Shown here piece after piece: positions 1-64,000 of a stretch of 64,000 nt of DNA. Within the stretch, counting starts at the first letter, position 1. The number at the start of each line of letters is the position of its first letter. The DNA is from Planctomycetota bacterium. GTDB taxonomy: Bacteria; Planctomycetota; UBA1135. Location of the stretch: the NCBI GenBank assembly GCA_003696625.1, contig RFGR01000023.1:8298-72297 (forward strand). Reading direction: 5' to 3'. A program made the translations under genes and the position numbers. The notes below the pieces were generated by a model. That model was given only the letters and a program-made list of their open reading frames with translations, was not told where the DNA came from and searched no databases.

Positions 1-1784
1 TCGAGCACCACCGGTTGATGCCGCAGAGCGAACTCGAGCTGGTCCCGGGCGCCGGCCACTTCCTGCCCTGGACCCGGCCGCACGAGACGGCGGCCGCGAT
101 CCTCTCCTTCGTCGATCGGGTCGAGGACGGCCGCGCACTCACCCGCGATCGGGCCGACCCGGCCCGCACGGCCGAGGCGCAACTCCCCTTCGATCCGTCC
201 TCCGTGCCCGCCTTCGCCGGTCCGGCTCTGCTGCTGGCCGTGCTGCTGATCGCCGCCGCCACCTTGGTGTCCGAGGACCTGACCTGCATCGGCACCGGCC
301 TGCTCGTCGCCCAGGGCCGGATCGGCTTCCCGGCCGGGGTCGTCGGCTGCTTCCTCGGCATCCTCGGCGGCGACGTCCTGCTCTACCTTCTCGGCCGCCT
401 CCTCGGCCGGCGGGCGCTGGCCCGGCCGCCGATGCGTTGGTGGATCCGGCCGGCTGCGGTCGAGCGCGCCTCGGCCTGGTTCCGCCGGATGGGCTGGCGG
501 GTGGTCCTGGCCTGTCGGTTCCTGCCCGGCCTGCGCGTGCCGACCTACTTCGCCGCCGGCGCCCTGCGGACGCCGTTCCGGTGGTTCCTGTTCTACTTCG
601 TGCTGGCGGTCGCGGCCTGGACCCCGTTGCTGGTCGGCGGCTCGGCCCTGCTCGGCGGCCGGATCGAGGCTGCATTCCACCTCGTCCAACGGCACGCCCT
701 GCCGGCCCTGGCCGGACTGGCGCTGGCGCTTTTCCTGCTCCTCAAGCTGTTGGTCCCGCTCTGTTCTTGGCGCGGCCGCCGCGGGCTGGTCGGCGCCTGG
801 CGACGCTGGACCCGCTTCGAGTTCTGGCCCCGCTGGCTGGTCTACCTGCCGCTGGCGCCGTGGTTCGCCTGGCTGGCGCTGCGCCATCGCGGCCTGCGGG
901 TCGTGACCGCGGTGAACCCGGCGATCCCGCTCGGCGGCCTGGTCGGCGAGAGCAAGGCGGCGATCCTGGCCGGCCTGGGCCGGGAGGATCCACGGCTCGC
1001 CCGTTGGACCCTGCTGCCGCCGGGCCCGGCGGCGGCCCGGCTCGCGGCGGCCAACGCCTTCCTGGCCGAGCACGACCTGGACTACCCGATCGTCCTGAAG
1101 CCCGACGCCGGCGAACGCGGCCGCGGCGTCGAGATCGTCGGAGATCCGGCCGCGCTGGAGCGCCGCCTCACCGAGGATTCGGCCCCGCTCCTGCTCCAGG
1201 AGTACGTCGACGGCCCCGAACTGGGGGTCTTCTTCATCCGACGGCCGGACGAGGAGGCTGGACGGATCGTGTCGGTCACCGAGAAACGACTGCCGCGAGT
1301 GATCGGCGACGGCCGGCGGACGCTGGAGGAGCTGATTCTGGCTGACCCGCGGGCGGTGGCGATGGCCCGGGTCTATCTGGAGGAGAACGCCGCCCGCCTG
1401 GACCAAGTGCCGGCCGCCGGCGAGGAAGTCTCGATCGCCCGGGTCGGGGCGCACTCGCGCGGGGCGCTCTTCCTCGACGGCCGCCGGTTGCTGAGCCCGG
1501 AGACAGCGCGGGGAGTCGCCGACCTGGGCCGAGGTTACGCCGGTTTCCACTACGGGCGCTTCGACCTGCGGCTGACGCCGGACGGCTTCCGGGTGCTGGA
1601 ACTGAACGGCCTCACCTCCGAACCGACCCACATCTACGACCCGGACCACGGGGCGGTCCGGGCCTGGCGGGACCTCGCCCGCTGCTGGGCCGAGGCCTGG
1701 GCGATCGGGCGCCTCAACGTCGCCGCCGGAGCCTGCCCCGCAGGTTGGGGCGAGATCCTCAAGTCCTTGTTGCACAGAGGCTAA
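1..1784 (+). CDS. Multidomain membrane protein with its 5' end outside the window: alpha/beta-hydrolase C-terminal remnant, DedA/SNARE-associated membrane domain, extra TM segment and C-terminal ATP-grasp ligase domain
   Basis: ORF 15..1784 stays open to the window edge. N-terminus has VPGAGHFLPW (hydrolase His loop). VSEDLTCIGTGLLVAQG and RFLPGLRVPTYFAAG are DedA-like. C-terminus has IVLKPDAGERGRGV, LLQEYVDG and ELNGLTSEPTHIYD (ATP-grasp). Confidence 0.7.
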   Translation, partial: EHHRLMPQSELELVPGAGHFLPWTRPHETAAAILSFVDRVEDGRALTRDRADPARTAEAQLPFDPSSVPAFAGPALLLAVLLIAAATLVSEDLTCIGTGLLVAQGRIGFPAGVVGCFLGILGGDVLLYLLGRLLGRRALARPPMRWWIRPAAVERASAWFRRMGWRVVLACRFLPGLRVPTYFAAGALRTPFRWFLFYFVLAVAAWTPLLVGGSALLGGRIEAAFHLVQRHALPALAGLALALFLLLKLLVPLCSWRGRRGLVGAWRRWTRFEFWPRWLVYLPLAPWFAWLALRHRGLRVVTAVNPAIPLGGLVGESKAAILAGLGREDPRLARWTLLPPGPAAARLAAANAFLAEHDLDYPIVLKPDAGERGRGVEIVGDPAALERRLTEDSAPLLLQEYVDGPELGVFFIRRPDEEAGRIVSVTEKRLPRVIGDGRRTLEELILADPRAVAMARVYLEENAARLDQVPAAGEEVSIARVGAHSRGALFLDGRRLLSPETARGVADLGRGYAGFHYGRFDLRLTPDGFRVLELNGLTSEPTHIYDPDHGAVRAWRDLARCWAEAWAIGRLNVAAGACPAGWGEILKSLLHRG

Positions 1785-1837
1785 GGACGATTAGCCGCAA
1801 GTCTGGAAAGAATCGCTTCGGTGGTTTATCGAGGACC

Positions 1838-3172
1838 ATGGCACGCACGCGAGTGGTGATCATGGGGGCCGCAGGTCGCGACTTCCACAACTTCAATTGC
1901 TTGTATCGTAGCGAGGATCGCTACGAGGTGGTGGCCTTCACAGCCACCCAGATCCCCAATATCGAGGGGCGGACCTACCCGACCGAGCTGGCCGGACCGC
2001 TCTATCCGGACGGGATCCCGATCCTGCCCGAGGAAGAGCTGGAGGATCTGATCCGGCGCGAGTCGGTCGAGCTGGTCCTCTTCAGCTACTCGGACGTCTC
2101 CCACCAGTACGTGATGGAGAAGGCCAGCCGGGTGATGGCGGCCGGCGCCCACTTCGCGGTCGCCTCGGCGGAACGGACGATGCTCCGCTCGAGCAAGCCG
2201 GTGATCGCCGTCTGCGCCGTCCGCACCGGCGTCGGCAAGTCCCAGACCACCCGCTACGTTTCCCGCATCCTCAAGAAGCTGGGCAAGAAGGTCGTGGCGG
2301 TCCGCCACCCGATGCCCTACGGCGATCTCGCCCGGCAGGCCTGTCAGCGCTTCGCCACCTATGAGGATCTCGACCGTCACGAGTGCACGATCGAGGAGCG
2401 GGAGGAATACGAGCCCCACATCGACAATGGGTTCGTCGTCTACGCCGGAGTGGACTACGAACGGATTCTGCGCGAGGCCGAGCAGGAGGCCGACATCATC
2501 CTCTGGGACGGCGGCAACAACGACACCTCCTTCTACCGGCCCGACCTGCAGATCACCCTGGTCGATCCTCACCGCGCCGGCGACGAACTGACCTACTTCC
2601 CGGGCTACACCAATCTGCTCCTGGCCGACCTGCTGATCGTCAACAAAGTGCAGACCGCGCCGCCGGACCAGGTCGAACAGGCGGTCGCCAACTGCAAGCG
2701 GCACAATCCGCGGGCCAAGGTCATCCAGTGCGCCTCGGTGATCACGGTCGAACAGCCGGAGCTGATCGAGGGCAAGCACGCCCTGGTGGTCGAGGACGGC
2801 CCCACCCTCACCCACGGCGGCATGCGCTACGGTGCCGGCTGGTTCGCGGCCAAGAACGCCCGCGCGGCCAGCATCGTCGACGCCCGCCCCTACGCGGTCG
2901 GCTCGATCAAGGAGACCTACGAGAAGTACCCGAACGCCGCCGCCATCCTGCCGGCGATGGGCTATGGCGCCACCCAGATCAAGGAGCTGGAGGAGACGAT
3001 CAACGCCACCCCGGCCGACGTCGTGGTCGAGGGCACGCCGATCGACCTGTCGCGCATCATCAAGGTCGACAAGCCGATCGCCAACGTCGTCTACGAACTC
3101 GAGGAACTGGCGCCGGGCGTGATCGAAAGCATGGTCACGAAGCTGGTCCCGCCCGCTGACGGACAATCCTGA
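1838..3172 (+). CDS. Cyclic 2,3-diphosphoglycerate synthetase-like P-loop protein (COG2403-type predicted GTPase/ligase)
   Basis: Internal ATG at 1838 (MARTRVVIMGAAGRDFHNFN). Walker A-like AVRTGVGKSQT. Overall similarity to the cpgS family recalled from memory. Confidence 0.7.
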   Translation: MARTRVVIMGAAGRDFHNFNCLYRSEDRYEVVAFTATQIPNIEGRTYPTELAGPLYPDGIPILPEEELEDLIRRESVELVLFSYSDVSHQYVMEKASRVMAAGAHFAVASAERTMLRSSKPVIAVCAVRTGVGKSQTTRYVSRILKKLGKKVVAVRHPMPYGDLARQACQRFATYEDLDRHECTIEEREEYEPHIDNGFVVYAGVDYERILREAEQEADIILWDGGNNDTSFYRPDLQITLVDPHRAGDELTYFPGYTNLLLADLLIVNKVQTAPPDQVEQAVANCKRHNPRAKVIQCASVITVEQPELIEGKHALVVEDGPTLTHGGMRYGAGWFAAKNARAASIVDARPYAVGSIKETYEKYPNAAAILPAMGYGATQIKELEETINATPADVVVEGTPIDLSRIIKVDKPIANVVYELEELAPGVIESMVTKLVPPADGQS

Positions 3173-3196
3173 GTCGGAGCGTCCCCCCCTCCGCAG

Positions 3197-4587
<1,391 letters not shown>

Positions 4588-4591
<4 letters not shown>

Positions 4592-6273
4592 GCCGCGCCT
4601 CCCGCTACCGACGCGGGTGCCGCCGGGGTCGGCTCGGTCGGCTGTCTCAGGGGCAGGTGGATGTGGAAGGTCGTGCCGACGCCGGGTTCGGAGTCGACCT
4701 GGATGGCGCCGTGGTGCCGCTCGACGATGCCATAGACCACGGCCAGGCCCAGGCCGACACTGCGGCCGCCCTCCTTGGTCGTATAGAAGGGCTCGAAGAT
4801 CCGGTGCAGGTCTTCCTTGCGGATGCCGCAACCGTTGTCGCGCACGAGGAGGACGACGCCGTCCCGGCCGTTGGCTTCGGCCCGGATCTCGACCCGCCCG
4901 TCCCGGCCGACCGCGTCCAGCGCGTTCATGCCCAGGGCCAGGATCATCTGCTCGATCTGGCCGGCGTCGCACTCGACCTGGGGCAGGCCGTCGGCGGCGT
5001 CGACGACAAGTTCGATCGAGCGCATCTCGGCCTGGTGGCGCAGGAGCAGCGCCGCCCGCTGCAGGATCGGCGGCAAGCTCTCCGGCAGGCAGCGGGCGCC
5101 GTTGCCGCGACTGAAGGCAAGCAGGTTGCGGACGATCTCGCCGCAGCGACCGGCCTCGTCCGCGATCAGGTCGAGGGTTCCGGCGATGGAAGGAACCTGG
5201 CCGTCTTCGATCTCGCGGCCGGCCTCGGCGCAGGCGGCTAGGCGGCGGCCGAGCAGGCGGGCGTAGGTACCGATGCCGGTCAGCGGATTGTTCAGCTCGT
5301 GGGCCACGACCGCCGCCAGCTTGCCGAGCGAGGCCATCTTCTCGACCACGATCATCTGCTGCACGGCGACCTCGAGCTGGCGCGTCTTCTCCGACACCCG
5401 TTCCTCGAGGGTGCGGCTCCAGTCCTCGAGTTCGGCCCGCGTCCGGGCCAGTTCCTCGATCATCTCGTTCCAGGAGCGGGCCAGCAGGCCGAGTTCGGTG
5501 CGGCTGGTCACCGGCAGGCGGGTGTCAAGGCGACCGTCGCGCACCCGCTGCGTCGCCAGGGTCAGCCGCTGCACCGGGCGCAGGATCAGGCGCCAGGCCA
5601 GGGCGAGGGCGACGCCGACAACGGCGACGACGAGCATGAACAAACCCAGGCCGAGCCGCCGCTCGGAGGCCAGGAGGTGGGCGTCGACCGGGGCCAAGGA
5701 GAGCTGCACGTCGAGCACGCCGAGAACGCGCTGACCGGCCGAGTGGGCGTGGCAGGCGGCGTTGGCGCAGTCCGGCTCGTTGCGGATCGGCGCGATCACA
5801 CCGAGCACGTGCTCGCCCTCGCTGTCGGTGAACTCGCGCTGCCGATCCTCGAGGTCGAGGCTCTGCAGCGGTTCCTCGCGCGCGTGGCAGCCCCAGCACA
5901 TCTCAGCCCCCTTGTCCACGTAGTCGCCGACTTCGTGCGCGTCGGTGCTGGTGATGATCCGCCCCTGTTTGTCGAAGATGCGGATGCGGCGGACGCCGGA
6001 CTGGGCGGCGATGTCCTGGAGGATGCGGTCGACGTCCTCCGGCTCGTTTTGCAGCATCGCGTTGCGCGTCGCGCGGCGGATCGTCTCGGCCGAGCCCTCG
6101 GCCGACAGCCCGACCAAGTCGGTCAACTGCGAGCGCTGCCGGTGCAGGTTCCAGGCGCCGACCGCCAGCAGAACCAGGGTCGAGCCCGCGCCGAGGCCGA
6201 CCGAGAGCCGGAAGGCCAGCCGGTTGCCCCAGGGCAGCCGGACGCGCGCAGGGGAGGAAGCGTCCCTGGACAT
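4588..6273 (-). CDS. Sensor histidine kinase (2 TM, periplasmic loop with CWGCH and CANAACH motifs, HAMP, HisKA, HATPase_c)
   Basis: TM1 at about aa 20-42 and TM2 at about aa 205-230. HAMP segment (RPVQRL...WNEMIEEL). H-box VVAHELNNPL. N/G boxes (NALDAV, DNGCGI, GLGLAVV). Confidence 0.9.
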
Positions 6274-6349
6274 GGCGCCGCAGCGAAACGGTGGCGGGCC
6301 CTGCGGGAGGATTAACCCCAGCCGGGCCCGCCGCCAGAGGGGATCCTGC

Positions 6350-7975
6350 TCAATCGTCGGAGTCGACGTGGCAGAGGGTGCAGTCGTCGTAGGTGTTGAA
6401 GGCGGTCTCGCCGTCGTGGCAAGCGGCGCAGAGGTCGCCGTCGTGCGCCCGGTCGGCGTCGATCTCGCCCTCGGCCGGAGCGCCGGAGCGCGTGAAGAGG
6501 AAGAGTCCGGGGTGGCAGCGGCGGCAACCGAGTTCGCCGGCGTCGACGTGGTCGCGGTGGTCGAAGCGGACCGGCCCCGGGCTCTCCTCCCCGGCGGGGA
6601 ACAGCCAAGGCGGCGGCAGGGTCAGCTCGCCGTCGGCCGAGACTGGGCGCGGGGACTCCTCCCCTCCCGCCGCCGCGACTGCGACCTCGGCGGCGTCCCG
6701 GCCGCCGCCCAGCGCCGGCAGGCCGCCGGTCGCGGCTACGCCGACGGCGCCGACGGCCACCATCACCCACAGCCCGAAGAGGGCCGGGCGGGTGAGGAAG
6801 GGGCCGCCGGCCGCCGGCCGCCGGCGGATCATCCAGGCCGGCACCCGCTCCTCACGCGCCGGCGGGAAGACCGGCAGCCAGCGCCCGGCCAAGCCGAAGA
6901 GGGCGACGCCGAGCGCCACCAGCGACACCGTGACGGTCATCTCCAGCACCGAGGGGAAGTAGCTGGCGCCGGTCCAGCCGGCCATGCCGGTGACGGCGAC
7001 GTTCAGGCGGTGGACGATGAAGCCCATCACCGTCAGGGTGGCGGCGAAGAACAGGCCGCTGTTCGAGTAGCGCACCCGGCGCGAGGCCAGCAGCACCATC
7101 GGCAGGGCCGAGCCGAGGCCGATCTCGCCCCAGAACAGCACCGCCTCCGGCGTCGCCTCGAAGGCGTAGTGCAGGGCGCCGCGGTACAGCAGGTCGTTCG
7201 CCCGCAGCACCAGGTAGACCGCCTGCACCACCACCACCGCCCGCGCCAAGCCGCGCAGGAGGTCCCCCTCGAGGCGGCGGCCGAAGGCCCGGCTGCTCAT
7301 GCAGGACTCGAACATGGTCATGGCCAGGCCCGCGGCCACCGCGCTGACGAGGAACAGCACCGGCAGCATGCCGCTGTACCAGAGCGGATGCAGCTTGTCC
7401 GGCGCGATGACGTAGAGGCTGCCGAGGGAGGACTGGTGCGTCACCGACAGGATCACGCCGAGGATCACCAGCGGCCCCATCAGCTTGCGCACCGCCCGCA
7501 GCGGCCTGGTCCAGCCCAACTTCTCGAACAGCAGCGGGCTGAACTCGAGGGCCAGCACGATGGCGTAGAGCATCTCGCACCAGCCGATCAGGAACATCAC
7601 CGAGCGCGGGTTCCAGAACACCAGCGGGTGCCAGATCCGCGTCGGCCGGCCGAGGTCGAAGAGCACGGCCAGGATCACCATTAGGTAGCCGAGGAAGGCC
7701 GTCAGCAGCGCCGGCCGGGCGATGGCCGCGTAGCGCTCCATGTGGAAGACGTGCACCGTGGCGGCGATGACGAAGCCGCCGGCGGCGACGCCGACCCCGA
7801 CCAGCACGTCGAAGCCGATCCACAGCCCCCAGGGGTAGGCATCGGACAGATTGGTGGCCGCGCCCAGGCCCTGGGTGAAGCGGACCGCGGCGGCGTAGGC
7901 ACCGGCGATCAGCAGCAGGCCGAGGACCAGTTTCCACAGGGTCAGGCGGCCGAACAGGCGGACCAGCTTCATCAT
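6350..7975 (-). CDS. NrfD/PsrC-family polytopic quinone-interacting membrane subunit fused to a C-terminal triheme cytochrome c7/c3-like domain
   Basis: Start MMKLVRLFGRLTLWK at 7975 overlaps the upstream stop. NrfD-like helices (YPWGLWIGFDV, RPTRIWHP). C-terminus has FDHRDH...CRRCH...CAACH...CTLCH (three CXXCH motifs). Confidence 0.85.
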   Translation of the reverse strand: MMKLVRLFGRLTLWKLVLGLLLIAGAYAAAVRFTQGLGAATNLSDAYPWGLWIGFDVLVGVGVAAGGFVIAATVHVFHMERYAAIARPALLTAFLGYLMVILAVLFDLGRPTRIWHPLVFWNPRSVMFLIGWCEMLYAIVLALEFSPLLFEKLGWTRPLRAVRKLMGPLVILGVILSVTHQSSLGSLYVIAPDKLHPLWYSGMLPVLFLVSAVAAGLAMTMFESCMSSRAFGRRLEGDLLRGLARAVVVVQAVYLVLRANDLLYRGALHYAFEATPEAVLFWGEIGLGSALPMVLLASRRVRYSNSGLFFAATLTVMGFIVHRLNVAVTGMAGWTGASYFPSVLEMTVTVSLVALGVALFGLAGRWLPVFPPAREERVPAWMIRRRPAAGGPFLTRPALFGLWVMVAVGAVGVAATGGLPALGGGRDAAEVAVAAAGGEESPRPVSADGELTLPPPWLFPAGEESPGPVRFDHRDHVDAGELGCRRCHPGLFLFTRSGAPAEGEIDADRAHDGDLCAACHDGETAFNTYDDCTLCHVDSDD

Positions 7976-8775
7976 TCTTCCTCCCTCCCCGCGCCGCCGG
8001 CCAGCGGCGGCGCCAGCTGCATGGCTTCGTCCACGCTCAGCTCGCCGCGCTCGACCCTGGCCATCACCTCGCGCCGCCCGGTCAGCCACCAGAGGCCGAC
8101 CAGCAGGGCGCCGCTGACGGTCCACCCGGCCGGCATCTTCTCCAGGATGGCCCAAGTCATGCCCGGGTAGCGCCGGTCCTCCTGCACGCGCGGGAAGCCG
8201 AGCGCCGCGAAGGGCACCGGCGACAGGTAGAGGACCGAGGTGCCGCCGGCTTCGCGCAGACCGTAGATGTGGTCGACGTAGTCGTCCGGCCGCTCGCGGA
8301 GGCGCTGCCGGGCCCGGTCGACCAGGTCCTGCCGCTCGCCGAAGGCGATCGCCCCAGCCGGGCAGACGGCGGCGCAGGCCGGCTTCTCGCCGTTCCGCAC
8401 CCGCTGCTCCCAGCACAGGATGCACTTGCGCACGCGCGGCTCGCGGCTGTCCCACTCGTAGCGCGGCACGCCGAAGGGGCAGGCGATCATGCAGTAGCGG
8501 CAGCCCATGCAGAGGGTCTCGTCATAGACCACCGGGCCGTCCGGCGAGCGGTGCATGGCCCCCACCGGGCAGACCGAAGCGCAGGCCGGGTCGAGGCAGT
8601 GCATGCACTGCCGCTTCACCGTCAGGCCGGCGCGGTGGTCGAGGAAGGTCCAGGTGCGGGCGTCGAGCCGCTCGGCCGGCGCGTCCAGCGGCAGCCGGTT
8701 GATCTCGCGACAGGCGGTGACGCAGCTGCCGCAGCCCCGGCAGCGGGCCAGATCGATCAGGAGTCCTCGGGTCAT
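7972..8775 (-). CDS. 4Fe-4S ferredoxin-type subunit (NrfC/HybA/DsrO-like) with a C-terminal TM helix and no twin-arginine signal
   Basis: Cys clusters CRGCGSCVTAC, CMHCLDPAC..C, CMGCRYCMIAC and CILC...C..VC. N-terminus MTRGLLIDLARC lacks an RR motif. C-terminal hydrophobic WTVSGALLVGLWWL. Confidence 0.88.
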   Translation of the reverse strand: MTRGLLIDLARCRGCGSCVTACREINRLPLDAPAERLDARTWTFLDHRAGLTVKRQCMHCLDPACASVCPVGAMHRSPDGPVVYDETLCMGCRYCMIACPFGVPRYEWDSREPRVRKCILCWEQRVRNGEKPACAAVCPAGAIAFGERQDLVDRARQRLRERPDDYVDHIYGLREAGGTSVLYLSPVPFAALGFPRVQEDRRYPGMTWAILEKMPAGWTVSGALLVGLWWLTGRREVMARVERGELSVDEAMQLAPPLAGGAGREEE

Positions 8776-8787
8776 GGCCGATCGACC

Positions 8788-9507
8788 TCAGCCGGCGAAG
8801 ATCCGGTCGGAGAAGTCCTTCCAGTCGCCCGCACCCAGCTCGCCGGCGATGCCGACGGGCACCGGGGCGGCGCCGGGCTGGATCACGGCCGAGAAACGCT
8901 GGCCCTTGCCCAGGCGGGCGGCGAAGTCGCGCACCCGCGAAAGCTCGCTCGCCATCCAGGCCCTGGCCTCCTCGGCCACCCGCATGCCGCGCAGGGCCTC
9001 GGCGATGCCGCGGGCGCGCAGCCGGTACAGCCAGCCTTCCTGGAAGGGGTCGTGCGCCAGCCGCTCGGGATCGGCCGCGGCCAGGGTGTTGACCTCGTCG
9101 ATGACCCCGTCGAGCGGCGCCCGGAGGACGATCTCGCGGTCGCCGAAGTGGAGGGTGGCCAACGGGTCGCCGCGGCGCACGACGCTCCCGGCCGGGAGGA
9201 GCTGCAGGCGGTCGAGACCGCCGAGCAGGGCCGGGGCGAGACGGTCGGTGCCCAGGCGGACGCTGCCGGTACTCTCCAGCTGCAGCCAGTTGTGGCCGGG
9301 GGAGAGGAACAGCCCGGGCGGGATGTCGGTGAGTTCCTCGAGGCTGGGCGCCGGTTCGGGGAGGGTCTCGGGGACGGTCTCGGCCACCCCGACCCGGCCC
9401 GCCTCGCCCTCGAGGGCGTGCGCGGCCCGGCGGGCGTCCGCCCGCTGGACCAGGTAGTCGAAGGTGAGGGCGGCGACGAAGGTGAGGAGGACGAGGAGGA
9501 CGAACAT
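8788..9507 (-). CDS. Membrane-anchored glycine-cleavage H-protein-like (GcvH fold) protein lacking the lipoyl-lysine
   Basis: ATG at 9507 preceded by GGGAGAA. N-terminal TM MFVLLVLLTFVAALTF. The GHNWLQLE...PLDGVIDEVN...EGWLYRL core aligns to GcvH, with HFGD in place of ESVK. Confidence 0.7.
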   Translation of the reverse strand: MFVLLVLLTFVAALTFDYLVQRADARRAAHALEGEAGRVGVAETVPETLPEPAPSLEELTDIPPGLFLSPGHNWLQLESTGSVRLGTDRLAPALLGGLDRLQLLPAGSVVRRGDPLATLHFGDREIVLRAPLDGVIDEVNTLAAADPERLAHDPFQEGWLYRLRARGIAEALRGMRVAEEARAWMASELSRVRDFAARLGKGQRFSAVIQPGAAPVPVGIAGELGAGDWKDFSDRIFAG

Positions 9508-9550
9508 CGTGGTTTCTCCCGGCGGGCCCCGCGCCCGCCACCGGGAGAAA

Positions 9551-9568
9551 CTCAAGGCTCGTGCCAAC
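9551..9568 (-). promoter_or_regulatory. Candidate sigma54 (-24/-12) promoter for the redox/sensor operon
   Basis: Minus strand reads TTGGCACGAGCCTTGAG, matching the consensus YTGGCACG-N4-TTGCW except that -12 is GA instead of GC. It lies about 45-60 nt upstream of the ATG at 9507. An NtrC-type activator is encoded in the same operon. Confidence 0.5.
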
Positions 9569-9733
9569 CGTCCAAGCGGATCCTCACGGGCCCGAATTCG
9601 GGCTTTCCGGCCGGTTTGGGCCGAATTTGGGCCGAAGGTGGGCGGGTGGACCGGTGTCGGAATCCACCACAGGGGTGTTGGGGGAACCCACACTCCGCCG
9701 GCGCCAGGGTCAGGACCGCGGTGGGAGGAAAAT

Positions 9734-9767
9734 GCGGCCGCGGAGGCCCCTCAACCCCCGCGGCCGC
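9734..9767 (-). terminator. Candidate intrinsic terminator downstream of marR
   Basis: Perfect 10-bp GC stem GCGGCCGCGG/CCGCGGCCGC with a 14-nt loop, followed on the minus strand by ATTTTCC. Confidence 0.45.
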
Positions 9768-9898
9768 GAAAACCAGTCGAAGTTGGTCAGGCAAATAGGC
9801 GCCTGATCGCCGGGACTCTCCCTCAAGAATTCCCTGCGAGGAACGGTTGTTCCACCAACAATCTTGAGGATAGCCAATCCCGGCTCCCCGGCCAAGCC

Positions 9899-10336
9899 CT
9901 ATTCTTCGACCGCTTTTCTCAATAGGCGCGCGAGCTGCACTTTCTCGGAATCACTCAGCGCCGAGAATTGGCCGGCATGGACTGCGGCGATCGGCTGATA
10001 GAGGCGGCGACAAAGCTGCCGACCTTTTTCCTCCAAAAAAGCCAGAACCACCCGACGGTCCCGAGGGTTTCGCTCGCGTCGGATCAGGCCGTTTCGCTCC
10101 ATCCGATCGAGCAATCGGGTCACATCCGGAACCCGGTGGATCAGCTCGCGGGAGATCCGGCTGCAGGAGACCCCTTCCGGTTCCGCCTGGATCAAGATCC
10201 GGAGGACGTTGAACTGGGTCGGGGTGATCTTCTCGTGGCGGAACAAGGCCTGGAACTCCCCCACCAGGGCCTCGTGGGCCCGCACGAGCCAGAGATAGGC
10301 TTCCCGCGACGGGGAGTCCGGGATGTCGTCGAGCAC
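9899..10336 (-). CDS. MarR-family transcriptional regulator
   Basis: Winged-helix core ITPTQFNVLRIL...ISRELIHRVPDVTRLLDRMERNGLIRRERNPRDRRVV. Start assigned to the GTG at 10336, giving the typical length of about 145 aa. The longer ORF N-terminus is Arg-rich junk. Confidence 0.8.
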   Translation of the reverse strand: MLDDIPDSPSREAYLWLVRAHEALVGEFQALFRHEKITPTQFNVLRILIQAEPEGVSCSRISRELIHRVPDVTRLLDRMERNGLIRRERNPRDRRVVLAFLEEKGRQLCRRLYQPIAAVHAGQFSALSDSEKVQLARLLRKAVEE

Positions 10337-10608
10337 GGTCTCGATTCTAATCCACCGACATTGGTTGGTTGCACGAGCGATTGCGTTCGGCGCCTCCACC
10401 CACGCTCGGTGCCGCCGCCTGCTCCTCGACGCCACCAGAACCCCCGCCACGCCGGTGCTGCCGGCCCGGGGATCGACTCTTCCTCGCAATTCGGCCTGCG
10501 CCGAAACCGGACCCCCGTAGAGGGGCTGCCGCTTACCCGAGGAACGGGTAGCATCAGCTGCTTCCCGTGGCGGGAACCAACCCGCCACTAACCAAACCGA
10601 ACACGAAG

Positions 10609-11622
10609 ATGAACCGAATTCTGCTGTCCGCGGGTCTCGCTCTGGCCTGCGCCGTCCCCGCCCAGGCCCAGGATCAGGAGGCCGCCTGGTTCGCCGATTT
10701 CGACCAGGCCGTCGCGGCCGCCAAGGACCAGGGCAAGGACCTGTTCGTGGACTTCACCGGCTCCGACTGGTGCGGCTGGTGCATGAAGCTCCACGAGGAG
10801 GTCTTCTCGCACGAGGAGTTCCTGAAGCCGGTCCAGGAGAAGTACGTCCTGGTCGCCCTCGACTTCCCGCGCGGCGAGGAGGCCAAGGCCGCTGTTCCCA
10901 ACCCCGAGCGCAACGACGAGCTGCTCGAGAAGTACGGGATCGAAGGCTTCCCGACCTGCCTGCTGATGACTCCGGCGGGGGTCGTCTACGGCCGCACCGG
11001 CTACCGCGAGGGCGGTCCCGAGGCCTACGTCGAGCACCTGCGCGAACTCGCCGCCAGCGGCAAGAAGATCCTGGCCCAGCTCAAGGAGCTGAAGCAGGAA
11101 TTCCAGGCCGCCGAGGACAAGGCGCCGGTGATCGACAAGGCGATCACCCTGCTGGCCGACATGAACCCGGACAGCCCGGGCGTCACCGTCGTCGCCGAGA
11201 TGGTCGGCAAGGCGCTGAAGCTCGACCCTGAGAACAAGAAGGGCATGAAGCTGCGCGCGGTCAAGGCCCTGCTCGACTCCGGCCAGGCCAAGGACGAGAT
11301 CCTCGCCGCCGCCCGCAACATGGACCCGAAGAACGAGAACGGCCTGCTCGAGAAGGTGGTCGGCTTCCAGTTCGGCAAGGTCCGCGACGAGCAGAGCGCC
11401 CTGGCCGCGATTTCCTCGATCGAGAAGCTGCTCGAGCTGGGCAACTTCCAGGACAAGGCCCAGGTCAAGCAGATGGCGGCGATGGCCGCGCTCTGGTGCG
11501 ACGGCCCGCTGCAGGACCACGAGCGCGCCTTGGCGCTGGCCGAGAAGGCCAAGGCGATCGACGCCGAACTCGACCCGCGTCTGCAGGAGGCCTTCGACAA
11601 GATCGGCCAGCCGGACGCCTGA
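10609..11622 (+). CDS. Secreted thioredoxin-like protein (thioredoxin_7/DUF255-like fold, CGWC motif) with a helical C-terminal region
   Basis: Signal peptide MNRILLSAGLALACAVPAQA. DFTGSDWCGWCMKL active-site-like motif. GFPTCLL cis-Pro region. Confidence 0.8.
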   Translation: MNRILLSAGLALACAVPAQAQDQEAAWFADFDQAVAAAKDQGKDLFVDFTGSDWCGWCMKLHEEVFSHEEFLKPVQEKYVLVALDFPRGEEAKAAVPNPERNDELLEKYGIEGFPTCLLMTPAGVVYGRTGYREGGPEAYVEHLRELAASGKKILAQLKELKQEFQAAEDKAPVIDKAITLLADMNPDSPGVTVVAEMVGKALKLDPENKKGMKLRAVKALLDSGQAKDEILAAARNMDPKNENGLLEKVVGFQFGKVRDEQSALAAISSIEKLLELGNFQDKAQVKQMAAMAALWCDGPLQDHERALALAEKAKAIDAELDPRLQEAFDKIGQPDA

Positions 11623-11659
11623 CCGGCGGCCCCGGCCGCCAGAAGGCCGGAGCGAAGAG

Positions 11660-11687
11660 AAGCCCAGGAGCCCCGGCTCCTGGGCTT
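11660..11687. terminator. Bidirectional hairpin between convergent genes
   Basis: AAGCCCAGGAGCC/GGCTCCTGGGCTT 13-nt inverted repeat with T/C-rich flanks on both strands. Confidence 0.55.
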
Positions 11688-11710
11688 CATTCTCGCCGCC
11701 GGCCGTCGGG

Positions 11711-14700
11711 TCAGCGGTCCTCCGGCCGCACCCCCATGCCGCTGCGGTCCGGGTACGGCGGCCGGGCCGGCGGTCGGTAGGGGTGCTCCTCCAGCTCCTG
11801 CAGCATCAGGTCGATGGCGGCGTCGAGCTGCGGGTCGGCGCCGTCGGCCATCAGGGCCGGATCGTCGATCACCTCGAGGTCGGGATCGACCCCGTGCCCT
11901 TCGACCCCCCAGGTGCCGTCCTTCTCGTAGAAACCGAAGGTCGGGACGGTGATGCTGCCGCCGTCGACCAGGCCGGGGTTGCCGGAGATCCCGATCAGGC
12001 CGCCCCAGGTCCGGCGCCCGATCAGCTTGCCGATCCCGGCCTGCTTGAAGTAGTACGGGAAGGCGTCGCCGCCGGAGCCGGACGGCCCGTTGATCAGCAT
12101 GCACTTCGGCCCCTGGTGACTGTCCGGCGGCCAGCGGAAGTCGCGGCCGTCGCGGGTGGTCCAGTAGTTGGTGACCGGCCGGTTCAGCAGCTCGATGAAG
12201 CGGGTCGGGATCTGGCCGCCGCCGTTCCAGCGCTCGTCGATGATCAGGGCCTCGGCGGTGAGGTTGCCGAAGAACTGCCGGAACAGTTCGTTTTGGCCGT
12301 TGACGCCGGTGTCGGGCACGTGGATGTAGCCGACCCGGCCGTTGGTCCGTTCGGCCACGTGCCGCCGGCGCTGTTCGACCCAGTCCCGGTAGCGTAGGGC
12401 CGCTTCGCTGGCGATCGGCTTCACCACCACCTCGCGCGCTTCGTCGTCGAGGACCGGCTTGCTGCTCACGGTCAGGATCGTCGCCCGTCCGGCCAGGCCG
12501 ATGAACGGCGCCCAGGGATCGACCGTCGGATCCACCGGCACGCCGTTCACCGCCAGCAGGTAGTCGCCTTCGTGTACGTCGACCCCCGGCTGGCCGAGCG
12601 GACCGCGGGCGTCGGCGTCCCAGTCGGCGCCGCCGATGATCCGGGCGATGCGATAGGCGCCGTCGGCCAGCTCCCAGTCGACCCCGAGCATGCCGACGTT
12701 CTGGCGCGGCGCCGTTTCGCCGTCGCCGCGCCCGCCGAGGTAGGCGTGGCCGACGTTCAGCTCGGCGATCATCTCACCGAGCAGGAACTGCAGATCCTCG
12801 CGCGAGGCGCAGAAGGGCAGGAGGGCGCCGTACTTCTCCCGCACCGCCGGCCAGTCCACCCCGTGCATGTTCGGGGCGTAGAAGTAGTCCCGCATGATCC
12901 GCCAGGCATCGACGAAGATCTGCCCCCACTCGGCCCGCGGATCGATCCGGGTCATCATGCCGGCGGTCGGCACCGGTTCGCCGGAACCACCCGGCGCGGC
13001 GTTCTGGATCGAGGCCGAACGGCCGCGAACGACCAGCAGCTTCTTGCCGTCGGCGCTGAGATCGAAGGCGGCGGCGCCGCCGGCCACGGTCTTCTCGGCC
13101 GGGTCGTCCTCGCCGAGGTCGAGCAGCATGATCGCCGGCGCGCCCTGGCCGCCGACCGGCAACCGGGCGTAGAGGAGCTGGTTCTTGTCGTTCACCGCCA
13201 GCCGGCCGAAGGCGCCCGGCGGCACCGGCAGCGGGATCGCCCGGCGCTCGAAGCCGTCGAGGTCGATCGCCACGGTCTCGCGCTCGTCGCCGCCGGCGGC
13301 TCCGGCGTCCTCCTCGTCCTGACCGCCGCCAACGGCGGTCCGCTCCAGCTCGACGCTCAGGCTCATGCCGAGAGCGGCGATCGTGACCGTGCCGGTCAGG
13401 CGCCGCCCCTGAACCACCCCGCTCAGATGGGCCGGCAGACTCTCGTCGGTGTAGAGATCGATCTCCACCGCCCCGGTCTCCCGGTCGAAGGTGCCGCCGG
13501 TGATCGTGGCCGACCCCATCGGCACCTCGGCCGAGCCGTGGATCGAGCCGTCCCCGCCGAGCTGCACCTGCGCGGTCATCGGCACCCCGCCGGGCGGCAG
13601 GTCGCCGCCGCTGAGGGTCCCCTCCCAGGTGCCGGAGATGCCGTCGTCGGCGGCCGGCTGATCGCCTTCGCCGCCGCCGCCTTCCTCCTTCTCTTCCTCC
13701 GGCTCGGCGGTCCAGTCCTCCTCGTCGCTCGTCGGCGCCCAGGGCAGAGCCTGGTCGGCCCGGAGCGGCACCGCCATCAACACCTGCGTCCCCTGGTAGA
13801 TGAAGGTGGTGTCGAGGGTGCTGTAGGTGGGCGCGAAGTGGCGGTCGCTGGCGTAGAACAGCCAGTCGCCGCGGCGGTCGAAGACCGGGTTGCGGTCGGC
13901 GAAGGCGCCGGCGGTGACGACGTGGGTGGCGCCGGTCTCGACCTCGTAGAGGTGGATCCTGCTCACCGGCGAGTCGCCGACCGCCATCGACCAGGTGATC
14001 CAGCGCGAGTCGTGTGACCAGTTCGGGGTGCTCATGCCGCCGCCCCAGAAATCCCACTCGCTCCGGGCCAGCAGCTTCCGGTCGCCGCTGGCCGCCTCGA
14101 CCAGCCAGGCGCTGCCGGTCTTGTCGCGATAGATGAGCCACTTCGAATCCGGCGACCAGACGATCTCGGTCTTGAAGGGGCCGCCGTCGTCGGTCAGCCG
14201 CCGGGTCTCGCCTTTGCCGTCGGACTGGGTGAGCCACAGCTCGTACTCGCCGGTGCGGTCGCTGAAGAAGGCGATCCAGCGACCGTCCGGGCTCCAGGTC
14301 GCGCTGCGTTCGGCGCTGGCGTCGCTGCGGGTCAGATTGCGCGGCGGGCCCTCCTTGGCCGGCAGGGTCCAGACGTCGCCGCGGGCGGTCACCGCCACCC
14401 TCTTGCCGTGCGGAGAGATGCTCCAGTCGGTGATGTTCTCGGCGGCGTCCACCGTCCGCGGCCGCACGCGGGCGGCGTCGCCGGGCACCCGCACCTCGAC
14501 CGGGCGCGAGCGCTCGCTGGCCAGGTCGAGCAGCCGCAGTTCGGGGCCGAGCTGAAAAACGATCTCGCCCTGACCGTGGTCGCCCGGTCCGATGGAAGGC
14601 CAAGCGATGTCGAAGTCGGTGAAATGGGTGACCTGGCTGCGGGTATGGTCGCGCAGGTCGTACTTCCAGATGTTCAGCCGGTGCTCGCCGCCGGCGTCGG

Positions 14701-15391
14701 AGAGATAGTAGAGGACCGGCCCGTGCCACATCGGCTGGCTGTCGGTGCCCTCCCAGTCGGTCACTTGGCGGGCTTCCCGGCTCTGCAGGTCGAACAGCCA
14801 GATGTCGGAGGCCAGGCCGCCGCGGTACCGCTTCCAGGTCCGGCCGTCACGGCTGATCGGCGTGTAGGCCAGCCAGCGGCCGTCCTCGCTGATCGCGCCG
14901 AAGGCGCCGTAGGGGACCGGCAGCAGCTCGGGCAGGCCGCCTTCGGGCGACACGGTCAACAGCGAGGTCTGCCGGCGCTGACCGGTGAAGCCGCGGCTGT
15001 GGAACAACAGCCGGCCGTCGGCCAGCCACTCGTTCATCGTCTCCCCTTCCGGGTGGTGGGTGACCCGCCGGGCGACCCCGCCGCCGACCGGGATCACGTA
15101 GATGTCCCGGTTGCCCTCGTAGTTGCCGATGAATGCGATCTCGCTGCCGTCCGGACTGAAGCGCGGGAACGACTCCTGGCCGGGCGGGCTGGCCAGCGGC
15201 ACGGCCAGGCCGCCGGCGCGATCGACCGTCCAGAGGTCGTTCGCGTAGGAGAAGACGATCCGCTCGGCGCTGACGTCGGGCCAGCGCAGCATCCCGGCGT
15301 GGGGGGCGACCTCGGCGGGATCCTGGCCGGGCTGAGGGGCCGCGGCGAGGAGCAGCGGCAGGACGATGGAAGGCAGGGGGAAGGTCCGCAT
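11711..15391 (-). CDS. Tricorn protease homolog (TolB-like beta-propellers, PDZ and S41 peptidase domain)
   Basis: ATG at 15391 (MRTFPLPSIVLPLLLAAA signal). FPRFSPDGSEIAF, WSPDGRWIAF and WSPDSKWL propeller repeats. C-terminal S41-like IIDERWNGGG and INGPSGSGGD. Confidence 0.88.
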   Translation of the reverse strand: MRTFPLPSIVLPLLLAAAPQPGQDPAEVAPHAGMLRWPDVSAERIVFSYANDLWTVDRAGGLAVPLASPPGQESFPRFSPDGSEIAFIGNYEGNRDIYVIPVGGGVARRVTHHPEGETMNEWLADGRLLFHSRGFTGQRRQTSLLTVSPEGGLPELLPVPYGAFGAISEDGRWLAYTPISRDGRTWKRYRGGLASDIWLFDLQSREARQVTDWEGTDSQPMWHGPVLYYLSDAGGEHRLNIWKYDLRDHTRSQVTHFTDFDIAWPSIGPGDHGQGEIVFQLGPELRLLDLASERSRPVEVRVPGDAARVRPRTVDAAENITDWSISPHGKRVAVTARGDVWTLPAKEGPPRNLTRSDASAERSATWSPDGRWIAFFSDRTGEYELWLTQSDGKGETRRLTDDGGPFKTEIVWSPDSKWLIYRDKTGSAWLVEAASGDRKLLARSEWDFWGGGMSTPNWSHDSRWITWSMAVGDSPVSRIHLYEVETGATHVVTAGAFADRNPVFDRRGDWLFYASDRHFAPTYSTLDTTFIYQGTQVLMAVPLRADQALPWAPTSDEEDWTAEPEEEKEEGGGGEGDQPAADDGISGTWEGTLSGGDLPPGGVPMTAQVQLGGDGSIHGSAEVPMGSATITGGTFDRETGAVEIDLYTDESLPAHLSGVVQGRRLTGTVTIAALGMSLSVELERTAVGGGQDEEDAGAAGGDERETVAIDLDGFERRAIPLPVPPGAFGRLAVNDKNQLLYARLPVGGQGAPAIMLLDLGEDDPAEKTVAGGAAAFDLSADGKKLLVVRGRSASIQNAAPGGSGEPVPTAGMMTRIDPRAEWGQIFVDAWRIMRDYFYAPNMHGVDWPAVREKYGALLPFCASREDLQFLLGEMIAELNVGHAYLGGRGDGETAPRQNVGMLGVDWELADGAYRIARIIGGADWDADARGPLGQPGVDVHEGDYLLAVNGVPVDPTVDPWAPFIGLAGRATILTVSSKPVLDDEAREVVVKPIASEAALRYRDWVEQRRRHVAERTNGRVGYIHVPDTGVNGQNELFRQFFGNLTAEALIIDERWNGGGQIPTRFIELLNRPVTNYWTTRDGRDFRWPPDSHQGPKCMLINGPSGSGGDAFPYYFKQAGIGKLIGRRTWGGLIGISGNPGLVDGGSITVPTFGFYEKDGTWGVEGHGVDPDLEVIDDPALMADGADPQLDAAIDLMLQELEEHPYRPPARPPYPDRSGMGVRPEDR

Positions 15392-15480
15392 CGATCTGTT
15401 TTCGGGGGAAGGGCGGGATCGTAAGCCCTTTCCGGCCGGCGACCGGTTTCCTTCCGTCGCGGGCCGGATCGCCGGGTCGG

Positions 15481-15861
15481 TCAGGCGGCGTCCTCGAACA
15501 GACCGAGGATGTTCCCCTCGGTGTCCTTGGCGTAGCAGCACCAGCCGACCCCGGGAACTTCGAACTTCGGCACCACGATCCGGCCGCCGGCGGCCACCAC
15601 CCGGGCCGCCGCCTCGTCCACCGAGGCCACGGAGACGGTACAGACGAAGGCGGTGACCGCCTGACCCTCGTCGGGCCGCCCGCCCTGCCGTCGGACCAGG
15701 CCACCGTTGATCCCCGGCTGGTCCTCGGGCCCGGTGACGATGGTCCAGTACTCCATGCCCTCGCCGAAGGCATGGAAGGTCCAGGCGAAGGCTTCGCTGT
15801 AGAAAGCGATGGCCCGCTCGGGGTCGTCGGCGTGGATCTCGAAGTGGACGACGCGGTTCAC
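15481..15861 (-). CDS. VOC/glyoxalase-family protein
   Basis: VVHFEIHADDPERAIAFY...GWCCYAKDTEGNILGLFE. GTG at 15861 overlaps the upstream stop (GTGA). Confidence 0.8.
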   Translation of the reverse strand: MNRVVHFEIHADDPERAIAFYSEAFAWTFHAFGEGMEYWTIVTGPEDQPGINGGLVRRQGGRPDEGQAVTAFVCTVSVASVDEAAARVVAAGGRIVVPKFEVPGVGWCCYAKDTEGNILGLFEDAA

Positions 15862-16751
15862 GGCGTGGCTCCGGCGGCGGCGAGGCGCCCGAGAAGGGCA
15901 TCCGCCAGCCGGCCGGCCGCCTCCGGCGCGTGGCGGAAGAACAGGGAGGGTTCGACGGCCTCGAACTCGTTCAGGAGCAGGTCGCCGTCGGGACCGCGCA
16001 GGAAATCGATCCGGGCGTAGAGCAGCCGGCCGAAGCGTCGCTCGGCCAGCCGGAGGACACCGTCGGCGAGGTCCAGCTCGTCGGGACCGAAGGACCAGGG
16101 CTCGTCGGAGGCCCCGAAGTCGTCCTGGGCACGATAGTCGCCGGGAACGGGGATCTTGCGCACGCCGTGGCTGAACTCGCCGTCGAAGTAGACCGCGCTC
16201 AGCTCCCCCTCCTCCTCGATGCCGGGGAGGTAGGGCTGGATCATCAGCGCCTCGTGCGGCAGCAGCCGCTCGAGATGTGCCTGGGCGCGGGCCAGGCCCT
16301 CCTCGTCGGCGCGGAAGCGGAGGGTCTCGCGGGCGGTGGCGCCGACCAGCGGCTTGATGAAGGCCCGTTCCCAGGGGTAGTACTCCAGGATTTGCCGGAT
16401 CGTCACCTGCGCGCCGGCCTCCAGCCAGACGGTCGGGGCCAGCGGCGCGCCCAGGTCGGCCAGCTCGCGGAGGTAGCTCTTGTGGGTGTTCCAACGCACC
16501 ACCCCCGGCGGGTTGAAGAGCCGGGTTCGGCCGGCCACGCGCTCGGCCCAGGCGACGAATTCCTCTCGGTGCTCCTGATAGTCCCAGGTCGTGCGGATCA
16601 GGACGGCGGCGAAGGAGGACCAGTCCACGGTCGGGTCGTTCCAAACCGGATGGGCCAGCTCCACCCCCCGCGCCGCGAAGGCGGCGTGGAGCGGACGATC
16701 GTCGATCTCCCAGTCCGGCAGATCCCGGCAAGTGGCGAGGGCGATCCGCAC
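15858..16751 (-). CDS. ATP-grasp ligase (RimK/glutathione-synthetase-like)
   Basis: GTG start. MRIALATCRDLPDWEIDD N-domain. FIKPLVGA, MIQPYL and ARIDFL...LNEFEAVEPSLF ATP-grasp motifs. Confidence 0.8.
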   Translation of the reverse strand: MRIALATCRDLPDWEIDDRPLHAAFAARGVELAHPVWNDPTVDWSSFAAVLIRTTWDYQEHREEFVAWAERVAGRTRLFNPPGVVRWNTHKSYLRELADLGAPLAPTVWLEAGAQVTIRQILEYYPWERAFIKPLVGATARETLRFRADEEGLARAQAHLERLLPHEALMIQPYLPGIEEEGELSAVYFDGEFSHGVRKIPVPGDYRAQDDFGASDEPWSFGPDELDLADGVLRLAERRFGRLLYARIDFLRGPDGDLLLNEFEAVEPSLFFRHAPEAAGRLADALLGRLAAAGATP

Positions 16752-16859
16752 GCGGGATCAGGATAGGCCCGCCGCCCGTTCCCCGCCCGTAACCCATTCC
16801 GGCGGCCGCGGGCGCCCGAGGCCGGTACGGACCTTGCACCGAGAGGCCGGCGCCCGATC

Positions 16860-17996
16860 ATGCCGACGATGCGACCTGCCACCTCCTTCCTCTGTCTGCT
16901 CCCGCTCGCCGCTGCCTGCGCCGGTCCGGCCGCGGCGCCGGATCCCAGCCGCGGCGAGGTGCCGTTGCCCGCCGGCCCCGGCTGGGAGGCCCGCCTGCTC
17001 TGGGCCGGCGACGCCGGCGTCTGGACCGTCGAGGCGGCTCCGGTCTTCCCCCAGCACGGCTCGCCGGCGGTGGTCGGCCTGGACGACCGCGGCCGCTGCC
17101 TGGTCCTCGTCTCCTACAGCGGCAAGTGGACGCCGTTGCCGCGGGTGCACGACGGCCGCTGGCTCGGCGGCTTCGCCTTCGCTGACCTGGACCCGCGGGC
17201 GCCGGGCGCCGAACTCTACGTCGGCGGCCAGGCCGGCAACCTCTACCAACTCCGGGCCTACCCCGAGGGGGCGCTCGACGCCCGCCGCATCGCCCATCTG
17301 CCCGGGCGGGAGATTCACACCCTGGCCGGGCTCGGAGAGCGCGGCCTGCTGGTCCTGACCAATCCGGGCGAGATGTGGCACCTTACCCCGGACGCGCCGG
17401 ACGGGGAATGGAACGCGCGCCGGATGAGCGAACTGCCGGGGCGGATCCGCGACGCGGAATGGATTCGGCTGCCCGGCGAATCGGGTCGGGCCTTGGCCAC
17501 CGTCTCGCGCGCCGGCCTCCTCGAGCTGTGGCGCTTCACCGACGTCGACTGGAAGCGGGAGACGGTCTGGCAGGTGCCGATGGGGCTGGGCCGAGTGGCC
17601 TGGGATCCGGAGCGCCCGGAAGTGCTCTACACCGCGGTCGACGACGGCCGCATCGTCCGCCACGAGCGCGGCCCGAACGGCTGGCGCCACCGGACCATCT
17701 ACGACGGCCCCCAAGGCGCCCGCGGCGTCGCCGCCGGCCGCTTCAGCGCCGAGCCGGGAGTGGAAGAGACCGTGGCCGTCTTCGGCTACAGCGGCCGGGT
17801 CGAGCTGCTCAGCCGCCGCGGCGACGAGTGGAGCGTCGAGACGATCTTCACCGACGTGGACAAGGGCCACTGGCTGGCCGCGGCCGAACTGGACGGGCGC
17901 AACGAGACCCGTGAGCTGCTCGCCAGCGGCTACAGCGGCCGCGTCGTCATGCTGGTCCGGCCGCCGGGCTACGGCCGGCCGGGCGCGGCCCGCTGA
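16860..17996 (+). CDS. Lipoprotein, probable beta-propeller (FG-GAP/VCBS-like repeats), function unknown
   Basis: Lipobox LPLAAAC. Recurring about 45-aa units with D-G-R/W patterns (DDRGR, VDDGRI, ELDGRN). Confidence 0.55.
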   Translation: MPTMRPATSFLCLLPLAAACAGPAAAPDPSRGEVPLPAGPGWEARLLWAGDAGVWTVEAAPVFPQHGSPAVVGLDDRGRCLVLVSYSGKWTPLPRVHDGRWLGGFAFADLDPRAPGAELYVGGQAGNLYQLRAYPEGALDARRIAHLPGREIHTLAGLGERGLLVLTNPGEMWHLTPDAPDGEWNARRMSELPGRIRDAEWIRLPGESGRALATVSRAGLLELWRFTDVDWKRETVWQVPMGLGRVAWDPERPEVLYTAVDDGRIVRHERGPNGWRHRTIYDGPQGARGVAAGRFSAEPGVEETVAVFGYSGRVELLSRRGDEWSVETIFTDVDKGHWLAAAELDGRNETRELLASGYSGRVVMLVRPPGYGRPGAAR

Positions 17997-18066
17997 GCCG
18001 GCCGCCGCGGGCCTGGAGATCGACCCGGCGCCGGAGCCGGGGCTACCATGGTCCGAGGCCGAAACC

Positions 18067-19980
18067 ATGGGCGAGCACCAGGTCACCGCCTGCCAGGACG
18101 GCGAGCAACTCCGCTTCTTCATGAAGTGCGTGTTGCGGGATCTGCAGGCGCTCGAGGAGATGCTCGCCCGCGGCCTGATCGAGTCGGACAAGAGCCGGGT
18201 CGGGGCCGAGCAGGAGCTGTTCCTGGTCGACAGCCGCCGCCGGCCGGCGCCGCTGGCCCTGCAGGTCTTGGCAGCGGCCGACGATCCGCACTTCACCACC
18301 GAGCTGGCGCTCTTCAATCTCGAGTTCAATCTCGACCCCTTCGACTTCCGCGGCGGCTGCCTGCGCAGCCTGCTGCGCCAGCTCGAGGAGCTGCACGGCA
18401 AGGCCCGCGCCGCCGCCCGCCGGGTCGGTGGCGACGCGGTTCTGATCGGCATCCTGCCGACCCTGCGCAAGGAGGATCTGAGCCTCGAGGCGATGACCCC
18501 GATCCCGCGCTACCGGGCCCTGGCCGAGGCCATGGGCCGACTGCGCGGCGGCGAGTTCCGCCTGCGCTTGAAGGGAGTGGACGAGCTGAACGTCAAGCAC
18601 GACTCGATGATGCTCGAGGCGTGCAACACCTCCTTCCAGGTCCACCTGCAGGTTCCGGCCGAGGAGTTCGCCCGGCTCTACAACGTCGCCCAGCTCGTCG
18701 CCGCACCGGTCACCGCGGCGGCGGTGAATTCGCCGCTGCTCTTCGGCCGCCGGCTGTGGCGCGAGACTCGCTTGGCCTTGTTCCAGCAGTCGGTGGACAC
18801 GCGCAAGGCCGACCTCCACCAGCGCGAGTTCCAGCCGCGGGTCAGTTTCGGCACCGCCTGGGTCAAGGACTCCGTGCTCGAGATCTACCGCGAGGACGTC
18901 GCCCGCTTCCGCGCCCTGATCGGCAGCGAGGACTACGAGGATCCGTTCGAGGCCCTCGCCGCCGGCCGGGCGCCGCAGCTCTTCGCCCTGCGCCTGCACA
19001 CCGGCACCGTCTATCGCTGGAACCGCGCCTGCTACGGCATCAGCGACGGCCGGCCGCACCTGCGGATCGAAAATCGGCTGCTGCCGGCCGGCCCCTCGCT
19101 GGTCGACGAAGTCGCCAACGCCGCGTTCTGGTTCGGCCTGGTCCACGGCGCCGCCGCCGAATACGGCGATCCGGCCGAACGCTTCTCCTTCGACGACGCC
19201 CGCGCCAACCTGCTGGCCGCCGCCCGTCTCGGTCTCGACGCCCAGTTCACCTGGTTCGACGGCGCGGTCCTGCCGGCGGCCGAGCTGATCCTCGGTCAGC
19301 TCCTGCCCCTGGCCCGGAGCGGCCTCGACGCCTGCGGCATCGACCCGGCCGACGCCGAACGCTTCCTCGCCGTCGTCCGCCGCCGGGTCGAGAGCGGCCG
19401 CACCGGCGCCTGCTGGCAACTCTCCTCCCTGGCCAAGATGCCGGTCGAGGCCAGCGCCCAGGCCAAGGCGGCAGCCCTGGTCGAGGCCGCGATCCGCCAC
19501 CAGGCCGAGGGCCGGCCCGGGCACGAGTGGCCGCCGGCGGAGCTGGGCGAGGAGGCCTCGGTGGCGCCGGAGCACTACGCCACGGTCGACTCCTTCATGA
19601 CCACCGACATCTTCACCGTTCACGAGGACGAGCTGGTCGACCTGGCCGCCAGCCTGATGGACTGGCAGCACATCCGCCACGTTCCGGTCGAGGACGACGA
19701 TCACCGCCTGGTCGGGCTGGTCACCCACCGGGCCCTGCTGCGCCACTTCTCCCGCCGCGGATCGGCGGACGCCCAGGTGCCGGTCAAGGAGATCATGGCC
19801 ACCGACCCGGTGACCATCGCCGCCGGGGCGCCGACCCTGGAGGCCTTCCACCTCATGCGGCGGCACAAGGTCTCCTGCCTGCCGGTGGTGGACGAGCGCG
19901 GCCGCTTGGTCGGCATCGTCACCGACCACGACTTCATGGGAATCGCCGGCAAGCTGCTCGAGCGTAAGCTTCAGGAGTAG
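18067..19980 (+). CDS. Carboxylate-amine ligase of the GCS2 (glutamate-cysteine ligase family 2) type fused to a C-terminal CBS pair
   Basis: ATG at 18067. GAEQELFLVD, LEFNL and CNTSFQVHLQV are GCS2-like. C-terminal MTTDIFTV...HIRHVPVED and MATDPVTI...VSCLPVVDERGRLVGIVT are two CBS motifs. Confidence 0.8.
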   Translation: MGEHQVTACQDGEQLRFFMKCVLRDLQALEEMLARGLIESDKSRVGAEQELFLVDSRRRPAPLALQVLAAADDPHFTTELALFNLEFNLDPFDFRGGCLRSLLRQLEELHGKARAAARRVGGDAVLIGILPTLRKEDLSLEAMTPIPRYRALAEAMGRLRGGEFRLRLKGVDELNVKHDSMMLEACNTSFQVHLQVPAEEFARLYNVAQLVAAPVTAAAVNSPLLFGRRLWRETRLALFQQSVDTRKADLHQREFQPRVSFGTAWVKDSVLEIYREDVARFRALIGSEDYEDPFEALAAGRAPQLFALRLHTGTVYRWNRACYGISDGRPHLRIENRLLPAGPSLVDEVANAAFWFGLVHGAAAEYGDPAERFSFDDARANLLAAARLGLDAQFTWFDGAVLPAAELILGQLLPLARSGLDACGIDPADAERFLAVVRRRVESGRTGACWQLSSLAKMPVEASAQAKAAALVEAAIRHQAEGRPGHEWPPAELGEEASVAPEHYATVDSFMTTDIFTVHEDELVDLAASLMDWQHIRHVPVEDDDHRLVGLVTHRALLRHFSRRGSADAQVPVKEIMATDPVTIAAGAPTLEAFHLMRRHKVSCLPVVDERGRLVGIVTDHDFMGIAGKLLERKLQE

Positions 19981-19981
19981 A

Positions 19982-21163
19982 GTGGCGGCCGAGGCATCGC
20001 GGGCGGCAGGGGGGGCGCCGCGCCGACTCGGCGCGGTCGCTGGGGAATCCGCGGGGCCGCTCCTGATCTGCACCGGCGGCATCCACGGCAACGAGCCGGC
20101 CGGCCTGGCGGCGGCGGCCGAGGTGCTGGCCGAGCTGGGCCGGCGGCCGGGTCGCCTTCGCGGCCGGTTCGTGGTGCTGGCCGGCAACCGGGCGGCGCTG
20201 GCGGCAGGGCGCCGCTTCCTCGCCCGGGATCTGAACCGGATCTGGCTGCCGGAGCACCTGGCCGGGCTCGAGTCGCCGGCCGGACCGGACGACGCCGAGG
20301 CGGTCGAGCAGCGGGAATTGCTGGCCGCCTTGCGGGAGGAGATCGGGGCCGCCGGAGACCGGGAAGTCTTCTTCCTCGACTTGCACACCTCCTCCGCACC
20401 CGGCATCCCCTTCGTCTGCATCGGCGACACCCTGCGCAACCGCCGCTTCGCCCGCCGGTTTCCGGTGCCGGTGATCCTGGGCCTCGAAGAACAGGTGGAC
20501 GGCGCCCTGCTCGAGTTCCTGAACAACGCCGGCGTCGTCACCCTGGGCTTCGAGGGCGGCCAGCACGAGGCTCCGGAATCGATCGAGAACCTGGCCGCGG
20601 CGATCTGGACCGGGCTGGGTTCGGCCGGCCTGCTCCCCCGGCGGGACGACCGGGTCAGGGCCGCCCGCCGGCTCCTGCATCGGCGGCGGCAGGGCGTTCC
20701 GCGGGTCCTCGAGATCCGCTACCGGCACGGCCTCACCCCCGGCGACGGTTTCCGGATGCGGCCTGGTTATCGCAACTTCCAGGCCATCACCGCCGGCGAG
20801 GCCCTGGCTGACGACCGGGACGGACCGATCTACGCCTTCTACGACGCCCGAGTGCTGCTGCCCCTCTACCAGGGACTCGGCGATGACGGCTTCTTCCTGG
20901 CCCGGGAGGTGAGCCGGTTCTGGCTCTGGCTGTCCCGGTTGCTGCGCCGGCTGCGGCTGGGGACGCTGCTCCCGCTGTTGCCCGGAGTCGAACGACTGTC
21001 GGTTGGGGAGGATGCGGTCCTGGCCGATCCCCGCGTGGCGCGCTGGTTCACCATCGAGATCTTCCACCTCCTCGGCTACCGGAAGCGGCGCCGGCGGTGC
21101 GGCCGCCTGCTCTTCAGCCGTCGCCGCCACGACCTGGGCCGGCCGCCGAGGATCGCTCTCTGA
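19982..21163 (+). CDS. Succinylglutamate desuccinylase/aspartoacylase (AstE/AspA, COG3608-like) family zinc deacylase
   Basis: GGIHGNEPAG (HxxE zinc site), DLNRIW and LDLHT. GTG start 1 nt after the GCS2 stop. Confidence 0.8.
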   Translation: MAAEASRAAGGAPRRLGAVAGESAGPLLICTGGIHGNEPAGLAAAAEVLAELGRRPGRLRGRFVVLAGNRAALAAGRRFLARDLNRIWLPEHLAGLESPAGPDDAEAVEQRELLAALREEIGAAGDREVFFLDLHTSSAPGIPFVCIGDTLRNRRFARRFPVPVILGLEEQVDGALLEFLNNAGVVTLGFEGGQHEAPESIENLAAAIWTGLGSAGLLPRRDDRVRAARRLLHRRRQGVPRVLEIRYRHGLTPGDGFRMRPGYRNFQAITAGEALADDRDGPIYAFYDARVLLPLYQGLGDDGFFLAREVSRFWLWLSRLLRRLRLGTLLPLLPGVERLSVGEDAVLADPRVARWFTIEIFHLLGYRKRRRRCGRLLFSRRRHDLGRPPRIAL

Positions 21164-21331
21164 CCGGCGGTCCGGGATCTTCCGGCGTCGCCCGGGTTCT
21201 TTCAGGCCCAAAAAAACCTTCCACTTCCCAGGATCTTCCCTAACCTGATGAGCGGCCTCGGTGCGCCAGACGCGGGCGATCCCCCCCCATCGCTTCCGCC
21301 GCTTACCCCCCCCAGCGCCGAGGCCGGTTTT

Positions 21332-23113
21332 TTATTTCCGGGCGACCCGCAGCCGGTTCCGGCCGCTCTCCTTGGCCTCGTAGAGAGCGCCGTCGGCACG
21401 CCGGACCAGTTCAGTCAGGTCCTCGCCGGGCCGGTGGCAGGCGAGGCCGAGGCTGACCGTCACGGGGATCTCGACGCCGTCGGCATCCACCGGCCGCTCG
21501 GCGATCCCGGAACGGAGCCGTTCCCCGGTGGCGACGGCCTCGTCTTCGGTCGCCAGCGGCAGGAAGACGGCGATCTCTTCGCCGCCGTAACGTACGGCGA
21601 CGTCGGACTCCCGGATCCGTTCCCCGATCCGAGCGGCCACCTCGGCCAGCACCCGATCCCCGGCCAGATGGCCGTGGCGGTCGTTCACCGCCTTGAAGTG
21701 GTCGACGTCGATCATCAGCAGGGCGAACCCCGCCTTCGGATCCCGATCGTGGAGCCCGATCATCCGGCGGGCGGCGTCCTCGAGGTAGCGCCGGGTGTAG
21801 AGCCCGGTCAGAGGATCGCGGATCGACTGCTGGTAGATCCGTTCCCGCTCGGACTCCAGGGACCGGAACAGCAGCTCGCGCTCGACCGCGACCGCCAATG
21901 GCTGGGCGACCAGGCGCAGCGCGTCCTCGGCGCCGGGTCGGTCGGCCCCCTCCGGCGCCTCGAGCAGAGCGAGTCCGAACAGGCGGTCCTCGTGGGCCGG
22001 GTAGAGCGGCAAGGCGAGGTCGCCGCCGCCCGGGGTGCCGCAGGCCGGATCCTCGGCCACCAAGCGTTCGGCCTCGTCGGCGTTCCAGGCCGCGGCCGGA
22101 GTACCGACCAGGCGCCGGAGGGCCGCCGGCACCGGGCCGAAGGCGCCGCGGAACCGGTCCTCGGAGCAGAGCCGGAGAGCCCGATCATCGTCCGCCAACG
22201 CGACGAACTCCACCCGCCGGATCGGCAGGATCCGCCGAACCCGGTCGAGGACGCTCTCGGCGATGGCCCGGAACTCCCGCTCCAGGGCCATGGACTTCAT
22301 CGTGTCGCGCAGCAGGGTCGAGAGGGAAACCAGCCGCTCCAGGTCGGAATCCTGCTCGCTCAAGAGGTAGAGACCGCACTCCAGGCGACTGAGCCGGTTC
22401 AGGACCGCCGGCACCAGCTCGCCGCCGATCACCCGGCCGTGCTGGGGCGCGATTCGTTCGATCGGCAGGCGCTGCAGGCGGAGGAGGGTGTGCAGAAGCA
22501 CCTCCCGCGACGGCATGTAGTGCTGGTGGAAGAGGTCGATTCCCGCGAAGTCCTCCGGCCCGCCGGCGAACAGACGGTCGTCATCGGTGAAGCCGCCGAA
22601 GAGATCGCTGGAGAAGAGAGTGCCGGACCCGCGATCGAAGGTGGCGAAGGCGCCGGGGAAGTGCAGATAGGGGGTGAAGACGAACTCCAGCCGGCGGCCG
22701 CCGAGGTCGAGATGCCAGTCGTGTTCCTCCACCCGCCAAAAGGGGAGGCGGGGCGCCAGATGCTCGAGCAGAACCTCGGCCCGCCAGTGGGTGATCCAGC
22801 AGGCGTCGTCCCGCTCGACCAATTCTTCGACCACCGCTAGGGCACCGGTGATGTCCGGATCCTGGTGATGGAGGACGAACCAACGGATGTCGGAGAAGGG
22901 CAGGATCGCCTGGATCTTCTTCCTGGTGTCGGGCCAGGTCAGCGCCGAGCCGGGATCGATGAGCACCGACTGGTCGCCGTGTTCGATCAGGTAGGCGTGG
23001 CAGGGGAAGGGATCGCCGGGCAACCGGCCGCCGACCCACCAGACCCGTTCGGCGATCTCGACCGGGTCCGAGCCGGCTCGGACATCGGGACGGGGGGGAG
23101 TCCAGGTCTTCAT
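21332..23113 (-). CDS. Diguanylate cyclase with an N-terminal MBL-fold/diiron-protein-like sensor domain and a central GAF-like region
   Basis: N-terminus CHAYLIEHGDQSVLIDPG...VLHHQDPDITG resembles the flavodiiron/ODP-type MBL fold. C-terminus RDPLTGLYTRR...DHFKAVNDRHGH...RESDVAVRYGGEEIAVFL has the GGEE active site and an RxxD I-site. Confidence 0.85.
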   Translation of the reverse strand: MKTWTPPRPDVRAGSDPVEIAERVWWVGGRLPGDPFPCHAYLIEHGDQSVLIDPGSALTWPDTRKKIQAILPFSDIRWFVLHHQDPDITGALAVVEELVERDDACWITHWRAEVLLEHLAPRLPFWRVEEHDWHLDLGGRRLEFVFTPYLHFPGAFATFDRGSGTLFSSDLFGGFTDDDRLFAGGPEDFAGIDLFHQHYMPSREVLLHTLLRLQRLPIERIAPQHGRVIGGELVPAVLNRLSRLECGLYLLSEQDSDLERLVSLSTLLRDTMKSMALEREFRAIAESVLDRVRRILPIRRVEFVALADDDRALRLCSEDRFRGAFGPVPAALRRLVGTPAAAWNADEAERLVAEDPACGTPGGGDLALPLYPAHEDRLFGLALLEAPEGADRPGAEDALRLVAQPLAVAVERELLFRSLESERERIYQQSIRDPLTGLYTRRYLEDAARRMIGLHDRDPKAGFALLMIDVDHFKAVNDRHGHLAGDRVLAEVAARIGERIRESDVAVRYGGEEIAVFLPLATEDEAVATGERLRSGIAERPVDADGVEIPVTVSLGLACHRPGEDLTELVRRADGALYEAKESGRNRLRVARK

Positions 23114-23122
23114 CGTTCCGGA

Positions 23123-23560
23123 TCAGTCCTTCTTCTTGTCCTTCTTCTTCTCCTTCTCCTCCTTCTTCTTCTTCGGCCCCCATCCATCACCGCCGGCGAA
23201 GCTGTCCGGAAGGATCGGATACCGGCGCCGATCCGCAGCAGTCGCCCGCGTCGCCTCGACCCGCCAGGTTGTCGAGGCGCCTGACCTCTCGAACTCGACC
23301 CTGGCCCAGCCGCTGTCGAGTTCCGTAACATAGAAACAGCGCTCTTTCGGCGGGCGGCCGGTGCGGAGCAGGTTCCCCGCCCGGACCACGGCCGCCGACG
23401 TCAGTTCTTCCCGCTCCTGGCGCAGCCGGTAAAAGTTCTCGACCGTGAACGAGTCGTGCGTCGCGCGGTAGGCGGCCCCCCACAGCGCCATCGCCAGAGT
23501 GCCGAGGATGACGACGATCAGCAGCGCGGAGCCGCGGCGGTGGTCGATGGTGGAAGTCAT
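23123..23560 (-). CDS. Minor pseudopilin-like protein (GspK-position) with an N-terminal TM and a Lys-rich C-terminal tail
   Basis: RRGSALLIVVILGTLAMALWG hydrophobic N-terminus. C-terminus GPKKKKEEKEKKKDKKKD. ATGA overlap with the upstream gene. Confidence 0.6.
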   Translation of the reverse strand: MTSTIDHRRGSALLIVVILGTLAMALWGAAYRATHDSFTVENFYRLRQEREELTSAAVVRAGNLLRTGRPPKERCFYVTELDSGWARVEFERSGASTTWRVEATRATAADRRRYPILPDSFAGGDGWGPKKKKEEKEKKKDKKKD

Positions 23561-24042
23561 CCGTGCCAGAGCAGGGTGATGGTTCGCAGATCCTCCTCCT
23601 GGCCGGCGGTCAGCGAGATGCGCAGGTCGTGGGCGCCGCTCGGGCGGAGCTGGAACTCCCGCACCGCCCGGGCGACCACGAACTCCTCACCGGTCAACCG
23701 ATCCTTGCGCCGGAGAAGGCCGTCCCGAACCGAGTACTCGAGCCCGCGGTCCTCGTCCCCGCCGGCTCCGACCAGAGTCCTGACCGCGGCGGCCTCCCGC
23801 CGGATCCGTAGGACATCGTCGTGCTTCTCGACTCTGTCGGCGGCGCCGAGATCGGACAGCAGCCAGGCGACCGCGACGCGCAGTTCGGCGGCGCCGACGG
23901 CCCGATCCCGGAGACCGACGATCGAGCCGCCGATCGGCCCCCAGGCCCGCGCCGAGAAAGTCGCGACCAGAGCGAGGATGGTTCCGACCACGACCATCTC
24001 GACCAGGGTGTGACCGCTCCGAACCTTGCGGTTGACGCTCAT
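23557..24042 (-). CDS. Pseudopilin (prepilin-type N-terminal cleavage/methylation motif)
   Basis: ATG at 24042. SGHTLVEMVVVGTILAL motif. ATGA overlap with the upstream gene. Confidence 0.75.
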   Translation of the reverse strand: MSVNRKVRSGHTLVEMVVVGTILALVATFSARAWGPIGGSIVGLRDRAVGAAELRVAVAWLLSDLGAADRVEKHDDVLRIRREAAAVRTLVGAGGDEDRGLEYSVRDGLLRRKDRLTGEEFVVARAVREFQLRPSGAHDLRISLTAGQEEDLRTITLLWHG

Positions 24043-24482
24043 CGCTCCTCCTCCTCGCCCTTGCTCTTCTCTTCCTTCTTCTTCTCCTTTTTCTCTTCCT
24101 TCTCCCCTTCCTTCTTCTTCGGAGCTTCCTTCTTCTCGGCTACGTTCTGCTCGAAGACCGCGGTGGTCCGCGGCGGGTCCAGCTCCCGCCAGACCTTGGT
24201 CACGGTGACCTCGTAGGGGCCTTCGGCCGGCACGTGGATCGTCATCCCGGGATCGACCGCCAGCGTCGCCGGTACACCGAGCGCCCGGGCCAGGGGGTCC
24301 GGATCCTGAACGACGTGCAGGACGGGGTCGCCGTAGGTCCAGTCGTCGACTCCGTCCAACACCTCCTGGTGGCCCTTGACGAGCTGGATCATGCCGAGCA
24401 CGACCAGGTTGAGGACCAGCACGGCCACCATGCACTCGAGCAGGGTGAACCCGGCGCCGTTGCGTTCAGGGCTGGACGACAT
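24039..24482 (-). CDS. Pseudopilin with a Lys/Glu-rich C-terminal tail
   Basis: GAGFTLLECMVAVLVL prepilin motif. The last roughly 32 aa are EKKEAPKKKEGEKEEKKEKKKEEKSKGEEEER. Start is the ATG at 24482 (or the GTG at 24491). Confidence 0.75.
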   Translation of the reverse strand: MSSSPERNGAGFTLLECMVAVLVLNLVVLGMIQLVKGHQEVLDGVDDWTYGDPVLHVVQDPDPLARALGVPATLAVDPGMTIHVPAEGPYEVTVTKVWRELDPPRTTAVFEQNVAEKKEAPKKKEGEKEEKKEKKKEEKSKGEEEER

Positions 24483-24876
24483 GGCCGTCACGACTGGTCT
24501 GGCCGGTGATCCGGCCTTCCTCGTCGAGCACGAGGCTGCCGGTCCAGCCGGTCGCCCGAATCCGTCGGGCCTCGATCTCGACTCCGTTCGGCCGGGCCCG
24601 CCGAATCCGATACTGGAAATCCTCGTCGCCCTCCAGAACTGAGGACCGGATCACGCCGAGCCGCACCAGATCCTGGACCGAGGGGGTGAACTCGCCCTGC
24701 TCGAGCCGGTACATCCGTTCCGCCAGCCAGATCGAGTGCAGGACGGCGGCGCCCTTGTCCACGGTCGCGGTCTCCATTGCGACGCTGACCTCCGGCACCG
24801 CCGCCAGCGCCAGGAGCCCGGCGATGACCAGGACGACGGTCAGTTCGATCAAGGAGAAACCGCCGCGCCGGATCAT
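24466..24876 (-). CDS. Pseudopilin (GspG/H-like)
   Basis: MIRRGGFSLIELTVVLVIAGLLA prepilin motif. Confidence 0.8.
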   Translation of the reverse strand: MIRRGGFSLIELTVVLVIAGLLALAAVPEVSVAMETATVDKGAAVLHSIWLAERMYRLEQGEFTPSVQDLVRLGVIRSSVLEGDEDFQYRIRRARPNGVEIEARRIRATGWTGSLVLDEEGRITGQTSRDGHVVQP

Positions 24877-26024
24877 CCCTCTCCGCCTCCTTCCGGGTCG
24901 GAATCGGCCGGCTCCACTTCCGGTGCCGGCTTCTCCTCCGGCGCCGGCGCCGGCACCTGCTGCAGGTGCCGGGCCTGGGCGGCCATGATGCCGGCCAGCG
25001 GCGCCGCGTCCGCCCCGAGCCGGATCGCTTCGAGATAGCAGTCGAGCGCCGCCTGATGCTGACCGGCGCTGTGGCGGAGATGACCGAGCAGAACCAGGGA
25101 GCGACTGTCGCCGGGATCCCGACGCAGGGCCTCGCCGATCGCGTGGAAGGCGCCCTCGGCGTCGCCGAGCAGGAAACAGGCGCGGGCCAGGTCGGCCCAG
25201 GCGTCGTCGTCTTCAGGGTGGATGTCGAGGTAGTGCTCGAGGTGGTCCCGTCCCTTCTCGGGCCGGCCGGCGACCAGGGCCGCCCGCCCGAGCGCGAGAT
25301 TGAGCGGGTCGGTCAGCTCATTCGGCTCGAGGTCACGGCCGAGATCGGCCGCTTCCGACCCCCGGCCGGCCAGAGCCAGGGCGAGGACCGCGGCGCGGAG
25401 GAGGTCGCCGTCTTCCGGCCGCATCGCGATCGCGGCCTGGTAAGACTGGGCGGCTGCGGCCGGTTCGCCGGCCGCCAGGCGCGCGTCGCCGGCGGCCCGC
25501 AGGAGTTCGACAGAGGCCGGCCGCACCGCCGCCTCTCGGTCGAGCAGGCCGGCGGCCGCGGCCGGCTGACCGGCGGCCAGCAGAGCCCGGGCCTGCCGGA
25601 GCACCGGCTCGAGATCGTCGGGAGCGCGCCGCGAAGCCAAGGCGTAGCAAGAGGCGGCGTCCTCGAAGCGACCGCGGGCCTCGGCGAGCTGACCGCGAAT
25701 GAGGGCGACGGCCTCGCTTTCCTCGTCCAGCACCTCGGCTGCGGCCAGCTCCTCTTCCGCCGCCGCGTAGGAACCCGCGAGAATCAGGCTGCGGGCGCGG
25801 GCCAGGCGCAGACGAAATTCTTCCCGACCGTCCGGCACCGCGGCCAGTTCGCGCATGGCCTGCTCGCCGTCGTCGGCCGCCAGGTTCCTTTCCGCCTCCG
25901 CCAGGGCGATCTCGGCACGGGCCTGTTCGAAGTGCTCGCGCGGAGCATCGTCATCGACCCGATACACGGAATTCACGCAGGCCGACAGAAAGGCGGTGAG
26001 GAGAAGCAGGGTCGGGATTCTCAT
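24873..26024 (-). CDS. TPR-repeat lipoprotein, candidate secretin pilotin (PilF/PilW-like)
   Basis: Lipobox LLTAFLSAC. Multiple Ala-rich TPR-like repeats. Position immediately downstream of the secretin gene. Confidence 0.65.
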   Translation of the reverse strand: MRIPTLLLLTAFLSACVNSVYRVDDDAPREHFEQARAEIALAEAERNLAADDGEQAMRELAAVPDGREEFRLRLARARSLILAGSYAAAEEELAAAEVLDEESEAVALIRGQLAEARGRFEDAASCYALASRRAPDDLEPVLRQARALLAAGQPAAAAGLLDREAAVRPASVELLRAAGDARLAAGEPAAAAQSYQAAIAMRPEDGDLLRAAVLALALAGRGSEAADLGRDLEPNELTDPLNLALGRAALVAGRPEKGRDHLEHYLDIHPEDDDAWADLARACFLLGDAEGAFHAIGEALRRDPGDSRSLVLLGHLRHSAGQHQAALDCYLEAIRLGADAAPLAGIMAAQARHLQQVPAPAPEEKPAPEVEPADSDPEGGGEG

Positions 26025-27685
26025 GACTGCTCCTGACCGAAGTCGTTCAGGTTGACAAGAAGCCGGCGGAGAATCTGCTGGTCGACCGGGCGGGTGGATT
26101 CGCCGGAGACCAGGGACCGGCTGATGGCGCCGCGCAACGCGAGCGCCGGTCGGCTGATGCCGGTGAGGCCGTCGGCGACACGGGCCAGGACGAGGGCGGC
26201 GCCGCCGAGGCCGCCATCGGCGAGCCGGCGGGCGGTCTGCAGGTAGACGGCGCGGACGGGCCGAGGCACCCCGAGATCGAACTCGGAGCGGGCGGGCGGC
26301 GCCGGCTCTTCGTCGAGGATGTGCGGAGTGAGGAGGACGATGATCTCTTCCCGGACCGTGCTGTTCTCGACCCCGCGGAAGAGCCGGCCGACGAACGGCA
26401 GGTCGCCGACCACCGGCACCTTGCTCGCGGTGCTCTTGACCTTTTCCCGGAAGAGGCCGCCGATGGCGACGGTCTCGCCGTCTCGGAGCAGGATGTTGGT
26501 GGTCACCTCCGCCGTTTCCTTGAACGGCAGACCGTTGGGGTTCAGCCCCCCCTCCGAGTCCTCGGGGTGGACTTCGAGTCGGATCAGGCCGTCCTCGCTG
26601 ATGAACGGCCGGTAGACCAGGCGGGTGCCGGTCTCGATGAACTCGACGGTCTGGGTGCTCGAGGTGTCCGTCACGGTCGTCGTCAGGTAACCGTCGCGAC
26701 GGCCGAGCAGCACCTCGCCCCGCTGCTTGTTCAAGGTGACGATCTTCGGGTTGGCCAAGATCGAGGCGTTGGCCACCTGCTCCAGCGCACGCAGGAAGAC
26801 GCCGACGTCGCCGTTGATGACCCCGGCGGTCAAGCCGCCGCCGGGCAGACCGGCCGAGACCGAGGAGCCGGCGGCGGTCACGCCCTGCTCGAGCTGGGAA
26901 CCACTGATGCTGCCGCCGGAGAGCGAGGTGCCGTCGGCGCTGGTCACGCCCCAGCGCTCGAAGTCGACCCCGCCGAGGGCGTGGAAGTCCACCCCCATCG
27001 CCATGCTGTCGCTCAACTGCACCGAGAGGATGGTCGCCTCGAGCAGCACCTGGCGCGGCCGACGGTCGAGGGTGGCGACGACGGCGTCGGCCTGCTCCAG
27101 AAACGACTCGGGGCCGGTGACGACGACCACCTCCGCCGCCGCGTAGCTGTCGCCGCCGGCTTCGGTCTGGCTGGTCTCGATGCCCACCTTGGCCACGGTC
27201 GAGGCGGCCGCGGTGGCGCCTTCGACCAGCATCGGCTTGAGGACGCTGACCACATCCTCGGCCCGGGCGTACTCGAGTTCATAGAGCCGGCTGCCGGTCT
27301 CGGCCGGAGCGATGAAGATGAAGGCCCCTTCGTCCCGGGCCTGCAGGCCGGTGCTGCGGCAGACCAGATCGATGGCCTCCTCGGCGGTCAGGTCGAACAG
27401 GTCGCCGGAGAAGGTGGCCGTGACCTCGGGAGCGACGACGATGTTGCGGTGGGTGATCTCGCGGATCTGCGCGAACACGTCGTGGACGCGGACGTCCCGC
27501 GCGTGGTACTCGATCCGTTTCTCGGTCGGCGACGCCCCCGGCAAGTGGAAGTCCGGCGGCAGCGGCTCGGCCAGCAGACGGGCGACGGCCTCCGGGTCCG
27601 GGCGCACGCCGCTCTCCTGCGCGGCCAGGTTGCCGGCCGCGAGGATGAGTGCGCAGAGCAAGAGAGGGGTTCGGAGTTGCTTCAA
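26021..27685 (-). CDS. Secretin (GspD/PilQ family outer-membrane channel)
   Basis: TTG start with signal peptide KQLRTPLLLCALILAAGNLAAQ. C-terminal secretin signature VPVVGDLPFVGRLFR...EEIIVLLTPHIL. Confidence 0.88.
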   Translation of the reverse strand: MKQLRTPLLLCALILAAGNLAAQESGVRPDPEAVARLLAEPLPPDFHLPGASPTEKRIEYHARDVRVHDVFAQIREITHRNIVVAPEVTATFSGDLFDLTAEEAIDLVCRSTGLQARDEGAFIFIAPAETGSRLYELEYARAEDVVSVLKPMLVEGATAAASTVAKVGIETSQTEAGGDSYAAAEVVVVTGPESFLEQADAVVATLDRRPRQVLLEATILSVQLSDSMAMGVDFHALGGVDFERWGVTSADGTSLSGGSISGSQLEQGVTAAGSSVSAGLPGGGLTAGVINGDVGVFLRALEQVANASILANPKIVTLNKQRGEVLLGRRDGYLTTTVTDTSSTQTVEFIETGTRLVYRPFISEDGLIRLEVHPEDSEGGLNPNGLPFKETAEVTTNILLRDGETVAIGGLFREKVKSTASKVPVVGDLPFVGRLFRGVENSTVREEIIVLLTPHILDEEPAPPARSEFDLGVPRPVRAVYLQTARRLADGGLGGAALVLARVADGLTGISRPALALRGAISRSLVSGESTRPVDQQILRRLLVNLNDFGQEQS

Positions 27686-28782
27686 GTCGCCATCTCGAAC
27701 AGCGGCAGGTAGAGGGCGGTCAGGATCAGGGCCACTGCCAAGCCCATGAGCACGATCAGCACGGTCTCGATGTTCGAGGCGATTCGGGTCACGACCACCT
27801 CGACCTTGCGCTTGTAGAACTCGGCCACCTCGGCGTGGACCTCGGGCAGGGTGCCGGACTCCTCACCGATCCGGGTCATGTTGATCGAGAACGAGGTGAA
27901 GACTCCGGTCACCGCCATCCCGTCGGCCAGATTGCCGCCGCGGCCGATGTGCTGGGCCAGGCGCTTCATCGCCGCCCGATAGACCGGGTTGCGGCCGAAG
28001 ATGCCTTTCAGGGCGTCCATCGACTCGAGCAAGGGGACGCCGGACTGAAGCAGGGAGGCGAGGTTCTGCGAGAAGGTCTGCATCGCCGTTTGGACCATCA
28101 GGTCGCCGGACAGCGGCATCGAGATCAGGAACTTGGTCCAGACCCGGGAGCCGTCCTCGCCGCGGATGTACTGGCGGAAGGCGTAGAAGGCGCCGATCAG
28201 CCCCAACAGCAGCCAGTGGCCCCGCTCGCGCAGGAAGTCGGAAGCCGCCAGGACCTTGATGGTGAGGTCCGGAAGCTCCTTGCCCATGTCCTCGAACATG
28301 CTCGCGAAAGTCGGCACCACGAAGACCAGCATCACGATCACGGCCGAGGTGGAGACGCCGAGGACGATGCAGGGATACATCAGGGCGCTGACGATCTTGC
28401 TGCGGAACTGGGCCGCCTCGTCGATCGTCGCCGCCAGCCGCATCAGGACTTCCCCGAGCTGACCGGAGACCTCGCCCGAACGGACCAGTTGGGTCCACTC
28501 CGGCTTGAAGTGCTCGGGCCAGGCCGCGAGCGCCTCGCTGAGCCGATCGCCGGCGGCGATCCGCTCGCCGATGGCCTGGATCACCTTCCGCATCTGCTTG
28601 CTCTCGGACTGCTCGGCCGCGATCATCACCGCCTGGTAGAGCGGGGTCCCGGCTCGGAACAGCGTGTTGAGCTGACGGAAGAAGGCCAGCTTGTCGCTCA
28701 GCTTGATCTTGTCGTGGACCGGGTCGGCGATGCGCGGCTTGAAGTAGCCGAGGCCGAGGTCGGGAGCGGCGGCGGCGGCCAT
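27682..28782 (-). CDS. Type II secretion / type IV pilus platform protein (GspF/PilC family)
   Basis: Two T2SF repeats (LNTLFRAGTPLYQAV and LASLLQSGVPLLESM) and three TM segments. ATG at 28782 lies 1 nt after the GspE stop. Confidence 0.88.
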   Translation of the reverse strand: MAAAAAPDLGLGYFKPRIADPVHDKIKLSDKLAFFRQLNTLFRAGTPLYQAVMIAAEQSESKQMRKVIQAIGERIAAGDRLSEALAAWPEHFKPEWTQLVRSGEVSGQLGEVLMRLAATIDEAAQFRSKIVSALMYPCIVLGVSTSAVIVMLVFVVPTFASMFEDMGKELPDLTIKVLAASDFLRERGHWLLLGLIGAFYAFRQYIRGEDGSRVWTKFLISMPLSGDLMVQTAMQTFSQNLASLLQSGVPLLESMDALKGIFGRNPVYRAAMKRLAQHIGRGGNLADGMAVTGVFTSFSINMTRIGEESGTLPEVHAEVAEFYKRKVEVVVTRIASNIETVLIVLMGLAVALILTALYLPLFEMAT

Positions 28783-28783
28783 C

Positions 28784-30571
28784 TCAATCCACCCGGATGT
28801 AGTCCGAAACCTCCTCAAGGCTGGTCACACCCTCCGCCAGACGCAGGCGGGCGGTGTCGTCGAGCAGATGGATGCCCAGGCCGCGCACCGCCTGCCGCAA
28901 ATCACGCTCGCTGGCGCTGTGGCTGATCAGGTCGGCCAGGTCCTCGCCGATCGGGACCACTTCGTAGAGGCCGACCCGGCCCTTGTAGCCCAGGCCGCGG
29001 CACTTCGGGCAGTCCGGCTCGCGGCTCGGGCCGTAGAGTTCGAGGTCGGGGTCGAGGCCGTGCCGCTTGGCGACGTCGGCCGGCAGTTCGACCCGCTGCT
29101 TGCACTCGGTGCACAGCCGCCGGACCAGACGCTGCGCCTCCAGCAGCCGCAGCGCCGGCCCGAGCAGGAAGGGCTCCACCCCCATGTCGATCAGGCGGTT
29201 GACCACCTGCAGGGCGCTGTTCGTGTGCAGGGTGGAGAGGACCAGGTGACCGGTGAGGGCGGCGCGCATGCAGATCTGCGCGGTCTCGGTGTCGCGCACC
29301 TCGCCGACCATGATCACGTCCGGGTCCTGACGCAGGAAGGCACGCAGGGCGCTGGCGAAGGTCATGCCGGCGCTGGCCCGCACCGGCACCTGGTTGAGCC
29401 CTTCGAACTTGTACTCGACCGGATCCTCGACGGTGACGATGTTGCGCCCCGGGTCGTTGATCAGGTTGAGGCAGGTGTAAAGGGTCGTCGACTTGCCGGA
29501 CCCGGTCGGACCGGTGACGAAGATCAGGCCGTGATGGGACTGGCCCGCCTCCATAAATGCCCGCGCCTGCTCCGCCGAGAAGCCGAGGTCCTCCATCCGC
29601 TCGGGGATGTTGCCCTTCTCCAGTACCCGCAGCACCATCTTCTCGCCGTAGACCGTCGGCACGGTCGAGGCGCGCAGATCGATGCGCTGGTCGCCGTCCT
29701 TCATCGTGATGCCGCCGTCCTGGGGTTTGCGCCGCTCAGCGATGTCCATCTTGGCCAGGATCTTCAGGCGGGACACGACTTGGCTGAACAAATGCCGCGG
29801 CGGCGGCGTCACCTCGCGCAGGTGGCCGTCGATCCGAAAACGGACCCGGACCGTCTTCTCGTAGGGTTCGAGGTGAATGTCGCTTGCCCCCTCCTCGACC
29901 GCCTGGATCAGGATCGTGTTGACGATGCGCAGGACCTGGCTGGCCTTGCCGGTCGGCAGGTTGCGCTTGAGATCGACGTCAACCGTCTCGTCCCGCTCCT
30001 CGATCGCACGGGCGTCGGCGTCCTCGCCGGACTCGAGGATGATCTCGCGCACCTTGTCGCTCTGGCCGAGAGCCTTGCCCAGATCCTCGTAGAGACGCAG
30101 AGTGGTGGCGTGCGGCACCACCGGCATGCCGACCGATAGACGGAGTTCCTCGATGGTGCTGAAGTCGGCTGGGTTCAGGCAGGCGACGTGAAGCATGCCC
30201 TCGCTGAGGTAGGCCGGGCGGATCTTGCGTTCGGCCGCCAGCTGCTCGGGCAACTCGACGCCGGCCTCCTGGATGGCGGCGGTCAGTTCCTCGATCCGAC
30301 CGATCCGTCGGGGCTCATTGCCCGGGAAGGAATCGATCAGGATCTCCTCGTCGGCCGGCAGTCTGTCGAGGTAGCTGATGCCGAGGTGCTCGGCGTAGGC
30401 CCGCGCCACCACCTCTTCGGGCACGACCCCGTCCCGTATCAGCAGGACTCCGTCCACTGCCATCCCCGGAGCCAGGGTGGAACGGAACCGCTCCAGGTCC
30501 TCCCCGCTGAGGTGGCCCTGGGCGAGGAGGAGGCGGACGATCAGGGGTTCCTTGTCGAGTTCAAGCGCCAC
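28784..30571 (-). CDS. Type II secretion / type IV pilus assembly ATPase (GspE/PilB family)
   Basis: Walker A GPTGSGKSTT, Asp box, Walker B MVGEVRD, His box LSTLHTN and tetracysteine CTECK...CPKCRG. The GTG start at 30571 is tentative. Confidence 0.9.
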   Translation of the reverse strand: MALELDKEPLIVRLLLAQGHLSGEDLERFRSTLAPGMAVDGVLLIRDGVVPEEVVARAYAEHLGISYLDRLPADEEILIDSFPGNEPRRIGRIEELTAAIQEAGVELPEQLAAERKIRPAYLSEGMLHVACLNPADFSTIEELRLSVGMPVVPHATTLRLYEDLGKALGQSDKVREIILESGEDADARAIEERDETVDVDLKRNLPTGKASQVLRIVNTILIQAVEEGASDIHLEPYEKTVRVRFRIDGHLREVTPPPRHLFSQVVSRLKILAKMDIAERRKPQDGGITMKDGDQRIDLRASTVPTVYGEKMVLRVLEKGNIPERMEDLGFSAEQARAFMEAGQSHHGLIFVTGPTGSGKSTTLYTCLNLINDPGRNIVTVEDPVEYKFEGLNQVPVRASAGMTFASALRAFLRQDPDVIMVGEVRDTETAQICMRAALTGHLVLSTLHTNSALQVVNRLIDMGVEPFLLGPALRLLEAQRLVRRLCTECKQRVELPADVAKRHGLDPDLELYGPSREPDCPKCRGLGYKGRVGLYEVVPIGEDLADLISHSASERDLRQAVRGLGIHLLDDTARLRLAEGVTSLEEVSDYIRVD

Positions 30572-31191
30572 GAAGCGGCCTCCACCCCTTCTTCGGCCGG
30601 ATCCGCCTCGGCCCCTGAGTCCGCTTGGGGCACGGGGTTGCCGGCCGGATCGGTCACCAGGACCAGCTTCCGGTGGTCGATCAAATCCAGAGCGAAGACC
30701 CGACCACGCCACTCGACTTTCACCGTCCGCCCGATGATCTGCTTGACGATCGGCGGGTCTTCAAGGCCAGGAAAGGAAATCGCTTCTCCAGGATCGCAGC
30801 GCTGCCCGTTTACGATGGCCGACGCCTGGTCCCCGGCCACCAGGGTGCTGTCCAGGGACAGGACCAGGGATCGAGCGGGGGCGGCGGATGCCGCCTCCTC
30901 GAAGCCTCCTTCGCTCTCGGTCGCCGAGCCCCCGGTCGCTTCGAGGAAGGTCTCCTCGGCCAGATCCCGTTCGGCCCGCTCCCTGAGGATGCGGGCCAGC
31001 CGGAACGGGTCCTCCAGAACCAGCTCCTCCAGCTCGCCGGCCGGCGCCCCCGGCAGCTCGGGGATCTCGGGGACGGCCCGGACCTCCGGCGGCTCGTCGA
31101 CCGGCGGCGTGGGCTGGGCGGCGCTCCAGCCGTACCAGGAGAGGACCGCGGCCACGACCAGAAAGCGATGCTTCTTCAGGGGGCCGATCAA
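30541..31191 (-). CDS. Hypothetical membrane-anchored protein in the PilP/GspC position
   Basis: TTG start overlapping the upstream stop. N-terminal TM FLVVAAVLSWYGW, acidic linker and C-terminal beta-rich region (VKVEWRGRVFALDL). Confidence 0.5.
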   Translation of the reverse strand: MIGPLKKHRFLVVAAVLSWYGWSAAQPTPPVDEPPEVRAVPEIPELPGAPAGELEELVLEDPFRLARILRERAERDLAEETFLEATGGSATESEGGFEEAASAAPARSLVLSLDSTLVAGDQASAIVNGQRCDPGEAISFPGLEDPPIVKQIIGRTVKVEWRGRVFALDLIDHRKLVLVTDPAGNPVPQADSGAEADPAEEGVEAASWRLNSTRNP

Positions 31192-31775
31192 GGCTCCACC
31201 TCCTCCGCCGTCCCATCCTCGATCAGATCTAGGGTGGAGGTTCCGGTCATGATTCGAACCTTGCAGTCCAGGACCAGGACTTCTTCCTCCTGGGACAAAG
31301 CGAAGTCATCGACCCGGATCAGGCGCCCGCAGGTCTCGAGCCGACGCAGGAAATCGGTGAGCTGGAGGAAGCTGCCGGCGGCGCGGACGCCGAGGTCGAG
31401 GATCTGGAAGTTGCCCGAGGACACCGCCTGACCCGGAGTGGTGCTCTGGAGACGGGCCCCGGATTCCTCGAGCTGCTGCTGGATGAACTCCTGCCAGGAA
31501 ACCGGATCGGCCTCTTCTTCCAGGAAGGGCCGATAGCGCTCGACCGCGGCCATCAACTCGGTAGCCTCCTCGAGCTGGCTCACGTTTCCCTCCAGCCGGC
31601 CGATCTCGGACCGGGCGTCGCCCAAGCGGGAGCCGAGGAAGAGGTCCACCGCCAGGCCAGCGGCTAGGATCAGGAAGGCCGTTGCCGCCTGGAAGGATTC
31701 CGCCGTCGCCGTCCAGCGCCGGATCAGGGCGGCGAGACGAAAGCGCGGACCGACTTGGTTTCCGTCGTTGGTCAT
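31188..31775 (-). CDS. PilO/GspM-like assembly protein
   Basis: Single TM ATAFLILAAGLAVDLFL, coiled-coil segment and C-terminal ferredoxin-like region (FLQLTDFLRRLE). Confidence 0.6.
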   Translation of the reverse strand: MTNDGNQVGPRFRLAALIRRWTATAESFQAATAFLILAAGLAVDLFLGSRLGDARSEIGRLEGNVSQLEEATELMAAVERYRPFLEEEADPVSWQEFIQQQLEESGARLQSTTPGQAVSSGNFQILDLGVRAAGSFLQLTDFLRRLETCGRLIRVDDFALSQEEEVLVLDCKVRIMTGTSTLDLIEDGTAEEVEP

Positions 31776-31778
31776 GCC

Positions 31779-33203
31779 TCAGCCCCCCCGCGGTTCGCAG
31801 TCGATCGAGATCACGGCGTAACTCTCCGCATCCTCCTCGATGAGCTGGACGCCGGCGCCGCGCACCCTGGGGAAGGCGGCCTGGATCAGTTCCGACTGTT
31901 GCAGGCTGCGGGTGATGGCATCCACCTCGGGCGGGACGCTGTCGTTCCCCGCCGGCACCCGGCAGCTCAGGTGGAAGAAGCGCTCGCCGTCGGAGTAGGT
32001 CGGCCCCTCCTCGCCATCGTCCTCTGCCCCGAGCAGGAGCGGGTAGCGGCCGATCAACGAATCCTGGCGGGCGGTATCCGGCAGGATCCGGGCGACCTCG
32101 GCGATCAGCGGGTGCCACCGAGCCCCGCGGGCCAGGAAGGCGTGGGCGATCCCGACCTCGAGCCTCAAGGCGTCGAGCAGGTCGCCGATTTCCATTTCCT
32201 CGATTCCGCATCGGGCGAGCAGCTCCTCCTGCTTCTGTTGGAGACGGGTCTGCTCCGCCCGCGCCTCCTGCCAGGCGCCGGCCAGCCACAAGGCCGAGGC
32301 GACGGCGGCGGCCGCCGCCGGCAAAGCCGAACGCCAGGGCAGCCGCGGCAGCCCGGTCTCCTCCTGGCCGGTGCTACGGAACACTTCGAGCGGAGGGCGC
32401 GCCGGCCCCTTCCAGGCCGCCGCGGCCAGGGCACGAGCCAGGAGTTCGGGACCGTAGGGCAGCTCCTCGGCGACCCGAAAAGCGAGGCCGGTCGGCTCGG
32501 CGCAGGCGGCGGCGTGTTCCTCTTGCTCCGGGCCGATGTGATAGAGCACGCCGTCGATCTTTTTCAAGCCGAGTTCGTCTCGGGCGTGGGCGAGCAGGCC
32601 CATCAGACCGGCGGTGACCTGGGCGCAGCTCGGCGGGTCATGGAGATTGAACACCCGGCGGGCGAGGAGGGCGTCCCGCTGCACGAGCAGGGCCATGCCC
32701 TGTCGGGGACCGGCCAGGACCCGGATGTGGCAGTTCCACCGCCGCGGCGTCGGCGACCTGCGGACGGCGTACTGGAGGAGAGCGTGCGAGGTCGGGATCA
32801 GCGGCCGGGCCGAGGCCGGCAGGGCCTGCAGCGCGCTGCGGACCTCTTCGACCAGGCTCTTCGGCCAGGCCAGGATCACGTGAAAACCGCGGCCGGCCCG
32901 GCAAGAGGCGACGTGCAGACCGCCGGCGACCTGCTTGGCCAGGTATTCGATGTACTGGTCTTGTTCGGCCTGGCTGGCCTGGCCGCGGCGGCAGACGAAG
33001 AAGTCCAGGTCGGGGTCGATGCCCAGGGCCAGCGGCCCCTCGAGTCTGCCCTCCTGAAGAAGGCGGGAGATCACTTCGCCGACCTTGTCGCCATCGAGGG
33101 GAACCTCCGCCAACGCCTGTCCCGGGCGAAGCACGGCGAGCCCGTCCCGGCGAAGGAGGACGCCGGTGCGGGCGGTGCGATTACGTCCGAGCAGACGGGG
33201 CAT
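31779..33203 (-). CDS. GspL / PilM-PilN-like bitopic assembly protein
   Basis: ATG at 33203. Cytoplasmic actin-like region, TM SALPAAAAAVASALWLAGAW and PilN-like coiled-coil periplasmic part. Call supported mainly by gene order. Confidence 0.5.
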   Translation of the reverse strand: MPRLLGRNRTARTGVLLRRDGLAVLRPGQALAEVPLDGDKVGEVISRLLQEGRLEGPLALGIDPDLDFFVCRRGQASQAEQDQYIEYLAKQVAGGLHVASCRAGRGFHVILAWPKSLVEEVRSALQALPASARPLIPTSHALLQYAVRRSPTPRRWNCHIRVLAGPRQGMALLVQRDALLARRVFNLHDPPSCAQVTAGLMGLLAHARDELGLKKIDGVLYHIGPEQEEHAAACAEPTGLAFRVAEELPYGPELLARALAAAAWKGPARPPLEVFRSTGQEETGLPRLPWRSALPAAAAAVASALWLAGAWQEARAEQTRLQQKQEELLARCGIEEMEIGDLLDALRLEVGIAHAFLARGARWHPLIAEVARILPDTARQDSLIGRYPLLLGAEDDGEEGPTYSDGERFFHLSCRVPAGNDSVPPEVDAITRSLQQSELIQAAFPRVRGAGVQLIEEDAESYAVISIDCEPRGG

Positions 33204-33286
33204 GGTTCCCGAGGGGGAGATCCTGCGGAACCCCCGCCCTTCTTCGGCGAAGTCGGCGGCCTGGCTGAACGGCGGACGGGAAAGAG

Positions 33287-33314
33287 AGCCGCGGCCGGTC
33301 GCCCGGCCGCGGCT
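33287..33314 (-). terminator. Hairpin (attenuator or partial terminator) between the major pilin gene and the assembly genes
   Basis: Perfect 12-bp stem AGCCGCGGCCGG/CCGGCCGCGGCT with loop TCGC, followed on the minus strand by CTCTTTCC. Confidence 0.5.
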
Positions 33315-33355
33315 GATCACCCAAGGAGAGTCGGACTCCTCGGAATCTGGATCCC

Positions 33356-33769
33356 CTACTTGACCGGGATCAGGTCGTCCTTGATCGAGCTGGCCTTCTC
33401 GTTGAAGCCGTTCTGGTCCCAGACGACGGTGTAGTTGCCGAAGCCGCCGGACGCGCCGCTGCGGGTCAGCTTCATCTGCCACGCGGTCTGCCAGTTCGAG
33501 CTGGTGAAGTTGCCGACATTGAAGTGCTCGGGGCTGTCGATCGAGATGTCGAGGTCGCTCAGCTTCTTGCAGTACTCGCCGTGGCGGGCGGCGTAGCGGG
33601 CCTGCGCGGCCTCGATCTGCGCCAGGTAGGAGAAGGCCTCGCTGGCCTTGCTCCGCTCGACGGCGGTCTGGTAGCGCGGGACGGCGAGCATCGCGAGGAC
33701 GCCCAGGATCACGACGACGATGGTCAGTTCGACGAGGGAGAAACCCTTCTTGTTCTTGGTGAGAGTCAT
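33356..33769 (-). CDS. Major (pseudo)pilin, type IV pilin/GspG-like
   Basis: MTLTKNKKGFSLVELTIVVVILGVLAMLAVPRY is a classic prepilin leader with a Glu5 helix. It is the first gene of the operon. Confidence 0.88.
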   Translation of the reverse strand: MTLTKNKKGFSLVELTIVVVILGVLAMLAVPRYQTAVERSKASEAFSYLAQIEAAQARYAARHGEYCKKLSDLDISIDSPEHFNVGNFTSSNWQTAWQMKLTRSGASGGFGNYTVVWDQNGFNEKASSIKDDLIPVK

Positions 33770-33890
33770 GGTTTTCGGTTTGGGGGTTCGTCCGGACAGG
33801 ACCGGAACTCGCGTTTCTGGCGCGCCAGGTGCGGGCCCCGGCGACTCCTAGGCCATCGGCCGATCCCCGACTCCTCCTTGAGCCGATCCG

Positions 33891-33919
33891 TTGTTTCGTT
33901 TCTAGAAAACAGATATAGG
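33891..33919 (+). promoter_or_regulatory. Candidate sigma70-type promoter for the cytochrome gene
   Basis: TTGTTT-17 nt-TATAGG inside the only AT-rich patch of the 225-bp intergenic region, about 75 nt upstream of the ATG at 33995. Confidence 0.4.
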
Positions 33920-33994
33920 TAAACGACTATCTTGAGCCGATCTCCCGGCGGGCTAGGGGAGGGAAACGGTTTCCCCCCGACGGACCCCGAATCC

Positions 33995-36049
33995 ATGCCT
34001 GCCTCCCACTCCACCTCGGTTCTCCCCGGCGTGGCCGCCGCGGTCCTAGCCGCGGTCCTGGTCCTGCCCGCCTGCAACGACGACCAGTCGGCCTCGGCCC
34101 GCGGCGTCCACCCGGACGTCGTCTTGCGCGACCGGCTCGGCAATCCGCTGCCGGCCGGATCGACCGAGCCGTACAGCCCGCGCCGGTCCTGCGGCGCCTG
34201 TCACGACGTCGACCGGGCCGCCAACGGCTACCACTTCCAGCAGGGTCGGACCGACGCCGCCGGAAACATCGTCGTCGGCGACGATTTCTTCGGCGACGGC
34301 CGCGCCTTCCTGCGCTCGCCGGGCATGTACGGCAAGTGGTGACCGCCGGCCTCCGACTCCAGCCAGTTGGCTGGCAAGGACAACGACAGCGCCTCCGAAA
34401 TCGACAAGACCTCCTTCTTCTGGACCGGCATGTGCGGCGGCTGCCACCCGGGCGGCGGCCCCGGCGAATTCGACCGCGACGGCGAACTCTACTACGACGT
34501 CGCGACCGGCCAGTTCGGTTACGAGAAGCTCGGCCTGACCGCGGCCGACGTCGTCCTCGACGGCGACTACGCCTTCGTCAGCCCGCAGACCGGCGCCCTG
34601 ATGCCGGCCGCCTGGGACAAGACCGGCGTCTCCGAGCCGGACTGCTACCTGTGCCACAAACGGGATATCTCGGTGGCGAACGGTGTCGTCAACAACGCCT
34701 TCTGGCGTCAGGCCACTCTGCGCGGCATGGCCAACCTGGTCGACGATCTCGGCGCCACCGTTCCCGCCTTCGCCGCCGCCGCGACCGCCGGCGCCGGCTG
34801 GCACTCGACCTTCACGCTGGCCTCGCTGCCGCCCGGTTCACCGCCGACCGCGTCGGTGCTGCAGGTGAACTACCAGATCGGCCTCGACACCGGTGAGCTG
34901 CGGGTCAACGACCGCGGCAATCTGGTCCTCGCGGGCGCCGGGATCATCCACCGGCCGCGCGACTACGCCTGCTGGGGCTGCCACGCCATGGCCGATGCCA
35001 AGAAGCGCGGGCGCGAGTGGTTCGACCCGGACAAGGACGTCCACTACGCCGCCTTCAATCCGGGCGGCGAGCCGCTGACCAGCCAGGCCTGCACGACCTG
35101 CCACCCGGCCGACATGGACCACGACATCGGCAAGGGCAACGCCACCGCCGGCTCGGTCCGCAACGACACCGACTACGCCGGCCTCCGCACCTGCCGCGAC
35201 TGCCACCTGCCGGGGCCGAACAAGCACCCGCGGGCGCCGGCGCCGAGCGGCGGCCTGCACGACCTTGCCAACCACCTCGAGGTGATGTCCTGCGAGTTCT
35301 GCCACATCCCGTTCAAGGAGGCACCGGCCGACCTGGTGGTGGACAACTGCGTCACCGGCTCCTCGATCGGCTACCAGACCGACGCCTTCCTGTCGGCCGA
35401 TCCGCTCGATCCGACCGATCCCTTCGACGACCGCTGGTACCCCGCCTTTACCTGGAAGGTGGACAAGGACGGCGTCACCCGGCTGTTCCCGATCAAGGAC
35501 CTCCAGACCGCCTGGTGGGGGGATTGGGACGACAACGGCACCCCCGACAACTACGCCGACGACCTCATCCAGCCGCTGATCCTCTGGCGGGTCCGGCAGA
35601 TCACGGGCGGCGCCGCTCTGCCCGGCACCACCGACGACAACTCGGACGGCATCCTCGAGGTCAACAACGAGGCCGAGATCCTGGCCTACATCACCGCCCT
35701 CAAGGGCAACGACAGCTACGGCAACCAGGTCGCGGCGAGGCCGGTGATGGTCAAGGGCGGCAAGGTCTGGTACGAGGACGCCAGCCAGCCGTCCGGCGTC
35801 AACTTCTTCGAGTTGGAGGGCACCGGCCTCCGGGCGGAGAGCCACGCCCCCTTCGCCATCGACCACAACGTCCGCCCGGCCGCAGCCGCTCTCGGCGCCA
35901 ACGGCGACTGCGGAAGCTGCCACCGCGGGTTGAACGGCGGCCAGGAAGTGCCGGTGTTCGACCGCAAGATCCTGGTCGATCCCTTCGACCTGAACGGGGA
36001 CCCGGTGTACTCGACGCCGCGGGAGATGCTCGGCATCAATCCCTTCTAG
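33995..36049 (+). CDS. Octaheme c-type cytochrome lipoprotein with one in-frame TGA at 34340-34342 (selenocysteine/recoding candidate, or a disrupted gene)
   Basis: Lipobox VLVLPAC. Heme motifs CGACH, CGGCH, CYLCH, CWGCH, CTTCH, CRDCH, CEFCH and CGSCH. ORFs 33932..34342 and 34367..36049 are in the same frame, separated only by the TGA. Confidence 0.7.
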
Positions 36050-36074
36050 GCCTTCGCTGGACCAGCCGTGGTGA

Positions 36075-36102
36075 GACGCCCGGGGCTCCGGCGCCGGGCG
36101 TC
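36075..36102. terminator. Hairpin between the convergent cytochrome and malQ genes
   Basis: GACGCCCGG/CCGGGCGTC 9-bp stem with a 10-nt loop, followed by GATTCTTC. Confidence 0.4.
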
Positions 36103-36108
36103 GATTCT

Positions 36109-37500
36109 TCAGCCGAGCCGGTCGAAGGCGGCGGCGAGGCCGCGCAGGCGCCGGGCCAGCCCGGCGGTGGTCTGGCGGGCGCCGAGCCGCCAGCGCCAGT
36201 TGCCGTCGGCGGTGCCGGGGGTGTTCGTCCGCGCCTCGGAGCCGAGCCCGAGCAAATCCTGCATCGGCGCCACCGCCAGCGCCGCCGGCGAACCGTAGGC
36301 GGCGCGCAGCAGGTCGAGGTGGATGGTCGCCGGCGAGCCGCCGGTGTAGGCCAGGACCCGCTCCCGTTCCGGCCGGCCGAGGGCGGCGAACCAGCCGCGG
36401 GCGGTGTCGTTGTCGTGAGTGCCGGTGTAGACCACGGACCGGTAGGGATGGGCGTGCGGAAGCAGCCCCTCGGCCCCCGGCGCGAACGCCCACTGCAGCA
36501 CCTTCATGCCGGGCAGGCCGTGGGCGTCGCGGAGCCGCTCCACCGCCGGGGTGACCACGCCGAGATCCTCGGCGACCAGCGGCAGCGGGCCGCCGCGGCG
36601 GGCGGCGGCGAGTGCCGTCAGCAGCTCCCGGCCGGGGGTCCGCCCCCAGCGCCCGCGGCGGGCGGTCCGAGCCCGGGCCGGCACCTCCCAGGCCCGGACG
36701 AAGCCGACGAAGTGGTCGAGGCGGACCGCGTCGGCCCGCTCCAAGGCCAGGTCGAGCCGCCGGCGCCACCAGCGGAAGCCCTCGGCCCGGTGCGCCGGCC
36801 AGCGGTAGTGCGGGTGGCCCCAGCGTTGGCCGCTGCGGGAAAAGAGATCCGGCGGCACGCCGGTGACCACGGTCGGGCGGCCGTCGGCGTCGAGGCGGAA
36901 GAGATCCGGCCGCGCCCAGACGTCGGCAGAGTCGCGTTCGACGAACAGCGGCAGGTCGCCGAGCAGGCGGACGCCGCGGCGGCGGCAGGCACGGCGCAGC
37001 TCGGCCCAGCGGACGGCGAACAAGGCCTGCTCCAGTTCGTGCCGCTCGAGAGCCGGCCGCAGGCGCCGGCGGGCTGCGCGCAGCGCCTCCGGCCGCCGGC
37101 GGCGCAGCGGCTCCGGCCACTCCCACCAAGGGGCGCCGTCGTTCTCCTCCTTCAGGGCCGCGTACAGACACCAGTCGGGCAGCCAGTCGCGGTTCCGGCG
37201 CCGGAAGGAGAGCAGGTCGGACTCGCTCAGGGCGCCCGGCGCCGGGCGCCCGGGCCGGCGCGGATCCCGCAACAGACCCGGGTCGCCGGCGAAGGCCGAT
37301 GGGCTGCTGTAGGGGGATCCGCCCGGGCCCGGCGGACCGACCGGCAGGAGCTGCCACCAGCCCTGACCGGCCGCCGCCAACCAGTCGGCGAAGCGGGCCG
37401 CGGCGGGGCCGAGCGGCGGCCCCCAGGCAGCCGGCAGGGCGGCGATCGGCAGGAGGACGCCGGCCCGCCGGCGCTCGAGGACGGGATGCGGCCGCGGCAC
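36109..37500 (-). CDS. malQ: 4-alpha-glucanotransferase (amylomaltase, GH77)
   Basis: WQLLPVGP...SPYSSPSAF, GDLPLFV, TGVPPDLFS..GQRWGHP, VRLDHFVGF, VAEDLG and YTGTHDNDT signatures. GTG start at 37500 is tentative. Confidence 0.88.
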   Translation of the reverse strand: MPRPHPVLERRRAGVLLPIAALPAAWGPPLGPAAARFADWLAAAGQGWWQLLPVGPPGPGGSPYSSPSAFAGDPGLLRDPRRPGRPAPGALSESDLLSFRRRNRDWLPDWCLYAALKEENDGAPWWEWPEPLRRRRPEALRAARRRLRPALERHELEQALFAVRWAELRRACRRRGVRLLGDLPLFVERDSADVWARPDLFRLDADGRPTVVTGVPPDLFSRSGQRWGHPHYRWPAHRAEGFRWWRRRLDLALERADAVRLDHFVGFVRAWEVPARARTARRGRWGRTPGRELLTALAAARRGGPLPLVAEDLGVVTPAVERLRDAHGLPGMKVLQWAFAPGAEGLLPHAHPYRSVVYTGTHDNDTARGWFAALGRPERERVLAYTGGSPATIHLDLLRAAYGSPAALAVAPMQDLLGLGSEARTNTPGTADGNWRWRLGARQTTAGLARRLRGLAAAFDRLG

Positions 37501-37502
37501 CG

Positions 37503-39938
37503 CTACTCCCCCCGTCGCCTGGCCAGGACCAGACCGCCGATCGGCGGCACGTCGAGGATCAGGTCGCCGTCCCGCGCCGCCCAGCTTCCGCCGGCCCCGT
37601 CCAGGCCGGGCAGCTCCAGCTCGGTCCGCCAGCCGGCGGTGTCCAGGCCGAGGGCCGCCAGGTCCCGGCCGGCCAGGCGCAGCCGCGCCGGCCGGTCGCC
37701 GGCGCAGAGGGCGACCAGGACTTCCTCGCCGCCGAGGCGGCGCAGGAACAGCCACAGATCCTGGGCGTCGTCGGTGCGGACGGTACGGAACTCGCCTCGG
37801 CGCAGCGCCGCCCAGCCCCGGCGCAGCGCGATCGCCCGCCGGTAGAACGCGAGGTGCTCGCGCTCGACCCGGTTCTCCCGCGGTCGGGCGTAGGGCTCGA
37901 GGTCCGCCCACAGCATCGGCTTGCGACAGTTCGGGTCGTCCGCCCCCCACATGCCGACCTCGTCGCCGTAGTAGATCATCGGCGCCCCAACCGATGTCAT
38001 CTGCAAGAGCGCCAGCAGCCGCACCCGCTGGTAGTCCTCCGGCCGCGGCTTCGAGTTGTCGTAGCGCGGGTTGTCGTCCTGACACCGGTTGAGGCGATCG
38101 TAGTCGCGGTCCGGGTTGCGCATCATCGACGCCACCCGGTCGGTGTCGTGGCTGTCGAGCAGGTTCTGCAGCACGTAGGTCGCCTCGGCCGGGTAGGACA
38201 GCCGCAGCGCCGCCAGCCGCGCGGCGCACTCCGAGGCCGGGATCTTGCGCTCGCGATGGCCGATCCAGGCGATCGCCGCCCGCGCGAAGGGATAGTTCAT
38301 CACCGCGTCGAAACGACGTCCGTCGAGCCAGGCGCTGGCGTCGTCCCAAACCTCGCCGGTCAGGTAGGCGTCGGGGTTGATCGACTTGACCAGCCGCCGC
38401 CACTCCTCCCAGAACGGCCCCGGCACCTCATTCGGTACGTCCAGGCGCCAGCCGTCGATGCCGTCGCTCGGGTCGCCGTCGCCGTCCGGGTCCATCCACC
38501 GGCGGGTGACGGCGAAGATGTGCGCCTTCAGGCTCGGGCTGGCCAGGCCGTCCGGGCTCTTGGCGAACTCGGGGAGCTGGCCGAAACCACCCCAGCCGCG
38601 GTAGCGGAAGGGCTCCCAACTCTCGACCGCGAACCAGTCGGCGAAGCGCGAGTCCTTGCCCTTGGCCCGCACGTCGCGGAAGGCCGGGTGCTGCTCGCCG
38701 ACGTGGTTGAAGACTCCGTCCAGGATCACCTTGAAGCCGCGTTCGTGGGCCCGGCGCAGGAAGGCGAGAAAGGCCCGGTCGGCGGTCGTCCACTCCCAGG
38801 TCGAGGGGTCGAGCAGGTCCTCGCGCGCCGCCACTTCGGCGTAGTCGTCGCCACCGCCGTAGAAGTCATCGACGTGGCGGTAATCGGTGGCGTCATACTT
38901 GTGGTGGCTGGGCGCCTGGAAGATCGGGTTCAGATAGAGGGCGTTGACTCCCAGCTCCTCGAGGTAGTCCAGCTTCTCGGCCAGACCGGCCAGGTCGCCG
39001 CCGTATCGGCGCTGGAAGACCGCCCAGCGGTAGAAGGTCTGGCCGCCGGCCCGCTCGGCCGGGGTCAACTCGAACCAGTCGCCGGTCCAAGGCGGCGCGC
39101 CGGGCGGGTCGTGGGCCGGGTCGCCGTTGCGGAACCGGTCGACCAGGACTTGGTACCAGACCGCGTCCTTGGCCCAGTCCGGGGTGCGGAAGACGGGCCC
39201 GGCGGCGGGCTCGAGGCGGTAGGTGGCGGGATCGCTCACGCGGGTGTCGCCGTCGCTCAGGACGAAGGTGTACTCGGACGGGGCGGCCGCCGGCAGCACG
39301 GCCTCCCACAGGGTGGCGCGGCGGTCCTCGAACACCGGCGCCATCGCCGCCGAGGGCCCGTCGCGGAAGACCGCCTCGACCCCGGCGACGTCGTGGGCCA
39401 AGGTGCGGTAGCGCAGCAGCACCCGGCCGCCGGGCAGGCGCTGGAGGTCGCGCGGCCGGGTCGGGTCGTGGCCCAGCGCCGCCGCCTCGATCCGGCCGTC
39501 GCCGACCACACCGTCGGAGTCCTCCAGCCGCGCCAGCCGGCCGAGGGCGAGGACCGAATTGAAGCCGGAGTGGCCGTCGTCCTCGCGCTCGGGATTGCGG
39601 GGATCCGGATACCAGTCGCGGCCGTCGACGACGAACTTGTAGAGCCAACGACCGGGCTGCAGCGGCACCGTCACGCGGAAGACTCCGTCCCCGCCCCGAC
39701 TCATCGGCGTGGCGGTGGGGTTCCAGCCGTTGAAACTGCCGGCCAGGAAGACCCCTTCCGCGCCGGCGGGCGGGTCGAAGGCGAACTCAACCCGCAGCAG
39801 CCCGTCCGGGCGGGACTCGGCCCGGATCGAGGGCGGCAGGTCGGCCGGCAGGGCCGCCGCCGCCGGCTGCTCGAGCGGCGGCGCCGGCGGCCAGACCGGC
39901 TCCTGAAGGACCGCCAGGAGAAGGGAGAGGAGCGCCAT
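37503..39938 (-). CDS. GH13 alpha-amylase-family enzyme (neopullulanase/cyclomaltodextrinase-like) with an N-terminal CBM48-like domain
   Basis: VFLAGSFNGWNP...YKFVVDG (CBM48). DAVWYQVLVDRFRNGD, GVNALYLNPIF, LDGVFNHVG, DGWRLDVPNEV, LTGEVWD and LLDSHDTDR (GH13 regions I-IV). Confidence 0.85.
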   Translation of the reverse strand: MALLSLLLAVLQEPVWPPAPPLEQPAAAALPADLPPSIRAESRPDGLLRVEFAFDPPAGAEGVFLAGSFNGWNPTATPMSRGGDGVFRVTVPLQPGRWLYKFVVDGRDWYPDPRNPEREDDGHSGFNSVLALGRLARLEDSDGVVGDGRIEAAALGHDPTRPRDLQRLPGGRVLLRYRTLAHDVAGVEAVFRDGPSAAMAPVFEDRRATLWEAVLPAAAPSEYTFVLSDGDTRVSDPATYRLEPAAGPVFRTPDWAKDAVWYQVLVDRFRNGDPAHDPPGAPPWTGDWFELTPAERAGGQTFYRWAVFQRRYGGDLAGLAEKLDYLEELGVNALYLNPIFQAPSHHKYDATDYRHVDDFYGGGDDYAEVAAREDLLDPSTWEWTTADRAFLAFLRRAHERGFKVILDGVFNHVGEQHPAFRDVRAKGKDSRFADWFAVESWEPFRYRGWGGFGQLPEFAKSPDGLASPSLKAHIFAVTRRWMDPDGDGDPSDGIDGWRLDVPNEVPGPFWEEWRRLVKSINPDAYLTGEVWDDASAWLDGRRFDAVMNYPFARAAIAWIGHRERKIPASECAARLAALRLSYPAEATYVLQNLLDSHDTDRVASMMRNPDRDYDRLNRCQDDNPRYDNSKPRPEDYQRVRLLALLQMTSVGAPMIYYGDEVGMWGADDPNCRKPMLWADLEPYARPRENRVEREHLAFYRRAIALRRGWAALRRGEFRTVRTDDAQDLWLFLRRLGGEEVLVALCAGDRPARLRLAGRDLAALGLDTAGWRTELELPGLDGAGGSWAARDGDLILDVPPIGGLVLARRRGE

Positions 39939-40036
39939 CGGGGCAGCCGAATCTAGCCGGTCCGGGCGGAAATCCACCGCCGGCGGTTCGGTCCCGCGGC
40001 GTAACATCGGTTTCCGGGACTTCCCAAAGATCGAAC

Positions 40037-42379
40037 ATGCCTTCCCGCGCCCGCCTCTTTCTCTCCCTGGCCGTCGTCCTGCCGGCGGCCGCCCTTCCGG
40101 CCCAGGATTCCCCGGCCGCCCACATGCCGTCGGACTCCTTCTTCTACGCCGAACTCGACCCGAACGCCCTGGACGCCGGGATCCACCAGCTCGACCTGGT
40201 CCGGCTGGCCGAGGATCCCGAGTTCTACGACTTCCTCCAGCCGCTCTTCGCCACCCTCGAGGCCGATCCGGCCCGGCCGGTGGATTCGCTGCTCGAGCGG
40301 GTTCCGGTCGGCGAATGGCTGGCCGGTCCGGCCGCGGTCGCGATCCGCGGCGCCCACCTCTGGATGCAGCGCCCCGACGGCGGCGAGACGCGGATCGCCG
40401 TCTCGCCCGACGACCCGCTCTCGGCCCGGGATCTATTCGATCTGGGCGGCCTGGCGGCCGCCCATGAACTCGACCAGCGCACGCTGCCGCCGGAGGAGCT
40501 GGCCGCCCGCTGGGATTTCGATCGGCTCGGCTGTGAGTTCGGCATCGACGGCGTGGCGGTTCTCGAGCCGGGACCGGCGCTGCGGGAGCTGGTCCAGGCC
40601 TTCCTGGCCGATCCCGGCGACCTCGCCGCGGCCATCCACGACATCCACGACGACGACATCGACGGCCGCCGGGTCACCCACGTCTCCTTCGAGTTCGAGC
40701 GCGACGGCGCCCTCGCCAGCGACCTCTACGCCGACCTGAACGGGCCGCGCTGGATCCTGGCCACCAATCTCGAGCTGTTCCGGGCCGCGGTGGAGCCCGA
40801 TCCGGACGATTCCCTGGCCACCGACCCGGCCTGGCTCCGGGTCCGGGAGCGGGTCGCGGCGGGGCGGACGCCCTTCTTCGTCTTCAGCCGCGACTACGGC
40901 GAACTGAGCCTGTTGCGCGGCTTCCTGCCGCCGATCCTGGCCGAGGCGGGCGACATCCTCGGCTGCGGCGGGACCGTCGGCAGCGGCGTGGCGCTGTCCC
41001 TGACCGAGGGCGGCATCCGCGAGAGTATCGGCGTCGTCCTCGATGGCGAGCGACGGGGCTTGATGCGTCTGCTCGACGCCTTCCCCGGCGGCATCGATCT
41101 GGCCGAAGCCGCCCCGGCCGGCGTGGCGGGCCTGGTGTCCCTGAAGTTCGACCCGGCCCTCCTCCACACCCGGCTGCTCGAAGTCGCGGACGAGATCCTG
41201 CCCGGCACCGCCGCCTCCCTGCGCCGGCTGCTGGCCGACGCCGCCGCCGAGGCCGGCTTCGACCTCGAGGGCCGGCTGCTGCGGGCCTTCGGCGACGAGA
41301 TCGCCTGGGTCCAGTTCCCGCCGGTCGGCCCGGTGGTGCCGGACTGGCTGCTCTCCATCGAGGTGCGCGACACGGCGGCCGCCCGCGCCCTGGTCGAGCG
41401 GCTGCTGGCCGACGCGGTCGAGCATGGCGCCCCGATCCACACCCAGCCGACCGAGGTGGAGGGAGCCGCCGCGGCCTGGCGGATCGCGATCGAAGAGGCG
41501 CCGATCCTGCCCCCGACCCTGGCCCTGGCCGAGGACCGACTGGTGTTGGCCGCGCGCGCCGACCTGGCCGCCGACGCCCTCAACCGCTGGGGCGAGGATC
41601 CGGGCGCCACGGTCGCCGCCAGCGAGAACTGGGGCCGGACCCTGCGCGGGCTGACCGGCGGCGGCGCCGATGACGTGATCCTGCTCGCCTACGCCGACCT
41701 CGGCGCGATCGCGCCGCCGGTCCTGGCGCTGACCCTCGGCTTGATTCCGCCCGAGTTCGCCGACGCCGCCGCGGCGCCGGAACCGGCCGCCTTCGGCGAG
41801 CGCCTGGGCGGCGCCGCCGTCGCCCTGCGCAGCAGCCCGGACGGCTTCTCGCTCGACACCTTCAGTCCGTTCGGAGTGTTGTTGCCCTCCTTCCTGGCGC
41901 TCGCCGCGAGCGGCGAGGTGCACCTGCCGATCGAGGAGCGCCCCGACGAGGAAGAGGTCGTTCTTGCGCCCTGGTCCGAAGCCAACACCTGGAACCAGGA
42001 GGCCTGGTACTCGGTCCGCTACGCCGGCGCCCCGGCCGAGCAATACGCCAGGGGACTGGCGGCGGCGAAGCGGGCGGTCGAACTCCAACCGGACAATCCC
42101 TGGTATCTGAACACCCTCGGCGTCGCCCTCTACCGGAACGGACACTACGAGGAGGCGCTGGCCACCCTGACCCGAAGCGACGAACTGAACCACGCCAACG
42201 GCATCGGCTACGATCCGGCCGGCGACGCGCTGTTCCAGGCCATGTGTCTGTGGCAGCTCGGCCGGCAGGAGGAAGCCCGCCAGCGCCTGGCCGAGTGCGA
42301 GGACCTGGTCGGCCCCGACAGCGACGAGGAGACTCTCACCTTCTGGGAGGAGGCCAAGGGGCTGATCCAGGCCGACTGA
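40037..42379 (+). CDS. Secreted hypothetical protein with C-terminal TPR repeats
   Basis: Signal peptide MPSRARLFLSLAVVLPAAALPAQ. The large N-terminal region has no motif I recognise. C-terminus has PWYLNTLGVALYRNGHYEEALATL (TPR). Confidence 0.6.
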   Translation: MPSRARLFLSLAVVLPAAALPAQDSPAAHMPSDSFFYAELDPNALDAGIHQLDLVRLAEDPEFYDFLQPLFATLEADPARPVDSLLERVPVGEWLAGPAAVAIRGAHLWMQRPDGGETRIAVSPDDPLSARDLFDLGGLAAAHELDQRTLPPEELAARWDFDRLGCEFGIDGVAVLEPGPALRELVQAFLADPGDLAAAIHDIHDDDIDGRRVTHVSFEFERDGALASDLYADLNGPRWILATNLELFRAAVEPDPDDSLATDPAWLRVRERVAAGRTPFFVFSRDYGELSLLRGFLPPILAEAGDILGCGGTVGSGVALSLTEGGIRESIGVVLDGERRGLMRLLDAFPGGIDLAEAAPAGVAGLVSLKFDPALLHTRLLEVADEILPGTAASLRRLLADAAAEAGFDLEGRLLRAFGDEIAWVQFPPVGPVVPDWLLSIEVRDTAAARALVERLLADAVEHGAPIHTQPTEVEGAAAAWRIAIEEAPILPPTLALAEDRLVLAARADLAADALNRWGEDPGATVAASENWGRTLRGLTGGGADDVILLAYADLGAIAPPVLALTLGLIPPEFADAAAAPEPAAFGERLGGAAVALRSSPDGFSLDTFSPFGVLLPSFLALAASGEVHLPIEERPDEEEVVLAPWSEANTWNQEAWYSVRYAGAPAEQYARGLAAAKRAVELQPDNPWYLNTLGVALYRNGHYEEALATLTRSDELNHANGIGYDPAGDALFQAMCLWQLGRQEEARQRLAECEDLVGPDSDEETLTFWEEAKGLIQAD

Positions 42380-42410
42380 GCGCCGGCGCCCGCTACCTTG
42401 AGGGGGTCGG

Positions 42411-44807
42411 ATGACCCTCCGCCCCCTCCTCGGCGCCCTTCGCTGGACCCTGGCCGCGGCGGCCGCGGTCCTCGTCGTGTGGTCCTTCGCCCGCGTTATC
42501 GGCCGCGAGCTGAAGAGTCCCACGGCCGCCGACGGCACGGTCGAGCTGACGGTCATGCACTGGTCCGGCGAGGGCGGCCAGGAAGAGGACCGGATCGTCG
42601 AGGGGCTGCTGCGCGCCTTCGAGGCCGAGCATCCGGGCGTGCGCGTGCGGCGCATCAATCCGGGCGACACCGGCAGCTACTACACCAAGCTGCAAACGAT
42701 GATGGCCGCCGGCGAGCCGCCGGACGTCTTCTACGTCGGCACCGAGCGGCTGGCCTCCTTCGCCGCCGCCGGCCTGCTGGCGCCGGTCGAGCCCTTCCTG
42801 GCGGAGGACGCCGCCGCCGCCGACCCGGCCGCACTCGACCTCGCCGACTTCTATCCGGCGACGGTCGACGCTTTCCGCTTCGACGGCCGCGTCACCGGCC
42901 GCGGCCCTCTTTACGGCATTCCCAAGGACTTCACCACCGTCGGCTTCTACTGGAACGCCGATCTCTTCCGCCGCGCCGGCGTGCCGCCGCCGGCGCCGGA
43001 CTGGACCTGGGACGACTTCCTGGCCGCCGCCCGCGCGATCGGCGACCTCGAGGATCCCGACGGCTCCCGCCCCTACCGCGGCGCCGAGTTCGTCACCTGG
43101 CCGACCATGGTCCGGCTCTTTCTGCGCACCTGGGGCGTCGATCTGGTCGATCCCGACTTCCGCCGGCTGCGCTTCGACGAGCCGGAGGTCTTCGCCGCCC
43201 TCGACCGGCTGCGATCCTGGCGCCACGATGAACCCCGCACCCTGACCAGCGGCAAGTCCCGGGTCGCGGCCGGGGCGAGCGTCTTCCGCACCGGCCGGGT
43301 CGGCATGGCCGGCCCCTTCGGGCGCTGGGTCGTGCCCGGCTACCGGCAGATCGAGGGATTCGAATGGGACTTCGCGCCGCTGCCGCGGGCGCCGGGGCGA
43401 CCGCCGGAGAACGTGGTCCTGACCGTCGCCTGGGCGGTCTCGAGCCGGAGCCGCCACCCGCGCCGGGCCTGGGAGTTGGTCCGCCACCTGTGCGGCCCCG
43501 AGGCCCAGGCCGCCGCCGCCCCACTCGGCCTGGCTGTGCCGACCCTGCGCGCGGTGGCCGAGAGCCCGGCCTTCCTTGACCCGGACCGGGCGCCGGCCAA
43601 CGACCGCGCCTACCTCGACCAGGCCGAGTACGCGCGCACGATCGACTGGCCGGCCGATCCCAAGTTCGAAGCGCTGCTCGGCTCGCGCCTGGACCAGGCC
43701 CTGAAGACCGGCGACTTGCCGCTGCCGGCGGCGATCGACGCCTTCACCGCGGCCTGGGAGAACGAGATCGCCTCGCCGTTGGCGCGCGGCGGCTTCCCGC
43801 CGATGCCGTGGGACCGGATCGTCGCCGTCACCGCCGGCCTCGGCGGCGCTCTCCTCCTCTTCGGCCTGGCCTGGTGGTGGCGGCGCCGACCCGGCCGCCT
43901 GGCTCTGCGCGAGGAGCTGGCCGGCTGGTTGGTGATCTCGCCCTGGTTGATCGGTTTCCTGGTCTTCCTCGCCTTCCCGATCGGCCTGTCCCTGCTCCTC
44001 AGCCTGGCCCGTTGGAACGGGGTCGCAGGCCTCGATCGGGCCGAGTGGGTCGGCCTGGCCAACTACGCCCAGCTCCTCGGCCACGACGACCGCTTCCGGG
44101 TCTGCCTGCGGGTGACGGCCTACTACGCGCTCCTGGCCGTGCCGCTCGGCCAGGCCTTCGCGCTGGGCGCGGCGCTGCTGATGAACCAGCGCGTGCGCGG
44201 GATCGGTTTCTTCCGCGGCGCCTGGTACCTGCCGAGCGTGCTGGCCGGGGTCGGGGTGGCGGTGCTCTGGCGCTGGGTCTTCGACGGCGATCACGGCCTG
44301 CTCAACGCCGCCCTGAGGCCGCTGCTCGCCCCCTTCGGGCTGACTCCGCCCGACTGGTTCGGCGCCGACGCCGCCTGGTGGGGGCCGCCGGCCTTCGCCC
44401 TGATGAGCCTGTGGACCGTCGGCGGCTCGATGATGATCTACCTGGCCGGCCTCAAGGGCATCCCGCGCGAGCTGTACGAAGCGGCCGAGATCGACGGCGC
44501 CGGCTGGTGGCGCCGCTTCCGCTCGGTCACCCTGCCGATGCTGTCGCCGGTGATCTTCTTCAACGGCATCATGGCGGTGATCGGCAGTTTCCAGGTCTTC
44601 ACCCAGGCCTTCGTCATGACCGGCGGCGAGCCCGGCGACCTGACCCGCTTCTACGTCCTCTACCTCTACAACCAGGCCTTCGAGTTCTACGAGATGGGCT
44701 ACGCCTCGGCCCTGGCCTGGCTGCTCCTGCTCGTCACTCTGGCCCTGACCCTGGTGGTCATGCGCGGCTCGAGGCGGTTCGTCCACTACGAGGCCCTGCA
44801 GTCGTGA
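42411..44807 (+). CDS. Carbohydrate ABC transporter: membrane-anchored solute-binding domain fused to a MalF/UgpA-type permease
   Basis: aa 1-470 form an SBP family-1-like region (LTVMHWSGEGG, YYTKLQTMMAAGEPPDVFY, IPKDFTTVGFYWN). A TM helix follows, then a permease with the EAA-like loop YEAAEIDGAGWWRRFRSVTLP. Confidence 0.8.
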   Translation: MTLRPLLGALRWTLAAAAAVLVVWSFARVIGRELKSPTAADGTVELTVMHWSGEGGQEEDRIVEGLLRAFEAEHPGVRVRRINPGDTGSYYTKLQTMMAAGEPPDVFYVGTERLASFAAAGLLAPVEPFLAEDAAAADPAALDLADFYPATVDAFRFDGRVTGRGPLYGIPKDFTTVGFYWNADLFRRAGVPPPAPDWTWDDFLAAARAIGDLEDPDGSRPYRGAEFVTWPTMVRLFLRTWGVDLVDPDFRRLRFDEPEVFAALDRLRSWRHDEPRTLTSGKSRVAAGASVFRTGRVGMAGPFGRWVVPGYRQIEGFEWDFAPLPRAPGRPPENVVLTVAWAVSSRSRHPRRAWELVRHLCGPEAQAAAAPLGLAVPTLRAVAESPAFLDPDRAPANDRAYLDQAEYARTIDWPADPKFEALLGSRLDQALKTGDLPLPAAIDAFTAAWENEIASPLARGGFPPMPWDRIVAVTAGLGGALLLFGLAWWWRRRPGRLALREELAGWLVISPWLIGFLVFLAFPIGLSLLLSLARWNGVAGLDRAEWVGLANYAQLLGHDDRFRVCLRVTAYYALLAVPLGQAFALGAALLMNQRVRGIGFFRGAWYLPSVLAGVGVAVLWRWVFDGDHGLLNAALRPLLAPFGLTPPDWFGADAAWWGPPAFALMSLWTVGGSMMIYLAGLKGIPRELYEAAEIDGAGWWRRFRSVTLPMLSPVIFFNGIMAVIGSFQVFTQAFVMTGGEPGDLTRFYVLYLYNQAFEFYEMGYASALAWLLLLVTLALTLVVMRGSRRFVHYEALQS

Positions 44808-45664
44808 GTCGCCGCCGCCGCCGCCTGCTCCCCTACCTGCCCCTGGCGCTCGGGGCGGCGGTGATGCTGTTCCCGCTCTGGTGGATGCTGGTGATCAGCC
44901 TCGAGACCCCCGGCCGGGCCGGGGCGGCCGCCGCCGGCGGCGGCATCGACTGGTTCCCGGCCGACCCGCAGTGGCGCAACTACGCCGAGGCCCTGGCCCA
45001 GCTCGGCACCCGGCGCTGGCAGGGCTTCCTCGACGCCTTGGCCAACTCGGTGGTCGTCACGGCGCTGACGGTGGTCGGTCAGGTGCTGTCCTGCAGCTTG
45101 GTCGGCTACGGCTTCGCCCGCATCCGCTTCCGCGGCAGCCGGCTGCTGTTCGTGGTCATGCTGGCGACCATGATGCTGCCGCCGCAGGTGACGATGATCC
45201 CGCTGTTCCTGCTCTTCCGTAGCCTCGGCTGGGTCGACACCATCCTGCCGCTGGTGGTGCCGGCCTTCTTCGGCAACGCCTTCTTCATCTTCCTCTTCCG
45301 CCAGTTCTTCGCCCAGGTGCCCGAGGCGCTGGTCGAGGCCGCCCGCATCGACGGCTACGGCCACCTCGGCATCTGGTGGCGGGTGATGCTGCCGCTGTGC
45401 CGGCCGGTGATCGCGATCTGCGCCGTCTTCACCTTCATCTTCGCCTGGAACGACTTCCTCGCCCCTTTGATCTACCTGCACGGCGAGGAGCAGGCCACCC
45501 TGGCCGTGGCGCTGAACTCCTTCCGCAACCAGTACGGCGGCTTGGAGGACGTCCACCTGCTGATGGCGGTCTCGATCGTCACCATGGTGCCCTGCATCGC
45601 CCTGTTCTTCGTCGCCCAGAAGCAGTTCGTCGAGGGGCTGGGCAAGGGGGCGGTCAAGGGCTGA
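44804..45664 (+). CDS. Carbohydrate ABC transporter permease (MalG/UgpE-type)
   Basis: GTG at 44804 overlaps the upstream stop (GTGA). EAA loop VEAARIDGYGHLGIWWRVMLP. Six hydrophobic segments. Confidence 0.85.
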   Translation: MSRRRRRLLPYLPLALGAAVMLFPLWWMLVISLETPGRAGAAAAGGGIDWFPADPQWRNYAEALAQLGTRRWQGFLDALANSVVVTALTVVGQVLSCSLVGYGFARIRFRGSRLLFVVMLATMMLPPQVTMIPLFLLFRSLGWVDTILPLVVPAFFGNAFFIFLFRQFFAQVPEALVEAARIDGYGHLGIWWRVMLPLCRPVIAICAVFTFIFAWNDFLAPLIYLHGEEQATLAVALNSFRNQYGGLEDVHLLMAVSIVTMVPCIALFFVAQKQFVEGLGKGAVKG

Positions 45665-45679
45665 CCGCCCCGGGCCGCC

Positions 45680-48600
45680 TCAGCCCGCGGGCGGCGCCAA
45701 CTCGCGGCCGCCGAGGAAGACCTCGCCGGTCCGCCCGTGGATGGTCAGGACCTCGCCCTGGCGCAGTTCGACCGGCTCGCCGCCGCCGGGCGGCATGATG
45801 CGGGCGCCGCCGCCGGGCCGGATCTCCAGTCCGTTGACGCTCATCACCGCCGAGTAGGAGCGGCCGACCAGGCCGTTGGCGGCCACCGCGGCGTGGGCGG
45901 TGGAGCCGCCCTTGACCGTCATCAGCCCCTGGGCGGAGAGGATGAAGGGGATGTCCTCCGGCGCCGGGTTCTCCAGCACCAGCAGCACGCCGTCGACGTC
46001 CTCGCGCTCGGCCGCGACCGGTTCGAGTTCGGCCAGGCCCTCGGGGCTGAAGGCGACCAGACCGCGGAAACCGCCGCCGCAGACGCCGATGCCGCGGGTC
46101 AAGGGGTCGCCCGGATCGACCAGCTCGCGCACGACCTGGCCGATGCCGGCGGCGGCGGTGCGGCACTGGAGCACGGACAGCACCCCGCGCTCGACCGTGA
46201 ACTCGACCTCCTGGTCGGTGCCGAAGAAGCGGCGCAGCTTGGCGACGATATGGCGCAGCCGCGCCTCGAGCAGCGGCATGGTCTCGTCCAGGCTCGCGAT
46301 CGGCAGGAAAGAGCGGGTGACGCCGCCGACCAGGTCCTCGCCGGCGGCCGAGAACTTGATGTCGCCGACCAGTTCGCGCAGACCGCGTTCGTCGATCCGG
46401 GTGCGCGAGACGACCCCCGTCAGCGAGGCGGCGGCCTCGTCCATGCCGGGCCGGATCTCCTCGTTCGGATAGTTGCCGAAGGCCATCTCCTGGACCACCA
46501 CCGCCGTATGCCAGGTGTCGCAGTAGTCCTTCAGCTCGCGGTAGCGGCGGGTGGTCTCGGCGTCCCAGGAGGCCAGCACCGCCTCGACCGCGGCCAGGAG
46601 CTGACGGCGCGGCTCGGCCAGCAGCCGATCGAGTTCCTCGCCGTGGCCGGCGTCGCGGATCGCCGCCTCCATCTGATCGGCGACCTCGCGCAAAGCCTCC
46701 CAGGGCAGGTCGGACTTGTTGGCGACCCCGTAGCGCTTCTTGGCCGCGTCGACCAGGCCGTGCGTCTCCAGGTCAAGGCGCCAGAAGTCGAAGGCGAGAG
46801 CGCCGAGGAAGCGCCGGTAGCAGTCCCAGGCCCGCCACGGGCCGTCCTCCTCACGGGCCAGACGCTCGGTGATGGCCCGGTTCATGCCCAGGAAGAGGAC
46901 CGTGTCCAGGATCCCCGGCATCGAGAAGACGCTGCCGCCGCGGACGGCGAGCAGCAGCGGCGACTCCTCGTCGCCGAGCCGGCGGGCGACGCCGTCGCGG
47001 CGCTCGAGGTCGGCCTCCAGCCGCTGCAGGTGCTCCTCGACCAGCTCGGCCAGGTCCGGCCCCCGGCCGCGCCGCCGCGCCCGGCCGATGGTGGTCGGCA
47101 GCACGAAGCCGTCCCGGGTCGGAATGTTCAGGTAGGAGATGTAGAGCAGGCTCGAGCCCTTGCCGCCGTAGTAGTCGCGGACGCAGCGCCCGCGCTCGTG
47201 GCGTTCGATCTCGGCCGCGATCGCCGCCCGATCGGACAGGTGCAGCACCGGCGCCTCCGGCAGCGGCCCGCCGTTGCCGGCGCAGGCCGCGCCGGCGCCG
47301 CTCTCGCGCAGCCAGGCGCCGGCCAGGTCGGCGAAGGCGGCCATCGAGTTCAGGTCGTGCATGTAGCGCTGGAGGTTGGCCAGCACCCCGCGCAGCCGGT
47401 CGGGATCGAGGCCGAGCTTCTCCCGCAGCGCCTCGAACGGCGCCGTCACCCGCTGCAGGACCATGTGGTAGCCGCGGCTGATGGCGCCGAGGGCGTTGAG
47501 CAGCTCCTTGCCGCCGCGTCCGGGCGCCGCCAGCAGTTCGGCCAGGTCGGCCAGGTCGCGGCTCTGCAAGCCGGCGAAGCGCAGGTTGTGGGCGCAGAGC
47601 CGGATGACCTCGAGGCACTGCTCCAGATCGACCCCCTGCTCGGCGAAGCGAGCGGCCAGGTGGCGCAGGCTCAGGTAGCCGATCTCCTCGAGCAGGCAGT
47701 CGAGTTGGGAGGCCAGGAAGGCCTGGAGGCGGAAGCCGCCGCCGCGGCGCGGCTCGATCAGGGAGGCGCGCAGCTCGGCGAGGCAGCGGAAGGCCTCGAA
47801 CCACTCCCCCTCCTCATAGAGACCGACCGCGCGTTCGAGATCGTGGAACAGTCCGTCCTGATGGACCGCCCGGACCCCGGCCGTGAAGTCGGCGGCCGCC
47901 TGCTTCAGGCGCTGCTCGGCCGCTTCCGGGTCGAAGCCCTCGACCTCGGGGTGGCACCGCTCGAGTTCGGCCAGCTCGGCCAGGAAGGCGGCGCCGGGGC
48001 CGCCGTCGGCGGCGAACTCCTCCGCCTTCTCACGCAGGATGCGCAGGTGGTGGAGATAGGACCAGCGGTTGCGCTCGCGGATGCCGTCGCTGACCAGGGC
48101 CGCCACCTCGTCGTCGACCAGGTGGCCGAAGCGGCAGCGGAGCAGGGCGTCGGCGTAGGTCTCCTGCCAGGAGCGCAGGCGCTCGACCACCTCGGCCTGG
48201 CCGAGCAGCCGGGCCAGGTCGTCGACCAGCACCTCCATCAGACCGCGCACCTGCGGCAGCGACCTGGCCCGCTCGTCGGCCGGGCCGGGCGCCGGCAGGC
48301 CGACGGCGGCGAGCGGCGCCGGATCGCCGTCGGCCAGCCAGGATCGGTAGGCCTTGACCATCTCCAGGGTCCGGTCGCCGAGCGCGTGGTGGCTGCTGCG
48401 CCGGATCTCGTTGACGATGGCGCTGCCCCGCACCTGCACTTCGGCCAGGTCGATGGTCGCGTTCCAGACCCGGTCGATCACCTTCGGCTGGCCGAGCAGG
48501 GCCGACAGGTTGCGGACCATGACCCGGGTCAGGAAGGACAGCCGATGGCAAAGCGGACCCTCGAGGAAGCGGGAGAGTTGCCGTTCCAGGTTGCGCAGTT

Positions 48601-51600
48601 CCGGCTGCAGGTTCTTGGCCCGCATGAACTCCTGGGCCTCGGCCCCGGCCAGGCGGGCGGTCAGGTGGCGGAGCAGGAAGTTGGCCTCGCTGCGGTTGGT
48701 GCAGTCGTTGATCCGCTGCAGCAAGGCGACCACGTCGCGCAGTCGTCGGACCGGGCGCAGGTCGGTGCGGTCTGGGTCGAAGCGGAAGATCAGCTCCTCG
48801 AGATCGACGACCTCTCCCTGGAAGCCGCCGCGGGCGAGCAGGGCGGCGTCGGTCAGGATCGCCCCCGGCTGCGGCACCCAGGAGTCGATCGCGCGCACCT
48901 CGCCGCCCTGGACGACGTGAAGGATGCACTCGCCGTCCACGATCCAGGGCATGAGCAGACCCTCGCCGCGATAGAAGCGGTTGTTGACCAGGCCGAGCGG
49001 CCGCTCCCGCCGGGCCAGCGCGCTCTTCAGCTCCAGGTAGGCGCGGAGGGCCCGCCGCTGCTCCTTGTCGCCGCCACGCAGCCAGGCCCGCTCGAAGTCG
49101 CGCTCGACCTCGACCAAGCGCGCGACCTCCTCGGCGCTGAAGGCGGTTGGCAGCAGGCCGGCCGTGTCCTCTGGGGCCGGCGGTTCCGAGGCGGACGGGG
49201 TTTCGGGCGCCGGCGCCGGCGGCGCCTCGCGGCGGGCGGCCGTGATCGCGGCCACCGCCCGCTCGAGCGACTCGGCCGGCAGGCTGCGCCGGTCCTCGAG
49301 CACGGTCCGGGCCAGGCGTCCGGCCGCCTCCGGGCCGGACGGCAGATGGCCGACGGCCAGCAGAGCCGCGGCGGCGGCGGCGGCCGCGCCGTCGGGCTCG
49401 GCGGCGGCGGCCAGTTCCCGGCCGACCGCCTCCTCGATCTCCGACCGCCGGTCGGCCAGGGCCGGGAATTCGCCGACCAGCTCGTCGAGCACCGCCCGGG
49501 CGCGGGCGGCCTCGTCCAGCCCTGCCGGCGGCGCGGCCGGCGTCGGAGCCGGCGGGGCGCCCCCGCCGGCCGCCGTCTCGACCTCGTAGAGGCCGGCGAT
49601 CGCTCGCAACTCCTCATGCAGCACACCGCCCTTGGCCGCCAGGGCGGCGGCGGCGGTGCGGAGGGCGGCGACGGCGTCCTCGAAGGTCGGACCGGCCGGC
49701 TCGACGCCCTGGGCCGAAGCGAAGCGCTCGATCAGCGCCAGCATTTCCTCCCGCAGCAGCTCGTAGAGTTCCTTGCCGCGCAGGTGCGCCGCCGCCCGGG
49801 CCAGCGCCAGCGAGGCGGACAGGATCGCGTTCATGCCCAGGTTCTGCTTGCGCTGCATGACCCGAATCCGATCCGCCGGACCGGCGTCGGCGGCGATTTT
49901 TCCGCGCTGCCGGGCGACTTCGAGTTCCAGCCCGAGCAGGGCGCGGTCGATGTCGACCAGGCCGAGGCGGGCCGGATCCTGGCCCTGGAAGCGCGGGGCG
50001 ATCCGTTCGAGGACGTTTTCGACCGCGGTCAGGCAGCCCTTGCCCTGGTAGCGTTGGGCGCGGCGGAACAGTTCGGCCAGGTCGGGATCCTCGGCGCGAC
50101 GGATCTCCGGCTCCTCGACCTCTTTGCGGAAGGCGAAGACTCCGGGTTCGGTCTCCTCGAACAGCTCGCGGTGGCGGGTGATCACCTCGCGGTGCTCGGC
50201 CCCTTCGATCACCGAATCGACCAGGTGGATCGCCTCACCCTCGCCGGCCGAGGTGCCGAGCGGGGTGGCGCCGCGGAAGCGCAGGCCGACCCCGGCTCCG
50301 GCCAGCTCGAGATCGACCTGGGCGCCGACGGTCGGGATGCCGGCGTTGGTCGGCTCCTCCCAGGCGCGCAGGCCGCGGACCCGGGCGGCGCCGGCGGCCG
50401 GCGGCGTCCGGTCGCCCTCGTCCCCGATCCGCAGCATGGTCTCGGTCACGGCCTGGTACTTGACCAGCCGCTCGGTGTTGGCGCCGCCGCCGCACTTCAA
50501 CCCGAGGGCGTTGGCGGCCAGGGCGATCTGGGCCTCCATGTCGTCGTTCGGGCTCTTCGAGCGGTGCGAGACCACCAGCTCCTGGTTCTTGCCGAGGGCG
50601 ACCAGCATCGCCAGCAGGGTCTCGTACAAGGTGCCGATCTGGTTGGCCTTGATCAGGGCGGCGTTGCACAGTCCCTGGTCGGCGGCGCGCTCGATGGTGC
50701 CGTCGTTGGTCGTCACCAGGTCGTCGCCGATGATGAAGATGCGGTCGCCGAGGCGGGCGCGGATGTTCTTCCAGCCCTGGTCGTCGTGCTCGGAGAAGGC
50801 GTCCTCGATCGACAAGATCGGGATCTCGTACTCCTCGATCGCCTTGACATAGAGTTCGAGGACGGCGTCGCGGTCGAGCACGGTCTTGGCCTTGTCGCGC
50901 CAGAACAGGTACATGCCGACCGCGTCCGGTTGGTTGAACTCCCGGCGGTAGGCGATCTCCAGCTCGCTCAGGGCCGGGTCGAGGGCGATGGCGACGTCCG
51001 TGCCCGGACGCAGGCCGCACTCCTCGATCGCCTGCTTGAGCATCGCCCACAGCCGCAGCTCCGGTACCGGATAGGGGCCCTTCTCGATGTAGGGCGCCAG
51101 GCCGCCCTCGAGGCCGATCCCCATCACCCGACAGCCTTCCTCGTTCTCGATGATCTCCTTGAGGCGGGTCTGGAGGCGGATGGTCGTCTCCTGCGCTTCC
51201 TGGTAGTCGGCGGCGCCGAGGATCAGGAACATCGCCTCCTGCATCGAGATGTTCGATTCGGGGTATTCCTTCTCAGTGTGCCGGCCGCCCATGCCGCAGT
51301 TGCGGAACTGCCAGGGCGCGGTCACCGGCCCGAGCAGGGGATGGACCGCCCGCTGCATCCGGTTGGCGAGCATGTGCTGCTTCATCTCGGCGGCCCGGGC
51401 CGACCAGCCGGAGGCCTTCTCGACCTCGGCGGCTTTCTCCCGCGCCAGCCGTTCCCGGCGCTGGAATTCGCGATACTTGCCCGGGTCGGCGAGCAGGAAA
51501 TCGAGCAGGCCGACGGTCCCCAGGCCGAGGCAGAGACGGCCGAGGTAGAGGGCGGCCAGTGACGGCAGCAGCAGTCCGACCGCCAGCAGCAGCGCCGCCG

Positions 51601-52177
51601 GCGGCAGGAAGCACAGCGCCAGGTTGCGGCTGGCCCGCGGCCCGGCCGCCGCCACCGCCAGGTTGTAGGGAGCGTCCGGGTAGTAGTTCAGGCCCTCCTT
51701 CTTGACCCCGTCGGCCTTACCCCAGGGGATGCGCAGGAACAGGCCGAAGAGGAACAGCAGCCGGCCGAGCCCCTTCTTCTCCAGCCCCGGGCGGACCCGC
51801 TCCATCGCCGCGTCGTTGAGCGCGTTCAGGCGGGCGGCGGTCAGGAAATGGCCGAGTTCGTGCCAGGCCACGCCGGTGTGGAAGGTGATCAGCACGAACA
51901 GCGCCGAGACCAGCGTCTCCGGGCTGAGGAAGATGAAGCGCAACACCTCGCCGCGCGGGATCTCGCCCAGGGGCAGCGCCAACACCGAGGAGATGAAGGC
52001 GACGTGGAAGGCGACCAGGATGTGGTTCGCGATCACCCAGCCCTCGTGCAGGGCGGCCCGTTCGGGGCCGTGGGCGCGGGCACGGAGGAAGCGGAGGGAA
52101 GTCAGGGGATTCCGGCGGCCGGCCATGGCGCGAATCGATCGTGAAGGGGGGAAGGGGCGCCCGGGGAGGACCGTCAT
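45680..52177 (-). CDS. Giant membrane-anchored multidomain protein: HExxH membrane domain, circularly permuted enolase, about 850-aa helical region, PPDK/PpsA-type ATP-grasp and phosphohistidine swivel domain
   Basis: See finding 1. Motifs are WHELGH; SIEDAF, IGDDLVTTN, LIKANQIG and SHRS (enolase barrel); PLGTSAGEGEAIHL and YQGKGCLTAVENV (enolase N domain); YYGGKGSSL and EVEFTVERGVLSVLQCR (PPDK N domain); VKGGSTAHAAV (His domain). Start is 52177 or the ATG at 52126. Confidence 0.85.
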   Translation of the reverse strand: MTVLPGRPFPPSRSIRAMAGRRNPLTSLRFLRARAHGPERAALHEGWVIANHILVAFHVAFISSVLALPLGEIPRGEVLRFIFLSPETLVSALFVLITFHTGVAWHELGHFLTAARLNALNDAAMERVRPGLEKKGLGRLLFLFGLFLRIPWGKADGVKKEGLNYYPDAPYNLAVAAAGPRASRNLALCFLPPAALLLAVGLLLPSLAALYLGRLCLGLGTVGLLDFLLADPGKYREFQRRERLAREKAAEVEKASGWSARAAEMKQHMLANRMQRAVHPLLGPVTAPWQFRNCGMGGRHTEKEYPESNISMQEAMFLILGAADYQEAQETTIRLQTRLKEIIENEEGCRVMGIGLEGGLAPYIEKGPYPVPELRLWAMLKQAIEECGLRPGTDVAIALDPALSELEIAYRREFNQPDAVGMYLFWRDKAKTVLDRDAVLELYVKAIEEYEIPILSIEDAFSEHDDQGWKNIRARLGDRIFIIGDDLVTTNDGTIERAADQGLCNAALIKANQIGTLYETLLAMLVALGKNQELVVSHRSKSPNDDMEAQIALAANALGLKCGGGANTERLVKYQAVTETMLRIGDEGDRTPPAAGAARVRGLRAWEEPTNAGIPTVGAQVDLELAGAGVGLRFRGATPLGTSAGEGEAIHLVDSVIEGAEHREVITRHRELFEETEPGVFAFRKEVEEPEIRRAEDPDLAELFRRAQRYQGKGCLTAVENVLERIAPRFQGQDPARLGLVDIDRALLGLELEVARQRGKIAADAGPADRIRVMQRKQNLGMNAILSASLALARAAAHLRGKELYELLREEMLALIERFASAQGVEPAGPTFEDAVAALRTAAAALAAKGGVLHEELRAIAGLYEVETAAGGGAPPAPTPAAPPAGLDEAARARAVLDELVGEFPALADRRSEIEEAVGRELAAAAEPDGAAAAAAAALLAVGHLPSGPEAAGRLARTVLEDRRSLPAESLERAVAAITAARREAPPAPAPETPSASEPPAPEDTAGLLPTAFSAEEVARLVEVERDFERAWLRGGDKEQRRALRAYLELKSALARRERPLGLVNNRFYRGEGLLMPWIVDGECILHVVQGGEVRAIDSWVPQPGAILTDAALLARGGFQGEVVDLEELIFRFDPDRTDLRPVRRLRDVVALLQRINDCTNRSEANFLLRHLTARLAGAEAQEFMRAKNLQPELRNLERQLSRFLEGPLCHRLSFLTRVMVRNLSALLGQPKVIDRVWNATIDLAEVQVRGSAIVNEIRRSSHHALGDRTLEMVKAYRSWLADGDPAPLAAVGLPAPGPADERARSLPQVRGLMEVLVDDLARLLGQAEVVERLRSWQETYADALLRCRFGHLVDDEVAALVSDGIRERNRWSYLHHLRILREKAEEFAADGGPGAAFLAELAELERCHPEVEGFDPEAAEQRLKQAAADFTAGVRAVHQDGLFHDLERAVGLYEEGEWFEAFRCLAELRASLIEPRRGGGFRLQAFLASQLDCLLEEIGYLSLRHLAARFAEQGVDLEQCLEVIRLCAHNLRFAGLQSRDLADLAELLAAPGRGGKELLNALGAISRGYHMVLQRVTAPFEALREKLGLDPDRLRGVLANLQRYMHDLNSMAAFADLAGAWLRESGAGAACAGNGGPLPEAPVLHLSDRAAIAAEIERHERGRCVRDYYGGKGSSLLYISYLNIPTRDGFVLPTTIGRARRRGRGPDLAELVEEHLQRLEADLERRDGVARRLGDEESPLLLAVRGGSVFSMPGILDTVLFLGMNRAITERLAREEDGPWRAWDCYRRFLGALAFDFWRLDLETHGLVDAAKKRYGVANKSDLPWEALREVADQMEAAIRDAGHGEELDRLLAEPRRQLLAAVEAVLASWDAETTRRYRELKDYCDTWHTAVVVQEMAFGNYPNEEIRPGMDEAAASLTGVVSRTRIDERGLRELVGDIKFSAAGEDLVGGVTRSFLPIASLDETMPLLEARLRHIVAKLRRFFGTDQEVEFTVERGVLSVLQCRTAAAGIGQVVRELVDPGDPLTRGIGVCGGGFRGLVAFSPEGLAELEPVAAEREDVDGVLLVLENPAPEDIPFILSAQGLMTVKGGSTAHAAVAANGLVGRSYSAVMSVNGLEIRPGGGARIMPPGGGEPVELRQGEVLTIHGRTGEVFLGGRELAPPAG

Positions 52178-52231
52178 TCTAGGCCGGCGGCCCCGATCCC
52201 TCCGCCGGCGGCGGGCCTAAGATGAGGCGAC

Positions 52232-53344
52232 ATGGCGGAGATCCGGCTCGACCAGGTGGCCAAGGTCTACCCCGGCGGCGTCCGGGCGGTGGACCGCGTG
52301 GACCTGGTCGTGGCCGACGGCGAGTTCGTCGTCCTGGTCGGCCCCTCCGGCTGCGGCAAATCCACCACCCTGCGGATGGTCGCCGGCCTCGAGGAGATTT
52401 CGGAGGGCACGATCGCGATCGATGGCCGGGTGGTGAACGAGGTGCCGCCCAAGGACCGCGACATCGCCATGGTCTTCCAGAACTACGCTCTCTATCCCCA
52501 CATGACGGTGCGCCGGAACCTGGCCTTCGGCCTCGAGCGCCGCCGGCGCCATCGCGGCCTTCTGGCCCGGTTCGGTGCCGCCGCCCGAACCGAGCGGGCG
52601 GCGATCGAACGCCGGATCGAGGAGACGGCCGCGCTGCTCGGCATCGCCGCCCTGCTCGAGCGCAAGCCGGGCCAGCTCTCCGGCGGCCAGCGCCAGCGGG
52701 TGGCGGTCGGGCGGGCGATCGTGCGCGACCCCGCCGCCTTCCTCTTCGACGAGCCGCTCAGCAACCTCGACGCCAAGCTGCGGGTGGAGATGCGCGCCGA
52801 GCTGAAGGCGCTGCACCGCCGCCTCGGCGCCACCACCCTCTACGTGACCCACGACCAGGAGGAGGCGATGACGCTCGGCGATCGCCTGGTCGTGATGAAG
52901 GACGGCGTGGTCCAGCAGGTGGCGCCGCCGGCCGAGGTCTACGACCGGCCGGCCAACCGCTTCGTCGCCGGCTTCGTCGGCACGCCGCCGATGAACTTCC
53001 TGGCTGGGCGGCTGGAGGCGGCGGACGGTTGCCTGCGGCCGGCGCCGGGCGGCGACGAAGTGATCGGCCTGCGGCCGGACGCGCTCGCGCCGCTCGCGCC
53101 CGGCGCCGCGCCGCCGCCGGGCCGGATCCTGCTCGAGGGCGAGGTCGTGACCATCGATCACCTCGGCGACCGGGCCGACGTCTTCTTCCGCCTGGACGGC
53201 CGGGAGGGCCTGTTCATCTGCCGCGCCCCGGCCCGGCCGCCGGTGGCGGAGGGCGCCCGCGCCCGCTTCACCGCCGATCCGGCCGCCGCCCACCGCTTCG
53301 CCGCCGGGGAGACCGGCGCGCGGCTGGGATCAGCGTCCCCCTGA
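52232..53344 (+). CDS. Sugar ABC transporter ATP-binding protein (MalK/UgpC/MsmX type)
   Basis: Walker [11 protein letters not shown]-loop, signature LSGGQRQRV, Walker [12 protein letters not shown] and a C-terminal TOBE-like region. Confidence 0.9.
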
Positions 53345-55342
53345 CGGCATCGGCGGCCCACATTGCTGGACCTCGATCTCCTGGACCGGGGCGGAGCCGA
53401 CGACCCAGGTCTGGTCCGAGAAGGCCTCCTGGATCCGGCTGCCGGCGGGGACGCCGTGGATGACGAAGTTCCCTTCAGCGTCGCAGACGGTACCGAGGCA
53501 GTTGAAGGCGTTCCAGGGCATTCCGCGCCACTCGCGGATGCTGAAGCCGATGATCTTGAGTCGCGCGAGTTCCTCCGGCGGACCAAGGTAACGACCGGCC
53601 AGGGTGACACCTGGCCGGGTCCGGACGACCTGATCCAGGCCGCCGGGGGGAACCGTCATCACCTCCAGGGCGGACGGGAGCGGTCCCCTCTCGAGGGGGA
53701 GCCGGCCATCCGGCAAGAGCACGAACTGGTATCGGCCGGCCGGGATCTCGCCAGCGATGGTCTCCTCGGCCGACCGGACCTGGAACGAGCCCTTGAGCAG
53801 GGGGAGGTCTTCCCCAGGACGGATGAAGTGCCAATGGTAGGTGATACCGACCGAGGAATCCGGGAAGCCGACGGTGAGGCGGACCGAAGCGAGGTCGGTG
53901 TCCACCGGCATCGAGAACTCGAGCAGCCGGCCATCCCCGATCTCGTAGGACCGATTGTCCGATGGATTCGCGAACCGCGCCCGCTCGGGCAGCGCCTCAT
54001 CGAGGGCGGGCCATGGCCGGCGCAGGATGTTCCAGCGTCCCGGCTCCATTCCCAGGATCTTGTTCCTCCGCCCGACGGGGAAGGGAACCGCACCGACGAA
54101 TCCGGCCAGCGGATCGGGGAAGCCCCGAAGTGGAGCCAGGTTGAACTCCGGCCAGGACTCCGGCGGCCCCGGCTCGATCCCGATCTCGGCCCCGCTCTGA
54201 TCCACGAGGAAGGGATGGAAGACCACGGGTGCCGACACGGCCGGAACGACCAGGCCGAGGTCGGAGCCCCAGCCGGAGCCGACCTCGGCGAGTCGGGCGG
54301 CGATGCACCAGGTGTCCCCTGCCTGCCAGAGCCCATCCACCCGGTATTCCCCCGGCGCGAGTCCGGCGAAGACGAACTCGCCCTCCCCGTTCGGCACGGC
54401 CCGCTGGACGAAGACCGCCCGCTGCTTTTCCCACTGGAGCCGGTACAACCTCACCAAGGAGATGCTGGCCGGACCGGGCAGGGAGGAGAGATCGAGTCGG
54501 CCGCGAATCGTTCCCGCGCCGACCAATCGAAGCCGGAGAACGACCCTGCCTCCAGGTGGCAGGTCCAACCAGTGGTCCGGGTTCTCGCTGACGAGCGGCA
54601 GCGCCGAGGCCCAGCGATACCGATCACCCGCGGGAAGGGTGACCTGGATCGGCTCCTCCCCGAGAGGGATCTGCCGGGGGATCTCGACCAGGGGCCGCCA
54701 GGACGGGGCGGTCCGCTGGGCCGCCGCCGCCAGGAAGGCTCGGACCGGTTCAGGCTGGTCCAGCCCGGAGAGCGGGTGCAGGCCCAGGACCTCGGGAGGC
54801 GGCATGAGATCGAGCGTCCTGGCCTCCTCCTCGAGCGGAAGGCTGGCGCCAGGATCGACGACCAACTCGATCTCGAGATCCGAACCGGCCGGGAAGACCA
54901 CCTCGATGTCCCGCCCCTCGGTCGCGGCTGGCCAAGCCAGGAGGAGCGGGAGGTGCCCGGGGGCGGTGACCATCGCCGCGCCGGCGGCCCCGGCCGGGAC
55001 GGACCAGTCCTTCACTGGCCCATCGCCGGGACCGGAACCGATCCGGGACGGATCGGCCAGTTCGAGCAGGACCGGCGAGGCCTCGAGCGCGGTTCCGTTC
55101 ATGTCGTCCACCCACCGGAACCGCCAAGGTCTCGGTTCCCGTTCGGTCGCGGTGCGACGAGGGGCAGGGATCTCGGGCGGCGGGGAGGCCGAAAGTTCCA
55201 CGGCCCCGACCAGAGGTGCCATCACGGGCGGAGGCCCTTCGGACCTGCCTTCTTGGCCGGCCGAGAGGATTCGCCAGGCCAGAAAGGGCAGTCCGAACAG
55301 GAAGAGGACCGCCGGGAGAAGATACCGTCGATTCGCCCTCAC
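53330..55342 (-). CDS. Membrane-anchored hypothetical protein with carboxypeptidase-regulatory-like beta-sandwich repeats
   Basis: N-terminal [19 protein letters not shown]. Segments such as GTIRGRLDL...[18 protein letters not shown] are typical of CarboxypepD_reg-like folds. Confidence 0.55.
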
Positions 55343-55345
55343 GGC

Positions 55346-55528
55346 TCAGTTCAGGGTGATCATCCCGTTCGCCGCCAAGTCTCCCTCCGCCGTAGCCGTG
55401 ACCACGCCGGCGAGCCAGTTTCCATCCGCTGCCACTGCACCGTGGACTGCCGGCGTGATGGTCATGTCGTAGATCTCACCCAGGGAGGTCTGGAGCACGC
55501 TCTTCGCCCCAGCAGTGGCGCCGGTCAA
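55346..55528 (-). CDS. Small hypothetical ORF (60 aa, TTG start), possibly the frameshifted C-terminus of the upstream gene
   Basis: TTGA overlap with the stop of ORF 55525..56028. Gly/Ala/Thr-rich, beta-strand-like. No independent support. Confidence 0.3.
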   Translation of the reverse strand: MTGATAGAKSVLQTSLGEIYDMTITPAVHGAVAADGNWLAGVVTATAEGDLAANGMITLN

Positions 55529-56028
55529 TCGGGATCACCGGAACCGCCTTGGGTTCCTTGGTTCGTCGCCAGTTGGATGTCTTCCTGGCCATGGGCGGTC
55601 GACCAGGAGTGCATCCTGAGATCATAGGCCCCGGATGCTTCCGGCATGCCCAGGATCGAGCCGGAGTAGGAGAAGAAGAGGTGTCCCGCGCCACTCAGGG
55701 AGCTGTTCTCGAGGATGGTGCCGGCGCCCGAGCCCGTGTATCGCCAGGTCTCGCCGCCGGTCTGGGCAACGGCGATCGAGAAGGTCATGACCGCCGCGGT
55801 CTTGTCCTGAGCGGTGGTCTCGAGTACGGCCTGGGACCGGCTGGCGTACCCCAAGGCATACACGTACCAGGATGACGACCCGGCCTCGACCTCCTGGAGG
55901 ACGGGGTCGGGGTCGTTCGACTGCCCGGTCCAGTTCGGGCCGTGGGTGAGGACCACTCCTCTGGGCACGATCTGGGCGGCGGCGGGGAGGGAGAGAACGG
56001 CGGAGCAGAGGACAGCAGACAGGATCAT
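55525..56028 (-). CDS. Secreted hypothetical protein
   Basis: ATG at 56028 gives the signal peptide MILSAVLCSAVLSLPAAAQ. No motif recognised. Confidence 0.5.
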   Translation of the reverse strand: MILSAVLCSAVLSLPAAAQIVPRGVVLTHGPNWTGQSNDPDPVLQEVEAGSSSWYVYALGYASRSQAVLETTAQDKTAAVMTFSIAVAQTGGETWRYTGSGAGTILENSSLSGAGHLFFSYSGSILGMPEASGAYDLRMHSWSTAHGQEDIQLATNQGTQGGSGDPD

Positions 56029-56104
56029 GAATGGAAGGGCGGCCACACGAGCAGCTCGGGTGGCGAAGAACCTCCCCCCCCCGTCCACGAAATCAAGGTC
56101 GGCG

Positions 56105-58012
56105 TCAGTCCGGCAGCAGCTCGACCTCGGCGAAGCCGACCGGCGCCCGCGCCGGGCCGGGCAGGCGCAGCTCGATCTCGCGCACGCGCTGGCGGCGCGG
56201 CAGGAGGTACTCGGTCTTCCGCTCCGGCGCCGGGTCGAGATCGAGGGTCGCCGCCAGGTGGCCGTTCAGCCACAGCTCGGCCCGCGCCGGCCGGTCGGGG
56301 CCGCGGTCGCGGAGCCGGTTGAAGGCGTGGCTCAGGCGGACCCGCCGCACCCCCACCGCCCGCTTCAGGCGCAGCCGCCAGCGCGGCGACTCGTCGCCGG
56401 CGCGGCAGAGCCAGGCGGTGGCCTGGCTGCCGTCGGCGGCCGCGTCGGCGCCGCGGTCGGGGGCGTCCTGGCTCGAGGCCTCGGCCGCGCCGCCGGCACC
56501 GAGCAGGAGGTTGGCGGCCGAGTCGTCGGCCCAGTCGAGCTGCTCGGGCGCCAGCACGGGATCGGTCTCGATCGCCAGCACGGGCGATTCGAGAAGCTCC
56601 TCGCCGGGCTCCTCCCCCGCCGCGGCCGGCGGCGTCGCCACCGCCACCCGCGCCCGCAGCCACCAGGTTCCGGCGGCGCCGAAGCGGTGGCGCAGGGCGA
56701 AGCGCTCGTCGCCGTGCGGCGCGGCCGGATCGCCCTCGACCCGGCCGATGGGCGCCAGCTCGTCGGCCGCGCGGCCGGCCAGGTACTCGACCCGGCGCAC
56801 GCGCAGGCCGCGCCCCTCCTCGCCCGGCCAGGCCAGGCGGGCGAGTTCCCGCTCGCCGAAGGCGAGGAGCCAGATCGTCACTTCGCCCCGACCGGTGGCC
56901 CGCAGCGAGACCGGCGCCGCCGGATCGGCCTCGCCCCAGGCGGCGACGCGGCCGCGCGACTCGCCGGTCACCGCCAGGCTGGCCCGCTTCAGGAACAGGA
57001 GCGCCAGGCAGGTGTCGGTCTCGACGCCGACCGCGCCGCCCCAGCGGCCGTCGGCGTCCTGGCGGGCGACTAGGAAGCGCGCCCCTTCCTCGTACCAGCG
57101 GCGGCCGGCCAGCTCGTCGGCGGCGAGGAAGGAGCCGCAGCGCTCGAGGCCGTAGAGGTAGTGGTAAAGCCAGGGCGAGCCGCCGGGGGCGCCGCCCGGA
57201 CCGCCGCCGGGGTTGCGCTCGACGCTCCAGTTGCGGCCGAGCCAGGCCAGGGCCAGCTCGCGCGCCTGCTCGAGTTCCCGCCGCTGCTTGCTCTTCAGCC
57301 GGCGGCCGAGGGCCTGCTCGGCCACGGTCAGGGTGGCGATGCCGGCGGCGGTCATCGAGCCGGTGGCGCCGCCCGGGCCGCCGGGGGGAGGGCCGCCGCC
57401 CGGAGGGGGTCCGCCTCCCGGCGGCGGGCCGCCGCCGCGGCCCGGCTCGTAGGCGAAACCGGCCGCCTCCTCGCCGCGCCGGATCCGCTCGCGGCAGGCC
57501 AGCACGCCCGCGATCAGGTCCTGCCAGGCTTTGGCCGGCACCTTCAGCCCGCGGGCGGCGGCGGCCCGCAGGCCGAGGGCCGCGTACTGGCTGTTGCTCA
57601 GATCCGGCTTCGGGGTGTCGCCGTAGGTGAAGAGACCGCCGCCGTCCTGGCAATCGAGCAGGCGGGCGAGCAGCGGCGCCATGCGGCGGTCCGCCTCGGC
57701 GGTGCCGAGTTCCCCCCAGGCCATCAGCAGCCAAGAAAGGTTGTAGGCCAGCTTGTCGCTCGGTTCGTGAGCGGCGAGATAGGCGAAAGCCCGCCGCACC
57801 GCCGGGCTGTCAGCCGCCTCGCCGCAGCGCAGCAGGGTGTAGGCGCACATCGCCGTCTGGCCGCAGGGCGACTCGCGGCGGACGAACTCCCAGGAGCCAT
57901 CGACGAGCTGGGACTCGAGCAGGGCGCGGACGCCGCGGTCGATGGCCCGATCGATCTCGGCCTGCAAGCCGGGATCCTGGAGCGACAGGGCGAGCAGGAG
58001 CGGCAACATCAC
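56105..58012 (-). CDS. Secreted prenyltransferase/squalene-oxidase-repeat (alpha/alpha-toroid) protein with a C-terminal discoidin-like domain
   Basis: Repeats of the type QLVDGSW, QDGGGLFTYG and QDADGRWGG. Internal GGGPPP x3 linker. C-terminal ADGSQATAW...RWRLRLKRAVGVRRVRL is F5/8-type-C-like. Confidence 0.65.
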   Translation of the reverse strand: MMLPLLLALSLQDPGLQAEIDRAIDRGVRALLESQLVDGSWEFVRRESPCGQTAMCAYTLLRCGEAADSPAVRRAFAYLAAHEPSDKLAYNLSWLLMAWGELGTAEADRRMAPLLARLLDCQDGGGLFTYGDTPKPDLSNSQYAALGLRAAAARGLKVPAKAWQDLIAGVLACRERIRRGEEAAGFAYEPGRGGGPPPGGGPPPGGGPPPGGPGGATGSMTAAGIATLTVAEQALGRRLKSKQRRELEQARELALAWLGRNWSVERNPGGGPGGAPGGSPWLYHYLYGLERCGSFLAADELAGRRWYEEGARFLVARQDADGRWGGAVGVETDTCLALLFLKRASLAVTGESRGRVAAWGEADPAAPVSLRATGRGEVTIWLLAFGERELARLAWPGEEGRGLRVRRVEYLAGRAADELAPIGRVEGDPAAPHGDERFALRHRFGAAGTWWLRARVAVATPPAAAGEEPGEELLESPVLAIETDPVLAPEQLDWADDSAANLLLGAGGAAEASSQDAPDRGADAAADGSQATAWLCRAGDESPRWRLRLKRAVGVRRVRLSHAFNRLRDRGPDRPARAELWLNGHLAATLDLDPAPERKTEYLLPRRQRVREIELRLPGPARAPVGFAEVELLPD

Positions 58013-58028
58013 GTTCTCCGAAACAAGC

Positions 58029-58057
58029 GGGGCGGCGCCGGGTTCCGGCGCCGCCCC
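58029..58057 (-). terminator. Candidate intrinsic terminator after paralog A
   Basis: Perfect 13-nt inverted repeat GGGGCGGCGCCGG/CCGGCGCCGCCCC, followed on the minus strand by CTTGTTTCGG. Confidence 0.55.
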
Positions 58058-58096
58058 TTACACACCCATCCAGGGGGATGAACGGATGGAGGGGGT

Positions 58097-59149
58097 CTAC
58101 TGGATGACGACGGCGAGCTGGTTGCTGCGCGCCTCGCCGGTGGCGGCGGTGTCCACCGCTTGCATGTACACGGTCCGCCCGGCCAGGCCGGCGGGCACGT
58201 TGGCGTTCATGGTGGCGACGCCGGCCGGGTCGGCGGTCAGGTTCGGCAGCTGGCCGAAGGGCGGCGACAGGAAGATCTGGCCGTAGGGGGTGTTGATCGG
58301 CCCGTCGCCGGCCAGCGAGTAGCCGACCAGCACGGTGGCGCCGGGCACACAGTTCTCGACCTTGACCGTCGCGGCCTGCCCGGCGACGGCGTTGGTCACC
58401 GACAGCACCGGCCGGAACCACGGCACCGAGATCTTGATCTGGTCCTGGTCGAAGTCGTGCACCAGGCCGTAGCCGGACTTGAGCTGCAGCTCGTTGAAGC
58501 GGAAGTCCGGGTAGTAGACGTCGATGTCCGGCGGCGTGACCAGCGGGTCCGGGTACTCGGTCGGCGGATCGACCCAGAGCATGCAGTGTTCGTCGCCGGG
58601 CAGGAACTCGATCTTGCAGACCAGGAAGGTGGTCTGGTCGATGTTCGAGCCGGTGACCCAGTAGGCCGGGGCGGCCCAGGGCCGGTCGAGGCCCCACTCC
58701 TCCTGCGGGTAGGGGCTGCCGATCGTCAACTGCTCGCCGACCCACTGCCAGGAGAGGGTGAGGCCGCCGTAGAGGGCGTCGCCGCCGACGTGCCGGCGGG
58801 ACAGCAGGCTGACCCAGACGGTGGTGCCGTCCTTGCCGAGCAGGCCGTTCTCGCAGATCGCGTCCAGGCTGCGGGTGTCGATCGAGCGGTAGGAGCCCTG
58901 GTGTTCGATCACCGAGGTGCCCATGCCGCCGATACCGTCGAGGCCGGGAACGTTGACCACGGCGTTGTCGCCGGTGTTGCCGGCCCACCAGGTGCCGAGC
59001 AGGCCGTAGCCGCTGCCCTGGCCGCCGAGGTTGCCGGCCGCGTAGTCGAAGCTCTCGAAGGCGATGGTCTCGTAGTTCTGGGCCGTGGCCGGGGCGACCG
59101 GAACGGCCGCGACCAGGGCGAGGGGAAGGAGGCGGAGGATTCGGTTCAT
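58097..59149 (-). CDS. Secreted hypothetical protein, tandem paralog A
   Basis: Signal peptide MNRILRLLPLALVAAVPVAPATA. Shares AQNYET, LWVDPP..YPDP.VTPPDID, LSVTNAVAG and PGATV..GYSL.G.GP.NTP blocks with paralog B. Confidence 0.7.
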   Translation of the reverse strand: MNRILRLLPLALVAAVPVAPATAQNYETIAFESFDYAAGNLGGQGSGYGLLGTWWAGNTGDNAVVNVPGLDGIGGMGTSVIEHQGSYRSIDTRSLDAICENGLLGKDGTTVWVSLLSRRHVGGDALYGGLTLSWQWVGEQLTIGSPYPQEEWGLDRPWAAPAYWVTGSNIDQTTFLVCKIEFLPGDEHCMLWVDPPTEYPDPLVTPPDIDVYYPDFRFNELQLKSGYGLVHDFDQDQIKISVPWFRPVLSVTNAVAGQAATVKVENCVPGATVLVGYSLAGDGPINTPYGQIFLSPPFGQLPNLTADPAGVATMNANVPAGLAGRTVYMQAVDTAATGEARSNQLAVVIQ

Positions 59150-59162
59150 GGGTTGCGGGGGC

Positions 59163-60212
59163 TTACTGGATGGTGAGCGCCAGTTCGTTGCTGAGGGCCG
59201 GAGCCGGCGCGGTCTCGGCGGCGTGCAGCCAGACCGCGCGGCCGGCCGCGGAGGGCGGGATCGGCACGCTCAGGTGCACGTTGCCCGCCGGGTCGGCCAC
59301 CGCCGGCAACTGGTGGATCGGCGGCGACAGGTAGGCCGGGCCGAGCGGGGTGTTGGTCGGGCCGGCGCCGGTCAGGGAGTAGCCGATGGTCACGGTCGCG
59401 CCCGGCGAGACGTTGACCAGGTCGATCTGGGCGGCGGAGCCGGCGACGGCGTTGGTCACGCTCAGGAGCGGCCGCCAGGCCTGGGCCGACAGGCGGATGT
59501 CGTCGAAACTCCAGCCGTGCAGGTCGGGGCTGTTGCCGGACTGGAGCCGGATCTCGTTGAAGGTGAAGTCGGTGACGGTGGTGTCGAGGTCGGGCGGCGT
59601 CACCGCCGGGTCGGGGTGGTCGCCGGGCGGGTCGATCCACAACCGCACCCGCTCGTCGCCGGGCTGGAAGTCGATCCGGTAGACCAGGTGGGCCTGGACC
59701 ATGCAGTTGGAGCCGGGCACGGTCACCGCGGGCGAGCCGGGGCTCTCCACCCCCCACTCCAGGGAGCCGCTCGGGCTGCCGAGGAACAGCCGCTCGGCCA
59801 CCAGCCACTCGTTCAGCGACAGGCCGCCGTAGTCGTCGTTGCTGGTCACGTCGCGGACGCTCAGGAAGCCGACGTAGACGACGCTGCCATCGACCCCGAT
59901 CTGAAGGTTGGCGTCGACCAGCGAGCCGAGCCGGCCGGTGTCGATCTTGCGGTAGGAGCCGTCGTTGTTGAACACGCACTTGGCCCGGTTGCCGATCGCG
60001 TCGAGGCCGGGGGAGACGACCTGGGCGGCGTAGCCGCTGAGGCCCGAGTACCACTTGTCGGCCCAGCCGAAGCCGCCGTCGGGCGGAGTGACGAAGCCGA
60101 GCGGGCCGGGCGCGTACTCGAAGGTCTCGGTGGCGAAGGTCTCGTAGTTCTGGGCGCCGAGCGGGCCGGCGGCGAGGCCGGCCAGGACGAGGACGAGCGG
60201 GAGGGTTCTCAT
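59163..60212 (-). CDS. Secreted hypothetical protein, tandem paralog B
   Basis: ATG at 60212 (MRTLPLVLVLAGLAAGPLGA). Collinear with paralog A over the full length. Confidence 0.7.
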   Translation of the reverse strand: MRTLPLVLVLAGLAAGPLGAQNYETFATETFEYAPGPLGFVTPPDGGFGWADKWYSGLSGYAAQVVSPGLDAIGNRAKCVFNNDGSYRKIDTGRLGSLVDANLQIGVDGSVVYVGFLSVRDVTSNDDYGGLSLNEWLVAERLFLGSPSGSLEWGVESPGSPAVTVPGSNCMVQAHLVYRIDFQPGDERVRLWIDPPGDHPDPAVTPPDLDTTVTDFTFNEIRLQSGNSPDLHGWSFDDIRLSAQAWRPLLSVTNAVAGSAAQIDLVNVSPGATVTIGYSLTGAGPTNTPLGPAYLSPPIHQLPAVADPAGNVHLSVPIPPSAAGRAVWLHAAETAPAPALSNELALTIQ

Positions 60213-60232
60213 GGCGGAGCGGGGCGGTCGGG

Positions 60233-62437
60233 TTACTGCGAAAGGATGACCACGGTGTAGGGGCCGATGGCGATGTCGCCGGTGAACGGCATGCCGTCGC
60301 GGCCCTGGGCGATGGCGGTGAAGTCGTTGCTCGGGTAGCCGCCGAAGGCGGGGTCGTAGCCGCTCCAGTCCGAGTTGAAGCGGACCCGCCAGGTGCCGCC
60401 GCGCGGCACGCCGAACAGGTAGCTCGGGTAGGAGCGGTTGGCGAAGTTGGCGATCACGATCACGTCGTCGCCGGGGCCGCCCTGGTCCCAGCGGTGAAAG
60501 GCAATCACCTTGTCGTTGTTGTTGACGTGGTGGACGTTCAGGCCCTGGCCCTTGAGGCCGGCGGTGTTGTTGAACCAGTTCCGCCGCAGCCGGATCAGGT
60601 CCCGGTAGAGGTCGTGGATGCCGGCGAAGGTGACCAGCTTGTTCCAGTCGACCGGGTCGTGGTCGTCGAACCAGCCGTCCTCGAGGATCTCCTGGCCCTG
60701 GAAGATCATCGGGACGCCGGGCGCGGTCATGACCAGGGCGGCGCCCATGGTGCTGCGCTTCTTCGAGTACCAGGAAGAGGCGTTGCCCGGCCAGATCGCC
60801 TCCGGCAGCCGCATCTTGCCGTTGGCGGTCTCGTCGTGCGACTCGGTGTAGATCACCCGCTCGAAGGCGTCGCTGTTGTAGCGCCAGGAGATCGCGGCCG
60901 CCACCGACCACATGTCGCGGTTGGAGTCGAGCGGGTCGATCAGGGCGGCGCGCACCGGGTGGACGAACTGGGCGTCCCACTGGCTGTCGAAGCCGGCGCC
61001 GCCGACGCCGGTCTCCTTGGTGATCCAGGGGTTGGTCCACATGTCCTCGGCGACGTTCAGCTTCCAGCCCTGGCGGGCGTCGATTTCGTCGTTGATCCAC
61101 TGCAGCAGCGACCAAGCCTCGGGGATGTCGCCGGTCGGGCCGACCCGCATGTAGGAGGTCGAGTCCCAGCGCAGGCCGTCGGCCCGGAAGTCCTCGAGCC
61201 AGTTGAGGGCGTTGTCGCGGATGTACTGCCGGACCTCGGGCCGCCCGTAGTCGGGCCGGGTGTCGCCCCAGGGCGTCTGGGCGCGGACGTCGTTGTAGAA
61301 GTAGATGCCGCCGTAGCCGCCCTGCGACCAGCCGTCGAACTGCCACAGGTCGAGGTCGGTCGGGCCGTAGTGGTTGTGGGTCAGGTCGAGGAGCACGGCC
61401 AGGCCGAGTTCGTGCGCCGCCTTGATGAAGGACTTGAGCGCGTCCGGGCCGCCGTACCAGCTCTCGGGCGCCCAGGGTTGGGACGGGTTGTAGCCCCAGG
61501 AATAGTTGCCCGGAAACTCCATCACCGGCATCAGCTCGATCGCGTTCACGCCCAGATCCTGCAGGTAGGGCAGGAGCTGCTGGGCGCCGGCCAGGGTGCC
61601 GGGCTCGCCGCCGGGCTGGTCGTTGAAGGTGCCGACGTGCAGCTCGTAGACGACCAGGTCGTTCCAAGCCGGCATCGTGAAGCTGCTCGTCCCCCAGTCG
61701 AACCGGGAGTGGTCGTAGACCACGGAGTTGCCGGTCGAGCTGGTCACCTGGTGCGAGCGCGGATCCATCCGCCACTGGACGCCGGCGCCGGTGTCGATCA
61801 CGTACTGGTATTCGTCGCCGTGACCGACGTTGCGGACGTCGAGCGACCAACTGCCGTTGCCCTCGGCGACGAGCGGGGTCTGGGAGGGGGACCAGCCGTT
61901 GAAGGATCCGGCCACCGAGACGCTGGCGGCGTTCGGCGCCCAGACCCGGAAGGAGGTGCCGGCGGCGCCGGGCACCGGCGAAGAGAACGGGGTCGCGCCC
62001 ATGCCGGGGTGCTGCGAGGGAATCAGCTCCCGGCCGTAGCCGATCTGGTACTGGGTGCCCTCGGTCCGCCAGACGCCGATGTGCCAGGTGCCGCTCGTGA
62101 GCACGACCGGGGTGGTCCCGTTCAGGACGATCTCCTCGGCGCTGGTGCCGGGTCGGGCCGACCGGGCGTCGTACTCGGTCAGCGTCGGCGGCTGGGCCTT
62201 GCGCAGGTAGAGGTCGGCCGAGTCGCCGGCGACCGGGGTGATCGTGACCCGGATCTGCGGGTCGCCGTCCCGGACGGTGAACTGGTAGCGGTCCCAGCCG
62301 GCCCGGGCGGGCGGCGGCGCGGGCGCCGCGCTCGGCCGTTGGCCGGTCGACTGCCCGGCGAGTCGGGGCGAGGCCAGCAGCCCGGGGACCAGGGCCAGAA
62401 GCGCCAACCGGGAGGGAGCCGCGAGGGGATGCCGCAC
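60233..62437 (-). CDS. Secreted GH13 alpha-glucan branching-enzyme-like protein (PPC-like N-terminal domain, CBM48 and catalytic domain)
   Basis: Signal peptide. DSADLYLRK...GTWHIGV (pre-peptidase-C-like). FRVWAPNAASVSVAGSFNGW (CBM48). VYELHVGTF, GVNAIELMPV, LLDLTHNHYG, DGLRWDSTSY, NVAEDMW and YTESHDE (GH13 regions). Confidence 0.8.
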   Translation of the reverse strand: MRHPLAAPSRLALLALVPGLLASPRLAGQSTGQRPSAAPAPPPARAGWDRYQFTVRDGDPQIRVTITPVAGDSADLYLRKAQPPTLTEYDARSARPGTSAEEIVLNGTTPVVLTSGTWHIGVWRTEGTQYQIGYGRELIPSQHPGMGATPFSSPVPGAAGTSFRVWAPNAASVSVAGSFNGWSPSQTPLVAEGNGSWSLDVRNVGHGDEYQYVIDTGAGVQWRMDPRSHQVTSSTGNSVVYDHSRFDWGTSSFTMPAWNDLVVYELHVGTFNDQPGGEPGTLAGAQQLLPYLQDLGVNAIELMPVMEFPGNYSWGYNPSQPWAPESWYGGPDALKSFIKAAHELGLAVLLDLTHNHYGPTDLDLWQFDGWSQGGYGGIYFYNDVRAQTPWGDTRPDYGRPEVRQYIRDNALNWLEDFRADGLRWDSTSYMRVGPTGDIPEAWSLLQWINDEIDARQGWKLNVAEDMWTNPWITKETGVGGAGFDSQWDAQFVHPVRAALIDPLDSNRDMWSVAAAISWRYNSDAFERVIYTESHDETANGKMRLPEAIWPGNASSWYSKKRSTMGAALVMTAPGVPMIFQGQEILEDGWFDDHDPVDWNKLVTFAGIHDLYRDLIRLRRNWFNNTAGLKGQGLNVHHVNNNDKVIAFHRWDQGGPGDDVIVIANFANRSYPSYLFGVPRGGTWRVRFNSDWSGYDPAFGGYPSNDFTAIAQGRDGMPFTGDIAIGPYTVVILSQ

Positions 62438-62492
62438 GATGGATGGATGCTACCGGAAATTCCGGGCGCGAACGGGGCGGTTTTGAAATTTC

Positions 62493-62533
62493 CGCCAGGA
62501 TTTCATTAAACCCTGGCGGATACCGCGCCAGGG
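62493..62533. promoter_or_regulatory. Candidate operator in the divergent GH13 / CBM48-ArsR promoter region
   Basis: Three copies of CGCCAGG/CCTGGCG (62493-62499, 62512-62518 and 62526-62532), the last two forming CCCTGGCG-N7-CGCCAGGG. A separate palindrome CCGGAAATTCCGG lies at 62453-62465. Confidence 0.35.
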
Positions 62534-62619
62534 TCTATTCTACCCCGGAACAAGCCCCGGACCTTGCGTCTCGGCCGGAGCTTGCCCCCTCTCCTCCGGC
62601 TTCCCATCCTCTGCCTCCC

Positions 62620-63468
62620 ATGCCGATCGAGATCCGCCCGGACGGAGAGGGCCTCTGGCAGGTCACTTTCCGCTTCCCGGCCGATGCCGCCGGAGGGGAT
62701 CCGGTCCACCTCGCCGGCACCTTCAACGACTGGGATCCCACCGCCACCGCGATGGCCCTGGACCCGGCCGGGGAGGCCTGGGAGGCGACCCTGGAGCTGC
62801 CGGAGGGCGAGCACCTCTACAAGTTCGTCCTCGACGAGGAGACCTGGGAGCCCGATCCGGACAACCCTTCCACCCTCGAGGACGCCTTCCTGGGCACGAA
62901 CTCGGTCCTCGAGCTGGGCCGGATCGCCGGCCGGCTGCCGTCGCTCACGCTGGCGACCGAGGAGCAGTGGCGGGCCGTCACCTCCCCGCGTCGGCTCGAG
63001 ATCCTCGAGTTCCTGCTCTCCGCCGCTCCCTGCACCGTCGCCGAGCTGGCGACGGTGATGGACACGGCCGCCGACGGCCTCTACCACCACCTGCGCATCC
63101 TGCGCGGCGCCGGCCTGGTCCGCGAGGTCGGCCGGACCGAGGTCGGCGGCCGCTCGGTCCCGGTCTTCGACGTCGTCGCCCGCGAACTCGACTTCCTCGA
63201 CAGCGTCGATCCCGAGCGGCTGGTGGCGCTCTGGCGCTGCCTCGGCCGCCGCGCCACCCGTCTGCTCGCCGCCGCCTTTCCCGACGGTCGCCGGCGGCTG
63301 TCGCTCCGCTCCGATTTCGGCTGGCTGGACGCGGAAGGTGTCGAGAAGGTCCGCAAGCACCTTCTGCACATCCACCGGATCTTCGCCGAGGGCCGCCAGA
63401 GCCGCCGCGGCCGCCTCTACTCCCTCACCCACCTGCTGGCCCCGATCCGGCGCAGCCGGCGGAGCTGA
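62620..63468 (+). CDS. Transcriptional regulator: N-terminal CBM48/AMPK-beta-type glycogen-binding domain fused to an ArsR/SmtB-family winged HTH
   Basis: ATG at 62620. VHLAGTFNDWDPTATAM...GEHLYKFVLD (CBM48). RRLEILEFLLSAAPCTVAELATVMDTAADGLYHHLRILRGAGLV (ArsR HTH). Confidence 0.8.
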   Translation: MPIEIRPDGEGLWQVTFRFPADAAGGDPVHLAGTFNDWDPTATAMALDPAGEAWEATLELPEGEHLYKFVLDEETWEPDPDNPSTLEDAFLGTNSVLELGRIAGRLPSLTLATEEQWRAVTSPRRLEILEFLLSAAPCTVAELATVMDTAADGLYHHLRILRGAGLVREVGRTEVGGRSVPVFDVVARELDFLDSVDPERLVALWRCLGRRATRLLAAAFPDGRRRLSLRSDFGWLDAEGVEKVRKHLLHIHRIFAEGRQSRRGRLYSLTHLLAPIRRSRRS

Positions 63469-64000
63469 GCAGCGGCCGGGCGCGGACCGACAGCCAGAGC
63501 GTCTGCAACACCCCGCCGACGACGAAGGTCCCCACCGCCCAGAGGATTCCGGCCCACGGGCTCCACCGGGTGCCGGCGGCGAGCCCGGCCAGCGCCACCG
63601 CGACGTACAGCGCCACTGCCTCGGTCACCCCGCGGGTCCGCCGGTGATGGACCAGGACGCCCTGGAACCAGCTCTGCAGGGCCTGGTAGGCCGGCATCGG
63701 CACCGCGATCAGGATCGCCGCCGCCGCCAGCGTCGCCAGCTCCGGCCGCAGGCCGTAGACCCCGCGGAACAGCGCCTCGCCGAGCGGGGTCAGGGCCAGC
63801 AGGGCCAGCAGACCGGCGGTGGCGCCGGCCAGCAGCAGCGCGAAGCGGCGGAGCACCGCCGCCGCCCCCGGCCGGCCGAGCAGGGCGACCACCACCTCGT
63901 TGTAGGCGAAGCCGGTCGAGCGAAGCAGGAAGACCAGTCCGTGCACCGAACTCCAAACCGCCAGCGACGGCAGCGCCTCCGGCATCCGGCTCATCGCCGC
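63425..64000 (-). CDS. Polytopic membrane protein, C-terminal part (MATE/MOP-exporter-like), with its 5' end outside the window
   Basis: The ORF stays open to the window end. Successive hydrophobic helices. Family assignment is weak. Confidence 0.4.
   Translation of the reverse strand, partial: AAMSRMPEALPSLAVWSSVHGLVFLLRSTGFAYNEVVVALLGRPGAAAVLRRFALLLAGATAGLLALLALTPLGEALFRGVYGLRPELATLAAAAILIAVPMPAYQALQSWFQGVLVHHRRTRGVTEAVALYVAVALAGLAAGTRWSPWAGILWAVGTFVVGGVLQTLWLSVRARPLLSSAGCAGSGPAGG

Follow-up and report, generated by a model that had tools for sequence, protein, structure and literature searches.

The window considered here, that is, the whole stretch of 64,000 nt of DNA that was analysed, carries on its forward strand a single reading frame that runs from an ATG at 33995 to a TAG at 36047-36049 and that is interrupted only once, by a TGA at 34340-34342 (codon 116; local context GMYGKW-TGA-PPASDSSQLAGKDN). 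The ORFs 33932..34342 and 34367..36049, on the two sides of this TGA, are in the same frame as the ATG, and the translation of 33995-36049 contains no other stop and no frameshift. Read through, the coding sequence (33995..36049, + strand, as all the features given below) comprises 684 codons including codon 116 and ends at the TAG; the predicted product is a protein of 684 residues with a lipobox and eight CXXCH motifs.

The part upstream from the TGA encodes a predicted lipoprotein signal peptide (33995..34075), in which the lipobox L-P-A-C, part of VLVLPAC, ends at Cys27 (codon 34073-34075), and one CXXCH motif, CGACH (heme 1, C66-H70, 34190..34204). All the orthologues keep, in the upstream part, a hydrophobic N-terminus that closes with [AG]C, and the heme 1 motif is conserved both in the clade that carries the TGA and in the paralogues. 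The seven remaining motifs are downstream from the TGA: CGGCH (heme 2, C147-H151, 34433..34447) and the invariant CYLCH (heme 3, 34643..34657), CWGCH (heme 4, 34970..34984), CTTCH (heme 5, 35090..35104), CRDCH (heme 6, 35192..35206), CEFCH (heme 7, 35291..35305) and CGSCH (heme 8, 35909..35923). A hairpin, CCAGCC-AGTT-GGCTGG (34359-34374), starts 16 nt past the TGA, its apical loop AGUU (34365-34368) being 22 nt past the UGA. An earlier note, made from the letters of this DNA, had described the frame, the two ORFs, the TGA, the lipobox and the eight hemes (one motif upstream plus seven downstream), and the translation of 33995-36049 agrees with it in every detail.

Conservation of the TGA codon

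An in-frame TGA in the same column is present in the window gene and in 29 homologous loci, which come from Planctomycetota, Wallbacteria, Desulfobacterota-type MAGs, the cultured Desulfoluna limicola and Desulfurobacteriaceae. The closer loci are the window, L001-L009, L011, L012, L036, L040-L043, L045, L046 and L050; much more distant homologues with the TGA are L051, L054, L056, L057, L061, L070, L071, L073, L077 and L078. All of them encode eight CXXCH motifs and the motif W-U-PP[SA], where U is the residue at the TGA, and both halves of the gene are homologous and conserved in 20/20 of the closer loci.

The alignment of homologues, which the earlier note had proposed in order to see which residue occupies this column, gave TGA, hence a putative selenocysteine (Sec), in the 29 other loci, and Cys in L048 and L049 (codon TGT) and in P0031 (within GMYGRWCPASLE). 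The Cys-carrying relatives belong to Nitrospirota and Verrucomicrobiota, together with one metagenome relative; Cys is the usual substitute for Sec. The loci with the TGA form one clade, inside which three members have TGG, TCC or TTT instead. In many paralogues this position is taken by Gly, Ser or Arg or is a gap, which argues that residue 116 is dispensable for fold and electron transfer. In the Chloroflexota-type homologues the Sec is replaced by N or D, and the CXXCH of heme 2 has been lost along with it.

We considered whether these halves could be two genes, one for a monoheme lipoprotein of 115 residues and one for a heptaheme protein of 560 residues starting from the TTG at 34367. Databases treat them in this way, since the 560-residue product and its homologues are filed separately, with a gene for 115 residues predicted upstream from it. 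However, c-type cytochromes need to be exported, and the downstream product has no signal peptide. The earlier note had used this export argument, which is sound, the signal peptide being only upstream and the lipobox being there in all the orthologues. Moreover, the called starts vary among orthologues (MAGKDN, LAGKDN), and the peptide PP[SA][SA]DSSQ, which lies between the TGA and these starts, is conserved in frame in all the loci. Full-length uninterrupted homologues are colinear across the TGA junction, and the TGA column is fixed, with no shift, across the 30 loci. Because the signal peptide and lipobox are solely in the upstream part and uninterrupted homologues extend over the junction, one protein is favoured and two genes are very improbable.

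A lone in-frame stop is also what a pseudogene, a recent nonsense mutation or an assembly error would be expected to look like in one sequence, and the earlier note had kept a recent mutation or a sequencing error as its alternative. The comparative data already refute this explanation, to which we give a negligible probability: the same TGA occurs in 29 other loci of several phyla, and the ORF has no further stops or frameshifts. As for the read support of the TGA, about which the earlier note had asked, the codon is the same in an independent assembly (~16x). Precisely, a Logan contig of a sequencing run on a hot-spring metagenome spans the gene at ~15.6x with the TGA unchanged and no indels; it differs from the window at nine positions of the ORF, all of them third codon positions (9/9), and the downstream product is identical.

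Equally negligible is a genome-wide reassignment of TGA (code 4 or 25), which has nothing in its favour besides the in-frame TGA itself and is already refuted for the 64-kb window, where TGA is the terminator of 17/23 long coding-like ORFs and the other candidates for an in-frame TGA turned out to mark gene boundaries or to lie in off-frame ORFs. We found no other convincing selenoprotein gene within the 64-kb window; one candidate, with a TGA at 8788-8790 on the - strand, turned out to be a normal gene boundary followed by a NrfC-like gene.

The hairpin and the decoding of codon 116

Every locus with the TGA has a hairpin 3′ of the UGA; its loop is AGUU except in two loci, where it is AGGU, and the spacing is 22 or 16 nt. 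In the window gene the stem of the core hairpin, CCAGCC/GGCTGG, has 6 bp (7 bp in several orthologues), and it is part of a putative SECIS region within the coding sequence (34343..34385) whose lower stem is weak. Taken alone, the window hairpin is unremarkable for a sequence with 71% G+C: its MFE is -16.3 kcal/mol (z = -0.97), and among 200 shuffled sequences 31 fold equally well. Since the thermodynamics of the single sequence was not significant, it was dropped as evidence, and comparative data, which go far beyond chance, were used instead.

In an alignment of 19 sequences the upper stem was 94.7% paired, one of its pairs being C-G in 11 sequences and G-C in 8 with no breaks, and the lower stem was weak and variable (67% paired). 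In an alignment of 27 sequences 86.8% of the cells pair; the pair 8-19 is A-U in 13 sequences and C-G in 10, and the pair 6-21 is C-G in 11, G-C in 6, A-U in one and U-A in one. The covariation score of this larger alignment was 0.284 versus 0.107 ± 0.019 in shuffles (0 of 500 reached it) and values ≤0.085 with slid partners, although part of the covariation may stem from just a few evolutionary events. The mean z of the fold was -1.85 for the TGA loci and -0.29 for relatives without TGA. In two such close relatives, L017 and L044, the peptide DSSQLA is retained and the hairpin stem is gone.

The published model of bacterial SECIS elements (bSECIS; PMC13188914) considers a loop of 3-9 nt, an upper stem of 4-16 bp, a G at loop position 1 or 2, a distance of 16-37 nt from the UGA and an MFE ≤ -7.5 kcal/mol. 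The earlier note had suggested checking the hairpin against such a predictor, and the window hairpin fits all four published criteria (PMC13188914), its loop, stem, spacing and MFE being within the model. As in the bSECIS consensus, the family has a 4-nt loop with G at position 2 and then U, and an upper stem of 6-7 bp; as in the fdhF-type SECIS of E. coli, the stem-loop is inside the coding sequence directly 3′ of the UGA. Unlike the consensus, this hairpin is family-specific, matches no Rfam model and has a weak and variable lower stem, and no bulged U, as in canonical bacterial SECIS elements, was identified in it. The Rfam search, run on the whole window at the gathering threshold and on 34300-34440 at E ≤ 10, returned neither a SECIS nor any other family there, a result that says little because bacterial SECIS elements are family-specific. 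The hairpin that the earlier note had placed at 34359-34374 is present there and conserved with compensatory changes, and on these comparative grounds it can be upgraded from SECIS-like to a SECIS conserved in the family.

A different possibility is that the hairpin promotes the insertion of a standard amino acid at the UGA (for instance by near-cognate Trp or Cys), so that a selenium-free cytochrome would be made. Stimulation by a downstream hairpin is possible in principle, one relative within the clade (L017) has the Trp codon TGG at the column, and we found none of selA, selB, selD and tRNA-Sec within the 64-kb window. On the other hand, to our knowledge there is no bacterial precedent for a UGA conserved across phyla for plain readthrough, the relatives L048, L049 and P0031 have Cys rather than another residue, and the size of the hairpin loop, the place of its G and the spacing all agree with the bacterial SECIS model. 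In addition, genes of the TGA type are found in Sec-decoding lineages: tRNA-Sec is present in Thermovibrio ammonificans (PMC5441870), and the Sec-type multiheme cytochrome MccSep is carried by Desulfobacterota and by a Planctomycetota anammox bacterium (PMC13510729). Readthrough without Sec is in our view improbable. The capacity of this organism to decode Sec is assumed, and a search near the homologues gave no tRNA-Sec.

Sec is favoured over generic readthrough because Cys is found at the column, the hairpin fits the bSECIS model and covaries, and it is absent where there is no TGA. The reading advanced by the earlier note, a selenoprotein with a SECIS, is strongly supported by the comparison of sequences (TGA in the same column, relatives with Cys, covarying hairpin), and the same holds for the decoding of TGA 116 as Sec. 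We considered 33995-36049 as one intact gene for an octaheme c-type lipoprotein of 684 residues with Sec at UGA codon 116, with a probability of about 0.88.

Relationship to known multiheme cytochromes

The AlphaFold model of the Cys-type homologue P0031 (pLDDT 87.3, pTM 0.87) was compared with the PDB by Foldseek, and its only significant match was 1SP3, from Shewanella oneidensis (E 1.3e-5, probability 1.00), with a TM of 0.30/0.47, an rmsd of 12 Å and 14% identity. Together these values point to a much enlarged distant relative of the Shewanella octaheme tetrathionate reductase and not to a member of its family, TIGR04315. The window protein and the Shewanella enzyme share the number of CXXCH motifs, eight, and probably also a common design, that of a multiheme reductase whose heme 2 is special; by contrast, the window protein is ~250 residues longer, and the Desulfurobacteriaceae proteins are >1000 residues longer.

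TIGR04315 was the best NCBIfam match for every superfamily member tested, always below threshold: 25.2 bits for the window protein (residues 347-440 only) and 34-62 bits for the relatives, against a cut-off of 375. NF041198, the UshA-like (seleno)protein, scored 16.8 bits where 275 are required, on a generic multiheme stretch only, and NF040886 (MccSep / ExtKL) was absent from the NCBIfam matches of the window protein at E ≤ 0.1. Three queries were run against the sequences of the PDB: the single sequence, a profile of the family and the N-terminal part of L050. None could be usefully aligned with tetrathionate reductase or MccSep, and the profile matched nothing but a dockerin/EF-hand-like extension that belongs to the non-Sec paralogues. 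The window protein is outside TIGR04315, ExtKL/MccSep and any other curated selenoprotein family. A Sec-containing member of TIGR04315, WP_331457571.1, is already annotated in GenBank (listed in PMC13188914).

MccSep / ExtKL (Geobacter sulfurreducens GSU2937-2936, NF040886) is a selenoenzyme of the multiheme cytochrome c type, a reductase of polysulfide and selenite (PMC13510729), and it resembles the window protein in several respects. Both are exported multiheme c-type cytochromes annotated as two ORFs around an in-frame UGA with a SECIS-like hairpin behind it, in both a Pro comes directly after the Sec (G-U-P in MccSep, W-U-P-P here), and Sec and Cys forms are found in both families. Both also have conserved basic residues about the Sec: R83 and K372 in MccSep and, on the grounds of conservation, K138, K337 and R340 here. 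The differences are as follows: no sequence relationship between the two is detectable; MccSep has five hemes instead of eight; its Sec lies in an Ig-like domain close to the C-terminus, whereas here it is residue 116 of 684, between hemes 1 and 2; and only the window protein is a predicted lipoprotein. Furthermore, MccSep needs the heme-ligating C239, whereas no conserved Cys outside the CXXCH motifs was found in the Sec clade, so that the MccSep mechanism cannot apply unchanged.

Putative function and meaning for the family

By the established bacterial mechanism, the hairpin would recruit SelB-GTP-Sec-tRNA(Sec) to UGA 116, and Sec would be inserted instead of termination. Export of the unfolded pre-protein would come next, with lipidation at Cys27 and the attachment of heme to the eight CXXCH motifs, the mature protein being probably a periplasmic or outer-leaflet lipoprotein. 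Under selenium limitation, only the monoheme fragment of 115 residues would be made.

U116 is within the strictly conserved loop G-K-W-U-P-P, between the motifs of heme 1 and heme 2, and the residues Y79, H80, K138, K337, R340 and H427 are specific to the clade and conserved together with the Sec. Heme 2 of tetrathionate reductase was reportedly described by Mowat et al. in 2004 as catalytic and Lys-ligated. Given the resemblance to that enzyme, heme 2 is likely to be the catalytic heme here too, and the joint loss of the Sec and of the heme-2 motif in the Chloroflexota-type homologues links U116 with this heme. As for a Lys ligand, the candidate K128 is unlikely to be an obligatory one of heme 2, since Leu or Gln replaces it in the Sec-type loci L011, L045 and L056.

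U116 would most likely be a catalytic nucleophile in the heme-2 pocket, or possibly an axial ligand of heme 2, and a functional analogue of U325 of MccSep in an unrelated protein. The protein would probably reduce an anionic compound of sulfur or selenium (polysulfide, tetrathionate, thiosulfate or selenite), and the other seven hemes would bring in the electrons. We infer a reductase of sulfur or selenium compounds that depends on Sec and acts at heme 2. The genomic context names no partner: no conserved partner gene was found across 20 loci, the Desulfoluna copy has unrelated metabolic genes as neighbours, and the window gene is flanked on one side by a divergent type II secretion cluster and on the other by genes of glycogen metabolism.

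A more specific and rather unlikely proposal is that U116 is itself the axial ligand of heme 2, which would make this a natural family of His/selenolate-ligated c-type heme enzymes. It is allowed by the small number of conserved His residues outside the motifs (about six or seven for eight hemes), by the lack of a partner Cys and by the joint loss of Sec and of the heme-2 motif in one clade. If this were true in its broader form, multiheme selenoenzymes would have arisen independently a second time; this second class would be present in at least five phyla, include cell-surface forms of >1400 residues in Desulfurobacteriaceae, and carry out a step of sulfur or selenium respiration that has gone unrecognised.

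The family is missing from the 2026 catalogue of prokaryotic selenoproteins, whose heme-related families are only ExtKL, GSU2204, UshA-like and TIGR04315, and it has no NCBIfam model. At least ~50 database clusters are filed as truncated "hypothetical proteins" of ~560 residues that lack the signal peptide, the first heme and the Sec, and recognising the recoding repairs these truncated gene models. MccSep, characterised in 2026, was the first multiheme selenoenzyme and the missing polysulfide reductase of sulfur respiration (PMC13510729). The family described here would be a second multiheme selenoprotein, unrelated to MccSep, of a different architecture and without a partner cysteine. Its carriers are sulfur-associated thermophiles (Desulfurobacteriaceae), Desulfobacterota and hot-spring Planctomycetota. 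With such a protein in such carriers, the generality of chalcogen reduction by Sec plus heme becomes testable.

Reading frame of the cytochrome gene and its homologues

From the ATG at 33995 to the TAG at 36047-36049 on the forward strand, the octaheme cytochrome c gene forms one frame with the TGA at 34340-34342 (codon 116; context GMYGKW-TGA-PPASDSSQLAGKDN) as its sole interruption, as the earlier note had described. Translation also bore out the division of features between the two parts: the 115 codons upstream of the TGA encode a hydrophobic signal peptide with the lipobox LPAC at its end (Cys27) and one CXXCH motif, and the 568 downstream codons encode seven further CXXCH motifs. The lipobox N-terminus was present in all the orthologues. 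We consider it very probable (about 0.88) that 33995-36049 is a genuine selenoprotein gene; the TGA at the same column across phyla, the Cys relatives and the conserved covarying candidate SECIS all favour the reading as a selenocysteine-containing multiheme cytochrome.

The alternative was a nonsense mutation or a sequencing error. As a read-coverage check of the TGA, we used a Logan contig (an independent assembly of a hot-spring metagenome run) which spans 33900-36100 at ~15.6x and also carries the 560-residue downstream product. It had no indel and the TGA was unchanged, which argues against an error. Precisely, it differed from the window ORF at nine positions, all at third codon positions, with an identical downstream protein; this points to purifying selection acting on the frame downstream, hence we rejected a pseudogene. 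A recoded genome was likewise rejected, since TGA closes 17 of the window's 23 long coding-like ORFs and is therefore the ordinary stop codon here. The other in-frame TGA candidates of the window were gene boundaries or off-frame ORFs.

In the alignment of homologues that the earlier note had proposed, TGA and Cys both occur at this column. The protein search returned about 50 clusters of 545-585 residues that start just past the TGA column with MAGKDN or LAGKDN and are named, where at all, "hypothetical protein", together with a second population of 715-790 residues, uninterrupted over the junction. The aligned uninterrupted proteins had Ser, Trp, Arg, Gly or Cys at the column, and among them the Cys form P0031 (GMYGRWCPASLE) had the context nearest to that of the window. 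A genome scan with one genome per species returned 80 loci. In-frame translation placed a TGA at exactly the column in 19 closer loci, belonging to Planctomycetota (L001-L009, L011, L012, L040, L045), Wallbacteria (L036), Deltaproteobacteria or Desulfobacteraceae MAGs (L041-L043, L046) and the complete genome of Desulfoluna limicola ASN36 (L050); the ORFs either side of the TGA were homologous and in a common frame in 20/20 TGA loci, window included. By tblastn with the N-terminal region, ten more distant and weaker loci with the same-column TGA were found, namely L051, L054, L056, L057 and L061 and, from Desulfurobacteriaceae, Thermovibrio and Desulfurobacterium, L070, L071, L073, L077 and L078. 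Their proteins have 1104-1536 residues, yet exactly eight CXXCH motifs, and share the motif G-x-W-U-P-P-S-Y-R-Q-L-A; L051 differs past the Sec (W-U-V-F-S-N-R-Q-L-A). Two loci, L048 from Nitrospirota and L049 from Verrucomicrobiia, had TGT (Cys) at the column. A neighbour-joining tree grouped the TGA loci into a single clade, the Cys forms and L050 branching at the base, and the TGA was replaced in three in-clade members (TGG in L017, TCC in L027, TTT in L044). Such a distribution is typical of a Sec/Cys family that loses its Sec sporadically.

Some loci had further peculiarities. The downstream half of L045 (~6319-8100) is apparently frameshifted, with two overlapping ORFs in different frames that both match the family; either misassembly or decay of this copy could explain it. 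The five Desulfurobacteriaceae-type homologues (1376-1536 residues) have large insertions and, in 5/5 translations, a C-terminal sorting signal, rich in Gly and with Cys, that resembles MYXO-CTERM, which suggests possible cell-surface display; L078, the sole one scanned, gave a sub-threshold TIGR03901 match. The non-Sec paralogues L010, L013, L015, L017, L019, L021, L032 and L037 are 715-790 residues long and come mostly from Phycisphaerae; at the N-terminus they have a domain of dockerin/EF-hand-like D-x-D-x-D-G repeats (columns ~190-340 of the protein alignment A1), and they often occur in two or three tandem copies.

The hairpin downstream of the TGA

The hairpin CCAGCC-AGTT-GGCTGG was found on the forward strand at 34359-34374 (loop 34365-34368). 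Taken alone, and set in window DNA of 71% G+C, it is unremarkable (MFE -16.3 kcal/mol, z = -0.97, 31/200 shuffles folding as well), and an Rfam search of the window matched no family. Across the 19 closer loci, stem and AGTT loop stand at a constant place, 22 nt past the UGA, and the upper stem is 94.7% paired; at one stem pair 11 sequences have C-G and 8 have G-C, with zero breaks, a swap that turns the Ser codon TCC into AGC while the matching Gly codon GGN becomes an Ala codon, GCN. The distant loci have an AGUU loop (AGGU in two) 16 nt past the UGA, on a CCGCC/GGCGG stem (UCGUC/GGCGA in L050).

We then considered a 27-sequence hairpin alignment anchored on the loop, in which 86.8% of cells were paired, pair 8-19 was A-U in 13 and C-G in 10, and pair 6-21 was C-G in 11, G-C in 6, A-U in 1 and U-A in 1. 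The covariation score was 0.284 versus 0.107 +/- 0.019 in shuffles, with 0/500 reaching 0.284, and at most 0.085 with the partners slid. The TGA loci folded better, with a mean z of -1.85 versus -0.29 in relatives without TGA. L017 and L044, which lack the TGA, still encode the peptide DSSQLA although their stem is gone; the peptide does not, therefore, give rise to the stem by itself. The published bacterial SECIS consensus has a loop of 3-9 nt, an upper stem of 4-16 bp, a G in the first two loop positions, a spacing of 16-37 nt and an MFE <= -7.5 kcal/mol (PMC13188914), and the family hairpin agrees with it on loop, stem, G, spacing and MFE. On this comparative evidence the SECIS-like hairpin of the earlier note is a conserved, predicted SECIS.

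The same hot-spring metagenome runs contain other contigs that match only the 31 nt at 34360-34390, with 4 mismatches, which suggests that the community may hold more family members.

Selenocysteine machinery and gene neighbourhood

The 64-kb window contained no tRNA and, in its 30 annotated ORFs, no SelA, SelB or SelD domain; no tRNA-Sec was found close to the homologous loci. Indirect support comes from related lineages: a tRNA-Sec is encoded in the Thermovibrio ammonificans genome (PMC5441870), and the Sec-type form of MccSep, a Geobacter multiheme selenoenzyme, is carried by Desulfobacterota, Nitrospirota and the planctomycete Ca. Brocadia sinica (PMC13510729). In L001, ARAGORN called two 91-nt 'tRNA-Arg(CCT)' (4072-4162 and 4739-4829; anticodon at position 31) located 1.1-1.8 kb upstream of that locus's selenoprotein orthologue, both their length and their duplication being unusual.

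Immediately upstream of the cytochrome gene, and divergent from it, lies a type II secretion/pseudopilin cluster (24039-33769, reverse strand) including the T2SS E ATPase, F protein, secretin, an M-like protein and N-methyl pseudopilins, an arrangement not kept in the other loci. About 26 kb from the selenoprotein gene, two adjacent reverse-strand genes (6350-8775) form a quinol-oxidoreductase-like module that could be an electron donor to periplasmic cytochromes: an NrfC/PsrB-like 4Fe-4S protein (7972-8775) and an NrfD protein, the polysulfide reductase membrane subunit, whose C-terminal part is a cytochrome c7-like multiheme domain. The single 2165-codon ORF at 45680-52177 (reverse strand), with enolase C- and N-terminal and pyruvate-phosphate-dikinase/PEP-utilising domains, is an unusual fusion if real and could be an artefact of crude ORF calling in high-G+C DNA.

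Protein family and place of the selenocysteine

Pfam and NCBIfam gave only generic multiheme matches for the window protein. The best in NCBIfam, TIGR04315 (tetrathionate reductase family octaheme cytochrome), scored 25 bits where the cut-off is 375; distant superfamily members also match it best, at 34-62 bits. PDB sequence searches found nothing useful. The AlphaFold model of P0031, built from a 117-sequence alignment, was confident (pLDDT 87.3, pTM 0.87; ~89-93 around the Cys loop), and its sole significant PDB neighbour was 1SP3, the Shewanella octaheme tetrathionate reductase (E 1.3e-5, probability 1.00; TM 0.30/0.47, identity 14%). Given the sub-cut-off scores and this single structural neighbour, the family is a probable distant, enlarged relative of that enzyme, outside TIGR04315.

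The selenocysteine, U116, sits 31 residues ahead of the heme-2 motif, and heme 2 is said to be the catalytic heme of tetrathionate reductase, as reportedly described by Mowat et al. in 2004. In Chloroflexota-type homologues (L052, L053, L055, L058, L059, L060, L062-L068, L075, L076) the Sec is replaced by Asn/Asp and the heme-2 CXXCH is gone too (GARH or GERV instead), a joint loss which ties Sec to heme 2. Residues conserved at >=90% in the Sec clade and rare in paralogues include Y79, H80, M111, P117, P118, D121, K138, D334, K337, R340 and H427, the basic ones suggesting a possible anion-binding pocket. The Sec-clade alignment has no conserved Cys outside CXXCH and ~6-7 conserved non-motif His for eight hemes. 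From the joint loss, these residues and the Cys and His counts, we propose that U116 would be a nucleophile in the heme-2 distal pocket, or a heme-2 ligand, and it might act on an anionic sulfur or selenium compound. The gene neighbourhoods of the TGA loci gave no pointer to a particular substrate; the sample came from a hot-spring metagenome.

Only one multiheme selenoenzyme has been characterised, MccSep/ExtKL; it has five hemes and a His/Cys-ligated heme 2, reduces polysulfide and selenite, and has its U325 placed in a C-terminal Ig-like domain (PMC13510729). The window protein may be like it in outline of working, but has no sequence relationship to it and differs from it in heme number, Sec position and partner residues. 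In a 2026 review of the prokaryotic selenoproteome, cytochromes or CXXCH come up with three families only, namely ExtKL (NF040886), GSU2204 (NF041027) and TIGR04315, the last in a Sec form annotated in GenBank; the UshA-like family NF041198 is also included (PMC13188914). The window protein belongs to none of these four models, NF041198 giving a weak, generic multiheme match only. As far as our searches show, the family is uncurated as a selenoprotein and mis-annotated as two ORFs; a large-scale survey may already include it among its "hypothetical protein" entries. The predicted recoding follows the canonical mechanism, the protein family is a new entry in the catalogue, and its biochemical role is of interest.

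Follow-up and report, generated by a model that had tools for sequence, protein, structure and literature searches.

A membrane-anchored protein joining a circularly permuted enolase to a PPDK-type ATP-grasp and a phosphohistidine swivel domain in uncultured bacteria

Gene and domain organization

The stretch of Planctomycetota DNA analysed here (64,000 nucleotides, 72% GC, hereafter the window) contains, at 45680..52177 on the reverse strand, one uninterrupted ORF of 2165 amino acids plus a stop codon. Its neighbours are permease genes at 42411-45664 (+) on one side and, on the other, a MalK-like ATPase gene at 52232-53344 (+), and it splits a maltodextrin-type ABC locus, as the first-pass annotation had described. 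The GC content of its codon positions (0.76/0.47/0.94) is that of real genes in this window, the third-position value being in line with neighbouring genes, and a gene caller places the start at Met18 (52126), which is the probable one. An antisense ORF of 1941 aa at 45737..51562 (+) was dismissed as a GC artefact. Pfam, NCBIfam and PDB sequence searches, together with two AlphaFold models in which modules A and B were modelled separately, recovered the domains that the first-pass annotation had listed, in the following order.

51473..52045 (-), aa 45-235: M50/S2P-like membrane domain with four strongly hydrophobic helices
50417..51307 (-), aa 291-587: enolase TIM barrel, preceding the enolase N-terminal domain
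49748..50380 (-), aa 600-810: enolase N-terminal domain, after the barrel, with an insert of about 55 aa
49592..49747 (-), aa 811-862: C-terminal helices closing module A, conserved in fused forms
49142..49591 (-), aa 863-1012: Ala/Pro-rich linker
47198..49141 (-), aa 1013-1660: family-specific beta domain and alpha-helical solenoid
46148..47197 (-), aa 1661-2010: PPDK-type ATP-grasp nucleotide-binding domain, supported by Pfam, NCBIfam, structure and conservation
45683..46147 (-), aa 2011-2165: linker and phosphohistidine swivel domain with the catalytic His2095

The circular permutation of the enolase, proposed earlier from the order of motifs, is seen directly in the phmmer alignment with enolase 4mks, where aa ~291-578 correspond to enolase residues 146-407 and precede the N-domain segments aa ~604-654, ~708-742 and ~776-808, which correspond to residues 8-53, 57-91 and 102-134, respectively. 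The first two of these segments are separated by the expected insert, which spans aa ~655-707 (about 55 aa). Pfam detects Enolase_C at aa 293-587 (E 2.5e-45) and Enolase_N (E 6.8e-13), and the NCBIfam enolase match covers profile positions 139-408. Most metal and catalytic positions had been considered alignable; in fact no residue for metal binding, acid/base catalysis or phosphate binding is missing, and all are unchanged across 30-61 relatives. They are (yeast numbering in brackets) H300 (H159), E314 (E168), E357 (E211), D400 (D246), E458 (E295), D485 (D320), K510 (K345), H538/R539/S540 (H373/R374/S375) and K561 (K396), with S643 in the N-domain equivalent to Ser39.

The C-terminal part is most closely related to PPDK. 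Pfam identifies PPDK_N (E 8.8e-12) and PEP-utilizers (aa 2062-2151, E 1.4e-6), and the NCBIfam PPDK match is limited to profile positions 13-338 of 865. The ATP-grasp domain holds K1673 (K22), R1746 (R92), the SMPG loop, YRRF and GEDLVGG, and its EVEF...LQCR segment provides the equivalents of E323, Q335 and R337; these catalytic residues and the swivel His, whose codon was correctly located at 45893-45895, are invariant. The AlphaFold model of aa 966-2165 (pLDDT 85.9, pTM 0.84) superposes on PPDK 1kbl (E 6.8e-24, rmsd 4.0 A, 567 columns). In agreement with the earlier reading, the PEP/pyruvate barrel is missing: the protein terminates after the swivel domain, where this barrel would start, and the confident model of aa 966-2165 contains no TIM barrel.

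The intervening region of about 850 aa, previously described as free of motifs, begins with the linker (aa ~863-1012), which is followed by a small beta domain and then by a conserved solenoid of helices. No Pfam family matches aa 1013-1660; the helical part represents a new, conserved domain that remotely resembles helical regions of glucan-water-dikinase-like bacterial proteins. Across the beta/helical domain, 33 residues never vary; most of them are polar, and the set includes R1259, R1260, H1263 and H1264 of an RRxxHH motif, N1370, W1372, E1497 and H1646. The linker, on whose side the C-terminal AlphaFold model starts with pLDDT <50, is probably a degenerate remnant of an HD phosphohydrolase domain, since it aligns with the edges of such a domain found between A and B in some longer relatives.

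The membrane domain carries HELGH at aa 106-110 (nt 51848-51862), an AAGPRASRN motif and an LLDFLLAD motif with D226 and D231. All of 61 sequences keep H106, E107, H110 and D226, and D231 (D214 in relative P0001) is invariant as well. The M50/M50B-like motif of the first-pass annotation was thus confirmed, whereas the assignment to this peptidase family is doubtful: the PF02163 match has E 0.04-0.07 for the ORF protein and a best value of 4.5e-4 among its weak matches in 13/13 relatives, all below the family cut-off and confined to the HExxH helix, and a PDB profile search returned no match. AlphaFold models the domain as helices plus a beta-hairpin. Hydropathy and charge bias predict an N-in/C-in topology, which would place all catalytic domains in the cytoplasm.

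Two modules and their occurrence in genomes

Relatives are present in 268 species-level genomes from about ten phyla, all listed records being MAGs, and this architecture is conserved across hundreds of uncultured bacterial species. The gene is genuine: although it is broken at contig ends within the A-B linker in several MAGs (e.g. L007/L104, L008/L106 and L053/L111) and frameshifted in some long-read MAGs, an assembly chimera or a wrong joining of separate genes is rejected as hardly credible in view of more than 120 full-length colinear homologs (2000-2360 aa) from independent assemblies and sources, some aligning over 98% of its length (P0034, P0037, P0039), the wide distribution of relatives and a gene-like codon composition along the whole ORF, which also answer the concern about chimerism raised at first reading.

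The protein consists of two semi-autonomous modules, each of which also exists as a separate gene, a feature not anticipated by the first-pass annotation. Module A (aa 1-862) comprises the membrane domain and the permuted enolase, and module B (aa ~1013-2165) comprises the family-specific beta/helical domain, the ATP-grasp and the swivel His. They are fused in most genomes and encoded by adjacent separate ORFs at L034/L154, L086 and L090. The four stand-alone A proteins barely differ from module A of the fused proteins, include the N-domain insert and end with the closing helices, which run to the stop codon. Among 284 A positions invariant in fused proteins, all four retain 213, and just 7 are altered in at least three of them. 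The membrane domain and enolase always occur together among the A-only and full-length genes examined. Stand-alone B proteins (about 1150-1265 aa) contain the helical domain, ATP-grasp and swivel domain, and no position was found to separate them from fused forms; both keep the complete set of 33 invariant beta/helical-domain residues, which fits an intrinsic ligand site in the helical domain. Some stand-alone B genes have no enolase module within the 2.4-4 kb examined upstream, and at least one MAG has both full-length and stand-alone B copies.

Across 80 loci, no neighbouring gene family recurs in more than 8, and no glucan- or glycolysis-related genes are among the recurrent neighbours. The suggested links to alpha-glucan metabolism and to a cyclic-2,3-DPG pathway are therefore unsupported; for the latter, the 'cpgS-like' ORF is 42 kb distant, and a cDPG synthetase match with E 0.0017 is all that speaks for its identity. 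Stand-alone A genes are found in central-carbon contexts, beside PEPCK at L072 and beside serA at L075. Some B-only genes adjoin genes for TPR-histidine kinase/response regulator or TPR-GGDEF proteins, a hint at signalling.

Possible coupling of enolase and phosphotransfer

Both parent enzymes, enolase and PPDK, handle PEP, and the recurrent fusion and adjacency of A and B argue for a shared pathway. Our tentative interpretation, to which we assign a probability of roughly 35%, is that the membrane-tethered enolase works together with a phosphotransfer cassette that derives from PPDK and acts on an acid related to PEP. Module A would be a cytoplasm-facing, catalytically competent enolase interconverting 2-phosphoglycerate and PEP, anchored by an S2P/M50-like helical bundle with a putative metal-binding role. 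In module B, the ATP-grasp would load a phosphoryl group onto His2095, and the beta and helical domain with its conserved Arg/His-rich site may have replaced the canonical PEP/pyruvate barrel. The swivel His would then shuttle the phosphoryl group between the site for the adenine nucleotide and one of the three-carbon acids in the enolase reaction, with PEP/pyruvate as the most likely substrate pair. The second half-site is more likely to reside in the helical domain of B than deep within the pocket of the enolase. If so, two consecutive steps of lower glycolysis/gluconeogenesis would be carried by one membrane-bound polypeptide. Consistent with this model are the invariance of the enolase and ATP-grasp/swivel residues, the relationship of the cassette to PPDK and its superposition on it, the loss of the barrel, PEPCK and serA beside stand-alone A genes, and the predicted cytoplasmic location. 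Against it, an all-alpha pyruvate/PEP half-site is to our knowledge without precedent, the invariant HExxH...D site is left without explanation, and signalling genes adjoin some B-only genes.

The B-only loci, together with the MAG holding both forms, indicate that B may act independently of enolase substrates. As a modular dikinase, B could then serve some other acceptor that docks on its helical/beta domain; candidates are a different hydroxy-acid or phosphoglycerate as well as polymers and proteins, and the enolase would be only loosely coupled by supply, co-localisation or regulation. Dikinase cassettes do recur in combination with various target domains. Rifampin phosphotransferase, which is among the structural matches, and glucan water dikinase (GWD) are examples, and the remote similarity of the helical domain to GWD-like proteins, the optional HD domain beside B and the alpha-glucan locus in this window point the same way. 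However, across phyla B is as a rule fused or adjacent to the enolase module, Pfam finds no carbohydrate-binding module, and the glucan context is absent from the 80 other loci; we consider this possibility rather doubtful.

The first-pass annotation regarded the enolase barrel as the sole candidate for the acceptor site. On this model the barrel could, for instance, be where glycerate or pyruvate receives a phosphoryl group, the product being processed in the same pocket. No other small-molecule barrel can be recognised in the protein, and this one is usually fused to B and binds PEP, as does the lost PPDK barrel. Direct transfer into it is nevertheless unlikely: A is hardly altered by attachment of B, the insert is not specific to fused forms, B-only proteins keep every invariant helical-domain residue, and the pocket retains the full phosphate-binding set (H300, R539, S540), which fits 2-PG/PEP chemistry better than an unphosphorylated acceptor.

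Equally improbable is a regulated intramembrane metalloprotease of the site-2-protease type, for which the cytoplasmic enolase and dikinase domains would serve as sensors of glycolytic flux and of adenylate or PPi status, in parallel with the ATP-binding CBS domain of SpoIVFB or with the swivel domain that regulates Bacillus pyruvate kinase. The invariance of HExxH and the downstream Asp, A-only forms included, the weak but steady M50 signal, the inseparability of membrane domain and enolase, and the signalling genes near B-only loci would suit such a role, and PF00391 swivel domains may be purely regulatory (PMC11834443). Membership in M50 is not established, no conserved substrate or anti-sigma neighbour occurs in the 80 loci, and the catalytic residues of both enzymes are all kept at 55-79% identity across phyla, beyond the needs of ligand sensing.

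Comparison with known systems

No paper or curated family model was found for this architecture, in agreement with the first-pass annotation, and the combination of a membrane anchor, a permuted enolase and the front half of PPDK is uncharacterised to date. Canonical enolase (phosphopyruvate hydratase, TIGR01060) has both domains and all catalytic, metal and phosphate-binding residues in common with module A (about 30% identity to bacterial enolases, Foldseek E about 1e-11), and differs in domain order and in lacking the insert, the extra C-terminal helices and the membrane tether; the module scores 213 bits against the equivalog cut-off of 300. PPDK of Clostridium symbiosum (1kbl/1dik, TIGR01828) has the ATP-grasp and swivel domains in the same order, with about 27% identity, the same catalytic residues and, in the model, a His domain likewise docked on the nucleotide domain, whereas here the PEP/pyruvate barrel is missing, the ATP-grasp follows a beta/helical domain of about 650 aa, and enolase and membrane anchor belong to the same polypeptide as the cassette.

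Site-2 proteases (Peptidase M50) similarly place HExxH where a membrane helix meets the cytoplasm and carry an invariant Asp in a later helix and an AAGP-type motif, and SpoIVFB also has a cytoplasmic domain (CBS) attached to its membrane part. In contrast, the Pfam match here is sub-threshold, and LLDFxLAD stands in place of the canonical NxxPxxxLDG motif, as compared with SpoIVFB and RseP. Rifampin phosphotransferase, a weaker structural match, and GWD likewise combine an ATP-grasp and a His carrier with a non-PEP domain, but the latter has the His domain before the ATP-grasp, and the ORF protein has neither a CBM nor a rifampin-binding domain; we know of no member of these modular dikinases with an enolase. 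Finally, Bacillus pyruvate kinase is a PEP-metabolising enzyme with an extra C-terminal swivel-type domain (PF00391), which is allosteric and whose His is dispensable (PMC11834443). It has no ATP-grasp beside this domain, whereas the ORF protein has a complete nucleotide domain.

Gene reality and domain architecture of the giant protein

The window has a G+C content of about 72% and contains long ORFs on both strands. The minus-strand ORF 45680-52177 (2165 codons), which encodes the giant protein, has codon-position G+C of 0.76/0.47/0.94, as in a real gene; the antisense ORF 45737-51562 (+, 1941 codons), with its low-complexity Ala/Gly/Arg/Leu translation, was discarded as a high-GC artefact. 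A search of 5.8 billion proteins identified more than 120 full-length colinear relatives of 2000-2360 aa with the same four Pfam domains, some of them 51-55% identical over 98% of the query, and with one genome scanned per species, 268 genomes carry a relative. Assembly chimerism is thus excluded as the source of the architecture, and the fusion proposed in the first-pass annotation is conserved. Across about ten phyla, members share about 55% identity over the whole protein and 60-79% within module A, which contains the enolase. All listed genome records are metagenome-assembled genomes (MAGs), and the family is seen in uncultured organisms only. Its members are currently labeled 'enolase', 'PEP/pyruvate-binding domain-containing protein' or hypothetical, and no NCBIfam model reaches its own cut-off on the giant protein. 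The first-pass annotation knew of no characterized protein with this architecture, and likewise we found no description of a permuted enolase-dikinase membrane architecture in the literature.

Pfam and NCBIfam searches revealed an enolase barrel (Enolase_C, aa 293-587, E 2.5e-45), an enolase N-domain (Enolase_N, E 6.8e-13), a PPDK nucleotide-binding domain and a swivel domain; the enolase equivalog model TIGR01060 scores 213.5 bits versus a cut-off of 300. In an alignment to a solved enolase, the barrel comes first and is followed by the N-domain in three segments, in order, with an insert of about 55 aa between the second and third. The enolase is therefore circularly permuted, and both the permutation and the insert noticed at first reading are confirmed. 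The metal ligands D400, E458, and D485 and the catalytic residues K510 and E357 (yeast D246, E295, D320, K345, and E211), as well as S643 of the Ser39 loop and the phosphate-binding H300, R539, and S540 (yeast H159, R374, and S375 for the last three), are all present and do not vary in two family alignments, of 30 and 61 sequences. The earlier reading had found most of these metal and catalytic positions alignable; the complete set is in fact retained. The AlphaFold model of aa 18-880 (pLDDT 77) consists of a helical membrane bundle followed by an enolase fold.

The membrane domain contains four strong hydrophobic helices by hydropathy, and its N-terminal, central and C-terminal segments are positively charged. 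This charge pattern places both termini, and hence all enzyme domains, in the cytoplasm. The invariant HELGH motif (aa 106-110) sits where helix 2 meets the cytoplasm. An invariant Asp, D226, a candidate third zinc ligand, occurs in LLDFLLAD of helix 4; the NxxPxxxLDG context canonical for M50 proteases is absent around it. The Pfam family PF02163 (Peptidase_M50) weakly matches all 13 N-terminal segments searched, in the HExxH helix only (best E 4.5e-4), and on the giant protein it scores 12.9-13.5 bits versus a cut-off of 27.2, covering profile positions 2-27. A PDB-sequence profile search with the membrane domain gave no S2P match, and the Foldseek list for the model of the membrane domain and enolase was filled by enolases. 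Of the initial M50 assignment, the HExxH motif in a transmembrane helix stands, but the Pfam match falls below the family cut-off. Because of this weak match and the empty PDB profile search, we call the domain only 'M50-like'.

The C-terminal part can be aligned to the PPDK of Clostridium symbiosum with equivalents of K22, R92, the glycine loop, E323, Q335, R337, T453, and the catalytic His455, which corresponds to His2095. This residue lies in the swivel motif GGSTAHAAV (compare G-G-x-T-x-H-A-A) and is invariant in sets of 38-61 sequences. In the AlphaFold model of aa 966-2165 (pLDDT 85.9, pTM 0.84), a small beta domain and a long solenoid of helices precede the ATP-grasp and the swivel. Superposition of this model on PPDK gives E 6.8e-24; rifampin phosphotransferase is a weaker structural match. 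The PPDK profile is matched at positions 13-338 of 865 only, and the giant protein ends at about PPDK residue 511, where the PPDK barrel would start. The PEP/pyruvate TIM barrel (PEP-utilizers_C) has no Pfam match in the giant protein and is missing from the aa 966-2165 model. Pfam, the PPDK alignment and the superposition thus agree with the original description of a PPDK-type ATP-grasp and swivel His lacking the PEP barrel.

A PEP barrel hidden in the middle region was also considered and rejected: a confident model shows this region to be entirely helical, and it has no PDB sequence or fold match. The roughly 850 aa in which no motif had been recognized do hold a conserved domain, with 33 invariant residues, mostly charged or polar (among them R1259, R1260, H1263, H1264, N1370, W1372, E1497, and H1646), common to proteins with and without the enolase. 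No Pfam family was detected in this domain in any of nine members, and the helical part of the model has no significant structural match. By profile comparison (probability 96-97%), it is remotely similar to helical regions of bacterial proteins in which HEAT repeats occur together with a GWD-type phosphohistidine domain and PPDK_N. Its profile found only 93 proteins among 1.84 billion representatives. We read the helical domain as a putative part of the dikinase cassette itself that binds a ligand or a partner. The family offers both this new conserved dikinase-associated domain and a clear target for structural work.

Stand-alone modules and the HD domain

The protein is built of two modules: module A (about 850 aa) runs from the membrane domain through the permuted enolase to a short helical tail, and module B (about 1180 aa) from the beta/helical domain through the ATP-grasp to the swivel His. 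Dehalococcoidia have genuine A-only genes (loci L048, L072, and L083), whose products retain the HExxH motif and the Asp, every enolase residue, and also the insert in the N-domain. The latter was ruled out as a docking site for module B, since A-only proteins retain it. Only 7 of 284 positions invariant in fused proteins are changed in at least three of four A-only proteins, and no position of the helical domain separates fused from stand-alone B proteins; in both comparisons, almost no residues tell the two forms apart. The gene next to the A-only gene of L072 encodes PEPCK, and at another Dehalococcoidia locus, L075, it is serA. The latter follows an ORF (L075, 6085-11085) for a 1666-aa protein with two tandem membrane and permuted-enolase units, which may represent an enolase dimer joined covalently.

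Complete B proteins (1160-1198 aa), which are among the 93 proteins found with the helical-domain profile, start just ahead of the helical domain and contain PPDK_N and the swivel domain. Modules A and B are encoded by neighboring separate ORFs in L034/L154, L086, and L090, module B occurs without A within the 2.4-4 kb of upstream sequence in 14 loci, and one MAG has both a full-length and a B-only gene. Many apparent splits (L007/L104, L008/L106, L053/L111, L029/L152, and L043/L143) are contig breaks in the Ala/Pro-rich linker and were not counted as true; since such breaks affect many short-read MAGs, annotation pipelines will often report two partial genes. The B-only genes of two Aminicenantes MAGs (L102, 1662-3889, and L142, 1713-3940) adjoin a TPR-HisKA_2 histidine kinase and a response regulator, and that of a third MAG (L127, 7401-9011) adjoins a TPR-GGDEF protein. 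These neighbors hint at a signaling role for the stand-alone B paralogs.

In relatives of about 2290-2360 aa, modules A and B are separated by some 250 additional residues that contain HD phosphohydrolase motifs. The Pfam HD domain was detected at aa 886-991 of the homolog P0107 (E 8.3e-5), and an HD domain is also present in P0004, P0011, P0014, P0018, P0080, P0082, and P0108. The motif set H...HD...D is absent from the window protein, which has only an Ala/Pro-rich stretch at aa 863-1012. This stretch matches the edges of the HD domain and is probably its remnant.

Genomic context

In the window, the giant gene has sugar ABC permease genes on one side and a MalK-like ATPase gene on the other, in a large alpha-glucan locus (37503-45664 and 52232-63468) with two GH13 enzymes. 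The features of the locus, and one ORF near the window start, are as follows.

37503-40007 (-): GH13 enzyme with CBM48
40037-42379 (+): TPR protein
42411-44807 (+): solute-binding protein fused to a permease, one ORF
44786-45664 (+): second permease
52232-53344 (+): MalK-like ATPase
60233-62437 (-): GH13 branching-enzyme-like protein with a PPC domain
62443-63468 (+): ArsR-type HTH protein with a CBM48 domain
1745-3172 (+): 'cpgS-like' ORF, 475 aa; one weak match to the solved cyclic 2,3-diphosphoglycerate synthetase 9sxb (E 0.0017, 20.5 bits)

The first-pass annotation considered roles in alpha-glucan metabolism and in a cyclic 2,3-diphosphoglycerate pathway. We called ORFs for 83 loci and clustered their products by all-against-all BLASTP; 80 loci were counted. 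No family of flanking proteins occurs in more than eight of the 80 loci, and none is related to glucans or glycolysis. The top clusters are a Ser/Thr kinase-TPR protein, an acyl-AMP ligase/acyltransferase, molybdopterin oxidoreductases, DUF480, an aminotransferase and alpha-2-macroglobulin; three loci inspected with gene calls share no neighbors. On these counts, both pathway proposals were dropped, the glucan link being unsupported as a family property. The 'cpgS-like' ORF has only weak P-loop matches in Pfam and none in NCBIfam; since 9sxb is an archaeal enzyme, a bacterial relative would merit separate attention. Neither a canonical enolase nor a canonical PPDK was found in 1.96 Mb of examined loci, a result that holds for these loci only.

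Two other ORFs of the window drew attention. One (15-1784, +), running off the window start, encodes an unusual fusion of a DedA/VTT membrane domain (UptA-like) with a cyanophycin-synthetase-like ATP-grasp segment. The other (34367-36049, +) has weak, sub-cut-off Pfam matches to an MtrC/MtrF-like domain and cytochrome c7, which suggest a putative multihaem cytochrome.

Possible function and relation to known enzymes

PPDK and enolase both bind PEP, and fused enzymes often belong to one shared pathway. The intact enolase and ATP-grasp/His sites, the missing acceptor barrel, the recurrent fusion or adjacency of A and B, the autonomy of each module and the shared PEP binding lead us to a tentative model, to which we assign a probability of roughly one in three: a membrane-tethered enolase would be coupled to a His-swivel phosphotransfer cassette, with a PEP-related acid as its candidate partner and the second half-site located more probably in the helical domain of module B than in the enolase pocket. 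Were the modules catalytically coupled, many sediment, groundwater and soil bacteria would have an unrecognized route for running or controlling the PEP node, and metabolic reconstructions from MAGs, given the current labels, would score 'enolase' and 'PPDK' differently.

Dikinase cassettes recur in combination with various target domains, and B-only genes exist, so a dikinase for an unrelated acceptor can be considered; we regard it as unlikely. Somewhat more doubtful is a barrel-less PPDK lineage whose second half-site would be either the new all-alpha domain rich in Arg and His or the pocket of the permuted enolase. A single membrane-bound polypeptide would then convert 2-PG to PEP and pyruvate with ATP made from AMP and PPi, or the reverse, and the reaction might be gated or exploited by the invariant S2P-like metal site of the membrane domain. 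If true, the last steps of glycolysis would have a hitherto unrecognized enzyme, found broadly among uncultured anaerobic lineages. Direct delivery of phosphate into the enolase pocket, as first proposed, is improbable beside a conserved helical domain shared by fused and stand-alone B proteins. Equally poor odds are given to a metabolite-sensing intramembrane protease, favored by the invariant HExxH motif and disfavored by the sub-cut-off M50 match; Bacillus pyruvate kinase offers a precedent for a swivel domain with a regulatory role (PMC11834443).

Canonical enolases have the N-domain followed by the barrel, the reverse of the order in the giant protein. Few enzymes of central metabolism are as well studied as enolase and PPDK, and the architecture of enolase is deemed nearly invariant. 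The RPH/GWD-type dikinases combine an ATP-grasp and a His carrier with a non-PEP target domain, and the same combination is seen here; the giant-protein family is a variant of two known kinds, enolase and modular dikinase.
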